Positions 1-64,000 of a DNA stretch of 64,000 nucleotides are shown piece after piece. Source of the stretch: Candidatus Bathyarchaeota archaeon. Lineage in GTDB: Archaea; Thermoproteota; Bathyarchaeia; Bathyarchaeales; Bathycorpusculaceae. The notes under the pieces are model-generated. The model had not been told where the DNA came from and ran no database searches. It saw nothing but the letters and a program-made list of their open reading frames with translations. The DNA lies in the NCBI GenBank assembly GCA_963782525.1, contig CAWAKC010000010.1:96001-160000 (forward strand). The letters are read 5' to 3'. Positions within the stretch are counted from its first letter, which is position 1; each line of letters begins with the position of its first letter. Both the position numbers and the translations under genes were made by a program.

Positions 1-4
1 TTAT

Positions 5-2689
5 ATGCCAACCAACGCCTATGTAAGTTGTGCACCGCCCGTCATCGGTGTTGGTCAAACCACTGCCATTGTTGTGTGGCTTGACAGGACCTCGCCTACA
101 TCAACCGGTACCAGCGGTGAAAGATTTCCAGGCTTCTTGCTAACGATCACGCAACCAGACGGAACTAATACAACAATTGGACCATGGGATGCTGGAAGTG
201 CTATTGCAAGTGACTTTAAGTCATTTACCCCCACTGAAGTCGGCAATTACTCGATTGTGTTCAGCTGGCCTGGGGCAACTATAGTCGCAGGCAACCAGCC
301 TTATGTCAACACACAAGCTGACGTAGGCGATGTTTGGCTACCCGCTACAAGCAAACCATGCACACTGACCGTGACGCAAGAACAGGTACCTAATTATCTA
401 GAAGCCCCTTTGCCAACAGACTATTGGACTAGACCGATAACTGACATAAACCGACAATGGTACACCCTTGCAAGCAACTGGCTACAAGGAACATGGCTAC
501 AATCAAACATCCAAACTGTAGGTACCGGACCAATGAGTGCTCACGTCCTTTGGGCTCGACCCATACTGCCGGCATATCCCGGAGGCATCGCTGACGCAAA
601 CTATGGGCCTCTAAACGCAAACATCGAAGACTATTTGAGTCCATGGGGAGGCTGCATAATAATGAACGGCATAATCTACTACAATACACCACAAAGCGCT
701 GAAACAGCCCACTACGGCTTCTATGCAGTGGACCTCCATACTGGACAACAAATATGGTACAACAATGGAACAAACCCCATAACCATGGCTGCATATACTG
801 GAGCAGGCGGAGTTGACCCCGCAGTCAGTCAAACCTATCCCAAACTCTCATGCGGACAAATGGTGGAAATCAACAACGTCAACGGAAGAGGAGTCGCCTC
901 ATACCTTTGGGAACAAGGACCAGCCACAAGCGCAGACCGTCCAGGTTACACCACATGGTATATGCTTGATCCCAGCACCGGCGCACTTTATCTGACCTTG
1001 CACAACGTTCCATCTGGCACAGGTGCAACAGATTCACAAGGTGACTTACTGGTATACACTTACAACTCTGCCACAGGCAATATCTTATGCTGGAACTCAA
1101 CACAAGCCATTCCTCCAGGAGGACCACTAGGAACTGGACAGCAAACATGGAGACCCCCCATTGGTGCAGTCATCGACACAATGAATAATACTCTATTTAC
1201 GCCGGGCGCATGGTCATCATCAGTTGATGCCGCCACTTTAGCAGCAATCAGTGCAGGACCCCTAACTCCATACACAATGAACGTATCTGTAGCTTCAGGT
1301 CTACTTGGAAGCATGACTATACTCAAAGATGCTACTCGTGAACCAGTCGGAATCTTCGGCAGCCAAATCAATTCAACCTATACTGGTGGAACCGCAACTC
1401 CCTCAGCTGATGTATTTACAGTTTGGAAAGTAAGCATAAACGACCACGCAGCTCCCTACAGTCCCTACCCCAACCTGGCAGGTACTCTCAACAACAACCT
1501 AGGATTTACCGCCACTTTAGATTACAAGAAAGATATCACTGCCCCAATCACTGGCAAGAACTACACTTGGAGCATCAGTCTTGGCGGACAAGCTGATCAA
1601 GCTGGAGTATTCTTCGTAAGATGCACTCAGACAAGCCAAATATGGGCATATAGCTTACAGACCGGACAGCCACTTTGGGGTCCAATCGAAGGTATCAAGG
1701 GCGGCGACGCAAACGACCAAATGATATACTACAGCCAAAGCGCAGTCGTCTATGGCAATAAACTACTTGTAACTGATGGTTACCAAGGAACAATCACAGC
1801 ATATGATGTGCAAACTGGTAACTTCATTTGGCAATATACGGCTTCAGCAGTACCCTACAGTTTTGAAAGCGCATACGGAGCTAACATGCCAATCAGCCTC
1901 GGCGATATTTGCAATGGAATGATATACACCTGGTCAAATGAACACTCGCCCACTAACCCACTGTGGCGCCAATCGTACACGCGCTGTATCAACGCAACCG
2001 ATGGAACACTCTTATGGAAACTATCTACTTACATGGACTTTATTGGAACACCTTCAGCTATCGCAGATGGGTGTCTTGTAACTGCAAGTGACTATGACAA
2101 CTTGATCTACTGCATTGGCAAAGGACCAAGCGGCACAACAGTTACAGCGCCACAGAACGGCATAACAGCGGGAAACAGCTTTACAATTACAGGCACAGTC
2201 ACCGACCAATCAGCAGGCGCATTAGCATTCGCAACCAAATACGGTCTCACAGGCGGAGTTGCAGCAGTATCCGATGATAGCCAAGAAGCATACATGATGT
2301 ACCTCTACGAGCAGCAGGTGAAACCTTCGGATGCAAGTGGAGTTCCAGTAACCATAAATGCCATCGACCCTAACGGCAACGTGGTTACTCTCGGCACAAC
2401 AACCAGCGACGTAAACGGCTTCTACAGCTTCCAAGTGAACCCAGACATGCTTACCGCGGGCACAGGAACCTACACAGTTATCGCTTCGTTCGCAGGCTCT
2501 AACTCTTATGGTTCATCAAATGCAGAATCCGCTTTCACAGTCAACTCTGCAGCACCAACTGCCTCTCCCCAGCCAGTAGCCTCTCAGCCACCTACAGACA
2601 TGTACATTCTAGGCGCAGCAGTTGCAATTATTATTGCAATAGCCATCGTCGGAATTGTGCTATTCATAACAATCAGGAAACGACCGTAA
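5..2689 (+). CDS. PQQ-like beta-propeller surface/membrane-anchored protein (5' end probably outside window)
   Basis: 894-aa ORF with W-rich propeller repeats (YAVDLHTGQQIW, AYDVQTGNFIWQY, INATDGTLLWKL), PLPTDYWTRPI motif, Ig-like C-terminal domain, TM helix and RKRP tail. No signal peptide is visible, so it is likely partial. Confidence 0.85.
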   Translation: MPTNAYVSCAPPVIGVGQTTAIVVWLDRTSPTSTGTSGERFPGFLLTITQPDGTNTTIGPWDAGSAIASDFKSFTPTEVGNYSIVFSWPGATIVAGNQPYVNTQADVGDVWLPATSKPCTLTVTQEQVPNYLEAPLPTDYWTRPITDINRQWYTLASNWLQGTWLQSNIQTVGTGPMSAHVLWARPILPAYPGGIADANYGPLNANIEDYLSPWGGCIIMNGIIYYNTPQSAETAHYGFYAVDLHTGQQIWYNNGTNPITMAAYTGAGGVDPAVSQTYPKLSCGQMVEINNVNGRGVASYLWEQGPATSADRPGYTTWYMLDPSTGALYLTLHNVPSGTGATDSQGDLLVYTYNSATGNILCWNSTQAIPPGGPLGTGQQTWRPPIGAVIDTMNNTLFTPGAWSSSVDAATLAAISAGPLTPYTMNVSVASGLLGSMTILKDATREPVGIFGSQINSTYTGGTATPSADVFTVWKVSINDHAAPYSPYPNLAGTLNNNLGFTATLDYKKDITAPITGKNYTWSISLGGQADQAGVFFVRCTQTSQIWAYSLQTGQPLWGPIEGIKGGDANDQMIYYSQSAVVYGNKLLVTDGYQGTITAYDVQTGNFIWQYTASAVPYSFESAYGANMPISLGDICNGMIYTWSNEHSPTNPLWRQSYTRCINATDGTLLWKLSTYMDFIGTPSAIADGCLVTASDYDNLIYCIGKGPSGTTVTAPQNGITAGNSFTITGTVTDQSAGALAFATKYGLTGGVAAVSDDSQEAYMMYLYEQQVKPSDASGVPVTINAIDPNGNVVTLGTTTSDVNGFYSFQVNPDMLTAGTGTYTVIASFAGSNSYGSSNAESAFTVNSAAPTASPQPVASQPPTDMYILGAAVAIIIAIAIVGIVLFITIRKRP

Positions 2690-2694
2690 GCAAC

Positions 2695-2732
2695 AGAAAA
2701 AAAAAACAATATTCCTTCCTTTTTTTGTTTTT
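2695..2732 (+). terminator. U-rich archaeal terminator after propeller gene
   Basis: A-run followed by TTCCTTCCTTTTTTTGTTTTT immediately after the stop codon. Confidence 0.45.
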
Positions 2733-2932
2733 ACACTTAAGCTTTAACATTAATGGGCAGTTTAATTACGGGCATTTGCGCTTCTTCGTAAGTCTAAACG
2801 TTCAGAAGTTTTTAGAACGCCTAAATTTGTTAGATTTAGGTATAAAGTTATACGTTTGTGTTTTAAAACATAATATTACCCAAAAACAATACATCTCTTG
2901 ATTGAGGAATTAAACTGGCGCCGCACCAAAGT

Positions 2933-4105
2933 GTGTTCAAAGACGAATCCAAACTTGACATAAACTACATCCCAGCGAAGCTGCCACACCGTGAAACCCA
3001 ACAGCGTCTCCTCATGGAATTCTTCAACTTTATCTTGCGCTGCCCCGAAAAGATGGCTCAGCGTGTCATCTTGACAGGAGATGTAGGTACAGGAAAAACA
3101 GCGCTCGCCCAGCATTTCGGCGCAAACATCACATCAGAAGCTAACAAACGGGGCATAAAATTCCGCTACGTTCACCTTAACTGCCGCGAATACCGAGGGA
3201 GTCTTTCGCCCATTCTGCATCGCGCTGTCACTGTTTTTCGCCCAAATTATCCAGCTCGTGGGTATAGTTCCGATGAGATCCTTGGCACGCTTATGCAGGT
3301 TTTGGATGAAGAAAATGCAACCTTGATACTGACCCTAGACGAATTCGACAGCCTAATCGAGAAAGAAGGCTCCGACGCTGTGTATAAGCTGACGCGGCTG
3401 CAGGAGATGCGGCAGGGCAAACCACAGCGGTTGTCATTCATCTTTATTATGCGTGACTTAGCTGCGATTGCACCCTTAGATGAGAGCGCCAAGAGCACCC
3501 TTCAACGAAGCATCATCCGTCTGGAAAGATATGGCAAGCCACAACTCATCGACATCTTAAACGACCGCGTCGCGATGGCGTTTGAGTTGGGTGCGGTGCC
3601 TGAGGACGTAGTGGATTTGATTTCGGAGTTAGCTTTCTCTGAAACTGGAAACGCCCGTTTTGGAATTGAATTGTTGTGGCGCTCAGGTAAATATGCCGAT
3701 GCAGAAGACGCTGGTTGCGTTGAGCCTGAGTGCGTTCGCATGGCGGTTTCACGTATTATTCCTGGTTTACGCCGAAGCGAACTATCAGGGCTAGGGTTAC
3801 ATGAAAAACTGTTTTTGCTTGCGGTAGCGCGATATTTTAGGGAGAATGAGCAAGCCTATGTTTCCCTCTCCGAAGTTGAAAAGGCATATGCGGTTGTATG
3901 CGAAGAATTCGACGAGAAACCAAACGGTCATACCCAAGTCTACAACTATGCTCAGTACCTCTCAAAGCTCAGCGTATTAAAAACTGAGGTCGCAACCGCT
4001 GAAACCCGTGGACGAACAACTATGCTGTCCTTGCCAACCATACCCGCGGTAGAGTTGGAGAAAGAGTTGTGTGTGGGTCTGAGATCTGAAAGAGGGCGTG
4101 CTTAA
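2933..4105 (+). CDS. cdc6: Orc1/Cdc6 replication initiator (AAA+ ATPase with winged helix)
   Basis: YIPAKLPHRE, Walker A GDVGTGKT, Walker B LDEFD, GNARFGIELL, C-terminal RGRT motif. Confidence 0.95.
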   Translation: MFKDESKLDINYIPAKLPHRETQQRLLMEFFNFILRCPEKMAQRVILTGDVGTGKTALAQHFGANITSEANKRGIKFRYVHLNCREYRGSLSPILHRAVTVFRPNYPARGYSSDEILGTLMQVLDEENATLILTLDEFDSLIEKEGSDAVYKLTRLQEMRQGKPQRLSFIFIMRDLAAIAPLDESAKSTLQRSIIRLERYGKPQLIDILNDRVAMAFELGAVPEDVVDLISELAFSETGNARFGIELLWRSGKYADAEDAGCVEPECVRMAVSRIIPGLRRSELSGLGLHEKLFLLAVARYFRENEQAYVSLSEVEKAYAVVCEEFDEKPNGHTQVYNYAQYLSKLSVLKTEVATAETRGRTTMLSLPTIPAVELEKELCVGLRSERGRA

Positions 4106-4107
4106 CT

Positions 4108-4368
4108 ATGCAACTTGAGGAAGTTTTTTCGTCAAAGTCCCGCATGAAAATTTTAAAACTTATCTATCAACTGGGGCAATTGAACGTTTCTGATGTTGCG
4201 CGTCGTTTAAAACTCAATTTTGCATCAACTAGTAAGCATCTTAACCTTTTGGAGTCTGAAGGTATTCTCGAAGAGCGCACGTATGGTCGGGTGCGCATGT
4301 ACAGGTTTAGTGATGGCGCGAAGGCGAAGGCTGTAGTAGTTTTGATTGAGACGTGGGAAAAACAGTAA
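4108..4368 (+). CDS. ArsR-like winged-helix transcriptional regulator
   Basis: 86 aa; SRMKILKL...LNVSDVARRL...TSKHLNLLESEGIL...GRVRMY pattern; starts 2 bp after the cdc6 stop. Confidence 0.85.
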   Translation: MQLEEVFSSKSRMKILKLIYQLGQLNVSDVARRLKLNFASTSKHLNLLESEGILEERTYGRVRMYRFSDGAKAKAVVVLIETWEKQ

Positions 4369-4478
4369 CTTTTGAAATGTGATTTAGGTTTTTTCTTGTT
4401 TTCTGGTATTTATCTACTTCTTGTCAGGAGCTAAAAAGCTGGCAGAATCAAACGAACTTTTACTTACACCCAAGACAA

Positions 4479-4915
4479 GCAAGCGGTTGTGATTGTTTAT
4501 GCACGCCAACAAATCTATTTAAGAAATTAACCCGCCTATAGTTAATCTGAAGAACTATCAAGGAGATTTTTAAATGCTTGAAGGATGGGAATGGATTATC
4601 ATCGGTGTTGTTGCAATCGTTATCATCATGTGGGGTCCAGCGAAGATTCCACAGTTTGCACGGGCATTAGGACAAGCCAAGGGCGAATTCAGCAAAGCTT
4701 CAAAAGAATTCAACAACGCTGCCCTAACAACCGAGAATTCTGCAGCGTCGGCCCAGCAAGTTGCGTCGCCTGCTCCTCAACCAGCAACCATAAGGACTAA
4801 AGATGAAATGTTGCTTGAAACAGCCCAGAGACTTGGAATCCCTACTGAAGGTAAAACACGAGATCAAATATCCGAAGAAATATCCGTGAAAGTGAAAATT
4901 TTAGGCGCCGAATAA
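4479..4915 (+). repeat. Inverted duplication of tatA and its promoter, copy 1 (partner 11256-11685)
   Basis: First 65 nt and an 81-nt 3' block are identical to the reverse complement of copy 2. The upstream GCAAGCGGTYGTGATT...TATTTAAGAA...CCGCCTA segment is also shared. Confidence 0.9.
4574..4915 (+). CDS. tatA: Twin-arginine translocase TatA/TatE subunit (copy 1)
   Basis: N-terminal TM GWEWIIIGVVAIVIIMWGPAKIPQFARALG plus amphipathic helix; upstream of tatC. Confidence 0.93.
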   Translation: MLEGWEWIIIGVVAIVIIMWGPAKIPQFARALGQAKGEFSKASKEFNNAALTTENSAASAQQVASPAPQPATIRTKDEMLLETAQRLGIPTEGKTRDQISEEISVKVKILGAE

Positions 4916-5073
4916 TGGCTATTTCAGCCTTTATTTTTTCTTGGCAAGAATTAATTGAATCCCTAAATTTCCTCTAAAAATAAGTCAGTAGACTGAACTA
5001 TAGAGGATTCTATTCTCTTCCATGTTTCCATAAATAGAAATTTAGATACAAACTAAAAAAAATTGAGAGTTAA

Positions 5074-5973
5074 TTGACAATGCCGGAAGGACAAAGTTTC
5101 TTCGAAGGTTTCTGGGGGCACGTTACCGAATTCATAAAGCGTATGAAAATAGTGCTAGCAGTTTTTGTTGTTTCGCTCTTTGTGATGCTTGTTCTTCCAG
5201 GTAATAGCGACTTCTTTGCAACGACCAACAATTACAAACCCTTAATGTCTGTACTTTTAGTGTATATTGGTAACATGTTTTTGCCCCAAGGGGCGCAACT
5301 TTTTGCTAACTCTATGTCTGACCCTATAACACTCTATGCTTATGCAGCCGTGGTCTTTGCTGTCGGCTTCACCTTACCAGTATTTGCTTACGAAGCCTAC
5401 AAATTTATTGACCCAGCATTGTATCAACATGAACGAAGAGCGATTTTGCCATTTGTTTCTATAGTGACTGTTCTCTTCGTGATTGGCGCTGTTTTTGGCT
5501 TTTTCTTTCTGGCGCCTGCATTTATCCAAGGCTTCATACCTTTCTATACCGCCGTAAATGCAGTGCAATTATTCCCGATCATGGATTTTTACAATACAAT
5601 CTTTTTTACCATAATTGTTAGCGGTTTTCTCTTCACTATTCCTGCGTTCTTTGTGCTTCTAGTCAAATTCGGGATTTTGCATACAAAATCGATCACTAAA
5701 CAAAGAAAGTACATCTATGCAGGTCTTGCAATTGCCGCGATGTTCATCTCGCCTGGCGCAACACCTATTGGCGATTTGTACTTGTTTGTAGCTTTGCTTG
5801 CGTTAGTGGAAGTAAGCTTGTTTGTGGGAAAAAGATATGAAAACAAAATGGGGAACGGCAGCGCCCAGTCTCTATTATCAAAATGGTTTTCGGTTTCAAC
5901 CTGTAAGTTCTGCAATTCTACCCTTGAGGAAAACCAGCAATATTGCCCCAACTGCAAACGTTATCTTATATAA
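5074..5973 (+). CDS. tatC: Twin-arginine translocase TatC with C-terminal zinc ribbon
   Basis: FWGHVTEFIKR, YEAYKFIDPALYQHERR, multiple TM helices; tail CKFC...CPNC. Confidence 0.92.
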   Translation: MTMPEGQSFFEGFWGHVTEFIKRMKIVLAVFVVSLFVMLVLPGNSDFFATTNNYKPLMSVLLVYIGNMFLPQGAQLFANSMSDPITLYAYAAVVFAVGFTLPVFAYEAYKFIDPALYQHERRAILPFVSIVTVLFVIGAVFGFFFLAPAFIQGFIPFYTAVNAVQLFPIMDFYNTIFFTIIVSGFLFTIPAFFVLLVKFGILHTKSITKQRKYIYAGLAIAAMFISPGATPIGDLYLFVALLALVEVSLFVGKRYENKMGNGSAQSLLSKWFSVSTCKFCNSTLEENQQYCPNCKRYLI

Positions 5974-6302
5974 ATTTTGAAAGTCATCGCTAATTATGAC
6001 TGTATGTTGGCAAGAACAAACTCTCAAAAGAATCAAGCGCTAATTATCAGACAAGGAGTTTTTGGAATGTTCACAAAGAAGGCAAGAATAATTAGCTATC
6101 ATTTTTGCAATATAAAAAAATTCGAGAAAGAAATAGCAGTTGCAAGAAAAAAACAAGTAGATGATTTGATGCTCCGAGCAAATTGATTCAATTATTGTCT
6201 TGAGATCTTAACATTTTAAGATTCTATTCCTGATTTGACCCCGAGTAAATAAGAAATGAAAACTTTTAAACAAGTTTTAATATATTCAGAAACAGTGGCA
6301 AC

Positions 6303-6518
6303 ATGAGTAGATTAGGCTAGCGGGGTGGTTCTTTTTCTTTAATTGGTTTGGCGTTATTTGCTGTATTGTTTTTTGAGGAGGTTTTCAATAATTTGAATTA
6401 TTATTACTATCATCAAGTAAACTTTGTTTTGCTTTTGTTGATTGGCTTTTTATCATTGTTCATAGGCTCAATGTTAGTATTTTGGAAAGTAGAACAAAAG
6501 AAACAACTCTCTTCTTAA
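6303..6518 (+). pseudogene. Small two-TM membrane protein interrupted by in-frame TAG
   Basis: ATG 6303 reads MSRLG*RGGSFSLIGLALFAVLFF...LLLIGFLSLFIGSMLVFWKVEQKKQLSS in a single frame. Confidence 0.35.
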
Positions 6519-6572
6519 ATTATAAAATGCTGAATCAGAAGAAAGTTTAGAACTTTCTAATTGAACGTTTTG

Positions 6573-7424
6573 TCATTTCCTACGATTGTAGAAGAGAAAT
6601 CCCATAATTACTATTGCGGCTGCTGCTGCTGCGATTGCTCCAATTATCATTGGATAGAGGTTTAAGTTTTGTACGCTTGAATTCAGGGCGTCTTGGTGCT
6701 GAGCTGGTTGATTAGTTGTCTGTGGAACAGTTGGTTGAGGGGTTGGCTGAACTGTTGGTTCTGGAGTGGGGGATGTTTGCGTTGTGCTTGGTTGCTGCAG
6801 ACGTGGCTGGTTAACTATGATTTGTGCTGCATCAGGGTTTGGGGAAATGGGGGCGAGGGTGGGGTCATTTATTGATATTGCGGTAATCTTACTTATCCAT
6901 GCTGCACCGTTTGCATTAGGAATAACCAAACGAAGAATCTCGGGTAAGGGGGTGCCTTCCAACTCGTAAGCTACGATTACATTCTGGGGTATATCGTCGG
7001 AGAGTTTGAGGCTGGTTGTGTATCCATCTGAGGCGTAGAAGTGAAGATTTGCGTTCTGATCAGTAAATCCGGCTTCGGCGAGTAATTCCCTAAGTGACAC
7101 GCCGCCCCACAGACCGGTTTCAATGAGTCTGCCATAACAGCTTAGGTCAGAATACACGGTGGTTTTGGGCATGGCGTAGATGTCATTTAAGGATAAACTT
7201 ACCGGGTTGTTGACTCCGTTGCTGTCGAAGGTGTTTATTTGGAGTATTCCTGTTGAATTTCCACTTTGGCTGGTGCCGCCGGAAGAATCAAGGGCGGAAA
7301 CGCTAAGCAAAGAGCTTAAGGATAATATTGCGATGGATATTAGTATCAAGAATATTTGGGGGACGCTTTTTTTCAATGTTTGTTTCCTCTTATGGCGTAA
7401 ATAAAACAGTATTATATGACACAT
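6573..7424 (-). CDS. Membrane-anchored molybdopterin-binding (sulfite oxidase/MsrP-like) domain protein
   Basis: Signal peptide, SDLSCYG, WGGVSLRELL, ASDGYTTSL, LRLVIP...WISKITAI, PT-rich linker and C-terminal TM. True start is probably a few codons downstream. Confidence 0.8.
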   Translation of the reverse strand: MCHIILFYLRHKRKQTLKKSVPQIFLILISIAILSLSSLLSVSALDSSGGTSQSGNSTGILQINTFDSNGVNNPVSLSLNDIYAMPKTTVYSDLSCYGRLIETGLWGGVSLRELLAEAGFTDQNANLHFYASDGYTTSLKLSDDIPQNVIVAYELEGTPLPEILRLVIPNANGAAWISKITAISINDPTLAPISPNPDAAQIIVNQPRLQQPSTTQTSPTPEPTVQPTPQPTVPQTTNQPAQHQDALNSSVQNLNLYPMIIGAIAAAAAAIVIMGFLFYNRRK

Positions 7425-8263
7425 GTCATACTCTTAAATATTGTCTTCTAACAAACTTGAACAGAAAAATAGCGCACATTTACAGTTAAATCAGAAATCC
7501 TTTCCAAATTGTCAAGATGACATAATCTGTTAGAAAACATGAATAACTCCGATAATTATGGTCATAGCTTGGACGATGAGAAAATCTCCTCACTCCATCT
7601 TACTTCACCCACAAACAATCACCTCTTCTCTTTTCGCAGTCGAAAACAAGAAGTAAACTCTGCCTCAAAAAATACTGAACTGGTCTATACTTTATAACCT
7701 TACCATTTTGAGCCTAAAATATGTCAAAGAAAAAATGCAAGTCATTTTCAGAAGAAAACTTAGTTCTTTGATAGCTTTCTTTTATGAATGACAAAAAGCA
7801 ATTCCTTCTTTCTCAAAGACAAACTGTTCACAACTAAAGACTTGTTCAAAATTCGTTATGAAATCAGATGGTCGAAAAGACAAATCGCTAATCGGCTAGT
7901 CAAAATTCAAGTAAAACTCATAAGCAGAATAGACTTATAATTGTAATGGAGAAAATGTGATGTCAAAAAAACAAAACGAAGAAGTTGGGATAGTTGAAAC
8001 TATTGAAGTGGTTGTTAACAAGAAACGTGCTAACGCAAATTTTGAAATAAAGCATGATGTAAATGGAAAAGAAACTATGGCTATTACATGCATATAGATG
8101 AAAATGGTAAAGTAATAAAAATAGAAGTGCCCTGGGAAAAAGTTAAACAACTAAAGAAATAAATTCGCTGAAATATTTTTTTTCAACAGAATATCTATGG
8201 GAAAACCCTATTCTTTCAAAAAGTTAAACTGCACGAGAATGTGTAAAACAGTTATGCATAGAA

Positions 8264-8449
8264 GTGTCTTGGTCTGTTTGTTGTCACTGCCATAATCATG
8301 ATAGGTTTGCCGATTTTCCAGTCATCGGAACGCCATTGCCAACCCCAGAGTTTCCAACACTTATTGCTGTTGCAATAGTTCTCATAATAACCCCATTAGG
8401 AATATTGTTCTTTAAAAAGAAAGGGTTTAGCCTAAGGAACGTATCTTAA
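8264..8449 (+). pseudogene. Orphan PEF-CTERM sorting tail of a lost surface protein
   Basis: TPLPTPEFPTLIAVAIVLIITPLGILFFKKK: PEF motif, TM helix and basic cluster, with no upstream body. Confidence 0.6.
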
Positions 8450-8947
8450 TTTAGTAAAGTCGATAAATACAACATCAAGTCCTTCTCCCAGCATGAAGCA
8501 ACAATTCTTAAATCAGCTTACATAAAATAGAAGAAGTGAAGGAACTTTAATGAACAAAAATTCAAGCACCGAGATTATAGAACAGAATGGCAAACAACTC
8601 AAAGAGAAATATGGTATCGAAGTCTATAACTTGTTTCATGGTCTATCATGTACCAAGTTAGACAAACAACAAGGATATTTCGTATTGACGTTAATGGATG
8701 AACTTTTGAAAGCAAAATGACTTGTAATCTCCGAGCCAAGCTGTGTTTTTAACAAATATTCAGATTCAGACACACAAACTCTCGAAGAAATGTGACTAAA
8801 CATTCAATCAATTAGCTCACACAATGATTCTTTTCAATTTATTGAGAAACTTGCTTTTGAGGACCATGATGCTCTATCTAAAGTCAACAGTGTTTATGCA
8901 AGGAAACGGAAACGTATACACAGTATAGAGAAGTGTGGAAATTATTT

Positions 8948-9134
8948 ATGCGGCACAAAGATATCAAATGCACTTGAAATGATTCATCTTGAAAAAGTCA
9001 TTTTCCAATCGAACGAAAACAACGAGTGGACAGTGAAAGGCGTCAAGACAGTACAAGAAGCAGAGTTGATAAGTGCAGGATTTGAGTATGTCAGCGATAT
9101 GGAAGGCTTCAAACTCTTCCGCAAACGTAAATAG
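8948..9134 (+). pseudogene. Tyrosine recombinase/integrase C-terminal remnant
   Basis: MRHKDIKCT* then frameshift to IHLEKVIFQSNENNEWTVKGVKTVQEAELISAGFEYVSDMEGFKLFRKRK. This resembles the LGH..I.NT...GFE(Y/F)V...RKRK tail of the remnant at 54483-54794. Confidence 0.75.
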
Positions 9135-9447
9135 TTTGGACAATGTGCTATAACTTTGGACGATGAGAAAATCGAGGTACGATGAAGCTTAAGGTGGGGA
9201 AATTAAACGCTGGCGGCTTGTGAATACTTTTTCCGCTATTGAGTCCACAACTAAAAATATTGATATTTTATTTTGAGGTTATCGACGTAAAAAGTGACTG
9301 GTAGGAGTTTGAAACTACACAGAAGTTGAAGTATATCACACAACACCCATCTTTTTTGCATTTAATCCCTATTTTTAGGTGGAAGCAAGTTCTAAACTCA
9401 AATTTGAGTAGCTTTTATAAATAGAAAAATTCCATATCATACACGGA

Positions 9448-9792
9448 GTGAAAGACTTGCTGTTTAAACATAAGAGCCTTGTAAAAGTTGACATGGCGGA
9501 TTTAGATGGTGAGAAAGAAAACCTCGCAAATTTCTTGCAAAGCCACTATAAGTTAAATTCATCAACGACTTCCAAAGGTTTGGAACTAAACACGGATGAT
9601 GTTACGATTATTTCATTGGCAAGTTTGGTAAACAAGTTTGTCTATCACAAAAATCTAAACAGCTCACATTGGGTTACAGTAGAAAATAACGTGGTTAAAA
9701 TCAATAAGTTCAAAGGTTCCAACAAGAAAAAAGAAAAACACGAGAAAGAAAAATCCCCGCATCAAACGGCAACACAGAGCTGGGGACTATAA
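9448..9792 (+). CDS. Hypothetical protein, possibly eL22 (ribosomal L22e)-like
   Basis: 114 aa; V.VDMADL...LANFLQSH...LASLVNKFVYHKNL...WV pattern recalls archaeal eL22 homologues; basic C-terminus. Confidence 0.5.
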   Translation: MKDLLFKHKSLVKVDMADLDGEKENLANFLQSHYKLNSSTTSKGLELNTDDVTIISLASLVNKFVYHKNLNSSHWVTVENNVVKINKFKGSNKKKEKHEKEKSPHQTATQSWGL

Positions 9793-9981
9793 AACACATT
9801 TCTTCCCAAATACGCTGTCTTAGGTGAAATGAGCTTTTCCAAAAATGAAACCACCCCGTTGATCAATTCCAAAAGATTTGGTCAATTTTTATGCTTGGGT
9901 GGGTGCTGTTCCAGCTTTGGAACGGTTTGTTCCTTGAGTAGAACTAAATAGCCAACTCGGCATCTCATCGAATGGTGAACT

Positions 9982-11007
9982 TTGATGGGAAAATGGCTTG
10001 AAAAATATGCAGGTTCCTGGAAATTTTGGATTTTAATCGTCGCATGCACCTATTTAGCATACGCCCTCTACTACGCCGCAAGCGGAATGCGTGACAGCAT
10101 AGGCATGATCTCTAACCAGTACATTTACTCTTCACTATCGGCTAACCCTTGGTGGTGGCTAGTTCTCTTCTACAGTAGTGAAGGCGTGGCTGGTTCGATA
10201 GCGATTATTGTTCGAGCAATAGCCGGAGCTTTAGCTGTTTATGGCACATTTCTATTTTGGAGAAAAAAAGAAACAGCAATGCCCCGATTACGAAAAAGCG
10301 TCAGCGCCGTTCTGCTACTCGAAGCTGTTTTCTTTTGGACTTTGATAGCTTCGATAATCGCTGCTGCAGCCTACAATATAGCATATGACCCGAGCTTATT
10401 TTATTTCGGCCATACTCCAGAACTGCTCCTGCTCTACGTTACATTGATTCCGTGCCTTGCGATTGTTCTAGTGGTTCCCCCGCTTCTACTCAAACTCCGA
10501 GCATCCATCAACCAGGGAGCCTCCACTCAAGAAATTCTTAAATGGGTCAGTTTAACAGGGCTTGGATACTTGTTTGTGGTTTTCTGGTTCAACTTTTCCA
10601 TGATGTGGACGGGTATAACAGTTCCATATACAAAGGTCTATGAACAGTTTGGATTTGCTTTTGTTATGCAGCCTGCTAACCTGTTCAGTTTTTGCCTTAC
10701 CTTATTTGGCCTACTCGCCGTGGCAGTAACAGCATTAACGACTGCTCTGCCGCTAATCAAAAAACAGACGACGAAAATAAATTTGACACGTGTTGGCTTG
10801 GTTTTAGTGGGGTTAGGCAGCTACTTTGTCATAACCACCATCTACTACTACCTAACAGGAGGCTACAATGCCCACCCGAGCGTCTGGTATGAGGTTATAG
10901 GCCCCCTGCATAATCCAAACCTGTGGGTGATAGCGTTTGTTTTCCTTGGCGTCCCCCTCATACTTTTAGGCAGAAACAAAAAGAACTCAATTCCCCATAA
11001 CTCATAA
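9982..11007 (+). CDS. Multi-pass membrane protein of unknown function
   Basis: 341 aa with about 8 hydrophobic segments. Confidence 0.75.
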   Translation: MMGKWLEKYAGSWKFWILIVACTYLAYALYYAASGMRDSIGMISNQYIYSSLSANPWWWLVLFYSSEGVAGSIAIIVRAIAGALAVYGTFLFWRKKETAMPRLRKSVSAVLLLEAVFFWTLIASIIAAAAYNIAYDPSLFYFGHTPELLLLYVTLIPCLAIVLVVPPLLLKLRASINQGASTQEILKWVSLTGLGYLFVVFWFNFSMMWTGITVPYTKVYEQFGFAFVMQPANLFSFCLTLFGLLAVAVTALTTALPLIKKQTTKINLTRVGLVLVGLGSYFVITTIYYYLTGGYNAHPSVWYEVIGPLHNPNLWVIAFVFLGVPLILLGRNKKNSIPHNS

Positions 11008-11255
11008 CCAGATCATACAATTTTTTTCTTCTCTGATTACCCTCTTGAGCTGAGGTTTAATTGAGGAAGCGCTGTAAACGGGTAAATTTGGATTCCATTT
11101 ACTTAGCGCTGTCTAATCTCAACTGAAAACAACATAATCTGAACCAAAACTTAAGACGCATTCATCCAGAGGATGCCGAAAAATGATAAATCTCAAATGT
11201 TAAGATTTTCAGCCTATACCCTATCTTTTATAAATATAAAAAAATAAGGTGCCAA

Positions 11256-11588
11256 CTAATCGGTGCCTAAAATTTTCACTTTCACGGATATTTCTTCGGA
11301 TATTTGATCTCGTGTTTTACCTTCAGTAGGGATTCCAAGTCTCTGAGTTGTTTCAAGCAACATTTCATCTTTAGACTTTATTGCAGATGCAGGTTTAGAT
11401 ACCACAGCAACAGTGTTTGTATTGGCCATAGTTGTGGCTGCGGCATCAGTGAATTCTTTCTGTGCTTTGGCAAATTCGCCTTTAGCTCTGCCTAAAGATT
11501 TAGCAAACTGTGGAATCTTTGCGGGACCCCACATGATGATAACGATTGCAACAACACCGATGATAATCCATTCCCATCCTTCAAGCAT
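11256..11588 (-). CDS. tatA: Twin-arginine translocase TatA/TatE subunit (copy 2)
   Basis: Near-identical N- and C-terminal regions to 4574-4915. Confidence 0.93.
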   Translation of the reverse strand: MLEGWEWIIIGVVAIVIIMWGPAKIPQFAKSLGRAKGEFAKAQKEFTDAAATTMANTNTVAVVSKPASAIKSKDEMLLETTQRLGIPTEGKTRDQISEEISVKVKILGTD

Positions 11589-11774
11589 TTAAAAAATACT
11601 CCAAAAGGTTTTTCTTAGCTAACTCTTAGGCGGTTGAATTCTTAAATATCTTTGTTGGTGTACGTCAAAAATCACGACCGCTTGCGAGCTAGCTGTTTCT
11701 ATTCTGTGAAGCAGATAAATATACGATTGTGTTATCTTTGAGAAAGAAAAAGTTCGCTTCCTGGAGAAAAATCA

Positions 11775-12992
11775 ATGAAGTATCTGCTCGTTGTCGGAGA
11801 TGGAATGGCTGATTACCCAGTGCCAGAATTGGAAAACAAGACACCGCTTCAAGTAGCCTACAAACCCAACATAGACTCAATAGCGGCAAGAGGCAGAAGC
11901 GGCTTAATCAAAAACGTGCCAGATGAGATGGCTCCAGGCTCAGAAACAGCAATTTGTTCAGTGTTAGGTTACGACCCACGCATTTATTGTACTGGTAGAG
12001 GACCGTTGGAAGCGCCTTCAAGAGGCATAAAATTGGGCGAAAACGACACTGCGTACAGATGCAACCTAATTACCGAGAAAGAAGGAAAAATCCTCGATTA
12101 TTCCGCTGGACATATAACCACTCAGGAAGCAACCCAGCTAATAGCAGCCATAAATGGTGCGTTAGGAAAAACAAACCAGATAGAATTCTATGCAGGTTTA
12201 GATTATCGGCATTTCTTGATTCTACGCAACTTCAGCGATTCAGAACAAATCCAGTGCATTCCACCCCATGATGCCATAGGACAAGCAGTTGCGGAAGTTT
12301 CTCCAAAAGCCAAATCGCCGAACGCTGAAAAATCAGCCAAACTACTGAGGGATTTAATTGAAGCGTCCAGAAAAATCCTGCAGTCACATTCCGTGAACGT
12401 TGCGCGAGAAAAAGCAGGGAAACGACCAGGAAACTTGATTTGGCCCTGGGGAGGAGGCAAAAAACCTTCCATGCCAACACTTAAAGAAAAGTATGGGCTG
12501 AAACAATCCGCTGTTATTTCCGCGGTTGATTTGGTGAAGGGCATTGGAACTTACGCTGGCATGGAAATCATTACTGTTGAGGGTGCAACGGGCTTAGATA
12601 ACACGAATTATGAAGGCAAAGCCGATGCAGCATTAAAAGCACTGAAGACAAACGACTTGGTTTTTGTGCATATTGAAGCACCCGACGAAGCCGGGCATTG
12701 TAAAGATTACAATTTGAAAGTCAAAACAATTGAGGATATAGATAAACGGATGCTCGGCAGGATTCTCAAAGGTTTAAGTGAACCTTACGCAGTTGCCATC
12801 TTGCCTGACCATCCAACACCCATCAAAATTGGAACACACACAAGGGAACCTGTACCTTTCGCAATTTCGTCGCCTTACCTGAAACCTGACGGCGTTAAAA
12901 AGTTTGATGAGTTCTCCGCAAAAAAAGGCGGTTACGGTTTAGTCGAGAATGAATACCTGATTTCTCTTCTTCTAAAGTCAGGCAAACCTTAG
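11775..12992 (+). CDS. apgM: Cofactor-independent phosphoglycerate mutase (ApgM family)
   Basis: GDGMAD, KTPL, PGSETA, GRGPLEA, HIEAPDEAGH, PDHPTP...HT motifs. Confidence 0.93.
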   Translation: MKYLLVVGDGMADYPVPELENKTPLQVAYKPNIDSIAARGRSGLIKNVPDEMAPGSETAICSVLGYDPRIYCTGRGPLEAPSRGIKLGENDTAYRCNLITEKEGKILDYSAGHITTQEATQLIAAINGALGKTNQIEFYAGLDYRHFLILRNFSDSEQIQCIPPHDAIGQAVAEVSPKAKSPNAEKSAKLLRDLIEASRKILQSHSVNVAREKAGKRPGNLIWPWGGGKKPSMPTLKEKYGLKQSAVISAVDLVKGIGTYAGMEIITVEGATGLDNTNYEGKADAALKALKTNDLVFVHIEAPDEAGHCKDYNLKVKTIEDIDKRMLGRILKGLSEPYAVAILPDHPTPIKIGTHTREPVPFAISSPYLKPDGVKKFDEFSAKKGGYGLVENEYLISLLLKSGKP

Positions 12993-12995
12993 CAT

Positions 12996-13313
12996 TTATT
13001 CGGTTTTTGGGCATTCCTTCGAATCGATGGCTTTTATGCGTTTAGTTATGGCAGTTTTTATTTCCGGATCATCTTCGCTGTGGACTGCGTCGACCAACAG
13101 TTTTTTGGCTGTGCAGAGGCTTTTTTCTCCGAAGAGTTTAGCGAATTTGCTGCTGCGTTTTTCTAGTATGCGGAAATATCTTGGTAGGACGCAGACGAAG
13201 TTTAAAGGGTATTTTTTGCTTTTGTCTAGGTCAACTACGACTAGTTGGATGCGGTTTAATTGTTGGCTTGAGTTTTTTATTGCGTATATTTTTAAGTTCA
13301 ATTTTCCCCTCAC
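12996..13313 (-). CDS. Hypothetical protein
   Basis: 105-aa basic ORF convergent with apgM; no motif recognised. Confidence 0.6.
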   Translation of the reverse strand: MRGKLNLKIYAIKNSSQQLNRIQLVVVDLDKSKKYPLNFVCVLPRYFRILEKRSSKFAKLFGEKSLCTAKKLLVDAVHSEDDPEIKTAITKRIKAIDSKECPKTE

Positions 13314-13444
13314 CCATGCCTAATTAGTAAATTTGTGGTGACTACAAGTTAAACTTCTTGTTATAACTTACCCTTGCCCTCTGATTCATATTAAACTTTT
13401 CCAAAAACACTCCCAAAAGCCCAAAAAAATTTCTACTCTTAACC

Positions 13445-14770
13445 TTAAGTCTGCGAAAAAATATTTCCATTCAAAACATTGTTCAAGAAACCGCTCTCTT
13501 CATTTACCCCGAACCTCTGTGTCCCAATTGCTTGATCATCAAAACATCTGTTATTATTTATCGTGTTGTTAGAAGAAGCAATGCATATCCCATCGAAGTT
13601 GCATGCCGATTTTTTTCCATTATCATAAACCACGTTTGAATCAATCAATGTATTTGTTGAGTTTTTGAAAAGGAAGATTCCGTCTTCCCAATTCCTAAAC
13701 ACAGAATTAGAAGAAATTACTGTGCCCCTCGTCAAAGAACCCATAACAGCTATACCAGCGCCTTCCCTAAAGATGGCTGAATTATTAACCACTGAATTAC
13801 CAATGATTTGGGTCTCTGCAGAATTACTTTCAACACCAATTCCAGCAGCTCCATTATTGAAAACAAAATTTCCAGAAACTACCGTGCCATTACTTTGCGC
13901 TACAGAAATTCCATCCACAACATTATCGTGACAAGTATTATTAAACACGAAATTTCCAACTGTCCCACCCGACTGCAAAGTTGCACCGATTTCTATGCCG
14001 TCTCCTAGAGTGCCCATTTGACCACTTCTAGACACAAAGTTGTTTCCAATCCTATTGTAATTTGACCCGTCAGAAACGGTAATTCCAGACCAATAAGTCA
14101 AATCTACCTTATTGTTTGTAATGGATGATTCAGTGGTGTTCCAAACGGCAATACCGAAACCATACCGCGCAGCATTGATAGAATTGTTATCTATTGTGAT
14201 GTTGGATGAATAGAGGGTCGTAATTCCATTATAGTATGTGTTGCTTATTTCACAATTTTCAATAAGGATATTCTGGCTTTTTGTCACGTATATCCCAGAC
14301 GTTTTATTTCCTAATTCAACATTGATTTGCAAATTGCGAATTGACCAACCGTTTACCCCTGAAACGGTAAACGCGCTGATGGCTGAGCTCGAAATAAGGA
14401 GTACAGTATCGGTTCCTTGCCCTTCGATAAAGACGTTGTTAGCTTGCTTGGTTATCGTGTTTGTTAAAGCAAATATTCCTGCTCCAAGAACTATGTGCGA
14501 ATCATTGTTAATCAGGGAATTTATCGTATAACTTACATTTGTCGACGAAAAAATTATTGTGTCATCTGTTTTGTTTATTGCTTGATATCCATCGAAACCA
14601 TCCGGTTGAACCAAAAAAGTTGTTCCGTCAAAATCGAGCGCTCTCACTATCGTTTCTTGAGAACTTAAGTTAGGTGTCGCAGCCGAACCTTCAACCGATA
14701 TAAGAGTCGGTATAATGACAACGATTGTAAGTGCGAGGCATGCGATGACGAAAATTGCCTTAGGTTTCAT
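13445..14770 (-). CDS. Secreted right-handed parallel beta-helix protein (NosD/pectin-lyase-like)
   Basis: Signal/anchor peptide; repeated I..N...N...GI motifs; IEGQGTDTVL. Confidence 0.85.
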   Translation of the reverse strand: MKPKAIFVIACLALTIVVIIPTLISVEGSAATPNLSSQETIVRALDFDGTTFLVQPDGFDGYQAINKTDDTIIFSSTNVSYTINSLINNDSHIVLGAGIFALTNTITKQANNVFIEGQGTDTVLLISSSAISAFTVSGVNGWSIRNLQINVELGNKTSGIYVTKSQNILIENCEISNTYYNGITTLYSSNITIDNNSINAARYGFGIAVWNTTESSITNNKVDLTYWSGITVSDGSNYNRIGNNFVSRSGQMGTLGDGIEIGATLQSGGTVGNFVFNNTCHDNVVDGISVAQSNGTVVSGNFVFNNGAAGIGVESNSAETQIIGNSVVNNSAIFREGAGIAVMGSLTRGTVISSNSVFRNWEDGIFLFKNSTNTLIDSNVVYDNGKKSACNFDGICIASSNNTINNNRCFDDQAIGTQRFGVNEESGFLNNVLNGNIFSQT

Positions 14771-14921
14771 TGATGATCTAGGCGTATTGCGTATTAAGTA
14801 TTAATAAATGCTGTGCGTTTGAAATAAGTATCGAAATTATAGAAAACTCCCAAAAAGCTCTCACAAAAAGTCCAGATTATCGACGGAAAGATCCAAGAAA
14901 TTTGAGAAAATTTCAAAAATT

Positions 14922-15521
14922 TTATTCAGTGGTATGCATTTGCCGTTTCCCCACTACCTTTGCAGGGTTTCCTGCCACAATTTCATACGGGTTAACGCTT
15001 TTTGTAACCACGGCTCCCGCTCCAATTATAGCGTGATGCCCAATGGTTACTCCCTTCAAAATAATGGCTCGACAACATATCCACGCGTAATCTTCTATCA
15101 CAACAGGCTTAATCTGTTCTTCTAAACCGTCAACAGGATGGAAATCCCTATCCATAATTACCACATCCCAAGCTATCAAAACCCGCTTTCCGATATCGAC
15201 AAATTCACCTGCTCGAATTTGCGTGTTATTCCCTATTTGAGTTTCCTGCCCAATTCGCAGGTAACTTTTTTTTCGAATTCCTTCACACCAAAGTTTTATG
15301 TTTGGATACAAAAGAACAAAATTTTCAAAATCAATAACTCCATTGTAAATTTTTAAATCTAAACCCCGACCAACACAAACAAATGCCTTCTTTTTAAATT
15401 TTAAACTTATTAAAGTTCCACGGAAATATCCAAAGGTAATAGAAATTCGTTCTCTGACTCCTCTGTATTTACGAATGTTCTTAACGTAAAGTCTGTAAAG
15501 GAAAAGTAAACGATTAGGCAC
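14922..15521 (-). CDS. Hexapeptide-repeat sugar O-acyltransferase
   Basis: DRDFHP, PVVIEDYAWI, GVTIGHHAIIGAGAVVTK, VAGNPAKV. Confidence 0.9.
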   Translation of the reverse strand: MPNRLLFLYRLYVKNIRKYRGVRERISITFGYFRGTLISLKFKKKAFVCVGRGLDLKIYNGVIDFENFVLLYPNIKLWCEGIRKKSYLRIGQETQIGNNTQIRAGEFVDIGKRVLIAWDVVIMDRDFHPVDGLEEQIKPVVIEDYAWICCRAIILKGVTIGHHAIIGAGAVVTKSVNPYEIVAGNPAKVVGKRQMHTTE

Positions 15522-16598
15522 TCATTTCATCCTCTCAAAAAGATCCTCATATTTTTTCACAATATGTTCCCAATCAAAATGTTTTATGCATTTTAAACTC
15601 TTCTTGCGCAAGCCTTCTGCGAGCTTCTCGTCAGATAAAACGTGCACCAACTCATTTGCCAAAGCTGATGGGTCGTTAGGTGGGACCAGAAGGGCTGAAT
15701 CTCCTACTACCTCCGGAATTCCACCAACTCTGGTTGTAACAATGGGAAGCCCATAAGCCATCGCTTCAAGGTAAACAACCCCAAAACTTTCTGTTCGTGG
15801 AGAAATACAGAGTAAGCTACAGTTTTTTAAGAGTTGAGATTTTGTGGGGTTAGTAATCGGTCCTTTAAATTCAACGTTTCTGCTAATTTTCAGTTTCTTT
15901 GTGAGATCTTTCAGCATCTTTTCATCTTTTCCATCGCCCGCAAACCACAATTTAACACCTGGAACTTTGGAAATAACTTTTGGCATAGCTTGAAGAAGGA
16001 TATCTTGGCCTTTATGAGCTGTATCCAATCTTGCCAAGCACAAAATAATCTTACTTGGAAAATCTACTTTTGGTACGTTAAGCGGTGGCAGAGTAATTCC
16101 GTTAGGAATTAAGCTAATTTTCTCAGGACTCACACCTCTTTTTGTCAGATGTTGCTTTTCCAATTTCGTCGTGGCGACAACATGGTCACATAATCTTAGT
16201 GGAATACTTCTTGAAAGATCTCCAAATGGATAGATTTTGGCAGTCGGATCACTGTGAGTTGTTATTAGTGTAGGTTTGTTGGAAAAAACTGAAGCATATG
16301 TTGGAAAAAAACCGTAGGCATGCGCATGGACAACATCTGCATCGTTTTTTATAGCTGATAACAACATTTTTGGCGATATTCTTCCAACGTCATATTTTAG
16401 TTTAATAAGTCTAAAGTTAAAAATGCGATGAATCTTGACTCCGTCTATAACTTCATTTTTTGTTGTGCCTTTCTCTCTTCCGCAAATTACTTCGACTTCG
16501 AACCCATCCCTTACTAAGCGTTTACAAATTTCATGAGTGTTAACCTCAACTCCTCCAAGGAAAGGCAAATAGTGTTCAGTCAGTTGAAGTATTTTCAT
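15522..16598 (-). CDS. Glycosyltransferase family 4
   Basis: GGVE, VVHAH, IPNGI, KGQDILL, ESFGVVYLEAMAYGLPIV. Confidence 0.93.
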   Translation of the reverse strand: MKILQLTEHYLPFLGGVEVNTHEICKRLVRDGFEVEVICGREKGTTKNEVIDGVKIHRIFNFRLIKLKYDVGRISPKMLLSAIKNDADVVHAHAYGFFPTYASVFSNKPTLITTHSDPTAKIYPFGDLSRSIPLRLCDHVVATTKLEKQHLTKRGVSPEKISLIPNGITLPPLNVPKVDFPSKIILCLARLDTAHKGQDILLQAMPKVISKVPGVKLWFAGDGKDEKMLKDLTKKLKISRNVEFKGPITNPTKSQLLKNCSLLCISPRTESFGVVYLEAMAYGLPIVTTRVGGIPEVVGDSALLVPPNDPSALANELVHVLSDEKLAEGLRKKSLKCIKHFDWEHIVKKYEDLFERMK

Positions 16599-16622
16599 TT
16601 TTATGGCACCCCAGCCAATTTT

Positions 16623-18122
16623 TTAAACCGGGATAGAGACGTAATAAATTTCTATCTCCTTGATTGATTGTCCATAGAAAACAGCCATACAAGTTCCATT
16701 TTCTAGAATGTAATTCAAAGTGGAATTGTCAGCTAAATATGCCCATCTGGGAGAAGTAATGAAGTAGTGTATACCTTGCCCTTGGATAGAGTTTAAGGTA
16801 GGATAGGATTCCTTATTTACGATCTGATAGTTGGTAGACAAGAATTGATATGTATATTGTGGAACCCAAATCTTTTCGCCGTTTGAAATGTTTGTCTGGA
16901 CCCAATTAATTGATTGACTTACTGCAGTGTCATTGCCGCCATCGACAAATACCCAGACCATTGTATTGTAACCAATTACGACGAAGAGCAGCATTAACCA
17001 TGCAAATAACACTTTCTTGTTTCGGTAAATTTGTTTAAACGCAAATTTAGAAATAATGTAGCCTGCGATGATTGCCGCAGGTATAGTAATATAAATAAAA
17101 AATTGTGAATTGTGGGCTCCAATGGCGCCGAAGAAGATCACCGCGCCTATAAACCAAGAAGTCAGCAGTAGAGTAAATTTGTTTCTTTCTCTTGTTAAGA
17201 AGTAAGCTGAAGCGAGGGTGGCGATTCCAATCAAAATGTAAGTGATGAGGTACATGTTGACTGTTGAAATTAAATCCGTAGTGAAAGCCGAATAACCTGG
17301 GGTGGTGTACCCTTGATCTCTGACAATCCAAAGTGCTCGTTCCAAAAGGTAATACTTGGTTCGTAAGAAAGTTGAAGCGTCAATTGAGAGCGCCCATATA
17401 ATGTATCCAAGGTACATGATGAGGCCGGTTGCTATGAACGTAAGTGGTCCTTTAATCTTGATTTTTGTTTTTGCTGCAAACTTGGTAAGCCACCAATACA
17501 TGGCAATTATGACTATAACAAAGAGGGCTAATTCTTTGGTTAGCATCGCCAAACCGAAGAATATTCCACCTATGACATAATTCTTTAGATTATTTTCGGA
17601 ATTTGCTCTTGCAAAAAAGACCAAAGCGACTATTGCAAACAGCATTACAAGAGACTCTAAGAGGCCTATTCTGCTATACTTTAAGGCGTACGGTTCAAGC
17701 ATCAACACAAATGCTGTTGCAGCACCAACTCTAATTTCACTAATTTTAGTAATCCATATGAACACCACAACCACAGCCAACGAAGCGTACAAACAGGATG
17801 TCAACCTGGCAGTGAACACGTTGGATAGAGTTAGCTCACTGATTCCTGTTAATTGGAAGAAAATACTTTGTAAGGCATAAAATAATGGTGGGTGAATAAA
17901 CCATGGAGAATTAAGCTCAACTAGATGACCGAATTGTGGTAGCTTCAGGGCCACATTAGTATACAGGACTTCGTCGCCGAATATGTCTGGACTTGAAGAA
18001 AGTCCGTACACTCTTAGAGCGAAAGCTAAAACAAATAAGGTGACGCTAAATAATACGATTAGCTGATTTTTAACTAAAATTTCTTTAAAGTTACTCCTGC
18101 GATCACCGATCGATTCTTTCAA
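16623..18122 (-). CDS. GT-C fold glycosyltransferase (ArnT/PMT, GT39/83-like)
   Basis: Multi-TM; DEVLY, HPPLFY, GLAMLTKE motifs. Confidence 0.88.
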   Translation of the reverse strand: MKESIGDRRSNFKEILVKNQLIVLFSVTLFVLAFALRVYGLSSSPDIFGDEVLYTNVALKLPQFGHLVELNSPWFIHPPLFYALQSIFFQLTGISELTLSNVFTARLTSCLYASLAVVVVFIWITKISEIRVGAATAFVLMLEPYALKYSRIGLLESLVMLFAIVALVFFARANSENNLKNYVIGGIFFGLAMLTKELALFVIVIIAMYWWLTKFAAKTKIKIKGPLTFIATGLIMYLGYIIWALSIDASTFLRTKYYLLERALWIVRDQGYTTPGYSAFTTDLISTVNMYLITYILIGIATLASAYFLTRERNKFTLLLTSWFIGAVIFFGAIGAHNSQFFIYITIPAAIIAGYIISKFAFKQIYRNKKVLFAWLMLLFVVIGYNTMVWVFVDGGNDTAVSQSINWVQTNISNGEKIWVPQYTYQFLSTNYQIVNKESYPTLNSIQGQGIHYFITSPRWAYLADNSTLNYILENGTCMAVFYGQSIKEIEIYYVSIPV

Positions 18123-19054
18123 GTTTCGTAGCCGTCCTCGATTTTTTTGGTAGATTTAGCAACTGTCCAGACAGTGTGATTCTTCTTTAATGCTAAATCA
18201 AAAATTGCCAGAGTATTAACCAACCCTTCGATGAAAATGACCACAGACAATTTTATGGTGTCACGGGGGCGTTCTTTTATTTCTTCTTTGAGAACGTTGA
18301 AGCTTTTCGCCGGATCTTTGAGCATCATGTTCTCAACTGTTTTAGGATAGTCATTTGTGCATTGTTTCACGCGAAAATGGCCGTATACTACTCGGCGCCT
18401 TTGTCGAATATAATCGGAGATGTTGGTTGGAGCTTTGATGTATACTTTGGCTTCGTCACAGTACTTTACTTTGTTGCCCTTCATCGAAGCTTCAACTGAT
18501 ATGTATGCGTCGTCGTTTACCACGTCGATTGGGATTTTCTCTACAACGCCGTGTCTGAGAACCATGAATTCTCCAGAAGCATGGTTACCCAAATTCAAAT
18601 CGTCCAGGTACTTTAGTGTCCTATTGTGTATTCGCCACATCAAGTGACTCATGTAACCAGAAAATCCATCTTCAGTATTAGTCGGCACTGGACTTCCGCC
18701 CAATACGCCTATGCGGGAGTCCTCAGAAATTTTCTTAACCATAAAAGATAATGTTTCCTTGGCTGGAATAACATCTGCAGGTATCAGGAAAACATACTCG
18801 CCTTTGTGATTTTCAAGAATCTTGTTAATTGCAGAGGATTTTCCAACGCGTTCTTCTTCAATTATTAGGCGTATTCGTTTGTCTTTTTCTGCGAATCGCT
18901 TTACAACTTGGGGTGTTGAATCAGTGCAGCCAGAACATACAACTAAGATTTCGCTGTCTTCGTTGAGGTTTTGCTCTGTGAGCAAGTTATTTAGCAGGGA
19001 CCCAATATTTTGCTGCTCATTATAGGCACAAATGCCGATGCTGATTTTAGTCAA
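18119..19054 (-). CDS. Glycosyltransferase family 2
   Basis: GICAYNE, GKSSAIN, VNDD, QRRRV (QxxRW-like) motifs. Confidence 0.9.
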   Translation of the reverse strand: MTKISIGICAYNEQQNIGSLLNNLLTEQNLNEDSEILVVCSGCTDSTPQVVKRFAEKDKRIRLIIEEERVGKSSAINKILENHKGEYVFLIPADVIPAKETLSFMVKKISEDSRIGVLGGSPVPTNTEDGFSGYMSHLMWRIHNRTLKYLDDLNLGNHASGEFMVLRHGVVEKIPIDVVNDDAYISVEASMKGNKVKYCDEAKVYIKAPTNISDYIRQRRRVVYGHFRVKQCTNDYPKTVENMMLKDPAKSFNVLKEEIKERPRDTIKLSVVIFIEGLVNTLAIFDLALKKNHTVWTVAKSTKKIEDGYET

Positions 19055-19862
19055 CTTTTACCCTCCTGAAACTGAGAGAAACCATCGCTACAGCAAAACT
19101 GAATGTTTCTTTGGTTCCCAGTTTTGATTTGGCTTCTTTGCGTTCATTGAAGGTTATGGGGACCTCTTTTACTTTGAATCCAAACTTAGCTGCAAGGTAC
19201 AGAATCTTAATTTGGAAGGCGTATCCATTCAGTTTAGATTGGGTAATTATTTTTTCGAATGCACCCTTGGAATAAACTCTGAAGCCTGAGGTGACATCTT
19301 TTGGTTTTAATCCGAGGACAGCGCGGGCGAAGCGGTTTGCTCCCCAGCTTATGAGTTTTCGTCGCCAATTCCAGCCGACTATGTTTCCTCCTTGGATGTA
19401 GCTGCTGCCTATGACGATGTCATCTTGGTTTAGGCTTTGGAGTAGCTTTGTTATTTCTTGAGGGTTGTGGCTCATGTCTGCGTCCATTTCAACGATACGC
19501 TCGTATGATGATGCGCTAAAGCCGTCCCTATAGGCCGAACCTAAAACCATCTTACTTGACCTAACTATGAGCTTGGTTTTGGCATAATCTTTGGTGAGTT
19601 GTCTAACCATGCCAGCGGTGCCGTCTGGGCTGTTGTCGTCAATAACAACGACTTCAAAGGTAAAACCTGTCAGGTTCTTGTTAATCGATTCGATTAGATC
19701 TGTAATGTTATTTTTTTCCATGTACGTTGGAACTAGTACGCTGACTGTTTGCAAACTTTTAGCGGGCGGTATCCTACCTAACATGGTATTTTCCTCATTC
19801 TTTGAGTGCCAAAAGATTAGAACTGCATATTGATTGGTAGAGATGTCTCTTGGAATCATCAT
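19047..19862 (-). CDS. Polyprenol-phosphate mannose synthase-like GT2 (possibly degenerate)
   Basis: VPTYME, IDDNSPDGT, MDADMSHNP, DVTSGFRVY. True start is likely near 19783 or later. Confidence 0.85.
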   Translation of the reverse strand: MMIPRDISTNQYAVLIFWHSKNEENTMLGRIPPAKSLQTVSVLVPTYMEKNNITDLIESINKNLTGFTFEVVVIDDNSPDGTAGMVRQLTKDYAKTKLIVRSSKMVLGSAYRDGFSASSYERIVEMDADMSHNPQEITKLLQSLNQDDIVIGSSYIQGGNIVGWNWRRKLISWGANRFARAVLGLKPKDVTSGFRVYSKGAFEKIITQSKLNGYAFQIKILYLAAKFGFKVKEVPITFNERKEAKSKLGTKETFSFAVAMVSLSFRRVKVD

Positions 19863-20280
19863 CTGGCACAGTAACTACTGCTTGATAGTCTGCTTTGTAC
19901 TTTCCAATTCTCCTCTAAAGACAACCAACTTAGCGCTTAATAGGTAAATCATTTGGCAAGTTAGTGTTGTTGTCATGTTATATATAAAATCTATTCCTAG
20001 AGACAATATTGTACATTACCCAAAATTTTATCTTTTTGTTTTTCATCTCCGTCCAATTTTTTTATGAAAACCTTAATGATTCAATTAGGGTTAATTTACG
20101 AATTAATTTTAGAGTCTATTGATGAGCTATTCCTTAGAGTCAATTAGCCCTGATCCGCACAAACTTTTTTCGACAACTCTTTGATCAAACCGACGTTTAT
20201 CTTGTAAACACAACGGCAGATACCCATTGGAACCAAGAGGAAATTTGAACGGTGCTTTCCTTTAAAAAATAGATATATTA

Positions 20281-21621
20281 ATGCAAAAAATAAATAGCAT
20301 AACCAAGTTAGAGCTCAACATTAACGAGGCATATACTTTGAAGTTAATCTTCGTTGCAATAGATGGAATGGGAGATTTGCCGATTAAATCTTTAGGCAAC
20401 AAAACACCCCTTGAAGTTGCAGAAACTCCAAATTTGGATGCGCTTGCAAAAACAGGTAAGATTGGTTTGATGTACTCCGTGAAGAAGGGTGTGGCGCCTG
20501 AGAGTGATGTGGCGGTTATTTCGCTTTTAGGTTATGACCCATTCAAGTACAGCACAGGCAGAGGAGTTATTGAAGCTGCGGGTGCAGGCTTGAAGATGAA
20601 GGATGGCGATTTAGCCTTACGATGCAACTTTGCCACGTTGGGTGAGGGAAAAAATATTCTTGACCGGCGTGTAGCCCGTAGCTTAACCACCGAAGAAGCT
20701 ACTGAACTCAGCAAAGCAGTCAACAAAGGAATAAAACTTGCGTCATACCCTGCAACCTTCGAGTTCCGCAACACCCTCGGGCACAGGGCAGTATTGCTTA
20801 TAAAAAGTAAAGGTAAGCCTCTTTCAAGCGATATAACCAACAGCGACCCAGCCTACACAATCGTCAACGGCATAGGCGTTGCAAAAGCTGAAGTTGAAAT
20901 GGTGTTGCAAACCTGCGAACCCACCAACAAGACAGAAGCAGCAAAAGTCTCAGCCGACTTGGTAAATGAATTCATAACAAAATCTCATGATCTCTGTGAA
21001 AACCACCCCATAAACGTAAAACGTGCGGCTGAAGGAAAGCTGAAAGCAAACGTTGTTTTAACCCGCGACGCAGGGCATTTGCTTCCAAAATTCTTCAACA
21101 TAAACGAGCATTACCATGTTAACTTCGCCTGTTTAGCAGATATGCATGCAGAACGCGGCATTGCACAGCTTGCGGGTATGGATTCCTCTTTGCTTCCGCC
21201 GCCTTCAGGAAACCTCCAAAAAGACTGCGAATTCAGAGTAAAAGCGTTGCTCGATGCCCTGCCAAAGCATGATTGCTTCTACATTCACCTCAAAGGACCA
21301 GACGAACCTGGACACGACGGCAACTGCACCTTAAAAACTCAGATTATCTCAGCGATTGACAAATACTTCTTTGGACCACTTCTAAAACAGATTTCGCTTA
21401 AAGACAACCTTATCTGTGTAACCACTGACCATGCAACGCCTTGCGCTTTGAAAGTGCACAGTGACACTCCCGTTCCGGTATTGATTTCAGGTGATCACAT
21501 GGGCGATGGAAAAGCAGTCAAGTTCTGTGAGAAAGAATGTGCTAAGGGCAGTCTCGGCACCATCGAGCGTGGATGTGAGTTGATGCCAAAACTTATGAAG
21601 CTAATTAAAAAGCGGGATTAA
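20281..21621 (+). CDS. apgM: ApgM-family phosphoglycerate mutase paralog
   Basis: IDGMGD, KTPLE, PESDVA, HLKGPDEPGHDG, TDHATP...HS. Likely start TTG at 20338. Confidence 0.88.
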   Translation: MQKINSITKLELNINEAYTLKLIFVAIDGMGDLPIKSLGNKTPLEVAETPNLDALAKTGKIGLMYSVKKGVAPESDVAVISLLGYDPFKYSTGRGVIEAAGAGLKMKDGDLALRCNFATLGEGKNILDRRVARSLTTEEATELSKAVNKGIKLASYPATFEFRNTLGHRAVLLIKSKGKPLSSDITNSDPAYTIVNGIGVAKAEVEMVLQTCEPTNKTEAAKVSADLVNEFITKSHDLCENHPINVKRAAEGKLKANVVLTRDAGHLLPKFFNINEHYHVNFACLADMHAERGIAQLAGMDSSLLPPPSGNLQKDCEFRVKALLDALPKHDCFYIHLKGPDEPGHDGNCTLKTQIISAIDKYFFGPLLKQISLKDNLICVTTDHATPCALKVHSDTPVPVLISGDHMGDGKAVKFCEKECAKGSLGTIERGCELMPKLMKLIKKRD

Positions 21622-21698
21622 TTATGTTTCCTAAATTTTTCTTTTAAGCATTTAGAAATAAAAAATAGAGAAAAGGGATTTTTTATCCCTTGTTTGTT

Positions 21699-24339
21699 TT
21701 ATGGTCTTTTCCTAAACATCGATAGTACTACAACAATGAGGACTATAATGATCAGAACGAATAGTCCAGCGATTGCGGGGACAAAGTAGGTGTCAGCGGC
21801 TGATGCGGGCTGCGGTGATGGTGCTGCTGTTGCTGCTAGAGGTAGGTCATATGCCATCGTTGTTTCTGAGGATGAGCTAAAGTACGAGTTTGATCCGCTA
21901 AATGTTGCAGTGATTGTGTATGTGCCTACGCCTGCTGTAAGCATGTTTTGGTCAGCTAAGAAGGCGAATTGACCGTTAGTGTCAGAGTGTGTGTCGCCGA
22001 GGTGAACTTGGTTGCCGTTGGGGTCAGTAGCGTCGATTGACACTGGGACTCCTGTTGCATTCGTGGGTTTTGCCTGTTGCTGGTAGAGGTATTCCATCCA
22101 TTGACTCATGCTTGCGTCTGAGATTGCGGGTGTGCCTGCTGCGGGTACTCCTAAGCTTGTTTGACCTGGTGATTGATCAGTGACTGTGCCCGATATCAAG
22201 ACCTTAGCTGGGTTGTTTATGGCTGGTGCCGTTGTTACGGTTGTTTCTGTTCGTCCTTTGCCAAAACAGTATATCTGGTTGTCGTAACCGTTGAGTGCGA
22301 CCATATAGCCATCGCTGAATCCTGGGAACTGCCACCATCCTTGTTCTCTAAAGATCACTTCTCCAGTCGTTTCATTTAGACACACGACGTATTCTCCTCT
22401 GTATAGCGGAGAGTTAGGAGAGTGCTCGCCTGTTGTAGCATATAATTTTCCGTCAGCAACTGTCATTTCAAGTGTACCTGATAAGCCGCCGAAAGGATAG
22501 TCACCGTATGGGGTTTCAAGTCCGCTGCTTGGACCATTGTATGTCCAAAGATATGCACCTGTTTTTACATTGTAAGCGCTGATGGTTCCGTCGTAGCTAG
22601 TTGTGAACAGAAGATCCGCTTTTGGATCAATGTCACAAGTCATGTCATAGGATGCCCATGCAGTACTGTTTGCTCTTGGCGAAATTTCCCATATTTTTTC
22701 TCCTGTTTTAACGTTGAAGCCAGTCCATTTCTGGTCGCCCCAGGTTGATAATGTCATGACTCCGTCGGCGATGTTTCCTCCGTTAGTGTAAAGGTACATG
22801 TATCCGAACAAGCCAGTTTCGTTTGTCTGCCAGATCATTGCACCCGTGTTTGCATCGTAGCCTGTTAACTCCACTAGGGGTTCAGTTGTATTTAGTTTGT
22901 CGTTATAAGTGACCAAGACGCCATCGTCGTAAGCAAGGTGATATAAAGACTGCGAGGTCGGAGCCGGCATTGATACGTTATACATTATTCCATTTGGCCA
23001 GTTGTATACGGTCGTTGAAGAGGGTCTCCATTCTAAAACACCAGCGCCACTCGTTGAGGCGCCCCCGACAGCTTGTGTTGAATTCCACATAATCAGACGG
23101 TTGTTGCTGAGAATGAACGCAAGTAGATCCCCTTGTGAGTCATATGCGTATGCGCTGCCAGCAATGCTGTTGTTGAATGTAGAAATCAAGTTGCCAGTGG
23201 TCGCGTCCATCATCGCGTACCTTCCAGTTGCGCAGTTCCAAAGATATGCCTAGTGCGCCGTTTTGGTTTCCCGTTTCGTATAGTAGTGTTTGACCTAGAG
23301 TAAGCCCGTTGACAGTGTATAATTGACCACCAGCCGTGGTGGAGGTGTTGTTTTGGAACCAAATTGTTTGGCCAGTGCGTAGGTCAACAGCATAGTATCC
23401 GTAAGCAGGTGGGGTTTGTTTGCTGTAGTACAGAATTCCGTTGATGATGATGGGTGTAAAGTAGACTTCGTAAGACTGCCCAGTATAGTAGGTATTCTCG
23501 CCTAAACCACCAGCTACAGTTCCTCCACTCGTAATCGGCTTTGTCCATACTATGTGGCCTGAATTAGGCGCAAGTCCATTAGGCTGGTATCGATTAGTTG
23601 CTGGTGAGCTGGGTGATGCTACACCGCCAGAATTACCCGTTGCTAATAGCCAGTCTCCACCGTATGAAGCCCATTCCTTGTTGAGAGCGTTTATCGGTCT
23701 AGTCCAGTAATCGGTTGGAAGTGGCGCAGATGGATAGGCTGCAAGTGGTTCTTGCTGCACAGTGAACGTTGCCACGTTGCTTAAGGATGGTTGATAGTAG
23801 AGGTTTATGACTCCGACGTTAGTTGCAGGCCAAGCGGTTGTGGAGCGTGGAGTGTCGTTTATCCATTGTCCAGGGAAATAGAACTGAACTTTGTATGTGC
23901 CCAATTCTGTTGGATTGAAAAGAATGTAGGCGTTGCTGATAGGGTCGGCTGTGTATGGTCCCATGGTTTGGTTTTTGCCGTCTGGATCTGTGATTGTTAG
24001 CGTATAGCCCTTGAAGAGGTCACCTATGTTATTTGTGGCTGAACTGACGCCGCTGCCGTTTGCGTTCATCGATATTTCTGTCATAAACATGACAATTTCG
24101 ACTGATTGCCCTAAACCTGGATTGGGTGAACTGATAGCTACCCAAGCGTGTGTTGGAACGGAAGTTGTGAATAATGCGTTTGCGTTTGGAGTTAGTAATG
24201 CTGCGGATGAAGAGATTGCTAATATTAGAATCAGAGCGATTGCAATTTTTTTGTTTTTATCTTCTATTTTCATTTTTTTTCCTTTCCTAAAATTATTTTT
24301 TGGATGAGGCAAATTTATTTTTTTGGGAAAATGCCGCAT
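21699..24339 (-). pseudogene. PQQ-like beta-propeller surface protein split by a +1 frameshift (ORFs 23140-24339 and 21699-23213)
   Basis: Paralog of 5-2689. Removing one G at 23249-23250 (CTA GGC ATA to CTA GCA TAT) restores NQNGALAYLWNCATGRYAMMDATTG and joins the two ORFs. Confidence 0.85.
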
Positions 24340-24378
24340 CCTAGCAGTTCCAACGTAAGTGATGTATTTAAGGGGGTG

Positions 24379-24397
24379 TTGGTGGGATTTCCACCAA
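24379..24397. promoter_or_regulatory. Palindromic candidate operator in divergent promoter
   Basis: TTGGTGG-gattt-CCACCAA lies just upstream of the minus-strand TATA-like CTTAAATA (about 24365-24372) and between the propeller and TrmB genes. Confidence 0.45.
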
Positions 24398-24474
24398 TTG
24401 CCTGAGTGGTTTTTTAGTATTTCATAAGTGAACTTTCAAAAATTATAAATAATAAAAAAAATAAATTTAGATTA

Positions 24475-26274
24475 ATGGCGGCAAATTCAAGTTTGCACAG
24501 AGAAGAGAATATTAAAACTTTAGTTAGTCTGGGAATTAATGGTACACAAGCAAAAATTTGTTTAGCGCTTGCTCGGATTGGGGCGTCTACAATAAGTGAA
24601 CTCGCAGATGCTGCTGGGGTTGCTCGCCCGGACACCTATCGTGCAGTGGTTGAGCTCGAGAAAAAAGGGTTACTCGAGAAGATTGTATCGGCTCCAGCAC
24701 GGTATGAGCTTCTTCCTTTACCAGAAGTTTTATCCATACTGACAGAGCGGAAAGAAAAAGAAAATCGAGAATTACATGAAAAAACAGCCAACTTACTCAA
24801 GGAATATGAAAACTTGACAGATAAGCAATCTGTCGGCGGGTGTCAATTTGTTTTGGTTCCAAGCGGAAGGGCTTTTTCAAATCGTTTGCAAAAACTGATT
24901 GAAATCTCTCAAAAAAGCATCTGCATCATTACAATTCAAAAGACACTCGCGCAATTTCTTGATTTAGTACTAGTAAAAAATAGGGTGACAATCGGGAAGG
25001 AAGTACATGTCAGAATAATAACTGAAAAACATAGAAATAATTCTTTAACAAAAAGAATTTTTGGTCTGCAACAAGAGATCCATTTGGAAACAAGGTTCCT
25101 CGATATTATGCCCCCCTTCTCGTTGGTTACTTTCGACGAAAAAGAAATTCTTCTCTCAACACAAACTAAAAACAGAGATGATAGCTTCGTAGTCTACTCA
25201 AACAACGTCAGCTTAGTAGAATTGTCGCAGAGCCACTTTAACGACTCATGGTTCTCAGCAGACGAACCTCCTGGTTTAACTTTTAAACGGACCAAACTAC
25301 AATTTGACTATTTATGTGCAAACATGCTTAACGGCTTTGCCTACTGTAAAATGATATTCAAGAACGGGAAGCCGACAGATTTTATTTATCTCCAAATTAA
25401 CGAGGCTTTCGAAAGAATAACTGGACTAAATCGAGGACAAGTCATCGGCAAGGGAGTTTTAAAAGTAATACCTGGAATTGAAGGAGCAAACCCAGAATTA
25501 TTTGAAATATATGGCCGAGTTGCCTGCAGTGGAAAATCAGAAGAACTTGAAGCCTTCGTTAAACCCTTGAACCTCTGGCTGCATCTCTCAATTTACAGTC
25601 CGAAAAAAGGGTATTTCGCTGTAATATTTGAAGACATCACAGAGCGCAAGAAAGCGGAAGAAGAACGCGAAATTATGATTAACTTTCTAAAAATAGCTAA
25701 TTCAACAACCGACACGCGTGATTTGATCAGAGCTACCGTCGATTTTTTCCAGAAAGAATCCTGTTGTGAAGCGGTAGGAATTAGGCTTAAGGAGGGAGAT
25801 GATTATCCGTATTATGAAACGAGGGGTTTTCCCCAAGAACATGTCAGATTAGAAAACAAACTTTGCAAGACAGATGATTCTGGATGTATTGTTAGTGATT
25901 TTAAGGGCGATCCACTCATGGAATGTATGTGTGGAAACGTCATATGCGCACGGTTTGATCCGACAAAAAAGTTCTTCACGAAAAAAGGAAGCTTTTGGGC
26001 AAACGACACAACACGCCTCCTTGCGACCACCACTCCTGCCGACCGCCAAACCAACACCCGCAACCGTTGCAACGGGGAAGGGTACGAATCGGTGGCGCTT
26101 ATTGCTTTGCGCGTTGGGAATCACAAGTTGGGACTGTTACAGTTGAACGATAAGCGGAAGAACATGTTTACGCTTGAAAAAATTGAGATGTGGGAACGAA
26201 TAGCGGATAGTTTAGCACTTGGATTATCCAAAACCATCGCTGAAGAATCCCTCTACAAATACGAGCACATGTGA
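24475..26274 (+). CDS. TrmB-family HTH regulator fused to PAS and Cys-rich GAF domains
   Basis: N-terminal TrmB wHTH (ISELADAAGVARPDTYRAVVELEKKGL), PAS (NEAFERITGL...FEDITERK), GAF (MECMCGNV, RNRCNGEGYESVALIAL). Confidence 0.85.
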   Translation: MAANSSLHREENIKTLVSLGINGTQAKICLALARIGASTISELADAAGVARPDTYRAVVELEKKGLLEKIVSAPARYELLPLPEVLSILTERKEKENRELHEKTANLLKEYENLTDKQSVGGCQFVLVPSGRAFSNRLQKLIEISQKSICIITIQKTLAQFLDLVLVKNRVTIGKEVHVRIITEKHRNNSLTKRIFGLQQEIHLETRFLDIMPPFSLVTFDEKEILLSTQTKNRDDSFVVYSNNVSLVELSQSHFNDSWFSADEPPGLTFKRTKLQFDYLCANMLNGFAYCKMIFKNGKPTDFIYLQINEAFERITGLNRGQVIGKGVLKVIPGIEGANPELFEIYGRVACSGKSEELEAFVKPLNLWLHLSIYSPKKGYFAVIFEDITERKKAEEEREIMINFLKIANSTTDTRDLIRATVDFFQKESCCEAVGIRLKEGDDYPYYETRGFPQEHVRLENKLCKTDDSGCIVSDFKGDPLMECMCGNVICARFDPTKKFFTKKGSFWANDTTRLLATTTPADRQTNTRNRCNGEGYESVALIALRVGNHKLGLLQLNDKRKNMFTLEKIEMWERIADSLALGLSKTIAEESLYKYEHM

Positions 26275-26379
26275 CTTCGGTAACCCCTTTGTTTCCCATA
26301 GAAGCACTTGTTGTAGGCACAGTACAGTCACAACTTCTAAAAAACCTGCTTAAACGCTCAATACTCGAGGATAAAAGTT

Positions 26380-26961
26380 ATGAAAATCGCCATCATCGGC
26401 AAAGGCAATGTCGGAACCGCATTATCAAAGGGCCTAAGCAAAGCAGGACACGAAATAAAGTTTGGTCACCGAGACCCCGAAGAACCCGTCGCCGAAGCCG
26501 CCAAATGGGGCGAAGTAATCATACTGGCAGTACCTCACGAAAACGTCAACGACGCCATAAGAGAAATCCAACCGCAGGCCAACGGAAAAATCGTAATCGA
26601 CGTAACGAACGCTATAGGAGAAGATTACGGTTTAGGCATTAGTTGCACAACTTCCACCGCTGAAGAAACCCAGAAAAAACTTCCCAAAGCAAAAGTCGTG
26701 AAAGCATTCAACACCGTTTTCGCTCCAAACCAAAACACAGGGAAAGTTGCTGGCGAACAAATAACTGCTTTCATGGCGGGAAACGACTTGAAAGCTAAAC
26801 AGACGGTGGCACAGTTAACTCGTGACATCGGTTTTGACCCAGTCGATTGCGGACCATTAAAATCAGCGCGTTACCTGGATGCTATGGGGATTTTAATTAT
26901 CAATTTAGCGTATACTCAAAGCATGGGGAACAAGATGGGCTACAAACTGATAAAAGCATAA
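26380..26961 (+). CDS. npdG: NADPH-dependent F420 reductase family oxidoreductase
   Basis: MKIAIIGKGNVG, ILAVP, IDVTN, VVKAFNT, GFDPVDCGPL motifs. Confidence 0.85.
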   Translation: MKIAIIGKGNVGTALSKGLSKAGHEIKFGHRDPEEPVAEAAKWGEVIILAVPHENVNDAIREIQPQANGKIVIDVTNAIGEDYGLGISCTTSTAEETQKKLPKAKVVKAFNTVFAPNQNTGKVAGEQITAFMAGNDLKAKQTVAQLTRDIGFDPVDCGPLKSARYLDAMGILIINLAYTQSMGNKMGYKLIKA

Positions 26962-26990
26962 CAAAAAATCCAAATCTATTGCATGAAAAA

Positions 26991-27149
26991 GAAGTTGCTG
27001 CTACAAACGATTTTGACATCAACTGTTGCATATATCAAAACTAAAACAAAATTACCGAATCTGCCTTAGCAAGTTAATTGGTTTGAATCAGTAGGAACCA
27101 GAGAAGTTGTTGTTGCAAATGATTCTAAACACTTGTTGCAGCAATCAAA
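26991..27149 (+). repeat. ~160-bp imperfect direct repeat, left copy
   Basis: Shares ACCAGAGAAGTTGTTGTTGCAA (27097-27118), GTTAATTGGTTTGA and TATCAAAACTAA in the same order with 32557-32722. Confidence 0.88.
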
Positions 27150-27238
27150 TCTAAACTCATTGACATTAATGCATGTTATTTTAGTTTTTTTTGGGACCTT
27201 AACTGCAGTCGGAAGTCTTATATTCTAAGAATACAGAT

Positions 27239-27667
27239 ATGAGAATAGGTGATTTTTTTATGGTAGAGAGCAAAACTACTTTTCTTAAGCCTTGTTTGAA
27301 GAAATATCTTATAACTTGGAGCCTCATTTTGGGGCGCGAGGAACTTGAAAAGATATCAAGACGTCCAGATGTTCTGCAAAAAGGGCTCAAATACGTGAAG
27401 AAAACGAGCAGGCAGAGTGCGCTTGAAATCTACCGGATAGGTCAGATGGAGGAAGTGACTCATTTTGAACGAATCTCCCCTCAAGCCACCCCTGCCGCAG
27501 CGCACCCCCGCGGAATAGCAATTGCCCAAGCAACCTCAATAGAGGAAGTGAGAACTATGGTGAACTACTGGGTAGAAGGATTCGGGTTCGGAGGAGTTCC
27601 CGTGAGTAACTATCTTGAATATGACATCAAACCCTTGATTGATATTACCGCAGGAGGCAAACAATAA
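27239..27667 (+). CDS. Hypothetical protein (possible YCII/muconolactone-isomerase-like fold)
   Basis: GIAIAQATSIEEVRTMVNYW...LEYDIKPLID resembles dimeric alpha-beta barrel proteins; stop overlaps the next start (TAATG). Confidence 0.55.
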   Translation: MRIGDFFMVESKTTFLKPCLKKYLITWSLILGREELEKISRRPDVLQKGLKYVKKTSRQSALEIYRIGQMEEVTHFERISPQATPAAAHPRGIAIAQATSIEEVRTMVNYWVEGFGFGGVPVSNYLEYDIKPLIDITAGGKQ

Positions 27668-28599
27668 TGTCAGTTTTCAACGTTGTCGGAGTCGTCAGGT
27701 ATGGGCAAGCTATTCTTCAAGCAGATACGGTAAATTTTGCCTCAAACAGCAAACTGGTGCTAGCACCTTCAGAGAAAAACATGATTCCCCCAAAGTCACT
27801 AACGATAATTGCCAACACCATACAAATCGCAGGCCACGCAGAAATAACATATGACTTTGACGGGTTACCCGGCTTCGATTCAGACACACCCGCACCCCCA
27901 CAAACTGCCACAGTACCAAACGGTTCAAACGGCAGCTCAAGCCCAGGCGAAGGCAGCTACCCCCAAGCAAACAATGGCGGAAACGGACAACCAGGAAAAA
28001 CAGGCATCAAAGGCATCGCCGGTCAAGACGCACCAGAACTAGAAATCTTTGTTGGCAAAGTCGTACAAGTCAACCCAGACGCCATAACCGTGAACTTTAA
28101 AGGACAAGACGGCGGAAAAGGTGGAACCGGCGGCATCGGCGGAAAAGGCGGAGACGGACAGAAAGGCGCTGCATCACAAACCAGCGATTCATGGTATGAT
28201 GGCGACCAATGCGACCGCGAACCAGGACGAGGAGGAAACGGAGGCAAAGGCGGGGACGCCGGTTTTCCAGGCAGAGGCGGCCAAGGAGGAAACGGTGGCA
28301 TAGTCAAAGTCTTTGCAATAAAAGCATCCCTTCCGGCAGTCCAAGGCTGGAAATACATCGTAAACGGAGGCAAAGGAGCTGACCCAGGTGACCCAGGAAA
28401 AGAAGGCGCAGGCGGAGCAGGCGGTCCACAAGGAACCCAAAACGACCCATGCCCCTCAAGACCCGAATACCACGGAACAGACGGACCCCCAGGACAATTA
28501 ATGAATAACGCCGACCCTAACTGGCAGAACACATACAAAGGAAAAGATGGTTTAGACGGGGATGTAGGAACATACGAACTAACAGGAGTACCAAACTAA
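27667..28599 (+). CDS. Glycine-rich collagen-like/PGRS-like protein A
   Basis: Long GxxGxxG runs (GGKGGTGGIGGKGGDG) interleaved with short beta-strands; no signal peptide. Confidence 0.8.
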   Translation: MSVFNVVGVVRYGQAILQADTVNFASNSKLVLAPSEKNMIPPKSLTIIANTIQIAGHAEITYDFDGLPGFDSDTPAPPQTATVPNGSNGSSSPGEGSYPQANNGGNGQPGKTGIKGIAGQDAPELEIFVGKVVQVNPDAITVNFKGQDGGKGGTGGIGGKGGDGQKGAASQTSDSWYDGDQCDREPGRGGNGGKGGDAGFPGRGGQGGNGGIVKVFAIKASLPAVQGWKYIVNGGKGADPGDPGKEGAGGAGGPQGTQNDPCPSRPEYHGTDGPPGQLMNNADPNWQNTYKGKDGLDGDVGTYELTGVPN

Positions 28600-28606
28600 G
28601 GAGGAT

Positions 28607-29665
28607 ATGAGTAAAATGATCGTAACCGAAATATTTACCGTAACCGGCAACACCGATGTCGACGACGACATAATATTCTGCAGAAGATTAGTATTCGTAG
28701 GACCAAACGCTCAACTTGTAATCAAACCCAAGAAAGGCGCACCACCAGGCGCTCAACGCATCCTCAAAATAGTAACCAATGTCATCGACTCAACATTAGC
28801 CGGAGGCTCAGGAGAAATAACATACAACCTCGACGGAGACTACTTCCCAGCATATGAACTCCCAATAGGCGATTCCGGTCTTGACCCCGAGACACAAGCC
28901 AAGACTGGAGACGATGGAACCCCAAGCTTCAACCAAGGCCCAATTCCACTCCCAGACATCGCATCACCAAACTTCGACTTAATTCTAGACCCAACTCACT
29001 TTGTGGGTAATTACCCAAGAGCTTTAGATGGCGGCAGCGGCAAACCAGGCGGCAGAGGCAACAAAGGAGTGACTGGAGTCAACGCACCTATCGTGGAAAT
29101 CTGGGTCACAGAAATCGACGGAAAATTGGTTCTCGACCTTAAAGGGCAACAAGGCGGCATCGGCGGAAAAGGAGGAAACGGCCAGATCGCAGGCAACGGA
29201 CAAGGAGGATCGCTTGGAGTTCCAGGAACAGACACAACATGGCTAGGCATTCCAAACCTCACTTGCATACAAGGACCAGGATTGGGTGGCGATGGCGGTA
29301 AAGGAGGAAACGCAGGATGCGGTGGAGACGGTGGAGACGGCGGCAATGGAGGCACAGCCAAAATATTCTACACTAGTAGCGTAAACATGGCCAATGTGAC
29401 ACCAAACCTCCAAAAAGGCAAAGGCGGACAGCCTGGATCACCAGGAATAGCGGGCAAAGGGGGGAAATCAGGTCCACCTGGAGCCAATCCTCCACCATGT
29501 CCATCAGCTTTAGTCTCCCAAGATGGTGCAGACGGCGACCCATGCCTCTCAGACACTGGAGATAAACGCGGCGGAGTAGCACAACCCGGGGCAGACGGCA
29601 TAGACGGAAAGTATTACACTTACCCAATCAAAGCCATTCCCCAAATGCCCGGACTCTTTCCCTAA
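28607..29665 (+). CDS. Glycine-rich collagen-like/PGRS-like protein B (paralog of A)
   Basis: Shares EITY, YP.A..GG.G.PG..G.KG..G..AP..EI.V, KGQ.GG.GG and G.DG blocks with protein A; GGAGG RBS upstream. Confidence 0.8.
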   Translation: MSKMIVTEIFTVTGNTDVDDDIIFCRRLVFVGPNAQLVIKPKKGAPPGAQRILKIVTNVIDSTLAGGSGEITYNLDGDYFPAYELPIGDSGLDPETQAKTGDDGTPSFNQGPIPLPDIASPNFDLILDPTHFVGNYPRALDGGSGKPGGRGNKGVTGVNAPIVEIWVTEIDGKLVLDLKGQQGGIGGKGGNGQIAGNGQGGSLGVPGTDTTWLGIPNLTCIQGPGLGGDGGKGGNAGCGGDGGDGGNGGTAKIFYTSSVNMANVTPNLQKGKGGQPGSPGIAGKGGKSGPPGANPPPCPSALVSQDGADGDPCLSDTGDKRGGVAQPGADGIDGKYYTYPIKAIPQMPGLFP

Positions 29666-29712
29666 AAAATATCCACGGTTAGCTCTTTAAACGCTAACCG
29701 CAAACCCTTTTT

Positions 29713-30831
29713 TTATTTTTGCTGTAAACTAATTCCTCTATCTTGAATTTCATCAGAAACCACTTTTCTAAACAAGATAGTTCCCTTAATTGATTCTTCG
29801 ACTTCGAGCTCGGTAACTTTGCCAAGGATTGTTTCCATGTCGGCAAGAATCTCTGGACATGTTGCCTGAACTGATTTTTTGAAGGGCTCAAAGGGGACAT
29901 AGAAGGATGGTTTTCTACCTTTTCTCGCTTCTTCAAGTACCACAGGGCATCTTGAGAGTGAATATGCCCAGAACCTGAGGTAAAAATTCGCATTCGGATA
30001 ATCTTTCTTAGCAATCAATGCGTTTGCGACCAGCTCCCGGTATTCAAGCTCTAGGGGAGAGATAGAATATGCGAAATGACCTTTTGCCCTCATACTTACC
30101 CCAGAAAGTTGGCGTCCATCACACCTCAACCGCACATTATCGTAAACTCTGCGAAGCGCAGCAAGCGAGAATGATGGGTCGACATCCAAATGCAGATTAC
30201 CCCTTAACAGTGGTTCCAGCTCGCAATTGGTTTCCCCAGCCATATGCTCGAGTTTAGTCACTGGGCGAGTCAAAAGACTCATAGTGCTGCGTTTAAGGCA
30301 GTCCGCCAAGGCTGTGATATAGTAAGAATGGGCTGTCTGCAAAAAGAAGAGAGCAGCCGAAGGAAAATCCAGATTCTTTCTTGACTCTTCAAGAGCAGCA
30401 TCGCCAAACCCTATCTGGTGCCCAATTCTTTGCTCCCACACAGCCTTATCGTAAACACTCAACTTTATACTATCAATCAGGTCCCTAACGGGTTCAGATC
30501 GCAACCAGACCGGCTCATACTCGAGCAGAAGATGAGGAAGAACTTTGTAACTCGCAGCCTCGAGGGAGTCAACCATCTTTGAAACCGGTATCCATAGAAT
30601 GTCTACGAACACTCGTCCCATTTGGCTCTCCACTGTTATTCTCTCCGGGTATTCTTCGGGCCCCTCCCAGATCGATATTAAATCGACATCTGACACTTCA
30701 GGGCAATCCTCATCCAAAAAAGGTTTTCTAACTAGAACACCCAAAGATCGGGGTTCAAGCAAACTAGACGCCTTCTTTGCAGCTTCAAGAAGGCTACGGT
30801 TATCTAAGGTAAGAGGACTGTCTTCAAGCAT
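29713..30831 (-). CDS. Hypothetical protein with predicted nucleotidyltransferase-like N-terminal fold and helical C-terminal domain
   Basis: SDVDL followed by a downstream VDI strand typical of Pol-beta NTases. The GS motif is replaced by KP. Confidence 0.55.
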   Translation of the reverse strand: MLEDSPLTLDNRSLLEAAKKASSLLEPRSLGVLVRKPFLDEDCPEVSDVDLISIWEGPEEYPERITVESQMGRVFVDILWIPVSKMVDSLEAASYKVLPHLLLEYEPVWLRSEPVRDLIDSIKLSVYDKAVWEQRIGHQIGFGDAALEESRKNLDFPSAALFFLQTAHSYYITALADCLKRSTMSLLTRPVTKLEHMAGETNCELEPLLRGNLHLDVDPSFSLAALRRVYDNVRLRCDGRQLSGVSMRAKGHFAYSISPLELEYRELVANALIAKKDYPNANFYLRFWAYSLSRCPVVLEEARKGRKPSFYVPFEPFKKSVQATCPEILADMETILGKVTELEVEESIKGTILFRKVVSDEIQDRGISLQQK

Positions 30832-31907
30832 TATAGTTCACCTTTCAAAGATTTATTTTCGAACTCTGAGAGTGCCGCGAAAACTGTTGCTGTTGTGAAT
30901 AGACGCTTGTGGTCTTTGATTGCAGCGTTTATTGCTTTTCCGTCTTGGTTCCAGAAAGTCTGGTTCCAAGGGTCCATCATCGATGGATAAGGTATCCTCA
31001 GAATATGGTTGGTGCTCCAGCTTCCGTCTGATAGCTGGTGATTCAAAAGCCATCTTACGCAATTTAGTATCTTCTCTGAGAAGTTCGAGTTAGCTTCAAC
31101 CATAAGACCTTTCAATGCCAGAGCTGTTGAGAAAGGCCAACCTTCAATGGGTTGGATCGAATCGCTCCAGCTCCCATCTGCCAGCTGCGTTTTCGCAATC
31201 CAATTCTGAGCATTGCCAAAAATTTTTGCATTATTGTCTCCTGCTGCCTTTAGGGCTTCCATGCAGTTAACGGTGGCATAGAGTTTCCCGCTCCACCAGT
31301 AAGGATTCCAGTAGCCTTCCACAACTTGACCTCTTCTAATATATTCTAACGCCTTGCCGACACCTTGAGTCGAACCATTCTCAATCAACGCCTGGGTGGC
31401 CACCGCAGTGACACACAACTGGGAGGATGCCCAGCCTTCAAACGATACGGTTCCATCCAACATCATGTAACGCCCAACGTGACTTGGATTAGCATAAGTT
31501 CTAAAGCCGCCATCAACTGGACTTTGATGCTTTAACAGAAAACTAATGGCCTTCTCACGGCTGACTTGACTTTGTATCCCAAGCTTTGCGAGGAAACGAA
31601 GGCACCAAGCGGTCGAATCTCCATCGGAGGGAACACCAAAACCATAGCCCCAGCCTCCAACATCGCTCTGATGAGCAAGGACGCTGTGACCGATCGTCTC
31701 AAGCCACTTCTTCTCCTCAGGATCGTCAAGGTGACAAATTATGTTGTGTCCCACGTACCCAGAAACCCAATAAACACTCTCACCTGCCAAAGTGAGAAAA
31801 TCAGACCAAAACCCATCCGGGTTACGGCTGTCTTTTAAAAACTTGAAAGTTCTATCAAGTGAGATCCTTAACCTATCAGAATTTTCTGAATTTCTTCGAA
31901 CCGCCAT
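30831..31907 (-). CDS. Monodomain squalene-hopene-cyclase/prenyltransferase-repeat protein (class II terpene cyclase-like)
   Basis: QW-type repeats (NPDGFW, HQSDVGGWGY, HQSPVDGGF, QLADGSW, HQLSDGSW) and DGDST at the DxDD position. Confidence 0.82.
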   Translation of the reverse strand: MAVRRNSENSDRLRISLDRTFKFLKDSRNPDGFWSDFLTLAGESVYWVSGYVGHNIICHLDDPEEKKWLETIGHSVLAHQSDVGGWGYGFGVPSDGDSTAWCLRFLAKLGIQSQVSREKAISFLLKHQSPVDGGFRTYANPSHVGRYMMLDGTVSFEGWASSQLCVTAVATQALIENGSTQGVGKALEYIRRGQVVEGYWNPYWWSGKLYATVNCMEALKAAGDNNAKIFGNAQNWIAKTQLADGSWSDSIQPIEGWPFSTALALKGLMVEANSNFSEKILNCVRWLLNHQLSDGSWSTNHILRIPYPSMMDPWNQTFWNQDGKAINAAIKDHKRLFTTATVFAALSEFENKSLKGEL

Positions 31908-31971
31908 ATTTAATCCATCTGACCCATATTTATCGGAAATTCGACTTGACTTTTACTCCAGACTTGAATTC

Positions 31972-32391
31972 TCAAAGGTGAGATTGTATTATTGAAGGGA
32001 TTGTTAATACTAAGATTCCTATGACGAAGATTAGGACAAACTTGACTGAAAGGTTGTATTTCTTCGCGGTTTCGTAGCCAAGAGCAAACCAGAAGGGGTA
32101 GAGCGTTAAGAACATCATTGCTATCCAAGCTGGAAACCCCGCTTTGGTGAAGCCAGTTAAACCCTGATCGAACATTATGTATGACCCCTTCAAGTCGACA
32201 AGCCCCGGTATAATCCATCGATACCAATCCATATAGAGCGCTATTCCTCCAAACGTGAAACTCGTCAGAATAGCTGCTCCAAGTGCGTAAATCAATGACT
32301 TTGCAAACTTGTAATTAGAGGAGATGATGTACAAAATAGCACCAAAGAAGAATAAGCCAAATGGATCAACAAAAAAACTCATACTAACCAC
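31972..32391 (-). CDS. Small four-TM membrane protein
   Basis: 139-aa hydrophobic ORF; first gene of the apparent operon with the cyclase-like gene. Confidence 0.7.
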   Translation of the reverse strand: MVSMSFFVDPFGLFFFGAILYIISSNYKFAKSLIYALGAAILTSFTFGGIALYMDWYRWIIPGLVDLKGSYIMFDQGLTGFTKAGFPAWIAMMFLTLYPFWFALGYETAKKYNLSVKFVLIFVIGILVLTIPSIIQSHL

Positions 32392-32556
32392 CCAAGAGTT
32401 GTTAAAAACAGCATTTATTTCACCTAAAAGAAGTCTATTCTATATTAAGAAATAACAAATATAAGTTTATCGCGAATCTGGATTCCCGGATCTTTCGATC
32501 TACAGTTTTTTAAAACAGCAAATCTTTAGCAAAAATTTCCCATCACTCGACAAATC

Positions 32557-32722
32557 AAAGTTACTGATTCTGCTGCAAACGAGTTTTGCACATCGCTGCT
32601 ACATCTATCAAAACTAACATAACTTAAAGTTTTCAGCCTTCAAGGTTAATTGGTTTGAGCCAGTGGTGACCAGAGAAGTTGTTGTTGCAACTGCATTCTG
32701 CAAACCGGTTGCAACAATCAAA
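32557..32722 (+). repeat. ~160-bp imperfect direct repeat, right copy
   Basis: Aligns to 26991-27149; contains a perfect stem TTGTTGCAAC (32682-32691) / GTTGCAACAA (32708-32717). Confidence 0.88.
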
Positions 32723-32923
32723 CATTCCAAAACTTTGCTCAAAACAGGAACCAATACCCAAGAAAAATGCTGGATAAAATCTATCACAGGCCTAAAGCCA
32801 AGAAAAACCAATCTCAAAATCTTAGTTCCCTTTCAAAAACATACAACTTTTGATTTCTACACAATGTAAAAAACCAAGTGGCATCCAATCTTGTGTTTCA
32901 TTAACCATAAAGTTTAAGGGTAA

Positions 32924-33523
32924 ATGTTTGTTTTAGGTTGCGAGTATTCTATCTTTGAGGTTTGTGGTTTGAGCACTACTAAAGTTGAAACAATTGAGGA
33001 AAGGAAAGCGGAAGTTCTAATCAAATTAAGAAAATACAAGCTTATTGAAAAAGAAAAATTTGAAGGCGCATACGCATACATCATTGACATCCCACAGGAT
33101 AAAGAGAAAGCAATCGTTTGGTGCATTTTGGGCGAAGCTACCGTAGGCATTGCAGCCATGAATACTCTCTACAAAGTTATGAAGGAAAAAGATCTTGACC
33201 GCGCTATCGTAGTTACTGAAGGACGTTATACCCATGCCGTTAAACTCGGTGCAAAGAAGAAAAAAGTGGAGCTTTTACCTAAATCGTTCCCAGTGTTCGA
33301 CATCTTTGAGCATGCCTTGGTTCCATTCCACGAAATCCTCACCGAAAAAGAAAAGAACCAATTGCTCGCACAATTTAAAGTTAAACCTTACCAGATGCCC
33401 CAGATAAAATCTGGTGACCCAGCCGTTAAAGCGATAGGTGCAAAACCAGGCGATATACTAAAAATCACCAGAAAAAGCACAACTGCAGGCGAACACATAA
33501 CATATAGGTACGTTGTAGAATAA
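32924..33523 (+). CDS. rpoH: DNA-directed RNA polymerase subunit H/Rpo5 with RPB5-like N-terminal domain
   Basis: C-terminal FEHALVPFHEILT...QMPQIKSGDPAVKAIGAKPGDILKITRKSTTAGEHITYRYV. Likely start TTG at 32969. Confidence 0.95.
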   Translation: MFVLGCEYSIFEVCGLSTTKVETIEERKAEVLIKLRKYKLIEKEKFEGAYAYIIDIPQDKEKAIVWCILGEATVGIAAMNTLYKVMKEKDLDRAIVVTEGRYTHAVKLGAKKKKVELLPKSFPVFDIFEHALVPFHEILTEKEKNQLLAQFKVKPYQMPQIKSGDPAVKAIGAKPGDILKITRKSTTAGEHITYRYVVE

Positions 33524-33537
33524 AATAAAAAAATTTT

Positions 33538-34095
33538 TTATTTTGCAATCATTATTTCTGTTGATTTCACGATTGCAGTTACTTCATCGCCGACTTTTAT
33601 GTCTAATTCTTCAATCGCTTCTTTAGTTATAACCGCGGTTACGGTTACGGGCATTTTAACTTCCACCTTCACTTTTCCCGTAATGACTCCTTTTTCTACA
33701 GCTACAACTTTTCCTTTAAACTGGTTACGAGCACTTAACTTCAAACCTTTCACCTCCAAACAACGTGGATCAGGCAAAACTTTATCCAAATAAATCTCCG
33801 CTTGCTTATACTCACCAAGCAAACTCTTGCCCAAATCAGTCAACTTTGCTCCGCCTCCACCAGATTTGCCGCCCTTGTAGGTTTCCACGATTTGTTCTTC
33901 CATGACATCTTGAATTTCGTGTATGTAGTTCCAAACGTAGCGGTAAGACATTCCCAACGTTTGTGCTGCTTTAGAAATCGAGTTATCCTTGTCGATGGTT
34001 TCGAGGATTTCAGCGCCACCTTTGCCAATTAGGGGTTTTCCTTTGTATTCAAGCCAGGCTTTGCATGAAAGTGTATGTTTTTTGTTGGCAAGCAT
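33538..34095 (-). CDS. modE: ModE-type molybdate/tungstate-responsive regulator (wHTH plus TOBE)
   Basis: SISKAAQTLGMSYRYVW, GGKSGGGAKLT, LSARNQFKGKV...AIVKST. Confidence 0.92.
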   Translation of the reverse strand: MLANKKHTLSCKAWLEYKGKPLIGKGGAEILETIDKDNSISKAAQTLGMSYRYVWNYIHEIQDVMEEQIVETYKGGKSGGGGAKLTDLGKSLLGEYKQAEIYLDKVLPDPRCLEVKGLKLSARNQFKGKVVAVEKGVITGKVKVEVKMPVTVTAVITKEAIEELDIKVGDEVTAIVKSTEIMIAK

Positions 34096-34147
34096 TTCAT
34101 TAAATTATTAATATGATAGCCCATATAAAGATAATTTAAGCAGACAT

Positions 34148-34864
34148 TTAGAAATCTAGTTCACCGTTGATGAATTTTCGAGTAATCTCGCTTTTGGGGT
34201 TCTCAAAGAAATCCTCAGTTTTAGCTACTTCAACGATTTCGCCATTGTTGATATGAACTATTTCGTCAGCCATTCGTCTTGCTTGGTTGAGGTTATGAGT
34301 CGCCATCACAATAATTCTTCCACTGCGCTTTTGGTTAATTATTGCTTTCTCAATGATTACTGCACTGTTCGGATCCAAGTTTGCTGTGGGCTCATCCAAA
34401 AGCAAAACATTCGAATCAAGAAGAAAAGCCCGCGCTAATGCTACTCTTTGTTGCTCACCACCCGATAGTTTCCTTGCCCTTCTCTTCTCGAACCCTGAAA
34501 GCCTAACTGCTTTCAAGGCTTCAGGTACCTTTTTTGCAATCTCTTCTTGCGGAACTTTTCTGATTTTAAGACCGTATGCCAAGTTATCGAAGACGTTCAT
34601 GGTGAACATGGCGGTTTTCTGAAAAACCAAGGTTGAAACTTGACGCAATGCTTTAGCGTCTGCGTTTTGGTTGATGAAGCGGACTTGTCCGCTGTCAGGG
34701 TTCTCTAAGCCAGCTAAGATGCGCATGAGAGTGGTTTTGCCTGCTCCATTGACACCTAAAAGCACGATTATCTTGCCGCCGTCCATTTCCAACGATACTG
34801 AATTTAACGCTTTGATGCTTCGGTAGCACTTTTTAATCTCAGATAATTGAAGATGAACGCTCAC
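34148..34864 (-). CDS. tupC: Tungstate ABC transporter ATP-binding protein
   Basis: GVNGAGKTT, LSGGEQQR, LLLDEPTANLD; in operon with tupA and tupB. Confidence 0.88.
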   Translation of the reverse strand: MSVHLQLSEIKKCYRSIKALNSVSLEMDGGKIIVLLGVNGAGKTTLMRILAGLENPDSGQVRFINQNADAKALRQVSTLVFQKTAMFTMNVFDNLAYGLKIRKVPQEEIAKKVPEALKAVRLSGFEKRRARKLSGGEQQRVALARAFLLDSNVLLLDEPTANLDPNSAVIIEKAIINQKRSGRIIVMATHNLNQARRMADEIVHINNGEIVEVAKTEDFFENPKSEITRKFINGELDF

Positions 34865-34867
34865 TTC

Positions 34868-35623
34868 TTAACCCCCAAATAATCCTCTCCAAAAAACGAA
34901 TTTTCCAAGTTCTCCACGTTCATCTTTGATACGCTCGATTAGGCTTACGGTTAATGCTAGTGCGATTACGATTACCATAAGGATAATCCCGTAGGCTATT
35001 GCTAGACTGAAATCACCAAAATTTGTCCAAATTGCAATAGAAGTTGTCAGGACTCGTGTCTCGCCCAAGATGCTTCCACCTACAAGCGTTGCGATGCCGA
35101 GTTCTCCGAAACATCGATTGAATGAGGCTGTCAAGGAAAGAACAATAGACCAGATGGTTTCACGTATAAGAGTTAGGTTCGTTCTAAATCCTGATGCACC
35201 GAGAGTTCTTGCCAAGTCTCTAAGTTGAGTATCGGATGCACCAAGAGCGTTTGCGGTGAAACTCACTATTATTGGTGTGACAAGTATAGCTTCGCCGATT
35301 GCTATACCGTTGAGTGTGAAAAGCAGATTCAAAAAACCCAGTTCGCCTTGCCTAGAAAAAAGCAGAAACAAAAGTAAACCTAAAGCCACGGTTGGTATAC
35401 CTAGTAAAGCGTTAAAGATGCCTTTGATTAACCATTTTCCTCTAAAATTGTAAAGACCTAAGAGTACAGCCATCGGAATACTCCAAAGGCATGCAAGTAA
35501 GGTGCCTAATCCCGCAACGTAGATGGTTCGATAAACGGTTGCGTAGACTTCGGGGTCTCCGCTTGAGATTAATTTAATTGCTTCCTGAAGAGCTGGAACG
35601 ATTATATCGGCCATGCATATCAC
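34868..35623 (-). CDS. tupB: Tungstate ABC transporter permease
   Basis: PTVALGL, ARTLGAS, FNRCFGELG, GETRVLTTSI (TupB pattern). Confidence 0.88.
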   Translation of the reverse strand: MICMADIIVPALQEAIKLISSGDPEVYATVYRTIYVAGLGTLLACLWSIPMAVLLGLYNFRGKWLIKGIFNALLGIPTVALGLLLFLLFSRQGELGFLNLLFTLNGIAIGEAILVTPIIVSFTANALGASDTQLRDLARTLGASGFRTNLTLIRETIWSIVLSLTASFNRCFGELGIATLVGGSILGETRVLTTSIAIWTNFGDFSLAIAYGIILMVIVIALALTVSLIERIKDERGELGKFVFWRGLFGG

Positions 35624-35661
35624 AAAGAAAATAGGGGGAATTTAATTTATCTTTTACTAAC

Positions 35662-37044
35662 TTAAACGCTGTATACTTTGCTGCTCGAAGATGTCACTGC
35701 CTGGGTCGGGACGATTTTTGGTTTGTCTGCTGTGTAATAGTTTGGTGTACTTATTGAGATGTTAAGGTTGAAGTTTGCTACCAAAGCGTCGTATGTTGCT
35801 GTGTAGAGGATGTCAGCGTTGTATCGGAATGTTGCGGGGCATTCGGTTCCGCTAGCGCTGATTTGGTTACTGGAATTGATGTAAGCGTAGCTTTTGATCC
35901 AGCCAAGTAAGGTATCGTTAGAGACTGCGCCGCTAACTAAGGGTACAAACGGCGTGAAGAGTGACTGATTGTAGGCTACTTTACCGTAGTTACTTATCAA
36001 TTGTTGACCTTCGTCGGAAACTAGATAATTGACGAATAGTAGTGAAGCGTTAAAGTTTGTATTTGACAAGGCTGTATTTCGGGGGTCATCGATTATTGCG
36101 CTGTAAACGTTAAGCAGGCTTTGTTGGGCTTGAATCTGGATCTTAAGTTGAATATCGCCTTTATTGTAATATGCTAGGTAAGTGCCTATGTCAGAAATTG
36201 AGTATCCGCCTATGTTGCCATAATAGTTCGCTGCTAGAAGGGTTGGTCCCATTCCTGAACCAGTGACTTTAAACCAGGATGTTTGAGCGGTTAGTTGAGT
36301 GTAGTTGAAACCTGCAGCAGTCCAAAGCAAAATTTCCTTTGTTGCCGTTCCTGAGGCATCATTTCTTGAGAACCAAAGCACATTACTAGAGTTTTGTCCA
36401 AAGTTGTAGATGTTTTGCAATGCTTGGCTAACATTTGTTAACCCGTTGATATGTGCGGGGTCGCTTGTTGGACCGATGATGACGAAAAAGTTGTACGCTA
36501 CGATTTTGCGGTCTACGCCGTATCCTCCAGTTAGGAAGGGCAGCTCCTGTGAAGGTGAATGAACCAGTATCATATCTGCGTCGCCTCTTTGTGCAGCTTG
36601 AATCGCTGGTCCGGTACCGTAATAGAGGAAGTTCACTGTTATCCAGGGATATTTAGCTTGGAAAGCATCTTTGAGGTCATCTCTCACTACAGTTCCGTTT
36701 GCGTAGATTTCAGGGACATCTTCTAGTCCTGTGTCCTTTAGGCTGGTGGTTGATGCAACTTTGAGAGTTACTGGACTAGGCGCTGGTGTGGGAGATGGAG
36801 AGGGCGAAGGTGATGCTGCAGGGCTTGGGGTTGGAGTTGGGGAAGCGGTTGGTCGTGGTGATGCTGTTGGGGTTGGAGAGAGTGTTACAGGTGGTGAAGG
36901 AGAGGGAGAGGGTGTTGGAGTAGGAGACGGTTTTGGTTGAGCGTTGTTTTGACCATAATTATAACCTGCGTAAATTCCTATTCCCGCTACAATTATGATT
37001 ATCAGTAAGATTGCAGCTATGGCTGTTGTTTTCATTTTTTTCAC
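35662..37044 (-). CDS. tupA: Tungstate ABC transporter substrate-binding protein
   Basis: [40 protein letters not shown]; N-terminal TM and PS/PT linker. Confidence 0.9.
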
Positions 37045-37060
37045 TGTTTTCCAAGTGAGA

Positions 37061-37084
37061 CGTTATGCAAATATAAACATGTCG
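37061..37084. promoter_or_regulatory. Candidate ModE operator overlapping the tupA TATA box
   Basis: CGTTATGC-AAATATAA-ACATGTCG matches the 24-bp CG.TAT...ATA.CG geometry of ModE sites; the minus strand reads TTTATATT in the spacer region. Confidence 0.55.
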
Positions 37085-37129
37085 ACTAGGCAGTACTTGA
37101 AACTAACATAAAGCCAAACAAATCAACAA

Positions 37130-37354
37130 TTATTTTCTGTCTTGCGTTAACTCACTCAAAATAACCATTGCTTCACCCAAGGGCATTCCCAACCTCTGGG
37201 CAAGTTCAACTGCCGAAACATCCCCTTTCTCGGGCAAGATACAGTCGCGGATGTACGCCTTATGAGTTGGGTACATAACTGCAGCGTGAACAGCTTCGAC
37301 AAGCAACTGCCAGAGTCGCTCTTTAGTATATTCTTCCACGTTCATAGGCATCAA
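37130..37354 (-). CDS. Small hypothetical protein with C-terminal HTH-like segment
   Basis: VSAVELAQRLGMPLGEAMVIL. Confidence 0.65.
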   Translation of the reverse strand: MMPMNVEEYTKERLWQLLVEAVHAAVMYPTHKAYIRDCILPEKGDVSAVELAQRLGMPLGEAMVILSELTQDRK

Positions 37355-37432
37355 CCATTGATACGCTGATGAGGTTATTAGTCTACCGCAAGCAGATCAC
37401 AATAAAGTTAATACCCGCCAAGAACCATTAAA

Positions 37433-38434
37433 TTGTTAGAGGATGACTTTTTTTTGAAAGCTGCAGTTTACCGTGGACCCCAAAACATCAAGATCGAAAA
37501 CGTCCCAGAACCCGAACTTAAACGCAGAAGGGTAATAGTGAAGTTTAGGGCGGGCAGCATTTGCGGAACTGACATGCATTTCTATCGAGGAGAATGGAAA
37601 TTAAAGAAAGGCAGAATCCTAGGACACGACGCATTTGGAGTAAGAGAAGACACCGGCGAAAGAGTTGTCATGGTTCCGGTTGTGAATTGTGGCCATTGCT
37701 ACTTCTGTCAACGAGGCTACCCTGCGCTCTGTCTCCACGCAAAACTTTACGGATTAACAAGAGACGGCTTTTTTGCCGAGTCTATAGCAATGATTCCAAG
37801 AAGCCTAATCCCAGTCCCTGAAAGTATTAGCGACGAAGAAGCTGCAATTATAGAACCGGTTGCTTTGGCACTTCGAGTCCTTAATCACTTACAACCTAAC
37901 TTGGGAGATTGGGTTACTGTGCTCGGGCAAGGACCCATTGGTTTGCTTATGACTCAAATTGCACTAATGAAGGGTTGCCGAGTCATAGCCGTAGATCTGG
38001 AGGACTATAGATTGGAACTCTCCGAAAAATATGGTGCAGACGCTGTAATTAACGCTAAAAACGAAGATGTCCCAAAAACTGTCCGCAAACTAACTAAGAT
38101 GGGCTCTGATTTCGTGATTGAAGCTGCAGGAACCACAAAGACGGTAGAGCAGACGCCGTTTTTGGTGCGGAAAGCTGGCAAAGTTGCTTTGGTAGGAGAA
38201 TCCGAGGGTTATTTGAACCTGGGGGAAGCTGATGAAGCCCAATTTTTCACGATTTATCTTTCACCCGTTGAGTATCCAACTGCGGTTGAGTTAATCGCTC
38301 GAAAACTGGTTGACGTAAAAGGTCTCATAACGCATAGGTTTGGACTGGATGAGTTTGAGAAGGCATTGCAAATCCTTGATAATCCAGCAAAAAAGCCGAT
38401 GAAAGTAATAATAACTAATAGTTTGCCCCAGTAA
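37433..38434 (+). CDS. Zinc-binding alcohol/polyol dehydrogenase (MDR family)
   Basis: ICGTD, LGHD, CGHCYFC...C, GQGPIG, LITHRF. Confidence 0.92.
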   Translation: MLEDDFFLKAAVYRGPQNIKIENVPEPELKRRRVIVKFRAGSICGTDMHFYRGEWKLKKGRILGHDAFGVREDTGERVVMVPVVNCGHCYFCQRGYPALCLHAKLYGLTRDGFFAESIAMIPRSLIPVPESISDEEAAIIEPVALALRVLNHLQPNLGDWVTVLGQGPIGLLMTQIALMKGCRVIAVDLEDYRLELSEKYGADAVINAKNEDVPKTVRKLTKMGSDFVIEAAGTTKTVEQTPFLVRKAGKVALVGESEGYLNLGEADEAQFFTIYLSPVEYPTAVELIARKLVDVKGLITHRFGLDEFEKALQILDNPAKKPMKVIITNSLPQ

Positions 38435-38533
38435 AGCTCATTATACCTTTTCATAGGGCATCTGCAATCAAATCTATGACCTCAGGAAAAATGCTCTTCG
38501 ATTGTATTCTTCACATTGAATATTTCTTGAAAA

Positions 38534-38749
38534 TTACTCTTTATCACGCTTCATAACAATGAGACCTAAAACTATGAACCCAAAAGCAACTGCATAAAGA
38601 AGACCTATGACGAAAACTTTCAGAACGCCGAACCAGTTAAATTGATTTGTAATACATGCTGAAAAGATTAATGCAATTATTGTCAAAATAATCGCTGGCA
38701 CTATGGCAACTATTCCGAAAGCAATTAAGAACAGTGAAACTTTGCCCAT
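38534..38749 (-). CDS. Small two-TM membrane protein
   Basis: 71-aa hydrophobic ORF with a charged tail. Confidence 0.5.
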   Translation of the reverse strand: MGKVSLFLIAFGIVAIVPAIILTIIALIFSACITNQFNWFGVLKVFVIGLLYAVAFGFIVLGLIVMKRDKE

Positions 38750-39202
38750 GAAAATGATAGTTTTTGAAATGATTTAAGCTTTTACGAGAAAGACACATTG
38801 AGCTGAATTTTCCAGAAATCAATAGATTTTTCAAGTGTCTCTTAACTTGAAATGTCATCCTCAATACTCGAGGACTATTGCAGTTTAGTCTCTGACAGCC
38901 CTTTCACTTAAATAATCTGTTGCTTCAGCAGCGTTGTATATCAATTTGTATAAACAAATTATATAAACAAAACTACCTACTACCATTACTGGTCTCTCAC
39001 ATTTGAATTTATACAAGTTGAAATCCCTCCCATTATTACAGGAAAACTAGCACAGAGCCCAGACAGTAATAGTATTAGACAATGAAAGCATCGATTTTCA
39101 GCATAGACTATTTCATAAATAGATTTGCTAAAAGATTTTTAGCCCTGTTGGCTTAACCGTAAAGTATATTTCTTTTAGAGAATTGTTAACCCCCAAACCC
39201 AG

Positions 39203-39904
39203 ATGGAAACGGAGATAACGGTTTTGGCTATAGAAGCAGTAATATTCGATTTAGATGGAACACTTGCCCACTTTAACTTAGACTTCAAAGCGCTGCGTTC
39301 TGAAGTCAGAACCTACCTAATCAGCATACGTGTCCCCGTTTCTGTTCTCGACGTTAATGAAAGCATATTTGAAATGCTAAAAAAAGCCGAGATTTTCATA
39401 AAAAACAGCTCCAAATCACCCGACGCTTTCCACGAAGTACGCACCCGAGCGCTGGCAATCGCGGAGAAATATGAGATGGAAGCCGCCACAACCACAAGCC
39501 TGCTAACCGGAGCAGTTGAAACCCTCAAAGAACTACAAAAAATGAACATAAAAATGGGTTTATGCACAACCAGCAGCGAAAAAGCCTCAAGCTATATTCT
39601 GCAGCGCTTCAAAATTGACGTTTTCTTCAAAGTGGTTGTTTCCAGAGAAAAAGTGAAGTATGTTAAGCCACACACCGAACAGTTTGAGTTGGCGCTTAAA
39701 GCCTTAGGTCTTCATGCTAAATCCGCATTAATTGTGGGCGACAGTGTGGTTGATATGGAGAGTGCCAAAGAAATAAAAGTCATCGCTGTCGGGTTAACAA
39801 CGGGTTTATCCACGACCGAGCAGTTGATGAGTAACGGCGCAAACTATATCGTAACGTCACTGACTGATTTGCCTGTTTTGATAAAAGAAATAAATAAGGA
39901 TTAA
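39203..39904 (+). CDS. HAD-superfamily hydrolase (phosphoglycolate-phosphatase-like)
   Basis: FDLDGTL, KPH, VGDS..D motifs. Confidence 0.92.
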   Translation: METEITVLAIEAVIFDLDGTLAHFNLDFKALRSEVRTYLISIRVPVSVLDVNESIFEMLKKAEIFIKNSSKSPDAFHEVRTRALAIAEKYEMEAATTTSLLTGAVETLKELQKMNIKMGLCTTSSEKASSYILQRFKIDVFFKVVVSREKVKYVKPHTEQFELALKALGLHAKSALIVGDSVVDMESAKEIKVIAVGLTTGLSTTEQLMSNGANYIVTSLTDLPVLIKEINKD

Positions 39905-42900
39905 ACGGCTGTTACGACGCCGTCGTCTTTGCAAACGAGTTTTCTCTCCCGCACCAACCGCTTGAGCACTTCAGAGAACACTGCTTTTGCTTCGTCGCCT
40001 GAATGATTTAAGCCGAAAACCTTGCCAGTTTCAGTGATTAATGAATCTTCACTTATGCCAAGTGCGTACTGCGCTACCCTCGTCATTGCAGATTCTACTT
40101 CTTCGGGTGCAATGTAACTGGGTTTGCGTTTGGATTCTGGAACACCCTGCATCGGAACACGGATAGGCGTCTGTTTTAGTCCAGTTGGCCACAGAAAACT
40201 ACCCCTGATGACAACTTTCTGCTCGCGGATGAGGTTGTTTAGGGCTTCTTTTACGGCATGCGAGATTTTTGGTGTTACCTGCTTTATGCTCCATGACGCC
40301 GCTAACCGTTCAGCCGCGTAGTCAAAGTGGACTGGACCTTCGTTTTGGATTAGTTCAGTTAGAAGTTTGGTTTGGTTTTCTCGGTTTTCTGGGAAATGGA
40401 ATTCGTTTCTTTGTTTGGAATCCATCGTACTTTTGGCGGTGGCAACTTTGATGTAAGGGTTGTATGATGCTTTTAGAGGGTAAACTTTGTAGGGGACACC
40501 AATTTTTTCGATTCCTGCAAATGAGTTTTTTTGCACATCTGTTTTTGGGGCTGCGCCTTCTATGAGGTCAATTATGGGTTTTTGAGCTTCTTTATCAAGT
40601 TGCGTTTTCTGAGCTTGTTCGAGTGTTTCCTTTAGTCTACGGATTTCTGAGTCGCGTCTTGCAACCCAGGCGGGCGACCAGACACGGTACATGCGCCAGC
40701 CAAGCTGCCTAAGGACCTGCTCGCGGAGTCGGTCTCGGTCACGGGTGCTGCTGCTTGATTTGTATGTCGCGCCATCGCATTCCACGCCAAGCAAGAAACA
40801 GCCCTCGTTAACAGGGTCAAGAACTCCAATGTCGATTCTGTAACCGCTGCAGCCTACTTCTGGAACAACCTCGTAACCCATCTTCTTTATCTCTGCTGCT
40901 ACGTCTTCATCTATAGCTGAGTCAAATGTACCTTCTTTGGATTTGGAAGATTGAGTTTCAGGTCCATGCTCGGCATAGTCAAGGTAGGTTCGTAGTGTTT
41001 GTACTCCAAGTGCTTGAGTGTCTTTATCGATGTCAGAGGCTTTAATCGAAGTTATCAAAACGACTTTTTCTCGTGCTCGAGTAATAGCAACGTTCAAGCG
41101 TCGTTCCCCACCTGGCTTGTTCAATGGACCAAAGTTCATTGCCATCTGTCCCTGCTGGTCAAAGCCGTATCCTATGCTGAAGAATATGACATCACGTTCG
41201 TCTCCCTGCACGTTCTCAAGGTTCTTCACGAAAAAGCCTTCTAAACGGTCTTCTTTGAAGAAGGGTTCGAAGTCAGGTTGTTCATTGAGTTTATTTTCAA
41301 TCGCTTCTTCCACTGCGTTCATTTGGGCTATGCTGAATGTGACGACGCCGAGTGTTTTTTTGGGATAGTTTTTGAAGTGTTCGAAGACGAGTCCTGCGAC
41401 TTTTTCGGCTTCTTTGGGATTGTCTCGCTTGCCTCCGCGGTCATAGATGCCGTCGGGTACGTGGACGAGTTTTACGCCCAAGCTGTCTGTTTGGTTCTGG
41501 GCTGATGGGAACGTTATCATGGTGTCGTCGTAGAAGCGGTGGTTTGAGAACGCGATGAGTTCTTCATGCTTACTGCGATAATGCCACCGAAGAGTCTTAA
41601 CAGGTAAGCCGATGCCGAGGCATTCGTCGAGGATGCTGTCGAAGACTTCCACGTCATCATCACTGAGTTCATCCCAGTCTACATTGTCAAGTAGGCTTTT
41701 CTGGAAGAACGAAGTCGGGGGCAACTGTTTGTTGTCGCCTGCAACCACGACGGTTTTTCCACGGTAGATGGCGCCTATGGCGTCTTCGGGAACGAGCTGT
41801 GAGGCTTCGTCGAAGAGAACTAAGTCGAATTTGTTATCTGGCGGAAGGAATTGGCTGACCGATATGGGACTCATCAAGAGGCATGGTTTGAGTTTTACGA
41901 GTAGGTTGGGGATTTTCTGCATTAGGGTGCGGATCGGCATTAAGCGGCGTTTTTTGGCGGCTTCTTTGAGGAGGATGTTGGCTTCGGAGTCGGCTGCTTG
42001 GATCAGGATGTCTTGGGGTTTTCGGCTGTTTGCCTCTTCAATAACCATGCTGGAGGTAAGGTGGATTATGTCTTGGTCGAGTTTTCGGAAGTCAGCAATC
42101 AACTGCTCATGGTTCTCCCTTCGGAACTTACCCAGCTTTTGGTCTTCGTTATAGAGGTTGTTTATCCATTCTTGGTAAACGCTCTTGCGGAAAACATTGC
42201 CCAAGTCAGCTGCAGAAATGCGTTGTTCCACCAAACGGCCAAAGAACTGGTCTAAATTGCGAAGTGCAAAGCGGTTTTTGGCGTCTTTATAGTCAATCCA
42301 AACCTGCACATCGTCCACACGGTCGCGGAGTGCTTGGATTCGTTCGCTTATAACTTTGATTTCTAAAGCTTTTAGCGGCTGGTTTTGATATTTCATTTCA
42401 GTTTCGAACCGTTTGTTAAAATCTGCCAAAACCCTCAGTGAACTGTCTCTTCTCTGGATCAGCTCCGTGTTGGATGGAGCCGCACTTGGTCCCTGAGCAG
42501 CGAGGTCAGCAAAAGCCTGCGGCACAGGAATATCGATGAATGCTGCCTGTACCTTTTTACACCACTCAAGCACAAACACGATTTCTTGCCAGTTTGTTTC
42601 CAGTTCTTGAAAGCGGATTCCGAATTTTTCTTTTAGCTGGACTTTTTCGCCGACGATTTGAGCTTCCTTTTTGCGAATGTCTTCGGAATTTTTAAGGTCT
42701 TGAATTAATTGCCTATAGGTTTGGGGTTCCTGCCTGGCTGTAGTCAGTGTATCTTTGGTAAGCGCGATTAGTGGATTGAGCTTTTTTTCTGTTTCTGCTG
42801 CCCAATCCTCAAGAACTAGCAGCGATGTCTGAGATATAAGTGCATCCGATTTGGGCATTTTTTGCGGAATGAAAGATTCAACTTCTTTGACTTGCTGCTC

Positions 42901-45570
42901 CCATTTACCAACTGACTCCTGCAAATCCAAACCCAAATTTTTAATCATGGGCGAGGGGTTAGAAGTGCTCGTAAGTAGTTTGAGGAGTGCCTCAGGGATT
43001 TGTGTTCCCCAAGAGAGCTTTTTGATTTCTTCGGTTAAGGCGATTGCTTTTTCTGCGCCTTGGAAGTCTGTTCTGGTCTTGCGGTAGTAGTGACCCATCA
43101 GGGTGCGAACGTTTTCGCCTGAATCTTCAATTTTCGCGTGAAGCTTCTTGACTTTGCGAGCATCGACAAGGTCCTGCTGGATTGTTTTTGGGACTTTGCC
43201 GTCGTTTGTTAATCGAGCAATCGTTTTTTGGTCGTTGCGGTAAGTTGAGTTGAAGAGCTTTAAGCCACTCTGATATTCGCCGCTGTAACGTTCGATGCGC
43301 CCATCGAGGTCTAACTCATAGATGCCCTCGCTGTAGATTTCTTCGAGGCGACCCTTTATCTGGTTGTATTCTTGATAGAGCTGCTTGGCTTTCACAATTG
43401 TTTTCTGGACTTGCTCCAGATATTTGCCGTCAAACCATTCTGGTTCGGGTTTGTCCTCTGCAAAACACATCATTGCCATTCGAGAAAGCTGCTTAAGCTG
43501 GGTAATCGTTAAGTCGCTACTGTCTAAACCAAGGAGCGGCGCGAGTGTTTGGGAGGTTTCACGCAACTTACGTGAAGCCAACTGTGTATTCTTGATAAAG
43601 GCTGAGAAGTTTTCAAGTTTGGATAAAAGTTCACTATCTTCTAAATTGACTGCTGGAAGCATCTTGCCTAAAACCGAAACTGCTTGTTGCATTTCGACTG
43701 ACCGATTTAATGCCAAATTTGAGAAGGTCGGGTTATAGCGTTCCATGAGGCTGACTCGGGTAGTCTTTATCCATATGGCTGTTTCTAAGTAGGATTGGGC
43801 CTCGCTTAGCAACTTATCAAGACTTGGGTTTGTTAACCAGTAGGCCTCTGGCTTTGGGCTTTCGGTGAGAAATTTGCTGAGGTCTAGGAGCCATTGTATG
43901 CGAGCAAAAGTTTCTGGGGGAAACACGCCGAGTTTAGCGGAGAAATCCTCAGTTTCTAATTCGAGCCCATGGAGGGTTTCGTTTATGCCTTCGAGTGTGG
44001 TGAGGAGTTCGCTGCGAATTTCAAGGTTGTATTTGTCTGCGCGGTAGCCAAGCCACGGAAAATCTGGTTCCTCGATTACCTGCCAAACCTTACTGAGTTG
44101 TGAGACGAGTTCTTCGAGTTCACGCATCTTCTGCGGTGTTAATGTTCCAATTTCAGTTAACCCAACGGGAACAAAGGGGACTCGTTCAAGGCTGGAGATT
44201 ATGCTTAGAACTTCGTAGACGCTGCGTTGTAGGTATGGTCGTTTTTCATGCAGTGCGGTGACGTAGCCGTTTAAGGCTTCTCGGTACACTGTCATCTGCT
44301 CAAACTCATGAATGGAAGGCAACTTGCGGGGAATAAGGTTCTCGTCAAGGCTGCGTTTGAGTTCCGCTACAACTTGTTGTTTGTTGGCTTTACTACTGTG
44401 GAGTTCAAGGCAGAAATGCGCCAAACCCACCTCGCTGAGACGTTTGTACACGACTTCGAGGGCAGCCATCTTGTCACTTACGAAAAGCACGCTTTTTCCG
44501 TTGGCGATACATTCTGCGATGATGTTTGCGATGGTCTGGCTTTTGCCTGTGCCTGGCGGACCTTTCATTACGAAGCTTTGTCCGCGGAGTGCATATTCGA
44601 TGCTAACGCGTTGGCTGCTGTCTGCATCGAGTACTTGGTAGGTTTTAGCTGGCGCCTCAATCTTGTCAACGTCTTTTTCGTCGGGTAACCCGTTTAGGAT
44701 AAGGTTGTCTTCTTTTATGCCGGCAATCGCCCGTATGATTGGGTGTTGGGTGACTAATGCGGCATTTGACTCCAAATCTTTGTAAATAACAAGTTTCTGG
44801 AAGGAGAACAACCCTAAGTCAATGGATGACTCGGTTTTCCAACTCATTTCAGCGACAGCTTGGTCAACTAATTTAAAGTAATCCGCCAATTCTTGTTCTT
44901 CCCACTCCTCAGGCAGCGGCGGCAACTCGATTTTGTAATCGTTCTTAAGTTTCGCCTGCAATGCGGGGTTGAGGACTGCTTCATCTTCAACCGGCGGCAC
45001 CTCGATGGCGTAGGGTTGACGGATAGTGTCCCTTGTCAACTCTAAAGGAACCAAAATTAATGGGGATTGAACGTTTTCTTTTGTTTCCGAATCAACCCAG
45101 TTCAACGTTCCAAAAGCCGCATGCAATATTCGCACGCCGCGTTCCATGTAATCGAGAAGTGAACGTCCTTGCAAGCTCTTGAGGCTACGTTCCAGTTCCA
45201 AGCGCCCCATGTTGCCGCTGACGAGTTGGTTTGCTGTAGGATATTTAGGTTCCTCAGACGTTGTTGCTGCTTTGACTGGTGCTTTCGTTGTTTTAGCTTT
45301 AGCATCTTTAGCTTTGCCTCTACCCTTAGCCGTTGGGTTCTCGGGAGCTTCGGATTGTGTGGCTACTTCCTGCGGAACAAAAAACTCCATGCGCTTCTTC
45401 TTCAAAACGAGGGTATCAAATATTTTTTGAGCGTCAGGCTGGGTTATCGGCAGGTTTCCGCGTTTGCCCTTCTTGAAATAGAGCAAATTGTTCTTTCTTG
45501 AGAGATCTATTAGTCGTGATTTCCAATCTTCAACACGCTTCATTGGCGAGGAAACAATGGGTTCAGTCAT
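39901..45570 (-). CDS. DUF4011 + SF1 helicase + Vsr-like endonuclease + DUF3320 protein (Hhe-type architecture)
   Basis: WKSRLIDLSRKNNLL, GPPGTGKSQTIANII, LLMSPISVSQFL, FDEASQ, HYRS, NVQGDERD, RRLNVAITRAR, GVECDGATYK...RDRDRLREQVL...GW. Confidence 0.92.
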   Translation of the reverse strand: MTEPIVSSPMKRVEDWKSRLIDLSRKNNLLYFKKGKRGNLPITQPDAQKIFDTLVLKKKRMEFFVPQEVATQSEAPENPTAKGRGKAKDAKAKTTKAPVKAATTSEEPKYPTANQLVSGNMGRLELERSLKSLQGRSLLDYMERGVRILHAAFGTLNWVDSETKENVQSPLILVPLELTRDTIRQPYAIEVPPVEDEAVLNPALQAKLKNDYKIELPPLPEEWEEQELADYFKLVDQAVAEMSWKTESSIDLGLFSFQKLVIYKDLESNAALVTQHPIIRAIAGIKEDNLILNGLPDEKDVDKIEAPAKTYQVLDADSSQRVSIEYALRGQSFVMKGPPGTGKSQTIANIIAECIANGKSVLFVSDKMAALEVVYKRLSEVGLAHFCLELHSSKANKQQVVAELKRSLDENLIPRKLPSIHEFEQMTVYREALNGYVTALHEKRPYLQRSVYEVLSIISSLERVPFVPVGLTEIGTLTPQKMRELEELVSQLSKVWQVIEEPDFPWLGYRADKYNLEIRSELLTTLEGINETLHGLELETEDFSAKLGVFPPETFARIQWLLDLSKFLTESPKPEAYWLTNPSLDKLLSEAQSYLETAIWIKTTRVSLMERYNPTFSNLALNRSVEMQQAVSVLGKMLPAVNLEDSELLSKLENFSAFIKNTQLASRKLRETSQTLAPLLGLDSSDLTITQLKQLSRMAMMCFAEDKPEPEWFDGKYLEQVQKTIVKAKQLYQEYNQIKGRLEEIYSEGIYELDLDGRIERYSGEYQSGLKLFNSTYRNDQKTIARLTNDGKVPKTIQQDLVDARKVKKLHAKIEDSGENVRTLMGHYYRKTRTDFQGAEKAIALTEEIKKLSWGTQIPEALLKLLTSTSNPSPMIKNLGLDLQESVGKWEQQVKEVESFIPQKMPKSDALISQTSLLVLEDWAAETEKKLNPLIALTKDTLTTARQEPQTYRQLIQDLKNSEDIRKKEAQIVGEKVQLKEKFGIRFQELETNWQEIVFVLEWCKKVQAAFIDIPVPQAFADLAAQGPSAAPSNTELIQRRDSSLRVLADFNKRFETEMKYQNQPLKALEIKVISERIQALRDRVDDVQVWIDYKDAKNRFALRNLDQFFGRLVEQRISAADLGNVFRKSVYQEWINNLYNEDQKLGKFRRENHEQLIADFRKLDQDIIHLTSSMVIEEANSRKPQDILIQAADSEANILLKEAAKKRRLMPIRTLMQKIPNLLVKLKPCLLMSPISVSQFLPPDNKFDLVLFDEASQLVPEDAIGAIYRGKTVVVAGDNKQLPPTSFFQKSLLDNVDWDELSDDDVEVFDSILDECLGIGLPVKTLRWHYRSKHEELIAFSNHRFYDDTMITFPSAQNQTDSLGVKLVHVPDGIYDRGGKRDNPKEAEKVAGLVFEHFKNYPKKTLGVVTFSIAQMNAVEEAIENKLNEQPDFEPFFKEDRLEGFFVKNLENVQGDERDVIFFSIGYGFDQQGQMAMNFGPLNKPGGERRLNVAITRAREKVVLITSIKASDIDKDTQALGVQTLRTYLDYAEHGPETQSSKSKEGTFDSAIDEDVAAEIKKMGYEVVPEVGCSGYRIDIGVLDPVNEGCFLLGVECDGATYKSSSSTRDRDRLREQVLRQLGWRMYRVWSPAWVARRDSEIRRLKETLEQAQKTQLDKEAQKPIIDLIEGAAPKTDVQKNSFAGIEKIGVPYKVYPLKASYNPYIKVATAKSTMDSKQRNEFHFPENRENQTKLLTELIQNEGPVHFDYAAERLAASWSIKQVTPKISHAVKEALNNLIREQKVVIRGSFLWPTGLKQTPIRVPMQGVPESKRKPSYIAPEEVESAMTRVAQYALGISEDSLITETGKVFGLNHSGDEAKAVFSEVLKRLVRERKLVCKDDGVVTAV

Positions 45571-45689
45571 TTAAGGCACATCCACTCGAGTACAAGTTAG
45601 CACTATTGTATGTATGATTCTTTAATACTTACGGTAGTTTCATGTGGGCTCAAACAATCAGTCAGTGAACTTTTTGGGTGCTAAAAGAG

Positions 45690-46310
45690 TCAGTTGATAC
45701 CATTTGCATGGTCGATTGCATCCAAAATTACTCGTTTAACATTGTCTAAGCCTATTTTTCTTGTTTCAAGGATTGAGAGGTTCATTCCTGACTCTCTGAT
45801 GTCTTTTACACATTTTTCTGCGTCCCCACAGGTGTCAAGGAGCACGATACCTTTGATGCCGTTGAACATATTTGCGAACGCTGCTTCATCTACGCCTTCT
45901 TTTAACATCGCTTCTTTTGAGTGTCTGAAGAACCCAACAATTCCCGGACCCATAAACATCAAGTTATGCTCTGGATCAGCTTCGAAAAATTTGCCTTTGC
46001 CGCCGAGTTGGCAATCGATGCAGTTTACCGCATCAACCTTGGCAATGCCGTATTCTTCAGCTAGCTTCTTCATCTCGTTATGCTGACCGAGGCATAAGTC
46101 GCCGTAGACCAGCACTATTTTACCGTTGAATCTTTTTTGGGTTTCTTCTAGAACTTTTCGCACATTTTTCACTACTGCGGCATAGTCAATGTGGAAAAAT
46201 TTGCTTACGAAAATCGCTTCAGCGTCAAGGTTACCCTGTTTAATTAATTGCTGGATTTCTTCTTTTAAGACACTGCAGGCTACTAGACAAATCTTCGATT
46301 TTTCCTTCAA
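45690..46310 (-). CDS. DUF1638-family protein
   Basis: VACSVLKEEI, LVYGDLC, AVNCIDCQLGG. Confidence 0.8.
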   Translation of the reverse strand: MKEKSKICLVACSVLKEEIQQLIKQGNLDAEAIFVSKFFHIDYAAVVKNVRKVLEETQKRFNGKIVLVYGDLCLGQHNEMKKLAEEYGIAKVDAVNCIDCQLGGKGKFFEADPEHNLMFMGPGIVGFFRHSKEAMLKEGVDEAAFANMFNGIKGIVLLDTCGDAEKCVKDIRESGMNLSILETRKIGLDNVKRVILDAIDHANGIN

Positions 46311-46914
46311 ATCTCTCGCTTCAAGTCAACCGTAGGGTACATTAGCAATAAAGTTTTTTCTAAAGGAAACAAAAATTGAATACAACATTTTAGCAAAACA
46401 GCATTTGGATTGATTTATAATCTGTAAAATTTATATTAAGTGAGCAAGGCACTACCCTGAATGTGAGACTTTAAAAGGCGGTTGGGACGCATTTCCCTCT
46501 CTTCCTAAAAACTGAGGTTTATTTTCCAGCCATTGAGTAGGGCTCACTAAGTCTTCCTCAATTGTTTTCAATAAAATTAGGGTTTGAAGCAGTACCTCGT
46601 TCTCCAACTGCCAACAAACCCTTTCTCCCGCACACAACTTCCTCTTTTTTCTCTTTGGGAAAAAAGGCGGTTCCTAACTTCAATAAAATCAAGCATCTTG
46701 AGATCCAGGTTTCTGCTCACAATTGGAATATCGAAAAGTTGATGACAACTTTGATATTAGTTTTCAATTTGGAGAAGGACGAAAAGATCCATTCCATTCA
46801 AGATTCGGGAGAGTCCAAGTATGTTTCTTAATGGTTTTTTGGATGTCAATTCTTTTTGTAGTTGATAGTTCCTAATGTTGATGAGTACATTGAGGTTGAG
46901 AAGATTGTTTTAGT

Positions 46915-47110
46915 TTGGCTTTAACTGAACGCGAGAAGCAAATTTTACGCTTAAAAAAAAGACAAAATGTCAGATTACCAGATTGCCCGAAAACTCAGAG
47001 TAGATGCTGGAAACGTTACTCGTTCAAGGTTAACTGCCTTGCGCAAGATCGAGCGAGCTCAAGCTGATTTGGATTTTGTACTCCAAGTAGGCATGAAGAT
47101 TAAAGTTTAA
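46915..47110 (+). pseudogene. Tfx/sigma-70-region-4-like HTH protein frameshifted in an A8 run
   Basis: MALTEREKQILRLKK / DKMSDYQIARKLRVDAGNVTRSRLTALRKIERAQADLDFVLQVGMKIKV; the frame is broken at 46953-46960. Confidence 0.7.
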
Positions 47111-47280
47111 TTTTTGACTGTTTTTGGTTTTCCATTTTTGTCCAGTTCAGGAATTATTCTGCAAATACCTCTGAACGCATATCGTTTAACTCTTTTTGGA
47201 TCATTTCTTGTTCCTATGTTGCTTTTCTAATCCATTAATGAATCCGACAAGAAGTATTTCTGTCTGTAATCATCTCAATT

Positions 47281-48456
47281 TTACCCTTGTAGTCTCAGGG
47301 CTTCGATGAATTTGAACGCTTGTTCTATGATGAAGTCTGCTTCTTTGTTGTCCACCTTATTTGTTAGACTCCAGTGGTCAATTTTGCACCGAAACGAATA
47401 CAAGTCTCCCGCGTTGTGGAAAGCACCTAACGAGATGTCAAATTCTCTATTTTCGTGGTTTCTAATTTCTTGCCTTACTTGCATAAGTAGGTCATTGAAT
47501 TCCCTTTTTGGCTTAACACCAAAAGTCTCAAGCTTTTTCTTCATAGCTATTTCAACTAGGTTCAAGGGCACTGAAACTGAAATCCAGTTGTCATCAATCC
47601 CCAAGAATTCAAAAGTTTTTATAATTTGTCTAATTCGGGATTCATTGAAGCCCTTCAACTGTTGCGTAGCGTTTATCAGGGAAGTTTCAAGTTCTTCAAC
47701 GTGTTTTTTTGTTTTGTTGAGTTCATCATTAATAGTGTAATTTATGGTTTCAACTCGATCGTTTTCTTCTTTAAGCTGGGTTAAATGAAAAAGAAGCTGA
47801 GACGTCATATTTTTGAGGATAACGTTTGGAAGGGAATCAAATGCTTTCTTCGTAGGACGCACTTGACCATCCAAAAATCCTTTAGCTTGTAGCTTTTTGA
47901 CACCCTCCGAATGGTATCGATAAAGCGTTCCTGTAGAGAATCCCTTTTCGTAAAAACCTGGCAACACAGTTGAGTAGCTTTTATGTGGATAGACAATTGC
48001 CATTTCAAGAGCAATTTGTTCGTTGTTATCAAGTTGTTCATAAGTTGTAGAAAGATTGTTAACTTGCTGATTGGTTTGACCGTGTTTTTCGGCTTTTTTG
48101 ATTTCAGGGGGAGTGGGTGGTTTCGATGTAATGAATAAGTCAGTTACCAATTCATGTTCAATACCTGAAACAGCCATTGTTTCGTTAGATATTCCTTCTC
48201 CAGCCACTATATTATCGATTATTGGGATTTTGAATTCAGTGATTTTTTCTAAGGTCTTAAAAACTTGGACTTCTCGTATTATATCTCGTTGAGGATTTAT
48301 CCATTTTCCTATAATGGAAAATTCCTTTCCGTTTAAGCATGGTTTTACTATTGAATTTTTCAGAAATTTTTCTTGATAATTGTAACCCATTATGCTTTTG
48401 TTTTCATTGCCAAAATTGGGCGAATACCTTAATCCAATGTGGTAATAGTTAACCAT
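47281..48456 (-). CDS. Putative defence effector with coiled coil and C-terminal HEPN-like domain
   Basis: RCKIDH (Rx4H) near the C-terminus; central coiled coil; AT-rich; N-terminal YYH...VTDLFIT domain. Confidence 0.6.
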   Translation of the reverse strand: MVNYYHIGLRYSPNFGNENKSIMGYNYQEKFLKNSIVKPCLNGKEFSIIGKWINPQRDIIREVQVFKTLEKITEFKIPIIDNIVAGEGISNETMAVSGIEHELVTDLFITSKPPTPPEIKKAEKHGQTNQQVNNLSTTYEQLDNNEQIALEMAIVYPHKSYSTVLPGFYEKGFSTGTLYRYHSEGVKKLQAKGFLDGQVRPTKKAFDSLPNVILKNMTSQLLFHLTQLKEENDRVETINYTINDELNKTKKHVEELETSLINATQQLKGFNESRIRQIIKTFEFLGIDDNWISVSVPLNLVEIAMKKKLETFGVKPKREFNDLLMQVRQEIRNHENREFDISLGAFHNAGDLYSFRCKIDHWSLTNKVDNKEADFIIEQAFKFIEALRLQG

Positions 48457-48620
48457 CGCAATCGGTTCAGTCTTGCGCCTTTTTATTATTTAAGCCTTGG
48501 GAAGACTGCTATTTCGCTATCTTTTTCAGTAAAATCACAGAAGGACATTCCTAACATCCCAGTCAACTCGGTGTCAAATCCCATTATTGCAAGACTTTAG
48601 AATTCTACCTATCACGATGT

Positions 48621-48685
48621 AAGATTGAGCGAGCTCAGGCAGATTTGGACTTTGTCTTCAAGGTGGCGTGAAGATTAAGGCTTAA
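48621..48685 (+). repeat. Duplicate of the 3' end of the Tfx-like gene (47045-47110)
   Basis: AAGATTGAGCGAGCTCAGGCAGATTTGGACTTTG...GAAGATTAAGGCTTAA versus AAGATCGAGCGAGCTCAAGCTGATTTGGATTTTG...GAAGATTAAAGTTTAA. Confidence 0.85.
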
Positions 48686-48823
48686 CTGATTATGCTTTTT
48701 CTAAATGGTTTTTTAATAGAAGGTGGCAGCGGTAAATTAGTCATTGATTTTCCCCAAAACTCATTATATTGAATGAAATTTAAAGTCTTTGCATTACTTA
48801 AGTTTCTGAAAATATTGAGGTTG

Positions 48824-49435
48824 TCAGCAGGGTATATTTAGGAAATCTCGAAGTGCTGGAATCAGTGCATTTGTATAATCCAAAAGTTTTCCATGTTCAA
48901 GCATCATATTTTTCGTCCTTTTGTCAGGCTCTCCACTAAATATTTTAAAAACTCCATCTTCATCAATAATGAAGTTAAAATGAGCAATCGTATTCCTTAG
49001 TTCTCTCAATTCTCTCAGGGTAATGTATTTTGTTTCATCAAAAGTTTTAAATTTTTTTTCTGCTAAGAATTTGCATTTATATTTGAAATCAGTGATATCA
49101 TTTTTGTGGCTCCGATTATTTTCAATTACCTCAAAAGATAAAGCCTTTTTATCAGGGTCATTTGCAACGAATAAAAAAAGAACCAAGTTAACACAAAATC
49201 CGAACCTTCCTTCATAATCTAAAAGATATAATGCTGACCAGATTAACGTCCTTTCACGAGACTCACAATCAATTGGAAAAATTTTGGCGTAATTAACAGT
49301 TTGTATTTTTTCTAAAAAACTTTTCATTAACTTTTGACTTTCGTTAAGTCTGGGTTCAGGTATATTTTTTAAATATTGTTTTATTTCATTTCTGAATTGC
49401 TGTTCAATAATGTCATCTGTATTCAAAATATACAA
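48824..49435 (-). CDS. HEPN-motif protein (putative RNase toxin/abortive-infection effector)
   Basis: ELRELRNTIAHFNF (Rx4H); helical, very AT-rich gene. Confidence 0.65.
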   Translation of the reverse strand: MYILNTDDIIEQQFRNEIKQYLKNIPEPRLNESQKLMKSFLEKIQTVNYAKIFPIDCESRERTLIWSALYLLDYEGRFGFCVNLVLFLFVANDPDKKALSFEVIENNRSHKNDITDFKYKCKFLAEKKFKTFDETKYITLRELRELRNTIAHFNFIIDEDGVFKIFSGEPDKRTKNMMLEHGKLLDYTNALIPALRDFLNIPC

Positions 49436-49526
49436 ATTCTTTTCTCACTATTAGGGTATTTCCATCTTTATAGTTTTAAGGTTTTGCAAATAGCACAAAA
49501 ACTTAAATTAGAAAAAAATTATTAGA

Positions 49527-49880
49527 ATGCTTCGAGGAAGTAGTTTGACTATTAAAATAGAATTATCAGTAAGTCAATTAATTAGTGTAATTCTAACAAT
49601 TATAGGTGTGTGTTTTATTTTATACTTCTTCGTACTTCTTAACGCGAGACTAAGTGTAGTTGATTTTCAGCATCCAATCTATGGATGGACAGAAATTCAA
49701 GAAGCCATTCCTTTTAGTGCAATTGCCATATTTTTTGGGCTGTTACTCATTTTTGTTGGACTGATTCTGAACATCGGAGTACTTATCAGAAAAAGTCGCA
49801 CTTCTCTCCCTACACCATCTTTAGCTACTCTGAATATTTCAAGCCATGACAGTTTTAGGTCTTCCATTCTATATATTTGA
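49527..49880 (+). CDS. Small two-TM membrane protein
   Basis: Two long hydrophobic segments. Confidence 0.5.
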   Translation: MLRGSSLTIKIELSVSQLISVILTIIGVCFILYFFVLLNARLSVVDFQHPIYGWTEIQEAIPFSAIAIFFGLLLIFVGLILNIGVLIRKSRTSLPTPSLATLNISSHDSFRSSILYI

Positions 49881-49954
49881 GGCTTACTTGGTCTGTATAC
49901 TGTAGTGTTTGCGATAATAAGCCATTAGTGTAGTTTGTTCTTATCTACTTGAGC

Positions 49955-50216
49955 ATGTCTTGTGTTGGCTGCCGGCATGCTGATTTCGAGAAGATTCACG
50001 CGGCTTTTTGTCACATTATAGCAAGGATCCTGAGCTTGGCGAGTCCCGTTATGCTGAGTGGGTAGCGTTTTCTGGCCTGGATGAAACTCAAAGTTATTAT
50101 CTTCAGGGTGCTGCTCGGGCAAACAAGTCTAAGCAGAGTTTTGAATGGGCTAATTTTCTCTTGCAGTTCGTCAAGAAAACATGGATGTCATATACTACCA
50201 GGTGGAAGCTTTGTAA
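49955..50216 (+). pseudogene. Frameshifted remnant, possibly the N-terminus of a proviral head (protease/scaffold) gene
   Basis: MSCVGCRHADFEKIHAAF / LSHYSKDPELGESRYAEWV...LDETQSYY...SFEWANFLLQFVK / MDVIYYQVEAL across two frameshifts. Confidence 0.4.
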
Positions 50217-50292
50217 ATGTAAAGAGACAATTCAGGCAAAGGTGTAATAAAGGTATTCAACACTAAGACTGTGAAAGTACAAGTGAAAAAAC

Positions 50293-50736
50293 TTGAAGCG
50301 AAAATCAATAATCCTTGGCTTCACTGCTGTGCTTATCATCGTAATTATCGGCGGATACTTTGGCTGGACCTACTACATGGGTCTAAATCAGAACAATTCA
50401 ACGCCCAACCCTTCAGTGGAGCAAGTGCGAGACATTACGATGGCGTACATCAAAGCACACCATAACGAGACGGCGCAGTACATGCAAAGTTTTTCGTGGA
50501 CTGGCGGTGACATTACGCCTAAGAGCCTTGCAGGGGGAAAATGGTGTTCCTATCAGAGTGAAGGCTGGAACGTGACGATAACATATCCAGTAGGGTTACC
50601 TCCAGGGTACAATCCAATCTACAGTGTGACAGCAAATTATACGTCTCAAGTTACACCAGAAAAAGTCATCATATCTTGGCAAGGCACCCTGCAAAACGGC
50701 GTCCTCACCGAGACTGCTTACAACTTCAACCCATAA
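50293..50736 (+). CDS. N-terminally anchored extracellular hypothetical protein
   Basis: MKRK plus TM helix followed by a ~110-aa soluble domain. Confidence 0.7.
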   Translation: MKRKSIILGFTAVLIIVIIGGYFGWTYYMGLNQNNSTPNPSVEQVRDITMAYIKAHHNETAQYMQSFSWTGGDITPKSLAGGKWCSYQSEGWNVTITYPVGLPPGYNPIYSVTANYTSQVTPEKVIISWQGTLQNGVLTETAYNFNP

Positions 50737-51066
50737 GAAACAAAGCTGCTTCATAGTTCTTTCAGACTCTTTCAACCAAGACTTTGTGAGATAATGAACT
50801 TGGACGCTCGGCACTATAGTCAGCCTGTTCGAAAACGCACATAGATTACTCGACCGAAAGTTATGGAAAAATTAACTACAAGCAAAACCAATATGTGACT
50901 GGGTAACCTCTCAAACAAAACATTTAATTCTTGAATAAACTTCCTTGAATTGTAGGGTTAATTGTTTCTTTAAAAAAGCAGTTTTAAAAGAATAAATCAC
51001 ATTAAATCAAGTGCCTCAATAATAAACAAGCTAAAACACATGTATTAGAAAGAAGTAACTGATATA

Positions 51067-54000
51067 TTGAAAAAAAATGTAAAGTTTTACAAGTGCTTGA
51101 TAGTTATAACAGTGCTTGTTGTTTTGACCTGTTTTTCCTCTCTGCATAACTATATTTCAACTGTTTATGGAAGCACCAATCAGTCAACCCAAAAAATTTT
51201 TTTAGAAGAGCACTTCGGAAACGTTAGCTTAAGTGAGCATCCGATTACTACCTCAGAATTTTCAACCTTAAAAGGTAACGTTGGAGTTTACGAGCAAGGA
51301 AAAAACTATAACCAAATAGTTAATGGACATGGCACCGGATTTCAACCACCCACCGCTGAGGAGTGGAACGCGATCTCAGAAAACATTTACGTAGTTGACA
51401 ACGTAAGCTACTCAAGTTCTCCTTCCGCTGTTGACAATTCAAAATCGCAATATTTTCCACCTATCGGAAATCAAGGTGGCCAAGGATCTTGCGTAGCTTG
51501 GTCTGTAGGTTATTATATTACTACTTTTCAAGCGGCAAAAGAACATGGCTGGAATCTTACAGGTGCAACATGGGGTGGAAGTCAACCAGCAGTAAGTTAC
51601 CAAAACAGGATAATCAGTCCCGCATTTGTTTATAACTTAATTAATAATGGTCAGGACAGCGGCTCAACCTGGTATGATGCGATTCAACTGGTTTGTTTCA
51701 TTGGTGCAAGCTCTTGGATGAACATGCCCTACAATCAAAATGATTACATTTCTTGGCCTACGCAAGCAGCTTGGACTGAAGCTCCATTATATCGAGGTAG
51801 CAGCAATGGCTATCAATTCCTATCTCTTAGTGACGATACAGGCATCAATAACTTGAAAAACTGGTTAGCTTCAGGGAATTTGGCTACAATTGATGTTGAT
51901 GGAAACAAGTTTACTAATCTTTCAAGTAATGATGTTTGGACTTTAGATAATTATAACTCCCTTTCACCAAATCATGCAGGAACCGTTGTAGGCTACGACG
52001 ACAATTTTTCTTATGTTGAGTCAGGTCAAGTAAAATACGGAGCCTTTAAAATTGCTAATTCGTGGGGAGTTGGCAGTTGGGAACATGTCTCTGATGGATT
52101 TTATTGGATTTCTTATGCAGCAATGGAGCAGAGAGTACAATCGTGTTATTATTACTTTGATCAAAATAATTATCAACCTAATTTGTTAGCAACATTTAAT
52201 ATCAATGATAGTGCAAGAAGTAATTGCCTGATTACCATTGGTTTAGGAAACCCAAGTAACCCAATAACAACCAAATCCTTCAGCAATTACGTTTTTGGCG
52301 GAAATAAGCCTTTTTGCACAAACAACATTGTCATGGATGTAAGTGAGTTCAGTAGCTATGTGCCAAGCTTGTATAATCAAACATTTTTCTTAGAAGTATA
52401 TGATACCCAAGGAACCCAAACTAACGGTACCATAGTGTATTTTGCGATTGGAAACAGCACTGCTTTAGGTACCCCATGTCCAACTGTAAAGAATCAGAAC
52501 GTGTTTTTGAATGTAACTTACAATCCTCAATATCAATTAACGTTGTCAACTAACTACGGAACGGTTTCACCTGCGAGCGGCATGTTTAACGGGGGAACCA
52601 TTTTTAACATAGCTGCTACGCCACCGGCTTCTGGTTCTGGTGAGCGATATGTCTTTCTCGGATGGACTGGTACTGGGGTCGGTAGCTACACGGGTTTGGA
52701 TAACCCTGCTTCAATTACAATGAACTCTTACATAACCGAAACAGCCTCATGGACTAAACAGTATTACTTGACTGTGTCTTCAGCCTATGGTACTCCTGGC
52801 GGTTCGGGTTGGTACGATTCTGGCACTTCTGCGTATGCTTCCACCACGTTAACGGTGGCCGGTGCTGGAACTCAGCACATCTTTACATATTGGAGCGGTG
52901 ACGCTTCTGGCACTACTACAGCTTCATATGCCATTACTATGAATGCTCCAAAGATAGCCATCGCCAACTGGCAAACTCAGTACAACTTAACTATTGCTCA
53001 ATCTGGAGTCGGATCAGACTTCTCAGGCTCGATCATAACGGTGAATGGTACAAGTTATAACATAGCTGGCTTTACAACTTGGGCTAACTCAAGCGACGTC
53101 TTCTCATTTAGTTATGCACCTCAATTAGTAATTGCTGCAAACAGTAAACAGTACCTCCTCACGGGGGTGAGCGGTAACATCACTGCTTCATCCTTGACTG
53201 TTTCACAAGCTACAACTATAACGGGAGCTTACAAGACTCAATACTATTTGACTACGACTTCAACCCATGGTTCGCCCTCGCCCTTAAGCGGCTGGCTTGA
53301 TAACGGATCAAGCATAACCGAATTTGTTGGGACGCCAATTTCCAGTGGGTCAGGGAGTCAATATTCATGTTCAGGCTGGTCGGGCAGTGGCAGTGTTCCA
53401 ATCTCCGGCAATGCGTCTACTGTAACGTTCACGGTTAGCGCCCCTTCGACTATTACTTGGAACTGGTCCACTCAGTATTACTTGACGATTAATTCCGCAT
53501 ATGGTGTGCCTTCTGGAGGCGGATGGTATAACGCCGGTTCAACAGCTTACCCAACTCTCTCATCTGGAATCATACCAAATGGAACTGGAAGCCAGTACGT
53601 GTTTGTCTCTTGGAATATAGATGGAACTAACTACACTCAAGGAACCGGCATAATTATGAATTCACCCGAAACAGTTGCCGCTTCCTGGATGACTCAATAT
53701 TACTTGACTGTTAATAATGGTGGATTCGGGGCCACATCTGGTTCAGGTTGGTACAACAGTGACTCTTCTTCCCAAGTTACTGTATTATCTAACATAATGT
53801 CTGGCGGTTCAGGTACTCAATACGTTTTTTCAGGCTGGACGGGTGACGCTTCAGGTTCAGATTCAACATCCAATTCTATAACCATGAACTCTCCTAAGAT
53901 TGCCTCGGCTTCATGGACGACACAGTATCAGCTGACATTTGTTGTCATACCTTTAGTCGGTGGATCAACAACGCCAACAGGTAACAACATGTGGGTAGTT

Positions 54001-54417
54001 TCAGGTCCGCTTTCAATTAGTGTTGCGCCTAATTCGGGTTACACGTTTTCAGGATGGACAGCCGACAGTGGCTTCATAACTTTCGATAACTATAATTCCA
54101 TGTCTTCAACAGCAAATATCAATGGACCAGGCACAATCATGGCAAGCTTGACACAAAATCCTACGTCAACTCTAAGCCCCACGCCCACTCCAACCCCAAC
54201 TCTTACACCTACCCCAACACCCACTCTAACACCAACGCCTACCCCTTCACCTACAGTAACAACGACCCCAACTCTTCCATCTACCACTGCACCCCCTCAA
54301 GCTCCATCTTCAGTTCCCGAGTTTCCAACTTGGATCGCCATAGCATTAGTCATAGGTGTTGCCTTACTGTTCGTAGCTCTTAAGAAAAAAACAAGAACAG
54401 CAAAAGTTGAACAATAA
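51067..54417 (+). CDS. Papain-like (C1) cysteine peptidase surface protein with beta-sandwich repeats and PEF-CTERM
   Basis: NQGGQGSCVAWS, NHAGTVVGYDD, ANSWG catalytic motifs; repeated W.TQYYLT...GSGWY units; TP linker; VPEFPT-TM-KKK. Confidence 0.92.
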   Translation: MKKNVKFYKCLIVITVLVVLTCFSSLHNYISTVYGSTNQSTQKIFLEEHFGNVSLSEHPITTSEFSTLKGNVGVYEQGKNYNQIVNGHGTGFQPPTAEEWNAISENIYVVDNVSYSSSPSAVDNSKSQYFPPIGNQGGQGSCVAWSVGYYITTFQAAKEHGWNLTGATWGGSQPAVSYQNRIISPAFVYNLINNGQDSGSTWYDAIQLVCFIGASSWMNMPYNQNDYISWPTQAAWTEAPLYRGSSNGYQFLSLSDDTGINNLKNWLASGNLATIDVDGNKFTNLSSNDVWTLDNYNSLSPNHAGTVVGYDDNFSYVESGQVKYGAFKIANSWGVGSWEHVSDGFYWISYAAMEQRVQSCYYYFDQNNYQPNLLATFNINDSARSNCLITIGLGNPSNPITTKSFSNYVFGGNKPFCTNNIVMDVSEFSSYVPSLYNQTFFLEVYDTQGTQTNGTIVYFAIGNSTALGTPCPTVKNQNVFLNVTYNPQYQLTLSTNYGTVSPASGMFNGGTIFNIAATPPASGSGERYVFLGWTGTGVGSYTGLDNPASITMNSYITETASWTKQYYLTVSSAYGTPGGSGWYDSGTSAYASTTLTVAGAGTQHIFTYWSGDASGTTTASYAITMNAPKIAIANWQTQYNLTIAQSGVGSDFSGSIITVNGTSYNIAGFTTWANSSDVFSFSYAPQLVIAANSKQYLLTGVSGNITASSLTVSQATTITGAYKTQYYLTTTSTHGSPSPLSGWLDNGSSITEFVGTPISSGSGSQYSCSGWSGSGSVPISGNASTVTFTVSAPSTITWNWSTQYYLTINSAYGVPSGGGWYNAGSTAYPTLSSGIIPNGTGSQYVFVSWNIDGTNYTQGTGIIMNSPETVAASWMTQYYLTVNNGGFGATSGSGWYNSDSSSQVTVLSNIMSGGSGTQYVFSGWTGDASGSDSTSNSITMNSPKIASASWTTQYQLTFVVIPLVGGSTTPTGNNMWVVSGPLSISVAPNSGYTFSGWTADSGFITFDNYNSMSSTANINGPGTIMASLTQNPTSTLSPTPTPTPTLTPTPTPTLTPTPTPSPTVTTTPTLPSTTAPPQAPSSVPEFPTWIAIALVIGVALLFVALKKKTRTAKVEQ

Positions 54418-54482
54418 ACAGCCAAGATTGACAGCGAAAGGGGCACTTAACTGGTGAGTTAACTTAACTCGTCGATTTCTAA

Positions 54483-54794
54483 GAAGACGACTACGTCGCA
54501 AGAAAACTGGGAAACCCAAGAATAGACCAAATAACCCTCCATACCTTCCGCCATTTCGGAGCCACAATGCTCTACCATAAAACCCGAAACATTCTGTACG
54601 TTCAACAACAGCTTGGCCACCGATGCATAGAAAACACAATGATTTACACTCAGCTAATCACCTTTGAAAGCGACGAATACAACACAGCCCTCGCCAAAAC
54701 AATTGACGAAGAAGAAAAACTGGTTAAAGCCGGCTTTGAGTTCGTTAGATTTAGCGACAAAGAAGAAATAGCCATTTACAGAAAAAGAAAATAA
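54483..54794 (+). pseudogene. Tyrosine recombinase/integrase C-terminal remnant
   Basis: VARKLGNPRIDQITLHTFRHFGATMLYHKTRNILYVQQQLGHRCIENTMIY: HxxR, LGH and catalytic Y are present but the N-terminal portion is missing. Confidence 0.9.
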
Positions 54795-54824
54795 AAAAAA
54801 GAGCCGAGGTTTAATCAGAAGTGT

Positions 54825-55223
54825 CTATGGTTTGAAGCAGTACCTTGGCCACTGAGGCCACTTCTGCGGAATATTGCAAGTGCTGAAATCCAAATTCAAT
54901 TCCATACCGATCTTTAGGTGCTCTTGAGTAGTGCCCTGTATCATTCCAGGAATTTTTAAGCCGTTTTCCAACTCCACAATGCCCACGGCGTACGGCGTTA
55001 AAGCTTGGAACTGTTCAGGTGCAATACTGATAACCGTGTAAGTTAGCAGTTTACCTTTTCCAGAAACCTCAACCCATTCAAACTGCTGTGAAAAACAGTT
55101 ATCGCACATCGGGCGAGGTGGTAGATGGATTTTTCCGCATTTAAGGCATTTCCCAGCCATCAGCTTTTGCTGCCCCAAAAACTTGTAGAACTGCTCAATC
55201 GTGAAAGGCGTTTGTGTACTCAT
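54825..55223 (-). CDS. Zn-ribbon/OB-fold DUF35 thiolase partner protein
   Basis: KCLKCGKIHLPPRPMCDNC, GKLLTYTVI, PYAVGIVELENG. Confidence 0.92.
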   Translation of the reverse strand: MSTQTPFTIEQFYKFLGQQKLMAGKCLKCGKIHLPPRPMCDNCFSQQFEWVEVSGKGKLLTYTVISIAPEQFQALTPYAVGIVELENGLKIPGMIQGTTQEHLKIGMELNLDFSTCNIPQKWPQWPRYCFKP

Positions 55224-56404
55224 TATTGTGGACTCCTGTAGATGTGAATTGCCGCCGTGGCTCCAGAGCCGCCGATGTTGTGGGTTAAGCCAACTTTAGC
55301 ATCCTTCACTTGGCGTTTACCCGCTTGTCCTGTTAGTTGAAGATACATTTCGTATGCTTGAGCGGTGCCCGTTGCGCCGACGGGGTGACCCTTGGCTTTC
55401 AAGCCGCCGCTGGTGTTAACTGGAATTTTTCCGCCGAGGCGTGTTGCACCGGTTTCGATGAATTTGCCGCTTTTGCCAGCTTCGCAGAAACCCAAGTCTT
55501 CGTATGCCATGAGTTCGGCAAAGGTGAAGCAATCATGAACTTCAGCGAGGTCTATACCTTCTGGTTTGACTTGCGCCATTTCGTAAGCTGTTTTCGCCGC
55601 CAGTTTTGTGGCCTTTAGTGAGGTGAGGCTTTTGCGTTCGTATAAGCCGATGGTGTCGCTGGCTTGTCCGCTGCCAACGATGTGGACCGGCTGGTCAGTG
55701 TATTTGCCAGCGAGCTCAGGTTTGGTTAAAATGATGCAGCTTGCACCGTCGGTTATCAGGGAGCAATCGTAGAGTTTGAGGGGCCACGCAACATACCTTG
55801 ACGCCATTACGGTCTCCAATGAAACCTCTTTTTGAATGTGAGCTTTAGGGTTCATGCTGCCGTGGTAATGATTTTTGACGGCTGCCAATGCAATCTGCTG
55901 CTCAGTGGTACCATAAGCATGCATGTGAGCCGTCGCCATCAACGCAAACAACCCTGGAAATGTGATGCCGTGCCACTGCTCAAACGGATAATCGGAAGCC
56001 ATAGCCAAATACTCGGTCACCTCAGCGGTAGTGCGATGAGTCATTTTTTCGACGCCGCCAACAACAACCACGTCAGCCAGACCAGAAAGAACAGCGTAAA
56101 TCCCCGAACGCAGTGCCACGCCTGAAGAAGCACATGCTGCCTCAGTTCTTGTCGCTGGGATACCAGTGAGTCCAGCCCAATCTGCAATGGCACTTCCAGT
56201 GTGCCCTTGATGTTCATAGGCTTCACCCATATGCCCGATAAACATGGCTTTTATGTCTTTTTTTGGCTCCAGCTTTGGACAGCGGCTAAACGCTTCATAT
56301 GCGGCTTCACTGAAAATTTCCCTTGCCAAAAAGCCTTCCCGTTTGCCGAATTTTGACATGCCAGCGCTGATTATGCTGACAAGCGGTTTCCCATTCAAAC
56401 CCAC
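55223..56404 (-). CDS. Acetyl-CoA acetyltransferase (archaeal thiolase family)
   Basis: EAACASSG, GGVEKMT, EVHDCF, GGLKAKGHPVGATG, HNIGG. Confidence 0.93.
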   Translation of the reverse strand: MGLNGKPLVSIISAGMSKFGKREGFLAREIFSEAAYEAFSRCPKLEPKKDIKAMFIGHMGEAYEHQGHTGSAIADWAGLTGIPATRTEAACASSGVALRSGIYAVLSGLADVVVVGGVEKMTHRTTAEVTEYLAMASDYPFEQWHGITFPGLFALMATAHMHAYGTTEQQIALAAVKNHYHGSMNPKAHIQKEVSLETVMASRYVAWPLKLYDCSLITDGASCIILTKPELAGKYTDQPVHIVGSGQASDTIGLYERKSLTSLKATKLAAKTAYEMAQVKPEGIDLAEVHDCFTFAELMAYEDLGFCEAGKSGKFIETGATRLGGKIPVNTSGGLKAKGHPVGATGTAQAYEMYLQLTGQAGKRQVKDAKVGLTHNIGGSGATAAIHIYRSPQ

Positions 56405-56427
56405 AGTACCTCTTTAATAGCTATACA

Positions 56428-57111
56428 TTGATGCCAAGCCACAATAAAAACCTACAACCAAAAACAGGCCTCCTTTTCCACAAGGCAATTCAACGCAATA
56501 AGATTATCTTTCAGATTGCCACTCTATCGGTTGTCTATCTAACAAATTTTATAAGCGTCTTTACTCTCTGCCCATGTATGCCTTGCTTTGTTGCTTTCTT
56601 AAGAGGAATTAACGTTGGCGGCCACGTAGTCGGTAAAGAGAAACTCCAAGAAGTATTCGCCTCGCTAGGTTTTCAGAATGTTTCAACTTATAAGCAGAGT
56701 GGAAACGTGATTTTTGAAACGAATTCAACGGACCCCCAAGAAATAAAAACCAAAATTGAAGAAAAACTTCGCAGCTCACTGGGTTTTGAAGTCGCCGTAG
56801 TAATACGCACAATTCCCCAACTCAACTGCATAATTGATCTTGACCCTTTTAAAGGTCAAACCAGTGAAGGCACAAGCTTTCTGGTCACTTTCCTCCCAAC
56901 AGCATTATCAGCTTTTCCCCTCCAGCTTCCACTAACCATTCCCAAATCAACAGCACAAGTAATATCCTCTAAGGGAGCCGAAGTTTTCAGTGTGACACAT
57001 GGAGGCGGAGAAGGCGCGTTGCCTAACCCTTTTTTAGAATCAAAGCTAAAGACGAAAGCAACTACACGAAACATGAATATTATTAGGCAAATCGTAGAAA
57101 AGTATAGTTAA
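56428..57111 (+). CDS. DUF1697-family protein (likely start ATG at 56578)
   Basis: VAFLRGINVGG, TYKQSGNVIF, TTRNMN. Confidence 0.88.
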   Translation: MMPSHNKNLQPKTGLLFHKAIQRNKIIFQIATLSVVYLTNFISVFTLCPCMPCFVAFLRGINVGGHVVGKEKLQEVFASLGFQNVSTYKQSGNVIFETNSTDPQEIKTKIEEKLRSSLGFEVAVVIRTIPQLNCIIDLDPFKGQTSEGTSFLVTFLPTALSAFPLQLPLTIPKSTAQVISSKGAEVFSVTHGGGEGALPNPFLESKLKTKATTRNMNIIRQIVEKYS

Positions 57112-57216
57112 ATTTTGGACTATTAAACAAACAACTGTTTTTTCTCAGATGATTATAGGTAAACAATTAACGCTTGGTATATTGAGGACCAGCAATATGG
57201 ACAAAGAAAGAAGAGT

Positions 57217-57957
57217 TTATTGCGGGGTTCCCCTAGTCCTATTCTTTATCCAGTCATGAGCAAAGATCTCCGCTTCCCCGCTCTCTATCCCTTCGACAAT
57301 TTTTTGCGCTACAAAATCCGCTGAGTCTGGCGGAAATGGACCGCTAGGTTCCAACTCGCTCTCAGAAACTGGGACGTCCCGGATGGTGTTTCGTTCAAAA
57401 TTGGTGAGCGTGATGTAGGGATAGACGACGCTAACAATTATTTTGTCATCTTTTAGTTCCTCTCTAGCGGTTAAAGTTAAGGTTGCTAATGCTCGTTTTA
57501 TGGAAGCGTATGGTGCATTGTTGGGTAGAGTCATTAATGCAACGGCAGAGCTTACGTTGATGATTGTGCCTCCGCCCTGCTTGCGCATTAGAGGGATAAC
57601 CTGTTGCATAGCTGCAAGCGGGCCGATCAAATCCAGGTCAAAAACATAGTGGTAAGTGTCAACGTCGATTTTTTCGGTTAAGGCGTCGTATCCGATGCCC
57701 GCATTGTTGACGAGGATGTCGATTTTGCCAAATCGGTCAGAAACCTCCTTAACCATACGTTTGACTTCAAAAACCTTAGACATGTCGGTTGCGACGGCTA
57801 TCGAGTTGGGCATTTCTTTTGCGAGTTTTTCCAATTTTTCTTTCGAACGTGAAACCAAAGCGACTTTCGCACCCATTTTAGAAAGCAGCTGGGCGGTCGA
57901 GAACCCTATCCCTGAAGATGCACCTGTAACAATTGCTGTTTTGTCTTTTACATTCAT
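57217..57957 (-). CDS. Short-chain dehydrogenase/reductase
   Basis: TGASSGIG, LVNNAG, YASIK. Confidence 0.93.
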   Translation of the reverse strand: MNVKDKTAIVTGASSGIGFSTAQLLSKMGAKVALVSRSKEKLEKLAKEMPNSIAVATDMSKVFEVKRMVKEVSDRFGKIDILVNNAGIGYDALTEKIDVDTYHYVFDLDLIGPLAAMQQVIPLMRKQGGGTIINVSSAVALMTLPNNAPYASIKRALATLTLTAREELKDDKIIVSVVYPYITLTNFERNTIRDVPVSESELEPSGPFPPDSADFVAQKIVEGIESGEAEIFAHDWIKNRTRGTPQ

Positions 57958-58110
57958 AAAAAAACCTTCAATTCCACTAGACAGACAACTATATGAGGTA
58001 TAAAAAATTTCTTCTCAGACTCAGCTATAGCTTCTGCCCCGTTTTTGCATAATTTCAAGTGGCATGTTCTTATAACTCCTTTTCAACAATTATCGCATTG
58101 GGATTAGGGT

Positions 58111-59088
58111 TTGCCAGGATTAAATGAGCCATTAAAAGTCAAGACTTACACGCTTAGAAACCGCATTGTACTTCCGCCCATGCAAACGGGAAGAGCAAGT
58201 TTTGAAGGCGCCGTAACCAATCGCCTCATTAACTTCTACGTTAAACGCTCAACCCACACAGGCTTACCCATCGTTGAACACTCCTATGTTTCGCCTGATG
58301 GCAAGATAGGACCCAAACAACTAGCAATCCACGATAACTCGGCAATAAGCGGTTTTGAAAAACTTGCAAACGCTCTCCACGAAGTCTGCGCCCCAGCGGT
58401 AGTCCAGATTTCCCATGCAGGCGCCGTAACCAACAAAAGAGTGATCGGCACCAAACCAGCAGGACCTTCCCCAAGAGACAAATCCCGCATGCTGGAAACA
58501 AACGAAATCTACGCAATAGCTGAAGATTTTGCTTTAGCCGCTGGACGCGTGGTTAAGGCTGGGTTTGATGGCGTTGAATTGCATGGAGCGCACGGTTACC
58601 TGCTAAACCAGTTCTATTCGCCCCTGTTCAATAGGCGCGAGGATGAGTTCGGCGGTTCCTTGGAAAAGCGGATGCGTTTTCCTCTTTTGGTTGTCGAAAA
58701 AGTTCGGGCGTGCCTTGGTAGTAGGCTTTTACTATACAGGTTAGGCTCGGACGATTTGGCTCCATATGGAACCCACATTGAAGATTCAATTATATTCGCC
58801 AAACAGCTTGAGGCTGCGGGCGTAGACATAATTGATGTGTCAGGAGGCATGTGTGGGAGTGAACCAAGGCAACTGCGGCAGGTAAAAGGCTATTTTGTCC
58901 CCCAGGCAAGCGAAATAAAAAAAGCAGTAAATGTGCCAGTTATCGGGGTTGGTGGAGTTGTTGAGGCTGAGTTTGCGGATAATCTTGTGAAGGAAGGAAA
59001 AGTTGACTTAGTGGCTGTGGGTAGGCAGTTTTGGCGTGATTCGCAATGGGCTGAAAATGCTTTAAACACTGAAAAACCGAAAATTTGA
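58111..59088 (+). CDS. NADH:flavin oxidoreductase (old yellow enzyme family)
   Basis: LRNRIVLPPM, QISHAG, AGFDGVELHGAHGYLLNQF, DEFGGSLEKRMRF. Confidence 0.93.
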   Translation: MPGLNEPLKVKTYTLRNRIVLPPMQTGRASFEGAVTNRLINFYVKRSTHTGLPIVEHSYVSPDGKIGPKQLAIHDNSAISGFEKLANALHEVCAPAVVQISHAGAVTNKRVIGTKPAGPSPRDKSRMLETNEIYAIAEDFALAAGRVVKAGFDGVELHGAHGYLLNQFYSPLFNRREDEFGGSLEKRMRFPLLVVEKVRACLGSRLLLYRLGSDDLAPYGTHIEDSIIFAKQLEAAGVDIIDVSGGMCGSEPRQLRQVKGYFVPQASEIKKAVNVPVIGVGGVVEAEFADNLVKEGKVDLVAVGRQFWRDSQWAENALNTEKPKI

Positions 59089-59225
59089 AAGTAGTTTTTG
59101 AGGGTTATCAAAACCCTTATTCTATAGAACTCTGTATAACTTCGGTACGAGGATGATACGCTTTTAGTCCCAAAAAAAGAGCTCCAAGAAACGCCAAAAA
59201 CCGAGGCAGAGGCATTGCTTACCCC

Positions 59226-59402
59226 ATGGAAGTTGGCGAAGAATTCGAAGTTGACGTTATAGATATGAGTCCAAACGGTGAAGGCATCGCTAAAATCAAA
59301 GGGTTTCCAGTCTTTATAAAAAACGCTAAGGCTAACGAACACGTGAAAATCAAGATAACCAACTTAATCAGTGGTTGTGCAGACGCAGAAGTCGTGCCCT
59401 AA
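59226..59402 (+). CDS. Stand-alone TRAM-domain RNA-binding protein (below the ORF-track cutoff)
   Basis: MEVGEEFEVDVIDMSPNGEGIAKIKGFPVFIKNAKANEHVKIKITNLISGCADAEVVP. Confidence 0.85.
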   Translation: MEVGEEFEVDVIDMSPNGEGIAKIKGFPVFIKNAKANEHVKIKITNLISGCADAEVVP

Positions 59403-59634
59403 ACTTTCAAACTTTGTGGTTCACTAAGAACCAATATTTTCCCTGTTAAACCAATAATATTTTTTTAAAATCCGCTTTTATTCTTTTTCAGTTTTATTTT
59501 TATCCTTGTCTTTTCGGTTAGGAATTTTAGGTAAAGAACCATACAGTGCTGAGGCTCGTGCACGAATAATTTTTCGAGTTTCAACCGTTAGGGGCGATTG
59601 TGCAATCAGTTCATCGAGCTTCTTTTGTTTTTTT

Positions 59635-59841
59635 CTATTCTTCTTCGGGCTCTTGGGTCTCTTTTATTCTATCTAACCATTTGTATGTGGATGGGTTAAA
59701 TTGGAAGAGCCAATGCTTAGGCTGAGGCTTTTCAAATAGTAAAGTTCCACAGTTAACATCAGGGCAGAAACGACTTAACTTAAACTGTTCGGTGATTATC
59801 ATTTTTCCGCATTTTCTACAAACATACTCTACCTTTGCCAA
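59635..59841 (-). pseudogene. Zn-ribbon plus truncated EVE-like domain
   Basis: CRKC...CPDVNC then HWLFQFNP (start of an EVE domain), ending prematurely. Confidence 0.5.
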
Positions 59842-59972
59842 GATAATACCTCATTGCAGGGATATAAAAGCAAGTTAGCGATTTGTAGATTTAACGTTTA
59901 GGTAATAAAACTACTTAGTTCTATTGAACTGGTATTTTTTTGCATTAAGTGCTCAGTCGCAAAATTTAGGTG

Positions 59973-59990
59973 TATGTACTTAAGTACATA
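59973..59990. promoter_or_regulatory. Perfect 18-bp palindrome in a divergent promoter region
   Basis: TATGTACTTAAGTACATA. Confidence 0.45.
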
Positions 59991-60049
59991 ATATTATTCA
60001 CGTGAACCTTTAACCATTTTTTTTTTTTACCAATTATCCAAATCTTTAA

Positions 60050-61351
60050 ATGTTTTTTAATTTCGCGATAAAAGTTTATTTTTTAGTAATAAGGTTTTAC
60101 AGTAGTCGAGCGATTGTAGAATTGGCATCTAATAATGAAAGCGAAAAGCAAAATGCTAAGCAGCCTAAAATTGAATTTAATTTTCCAATTTTAATTGTCA
60201 GAACAAAACGGTTTGCAGCAATCTTCGAGAAGCTTGGGACTTTTCGCACGTCACGATATTTTTCGTGGATAAGCCTTGTACTTGTACCATTAGTTGCTGG
60301 AATCGCCCTCTACCTCTTGGTCAACAGCCTCATCGGTGTATTAGCTAATCCAGGAGTGGGTCAAGCAGTTCGGCAGTTGGGGCCAGGTTCAATTCTGTTG
60401 TTGCCCGGAATCAACCCTTTGCTTCCGATAGTCTATGGGTGGATTGCAATTGTAATCGCTATCGTGATTCATGAAGGCGCTCATGGAGTTATAGCCAGAA
60501 ATGTTGGGTTTAATGTTAAGTCGAGTGGTTTGCTGTTTTTCTTGTTTGTTCCCATAGGTGCTTTTGTTGATGTGGATGAAGAGCAAATAAAGAAAGCAAA
60601 AGCTCGCCCTGCTCTAAAAGTTATGGCGGGTGGAGTTGGTGCAAACATCGTTGTAGCAGCCGTATGTCTCTTAGGTGTCTTACTAGTTGTTGGCAGCTTA
60701 ACTCCCGCCATCGATGGTGTCTACATCAACGATGTCACCCGTGGACTGCCAGCGCAGACGGCTGGGCTAAGCCCAAAAGATGTCTTTGTTTCAATCGATA
60801 ATACAACAATCGACAATGCTACTCAGTTGAGAGCGATATTGGATGCTAAAACGGCTGGAGACACTATTCAGGTAACGGTGGCAAGGGGCGAGAACTGGCA
60901 GTATAGATTTTCCACAACAGTTAACCTAACTTCATCCGGTAACCGCACAATAATGGGAATAAGTAGCTATGATTTGTTTACTGAGCAACGCTTAGAAAGT
61001 TACAGAACCTTCTCGTTAGATCGTCTCTCTGTGTACTTGGTTCCTCCAACCTTGGCTTCTGGTCTAGTGCCCTTTTCTGATTTCTTAGCGCCTTTCTATT
61101 CAAGTCCGATACCTCAATGGCAAATATTTTCGAACAGTCTTTTTTGGATCTGGTTTGTCAACTTTAACCTTGCAATCTTCAATGCTTTACCAATATACCC
61201 CTTGGACGGAGGCAGAATCTTCGATATCACTTTGAAAAGGACTTTGGGTACGAGAATAAGCGGAAAAGCTATCCGTTCAATAACTATTGGGGCAACCGTC
61301 GCCTGTGTCATTCTTGTCTTGTTAGTTACTTTGTTACCTTTCATAATATAA
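60050..61351 (+). CDS. Site-2 protease (M50) with PDZ domain
   Basis: HEGAH, PIGAFV, PDZ (PAQTAGLSPKDV), FNALPIYPLDGG. Likely start TTG at 60122. Confidence 0.93.
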   Translation: MFFNFAIKVYFLVIRFYSSRAIVELASNNESEKQNAKQPKIEFNFPILIVRTKRFAAIFEKLGTFRTSRYFSWISLVLVPLVAGIALYLLVNSLIGVLANPGVGQAVRQLGPGSILLLPGINPLLPIVYGWIAIVIAIVIHEGAHGVIARNVGFNVKSSGLLFFLFVPIGAFVDVDEEQIKKAKARPALKVMAGGVGANIVVAAVCLLGVLLVVGSLTPAIDGVYINDVTRGLPAQTAGLSPKDVFVSIDNTTIDNATQLRAILDAKTAGDTIQVTVARGENWQYRFSTTVNLTSSGNRTIMGISSYDLFTEQRLESYRTFSLDRLSVYLVPPTLASGLVPFSDFLAPFYSSPIPQWQIFSNSLFWIWFVNFNLAIFNALPIYPLDGGRIFDITLKRTLGTRISGKAIRSITIGATVACVILVLLVTLLPFII

Positions 61352-61444
61352 CATCGATCTTGGCGAGTTCATTGTAAAATTCAAAGGATCAAACGGCAAA
61401 CGGCTAAGTATTTTGATTGATGCTTAGTTTGTAGCTATGAAACC

Positions 61445-62038
61445 TTATTTTACAGAAACAAACCAGTTCTTTCTAATGTAGAATCGCCAGAGCTTATTTT
61501 TCCACTCGCCAGAATAATCTACGCCCACACGAGTTGTTTCCACTATATCTTTTTGAGGAACCATAAGTGCATCCTCAATGAACAGTGACTGAGCTGTTAG
61601 GTCTGTTTTATTTTGAGCTTTTGATATACTCATTGCCATACATAGTTTGCCTGGGCCATTTGTTAAGTTAGCAAATTTTACTTGTTGACCGCGGCGTTTT
61701 GCCATAATTTCCTCGCCCGCCACAGGTTCGAGGGCTCTAATAAGAACCGCCTCCGGTTTCCCCGACACATTGCCAGCAGTTACATTCAGGCAGTAATATA
61801 ACCCGTAAATGAAATAAACGTAGGCTCGCCCCTTTTGCCCAAACATAACTTCGTTCCTAGCTGTCCTACGACCGCCATAACTATGGGCTGCCCGATCTTC
61901 AGGTCCTCGATAAGCTTCTGTTTCAACTATCCTGCCAGCCGTTGTGCCTTCTCTTTTTTCGTGAACTAAGATTTTCCCCAAAAGCTCTTTTGCAACAGTG
62001 ATTGTTTCCCTTTCATAGAACGGTTCTTGCAGAATCAT
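61445..62038 (-). CDS. mpg: 3-methyladenine DNA glycosylase (AAG/MPG family)
   Basis: VAKELLGK, GRIVETEAY, YVYFIYG, AVLIRALEP, NGPGKLC. Confidence 0.95.
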   Translation of the reverse strand: MILQEPFYERETITVAKELLGKILVHEKREGTTAGRIVETEAYRGPEDRAAHSYGGRRTARNEVMFGQKGRAYVYFIYGLYYCLNVTAGNVSGKPEAVLIRALEPVAGEEIMAKRRGQQVKFANLTNGPGKLCMAMSISKAQNKTDLTAQSLFIEDALMVPQKDIVETTRVGVDYSGEWKNKLWRFYIRKNWFVSVK

Positions 62039-62085
62039 AGTTGTGAGAGTAGGGCATAACCGAACAAATAAGCTTGCCTAATCTG

Positions 62086-63999
62086 TTACATCAAATTAGA
62101 AGGTTCGTTAAGTTTTAGAAGCCGCTTTAATATTATACTTGCGGCTTCCTTATCCAACGGTTTGTTTTCGTTTCCACATTTTGGCGAGTAAATACATGAG
62201 GGGCAACCGTCTTGGCACTCGCAATTATCGATTAATTGCAAAGTCTTTTCCCACAGGGCTTTAATGTTTGTGTAAAGATTTTCTGAGATTCCGATTCCTC
62301 CCTCAAAACCATCGTAGATAAAAATCGTTGCCTCCCCCGTATCCGGATGCTGCGGAGTAGAAAGCCCACCTAAATCCCACCTATCACACATCGCGAAAAT
62401 GGGTGACATCCCGATCATCGCATGCTCAACAGCGTGGATTCCGCCTGCAAAATCCAGCCCTTGCGCCTCAATTTCCTTTCTGATTGCGTCTGGAACGATA
62501 AACCACAGACCCACTGTTGAAAAAGAGAGCGGCGGAAGACTCAGCGGAGTCCTTTTGACGACTTTATCGTACGTTTTAGTAACATACGCATGGTAGATTT
62601 CAGTTATAGCTAACTCTCCAAGCCCAACCTTGACTCCGCAGTTCTTCTCTTCAAGAGATTTCTTGATAGCAACATCAACGTCCTTTAGCGCCTCGGTGTA
62701 GTAGTTGACGTTTTCCTGCCTAACTTTAGCTACCAACTGTTTTAGGTCCAGTTCCTCAGCAATGTAGGTTTCACCTTGATGAAGCAAAACTGCACCTGCA
62801 TGGGCTTCTTCATAGGCTTTGTTTAGGGTGAGCGTTTCTAGCAGCTTTCCGTTGCAGGTCACAGTAACGGTTTGGTGGGAGATGCTTTCAAGACCCACAA
62901 CCTCAGTTGTTCTAGCCGTTCCCGAATAGACCCATCCTCGAGGTGTTTTTCGGATTAGGTTTTCTTTTTCTAGGGCTTGAATACTTTGGAGCAGTTCGGG
63001 GAAGAATTGTTTATCCGCCTCCGTTATTGGCAGCTCGCTTGATGCGCACATTATGTGTCCTAAAGAGATGTATTGGTTATGAAGATCAATGATCGCTTGT
63101 TCGTGGGGTCTTCCAAAGAAGTCGTCGGGATGTTTCATGAAGTATTGGTCAAGTGGGTTTTGGAACGCAACTAAAGTGACGAGTGAATCGGAGTTAGTTC
63201 TGCCTGCTCGCCCCGCCTGCTGCCAAGTAGAAATGACGGTTCCGGGGTAGCCAGAAATAATGACTGAGTCAAGAGAGCCAATATCGATTCCCAGTTCCAA
63301 TGCATTGGTCGAAACTACCCCGATCAAGTTTTTGTTTTTTAGTCGGTTTTCTATGTCACGACGTTCCTGAGGCAAGTATCCTGCTCGATAAGCGGTTACA
63401 ATATTGGGTGACTTTGATTTTCTTGTAAGTTCTTCTTTGGTCCAGCGCGTAATTAGTTCAGCCATCTGCCTGGATGTTGTAAAACAGAGGGTTTGCAAAT
63501 TTTTTACGATGTTTAGCGTCAGGAGATCTTTGGTTTCTTGATGGGTTGACCGACGCGTCGTGTTAGTTGAGTCCAAGAATGGCGGATTCCAGAAAACAAA
63601 TGACTTTTGTCCTCTAGGAGAGCCATCCTTTGATACTACTTCAAAGTCTTTGCCGGTGAGTCTTTTTGCGTGTTCTTGGGGGTTTGCGATTGTAGCGGAG
63701 GAGAGTATGATTTGAGGGTCAGAGTGATAAAAACTGCAGACTCGCAGTAGCCGTCTTAGGAGCATGGCAACATTTGAGCCAAATACTCCGCGGTAAACGT
63801 GCGCTTCATCAATCACTATAAATTTGAGATTTTGAAAAAAGCTTCGCCATTTGTAATGCCACGGAAGATAATGGTGAAGCCCATATGGGTTGGTTAAGAT
63901 AATTCTTGAATTTTCTCGTATGCTTGCTCTTTGACGTTGAGGCGTATCTCCATCGTAAACATTCGGATCAGCCTTGATTCCTATGTCTTTTTCGAGTTC
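62086..63999 (-). CDS. DEAH-box helicase with DUF1998 (Hrq1/MrfA/YprA family), 5' partial
   Basis: The frame stays open to the window edge (YDGDTP, LTNP); IDEAH, SAT, TNALELGIDIG, QQAGRAGR, CECQDGCPSC. Confidence 0.93.
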   Translation of the reverse strand, partial: ELEKDIGIKADPNVYDGDTPQRQRASIRENSRIILTNPYGLHHYLPWHYKWRSFFQNLKFIVIDEAHVYRGVFGSNVAMLLRRLLRVCSFYHSDPQIILSSATIANPQEHAKRLTGKDFEVVSKDGSPRGQKSFVFWNPPFLDSTNTTRRSTHQETKDLLTLNIVKNLQTLCFTTSRQMAELITRWTKEELTRKSKSPNIVTAYRAGYLPQERRDIENRLKNKNLIGVVSTNALELGIDIGSLDSVIISGYPGTVISTWQQAGRAGRTNSDSLVTLVAFQNPLDQYFMKHPDDFFGRPHEQAIIDLHNQYISLGHIMCASSELPITEADKQFFPELLQSIQALEKENLIRKTPRGWVYSGTARTTEVVGLESISHQTVTVTCNGKLLETLTLNKAYEEAHAGAVLLHQGETYIAEELDLKQLVAKVRQENVNYYTEALKDVDVAIKKSLEEKNCGVKVGLGELAITEIYHAYVTKTYDKVVKRTPLSLPPLSFSTVGLWFIVPDAIRKEIEAQGLDFAGGIHAVEHAMIGMSPIFAMCDRWDLGGLSTPQHPDTGEATIFIYDGFEGGIGISENLYTNIKALWEKTLQLIDNCECQDGCPSCIYSPKCGNENKPLDKEAASIILKRLLKLNEPSNLM

Positions 64000-64000
64000 C

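Follow-up and report, generated by a model that had tools for sequence, protein, structure and literature searches.

The window analysed here is a 64,000-nt stretch of a Candidatus Bathyarchaeota archaeon genome (G000). An ORF listing of this window revealed six ORFs, and no more, between two core genes on the + strand. The left flank is an npdG-like gene for an F420-dependent NADP oxidoreductase (26380-26961; Pfam F420_oxidored, 3e-15), which lies outside the cassette, and the right flank is rpoH (32924-33523; Rpb5_C, 2e-29), whose product has an N-terminal Mrr-like domain. The six genes form two convergent operons. On the + strand, the ORF of g1 opens at 27239 and ends at 27667, but the ATG at 27260 is the likely true start, because relatives have stops upstream of the MVESK start; the product is a small protein of ~135 aa. 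It is followed by g2 (27667-28599), encoding a 310-aa Gly-rich protein, and by its paralog g3 (28607-29665; 352 aa). On the - strand, g4 (29713-30831) encodes a predicted nucleotidyltransferase (NTase) of 372 aa with a HEPN-like helical C-terminal domain, g5 (30831-31907) a 358-aa MstE-like monodomain class II terpene cyclase and g6 (31972-32391) a hydrophobic membrane protein of 139 aa. The stop codon of g5 overlaps the start of g4. Pfam searches detected no transposase or integrase domain in any of the six proteins and no recombinase near the cassette. ORF listing and Pfam agree in this with an earlier note on this DNA, which had described six genes in two convergent operons, enclosed by repeats and free of a recombinase. 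The genes g1-g6 are a conserved, hitherto undescribed, self-contained accessory gene module of this archaeon.

The g4 gene was found in 12 of the 119 other genomes of the genus (13 of 120 with G000) and, using profile A2, in none of 200 other genomes of the family. Order and orientation of g1-g5 were kept in all 12 of these genomes, so that both operons always co-occur in genus genomes with g4. Similar neighbourhoods were seen in 49 metagenome loci when only those with enough room on the contig were counted: g1 lay upstream of g2 in 37/39 and g3 after g2 in 36/36, with g4 present in 20/20 and g5 in 13/14. The named relatives of g2 belong to MAGs labelled Thaumarchaeota, Nitrososphaerales or Thermoproteota, and some genomes carry pseudogenised copies of the cassette. 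The position of g6 varies; it follows g5 in G010, G023, G299 and G314, and in five metagenome loci (L140, L148, L150, L151, L157) it is a + strand gene that precedes g1. Hence, g6 switches operon yet remains in the block. Among five close genomes, the cassette occupies at least three different sites: between npdG and rpoH in G000, between families F18 and F19 in G010 and G314, and between families F13 and F14 in G023 and G299. The conserved order and the different sites show that the cassette genes are passed on and moved as a single block, which bears out the earlier proposal that the six genes moved together.

The cassette is bounded by two same-strand repeats of ~165 nt at 26994-27159 and 32559-32733 (nhmmer bounds), which are 78% identical (77.6% over 156 nt by BLAST). 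The direct repeats reported in the earlier note were recovered by repeat finding (D4, D5), MAFFT alignment, BLAST and nhmmer, and the window has two occurrences of a 46-nt degenerate core pattern, with 0 expected. The repeats are intergenic and have a two-module architecture, A-linker-B. The left copy consists of an A module (26994-27050, +; delimited by nhmmer and an alignment of full-length copies), a linker (27051-27097, +; starting GTTAATTGGTTTGA; repeat family D4 and alignment) and a degenerate B module (27098-27159, +), inside or at the edge of which homology with the cassettes of relatives begins. In the right copy, the A module (32559-32622, +) travels with the cassette, being part of a 92%-identical block in common with the G010 cassette (27111-32721); the linker (32623-32669, +; repeat finding and alignment) is followed by a B module (32670-32733, +) that harbours a chimeric junction.

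A reading of these repeats as the cassette's own ends was not upheld. In G000 the repeat family accounts for 44 nhmmer hits in ~29 loci on 10 of the 12 contigs, and the right copy shares 81% identity with a copy on contig C7 but 78% with the left one. The family is present in 19 of the 119 other genus genomes, including cassette-free ones, and is independent of the cassette. The two copies at the cassette are ordinary representatives of this clade-specific, dispersed family of two-module intergenic repeats. The earlier note had named, as evidence against its reading, operons that never co-occur elsewhere together with a dispersed repeat; only half of this applies: the repeat is dispersed, yet the two operons are invariably found together. 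For a random placement of 29 loci, the probability of at least one pair no more than 5.6 kb apart is 0.80; for the seven two-module copies alone it is 0.08. The closeness of two repeat copies is by itself not unusual.

The repeats had also been called structured, which applies to the B module but hardly to the whole element. The B module alone holds a clear hairpin, with 13 bp possible and 85% of cells paired versus 18.6-67.7% in slid controls, while whole-element folding was weak (z -0.62 as RNA for the right copy, -1.25 as DNA for the left copy) and covariation was absent in the B hairpin. Like REP/BIME sequences, MITEs and integron attC sites, the repeat is short, dispersed, mostly intergenic and modular, has a hairpin-capable core, and its copies coincide with rearrangement junctions. 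It differs from these by the lack of terminal inverted repeats (the ends are AGAGAAG... and ...CCCAAATT) and of a linked RAYT or IntI, by its mere ~30 loci with copies that are not arrayed and by a variable (GTT/GCT/GAT)n run. A literature search for Nitrososphaera and repeats returned nothing on the A-linker-B repeat.

BLAST placed the ends of the G010 homology block at 27111 and 32721 of G000 and the beginning of G023 homology at 27139/27185. In the alignment of the g1 upstream region, the left B module was the first stretch of bases shared in five of five genomes. At the right junction, cassette homology stops at 32721 and rpoH-side homology begins at 32686 (BLAST), which locates the crossover within ~32686-32721. 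A solo B module precedes rpoH in both G010 and G023. In a six-sequence alignment, G000 matches the cassette copy of G010 as far as the B core and, beyond it, the rpoH-upstream copy of G010/G023. Judged from these alignments, the rpoH-side junction represents a crossover inside the B module. The G023 cassette site matches a solo B module in G000 (C10:161695-161775), and a third site, which has the cassette plus B in G010, a solo B in G023 and no B in G000, shows divergence of the three genomes exactly at the B edge. The crossover points vary between genomes. Sequence comparison shows that the cassette has changed place within the repeat-carrying clade. The earlier expectation of an empty npdG-rpoH site with one repeat in a relative held in part: npdG directly adjoins rpoH in G002, but the repeat is absent from this empty site and no B module lies upstream of rpoH. 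In G010 and G023, the sequence preceding the rpoH B module shows no homology to the left A module; as the left A module and linker of G000 are without counterpart there, the left junction is unaccounted for.

The cassette would have moved by recombination between B copies. For example, recombination of B with B could excise a circle, and this circle would re-integrate at a further B copy in a Campbell-type event. Such a move would need no more than general homologous recombination, and no dedicated recombinase would be required. A second explanation is that the repeats are uninvolved and merely accumulate in the same intergenic spaces; the cassette would then lie in a flexible genomic island whose content is reshuffled through recombination in the conserved genes that flank it. 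The npdG-rpoH slot, empty in G002, is filled by other genes in G010 (2.8 kb) and in G023 (14.8 kb), including genes for a STAND-like NTPase, collagen-repeat proteins and an MG2/fn3 protein, and these contents have a repeat on one side only, none being found on the npdG side. Other differences tell against recombination between B copies, too: within this 80-kb region, G000-specific stretches of 8.4 and 4.7 kb are not bordered by a repeat. Because these other differences lack end repeats, the slot is variable beyond the repeat. Across the 13 genomes, the same flank gene families reappear in varying order, and a repeat pair as close as that at the cassette is, as calculated above, expected by chance. 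In seven more distant genomes of the genus (G014, G298, G302, G306, G316, G319, G322) and in the 49 metagenome loci, no repeat next to the cassette was detected, and the flanks differ there, too. However, three observations argue against uninvolved repeats: the right junction is cleanly chimeric, its crossover falling within ~36 nt of B, cassette homology sets in at B in all five genomes, and the third site likewise breaks exactly at B. We therefore consider it unlikely that the repeats are bystanders.

Somewhat less likely still, the repeats could be the recombination-site ends of a non-autonomous cassette moved by a recombinase encoded elsewhere, in the manner of integron attC recombination or of IS200/Y1 enzymes that act on hairpins. 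The B hairpin would suit this, as would a G023 B copy whose inner sequence is altered yet still palindromic, the junctions in or at B at three sites, and the three Y1_Tnp genes and eight Phage_integrase matches in the genome. On the other hand, the family is scattered as solo copies, also in cassette-free genomes, and at the one site tested G010 and G023 have stably retained orthologous copies. The IS200-like element has its own unrelated ends, without nhmmer similarity to the repeat, and, as noted, Pfam found no recombinase nearby. The integron core consensus is GTTRRRY, which the B core GTTGCAAC mismatches. Variable crossover points and missing covariation also argue against site-specific ends.

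Among the six proteins, g1 had no match in Pfam, NCBIfam or PADLOC, with a weak ESM Atlas lead to DUF3303 (0.87 only), and g6 had no family match in profile-database searches. The earlier designation of g2 and g3 as Gly-rich paralogs is confirmed by 32% identity over 359 aa (37% in alignment A4) and the same Gly pattern. A homology search with g2 retrieved 122 homologous clusters. The AF2 model of g2 (pLDDT 94.6) predicts a beta-solenoid interleaved with a polyglycine/polyproline-II helix bundle, a rare antifreeze-like fold that is also attributed to g3. Top Foldseek matches were 7jjv, 2pne, 3bog and 6f45 (gp38), and by VIA-align the Gly-rich core superposes on the snow flea antifreeze protein (2pne_A; Z 10.6, rmsd 1.6 A, 81/81 aligned, 37% identity) and on a springtail antifreeze protein (7jjv_B; Z 8.9). 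The adhesin gp38 of phage S16 likewise interleaves such a bundle with beta-solenoid layers. Unlike these proteins, g2 is archaeal, of cytoplasm type (reading of the N-termini indicated no signal peptide in g2 or g3), present as two paralogs and genetically tied to enzymes. According to the available portion of a preprint that covers 'all reported' bundles, polyglycine-II bundles are known from antifreeze proteins, Obg, acetophenone/acetone carboxylase, gp38 and ALK; this portion does not contain the word 'archaea' (bioRxiv 10.1101/2023.11.25.568672). Both paralogs have a conserved Trp176/Cys182 loop.

The NTase fold previously assigned to g4 is backed by its AF2 model (pLDDT 94), Foldseek and VIA-align. 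Foldseek matched ANT(4') with an E of 2.5e-4, and VIA-align gave a whole-chain Z of 12.2 over 233 residues with ANT(4') 6nlt_A and, for residues ~130-370, a Z of 9-11 with HEPN domains; Hailong HalB (Z 8.5) and parts of MNT/HEPN toxin-antitoxin systems matched more weakly. D50, D77, H100, R135, E261, R265 and R286 are invariant and D48 nearly so. On the basis of the model, g4 is kanamycin-nucleotidyltransferase-like with a two-domain architecture. It shares with ANT(4'), LinB and AAD(9) the NTase plus HEPN-like arrangement and the conserved acidic residues in the NTase strands but is only 9-13% identical to them, has 372 aa, a larger helical domain and no resistance context. The family is rare (65 representatives among 1.84 billion) and g4 matched no Pfam family.

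The terpene-cyclase-like protein of the earlier note can be specified as an MstE-like monodomain class II terpene cyclase. In a PDB sequence search g5 matched 8pak_A (3.8e-42, residues 16-348), 8paj_A (1.5e-41), MstE 6sbb (3.7e-35) and 6ij1 (3.7e-34), and it matched Pfam SQHop_cyclase_C (3.7e-16). It aligns over its full length with MstE, 8PAK, 8PAJ and 6IJ1 as a single alpha/alpha-toroid domain of ~360 aa. The motif SDGDST aligns to ADADST and GDADTT, with the DxD acid motif intact; MstE has DxD in place of DxDD, as stated in the part of the source consulted (PMC12414744). Differences from MstE are that g5 is archaeal, that its gene is translationally coupled to that of an NTase and invariably accompanied by genes for Gly-rich proteins, and that a gene for a UbiA-type or other prenyltransferase or a polyprenyl synthase is absent from the archaeal cassette.

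In two related gammaproteobacterial MAG loci, genes for an NTase, a g2-like protein and an SQHop_cyclase_C protein are adjacent, so that the cross-domain trio rests on one bacterial lineage. The two NTases are 74% identical to each other and 29-31% to g4, and the g2-like protein resembles g2 by hhalign (99.7%, E 2.7e-25) and HMMER (1e-33 to 1e-37). In the longer locus, a polyprenyl synthase gene follows the trio. Three other Gammaproteobacteria have g2-like proteins without NTase or cyclase. The trio would be consistent with a Gly-rich assembly paired with modifying enzymes. In the RiPP peptide prenyltransferase-cyclases NctPC and ChrPC, an MstE-like cyclase acts on a polypeptide-attached isoprenoid; such domains are reported to cyclise geranylgeranyl groups installed on peptide tryptophan (excerpts of review PMC13290415). 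The bacterial relative of the module resembles these in the polyprenyl_synt gene beside the cyclase, whereas the archaeal cassette lacks a prenyltransferase, fused or adjacent, and its candidate substrates are folded proteins of 310-352 aa rather than short precursor peptides.

Could the module instead serve conflict or anti-virus defence, with g4 as a fused MNT-HEPN-type NTase and g2/g3 as sensor, decoy or effector? Its patchy distribution (13/120), variable-island location and pseudogenised copies would fit, as would the NTase and HEPN-like domains of g4, its weaker matches to HalB and to MNT/HEPN toxin-antitoxin systems, and the likeness of g2 to the gp38 adhesin tip. None of the six proteins, however, matched PADLOC at E values up to 1. 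HEPN-type domains have the motif R-x(4-6)-H, which is not among the conserved positions of g4, and the best whole-chain matches of g4 are small-molecule O-nucleotidyltransferases. Furthermore, the link to a cyclase with intact catalytic motif and to a bacterial polyprenyl synthase indicates metabolism, which makes a defence role quite improbable. A cold- or freeze-tolerance island, with ice-binding g2/g3 and g4-g6 making a membrane-adjusting cyclic terpenoid, is very improbable: the g2 bundle superposes on the antifreeze proteins and cyclic terpenoids are described as membrane regulators in part of PMC12414744, but the fold alone shows no function, as the same bundle occurs in Obg, carboxylases, phage adhesin and ALK (parts of bioRxiv 10.1101/2023.11.25.568672), g2/g3 have no signal peptide and the NTase is left unexplained.

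Most likely, as folds, motifs and the bacterial neighbourhood suggest, the module is an isoprenoid-modification system. In such a system, g5 would protonate and cyclise a polyprenyl chain, g4 would nucleotidylate a hydroxyl or phosphate of the g5 substrate and g6 may be the membrane protein that supplies or holds the lipid. The paralogs g2/g3, with g1, might be scaffold, carrier or protein substrate of the isoprenoid chemistry, the Trp176/Cys182 loop being a candidate site. On balance, we lean towards an account in which this archaeal clade possesses a module that moves as a block, is flanked by dispersed repeats, changes place by recombination in B and may modify isoprenoids.

Exactly six ORFs in two convergent sets lie between the F420_oxidored gene (npdG, 26380-26961) and the Rpb5_C gene (rpoH, 32924-33523), both recognised by Pfam. 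The ORF listing places g1, encoding a small protein (27239-27667), and the genes of two Gly-rich paralogs, g2 (27667-28599) and g3 (28607-29665), on the forward strand, and g4 (putative nucleotidyltransferase, NTase, 29713-30831), g5 (putative cyclase, 30831-31907) and g6 (membrane protein, 31972-32391) on the reverse strand. Two repeats on the same strand, at 26994-27159 and 32559-32733, flank the six genes and are 77.6% identical over 156 nt; a degenerate 46-nt pattern of the repeat core occurred twice in the window compared with zero expected occurrences. ORFs and repeat alignment bear out the coordinates and content in the earlier note, namely six genes in two convergent sets bounded by direct repeats, and Pfam searches of the g1-g6 proteins detected no transposase or integrase domain, as had been stated there. 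The rpoH gene encodes a 199-aa protein with a restriction-endonuclease-like N-terminal domain (NA-iREase1 3.5e-6, Mrr_cat 8.1e-6) in front of Rpb5_C; it has matches in 36 of 40 other genus genomes, mostly across nearly the full length. Just left of npdG, a 599-aa protein with a TrmB-type HTH and a PAS domain is encoded (24475-26274), and the 4.7-kb stretch that includes its gene (21611-26277) has no counterpart at the corresponding place in the related genome G010. The Pfam Archaeal_AmoA model had no match in the 95.8%-complete source genome G000, which says little as control genomes were equally free of signal.

Homologs of g4 were found in 12 of 119 other genomes of the genus, in none of 24 genomes representing the remaining families in the order and, by profile search, in none of 200 other genomes of the family. 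All 12 genomes carry g1-g2-g3 and g4-g5 in identical convergent order, with identities of about 46-96%. When metagenome contigs were scanned with the g2 alignment, 49 loci emerged, and counting was limited to those with at least 300 nt of room. At such loci g1 preceded g2 in 37 of 39, g3 followed g2 in 36 of 36, g4 followed g3 convergently in 20 of 20 and g5 followed g4 in 13 of 14; the three exceptions come from just two loci, both in the most divergent group (L159 for g1 and g5, L160 for g1). In the four closest genomes the membrane protein gene g6 comes after g5, and in five metagenome loci it is found upstream of g1 and on the opposite strand; g6 thus switches operon yet remains in the block. 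The neighbourhood analysis agrees with the proposed co-occurrence of the genes, and the proposal that they move together is supported by the constant g1-g5 order within flanks that differ between genomes. Decaying copies also occur: g4 is broken in G023 and interrupted by stops in G014 and G320, and g1 is disrupted in G319. In G316 and G319 (loci L109 and L107), g5 is 82% and 79% identical to that of the source genome and g4 only 66% and 65%, as in more distant genomes. Judged by these identities the module is a mosaic, with a g5 close to, and a g4 distant from, the copies in G000. GMC-family FAD oxidoreductase genes lie directly upstream of g6-g1 in the metagenome loci L148, L150 and L151, and an unannotated gene of about 340 aa precedes g1 in G298, G316 and G319.

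A phmmer search of the PDB with g5 returned 8pak_A (3.8e-42, residues 16-348 of 358) and MstE (6sbb, 3.7e-35) as well as 8paj_A and 6ij1, and Pfam assigned SQHop_cyclase_C (3.7e-16). With homology over its full length and a size in the range of about 350-370 aa, g5 corresponds to a single beta-type alpha/alpha-toroid. Two-domain class II cyclases carry a DxDD acid motif. The DxD form is kept in g5, as SDGDST compared with ADADST in 8pak and 8paj and GDADTT in MstE. According to the available part of PMC12414744, MstE uses a DxD acid motif and its clade includes some archaeal sequences. By sequence comparison g5 is thereby an MstE-like monodomain class II terpene cyclase, for which polyprenyl cyclisation is predicted. 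MstE-like cyclase domains are described, in the available part of a review (PMC13290415), as cyclising geranylgeranyl groups installed on peptide tryptophan.

The g4 family matches no Pfam family and is rare: it has just 65 representatives in a set of 1.84 billion clusters. Pfam detected no NTase family in g4 or 30 aligned relatives at E values up to 0.1, and NCBIfam gave no match to g4. The AF2 model (pLDDT 94) displays an NTase alpha/beta domain followed by a helical HEPN-like domain; its best whole-chain match is ANT(4') with a Z of 12.2 over 233 residues (Foldseek E 2.5e-4), and HEPN domains match residues about 130-370 at Z 9-11. Among 30 sequences D50 and D77 are invariant and D48 is conserved in at least 90%; in the model these three carboxylates sit on strands E49-55 and E72-82 and are probably catalytic. 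By predicted fold, not by curated family, g4 would be a polymerase-beta-type, KNTase-like NTase with an NTase and a HEPN-like domain.

For g2, the AF2 model (pLDDT 94.6) comprises beta-solenoid layers and a Gly-rich bundle. The bundle of this predicted model superimposes on the snow flea antifreeze protein 2pne_A with a Z of 10.6 (rmsd 1.6 A, 81 of 81 residues, 37% identity) and on the springtail antifreeze protein 7jjv_B with a Z of 8.9. The matches obtained by Foldseek with g2 also include the adhesin gp38. A freeze-tolerance island is a rival reading of the module. In the alignment of g2-type Gly-rich proteins, 26 columns are invariant, consisting of 25 Gly and Cys182, while Trp176 and Cys262 are nearly invariant; the block 171-180 has the lowest model confidence. 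The model points to g2 being a polyglycine/polyproline-II helix-bundle protein, of which g3 is a paralog. A preprint that surveys 'all reported' bundles of the polyproline-II type (bioRxiv 10.1101/2023.11.25.568672) mentions, in its available portion, antifreeze proteins, Obg, two carboxylases, gp38 and ALK; its text does not contain the word 'archaea'. The remaining two proteins, g1 and g6, matched no known family. For g1, DUF3303 was considered and rejected, as this was only an ESM lead (0.87) and Pfam gave nothing consistent at E values up to 10.

With a single distant member of the g4 family as query, a bacterial counterpart was found in two related contigs of gammaproteobacterial MAGs. 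In both, a sulfotransferase gene on the opposite strand is followed by an NTase gene whose product is 29-31% identical to g4 and by a gene for a protein of 550-595 aa, whose first 400 residues match the g2 profile (hhalign 99.7%, E 2.7e-25; HMMER 1e-33 to 1e-37) ahead of a TIG domain. In the longer locus (L115), genes for a SQHop_cyclase_C protein and a polyprenyl synthetase follow; the other contig stops after the gene for the Gly-rich protein. Three other Gammaproteobacteria with g2-like proteins have no NTase or cyclase adjoining them. The trio of NTase, Gly-rich protein and cyclase thus recurs across domains, in one bacterial lineage only.

Folds, motifs and neighbourhood suggest that the module is an isoprenoid-modification system, in which the cyclase and the nucleotidyltransferase would share a single substrate, a lipid or a lipid-bearing molecule, and the Gly-rich paralogs g2 and g3 would be scaffold, carrier or substrate. 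A precedent for a class II cyclase working together with a nucleoside-linking enzyme is 1-tuberculosinyladenosine, a mycobacterial terpene nucleoside. A defence system is a further rival reading; PADLOC detected none of its families in any of the six proteins at E values up to 1. Since four of the six proteins belong to no family and we found no literature on this gene combination, the module appears to be undescribed; it combines known kinds of enzymes in a new way.

The repeats that bound the cassette are built from module A, a linker and module B, which is related to A. Each module comprises a GTT/GCT/GAT triplet run of variable length, a core able to pair and a conserved tail, ATCAAAGACAAACCCAAATT. 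In B the pairing core is formed by TTGTTGTTGCAAC and GTTGCAACAACAA, and the core GTTGCAAC is present on both arms. A profile built from six full-length copies gave 44 matches in the source genome. These fall into about 29 loci, which are spread over 10 of 12 contigs and comprise seven two-module copies, with single A modules, single B modules or short arrays making up the rest. The right repeat resembles a copy on contig C7 (81% over 164 nt) more than it does the left repeat. Most copies are intergenic, and crude ORF calls place about 20 of the 29 in front of an ORF that has the same orientation. The GTT run at the 5' side of B ranges from about 3 to 11 units among copies (e.g. C3:321985-322073), resembling a slipping microsatellite. 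No paralogs of the six cassette proteins were found elsewhere in the source genome by tblastn, so that the same-length ORFs of 142 and 372 aa beside other repeat copies are not detectably similar to cassette proteins.

Copies of the repeat were present in 19 of 119 other genus genomes, including cassette-free ones (e.g. G001, G012, G296, G309 and G326), and the single locus examined for conservation, C1:362757, carries a copy at the orthologous site in G010 and G023. When 29 loci were placed at random, a pair within 5.6 kb occurred with a P of 0.80; three such pairs were observed. These data do not support the idea of the earlier note that the repeats define the cassette: with about 29 scattered loci, presence in cassette-free genomes and a proximity expected by chance, the repeat is a dispersed, clade-specific intergenic element and not a pair of cassette ends. 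The repeat was also rejected as a gene, in spite of one forward and one reverse frame being open in most of 22 B copies, because 4 of the 22 have frame-shifting indels, starts and stops are not conserved and flanks diverge immediately; on these grounds a coding role is improbable. As a structured RNA it was rejected as well. In the B hairpin 85% of cells are paired, compared with 18.6-67.7% when the partner was slid; no covariation was detected in it and the whole element folded no better than shuffles (z -0.62 and -1.25). Rfam gave no match at E values up to 1 in 24000-36000, ARAGORN detected no tRNA in the window, and a literature search found nothing on this repeat.

The cassette and its repeats were also compared with known classes of mobile elements. 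Integron gene cassettes are defined by an IntI-type recombinase, attI and a cassette array; here, Pfam revealed no recombinase domain in the six genes or the scanned flank proteins, and the repeat copies are dispersed, not arrayed. The attC core consensus is RYYYAAC/GTTRRRY, from which B departs, GTTGCAA having a C at an R position. Terminal inverted repeats as in MITEs or composite transposons are lacking, since the ends of the repeat (AGAGAAG... and ...CCCAAATT) are not inverted copies, and no transposase lies in or beside the cassette. The B module upstream of rpoH is absent from G002, where the sequence is too diverged to read a target-site duplication. REP/BIME elements are hairpin-forming, intergenic, present in many copies and linked to RAYTs. 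The repeat has hairpin potential (85% paired, no covariation), is mostly intergenic and occupies about 29 loci; the source genome contains Y1_Tnp genes, which look like ordinary IS200 copies. Two identical 576-nt IS200-like elements with hairpin ends lie at C3:60074-60649 and C3:287737-288312, a third Y1_Tnp gene is located at C7:224408-224767, and TnpB was not found in this genome. No sequence similarity was detected between the repeat and these IS200-like elements, and a connection between the two was rejected on that basis. All eight Phage_integrase matches in the source genome lie away from the cassette, the nearest being a fragment at 54525-54656. This fragment belongs to an 8.4-kb stretch (46401-54824) that is missing at the corresponding place in G010, G023 and G002 and has no repeat copy at either end.

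Synteny was compared over three 80-kb stretches. The cassette is flanked by npdG and rpoH in G000, by the gene families F18 and F19 in G010 and G314, and by F13 and F14 in G023 and G299; more distant genomes have several further contexts, in which some flank families recur in shuffled order. A look in relatives for an empty npdG-rpoH site with one repeat had been suggested. An empty site exists in G002, with the two genes about 220 nt apart, and no repeat is present there. In G010 and G023 a solo B module lies upstream of rpoH, and the slot between npdG and this module holds 2.8 kb (G010) and 14.8 kb (G023) of cargo with no recombinase among its genes. The G010 slot (L061:17147-19934) contains two hypothetical ORFs; that of G023 (L066:1-14420) encodes a 1049-aa AAA_16+TPR STAND-like NTPase, two collagen-repeat proteins, an MG2+fn3 protein and hypothetical ORFs. 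The cassette site of G023 corresponds to a solo B in G000 (C10:161695-161775) and reads, in order, flank, B, cassette, A, 3.7 kb, B, flank. The edge of B is the exact point of divergence at a third site, where G010 carries cassette-A-linker-B, G023 a solo B and G000 no B. The cassette DNA of G000 and G010 is homologous (92%) between 27111, which lies within the left B, and 32721, within the right B, and homology to the rpoH side of G010 begins at 32686. In the alignment, the right repeat of G000 is a chimera, which follows the cassette copy of G010 through A, linker and B core and thereafter the rpoH-upstream copies of G010 and G023. Sequence shared upstream of g1 starts at or in B in five of five genomes and differs further left. 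Thus, at least one crossover took place in the flanking repeats, even though the repeats do not define the cassette.

Recombination between B copies would be the mechanism of movement, with homologous exchange as its simplest reading: a circle might, for example, be excised by B x B exchange and re-enter elsewhere in a Campbell-type event. Alternatively, the cassette may be mobilised in trans, with the repeats as recombination sites. Homologous exchange is favoured because crossover positions vary between genomes, the three Y1_Tnp genes sit in IS200-like elements with unrelated ends and no recombinase is linked to the cassette. Some observations do not fit this mechanism. Nothing corresponding to the A module and linker left of the G000 cassette is present at the rpoH sites in G010 or G023, other indels in the compared region lack a repeat at their ends, and repeats beside the cassette were detected neither in seven distant genomes (G014, G298, G302, G306, G316, G319 and G322) nor in the metagenome loci. 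Plain island shuffling, with the repeats as mere bystanders, is a further rival explanation.

In its widest form, which we regard as rather unlikely, the interpretation would be a new protein-isoprenoid system of archaea and Gammaproteobacteria, in which a monodomain class II cyclase and a KNTase-like NTase build a cyclised, nucleotide-linked or -activated terpenoid that is held or delivered by a heteromeric beta-solenoid/polyglycine-II-bundle scaffold of g2 and g3, with attachment at the conserved Trp176/Cys182 loop; B would in addition be a portable recombination site that moves whole cassettes between marked intergenic slots without a cassette-borne recombinase. In the available text on this fold, only springtail antifreeze proteins, Obg, two carboxylases, a phage adhesin and ALK are reported to contain polyglycine-II bundles. 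A module that ties this very rare architecture to enzymes would offer a testable handle on the role of such bundles in microbes. The occurrence of a putative MstE-type cyclase with an intact catalytic motif beside a predicted NTase in an archaeal accessory island hints at undescribed archaeal terpenoid chemistry, for example a terpene-nucleotide or protein-terpenoid product. Finally, the three locations of the cassette, the empty site and the chimeric junction together provide a clean natural example of a short dispersed repeat serving as a crossover point. A multi-gene cassette can accordingly move without a transposase, which has implications for the reshuffling of flexible genomic islands in uncultured archaea.
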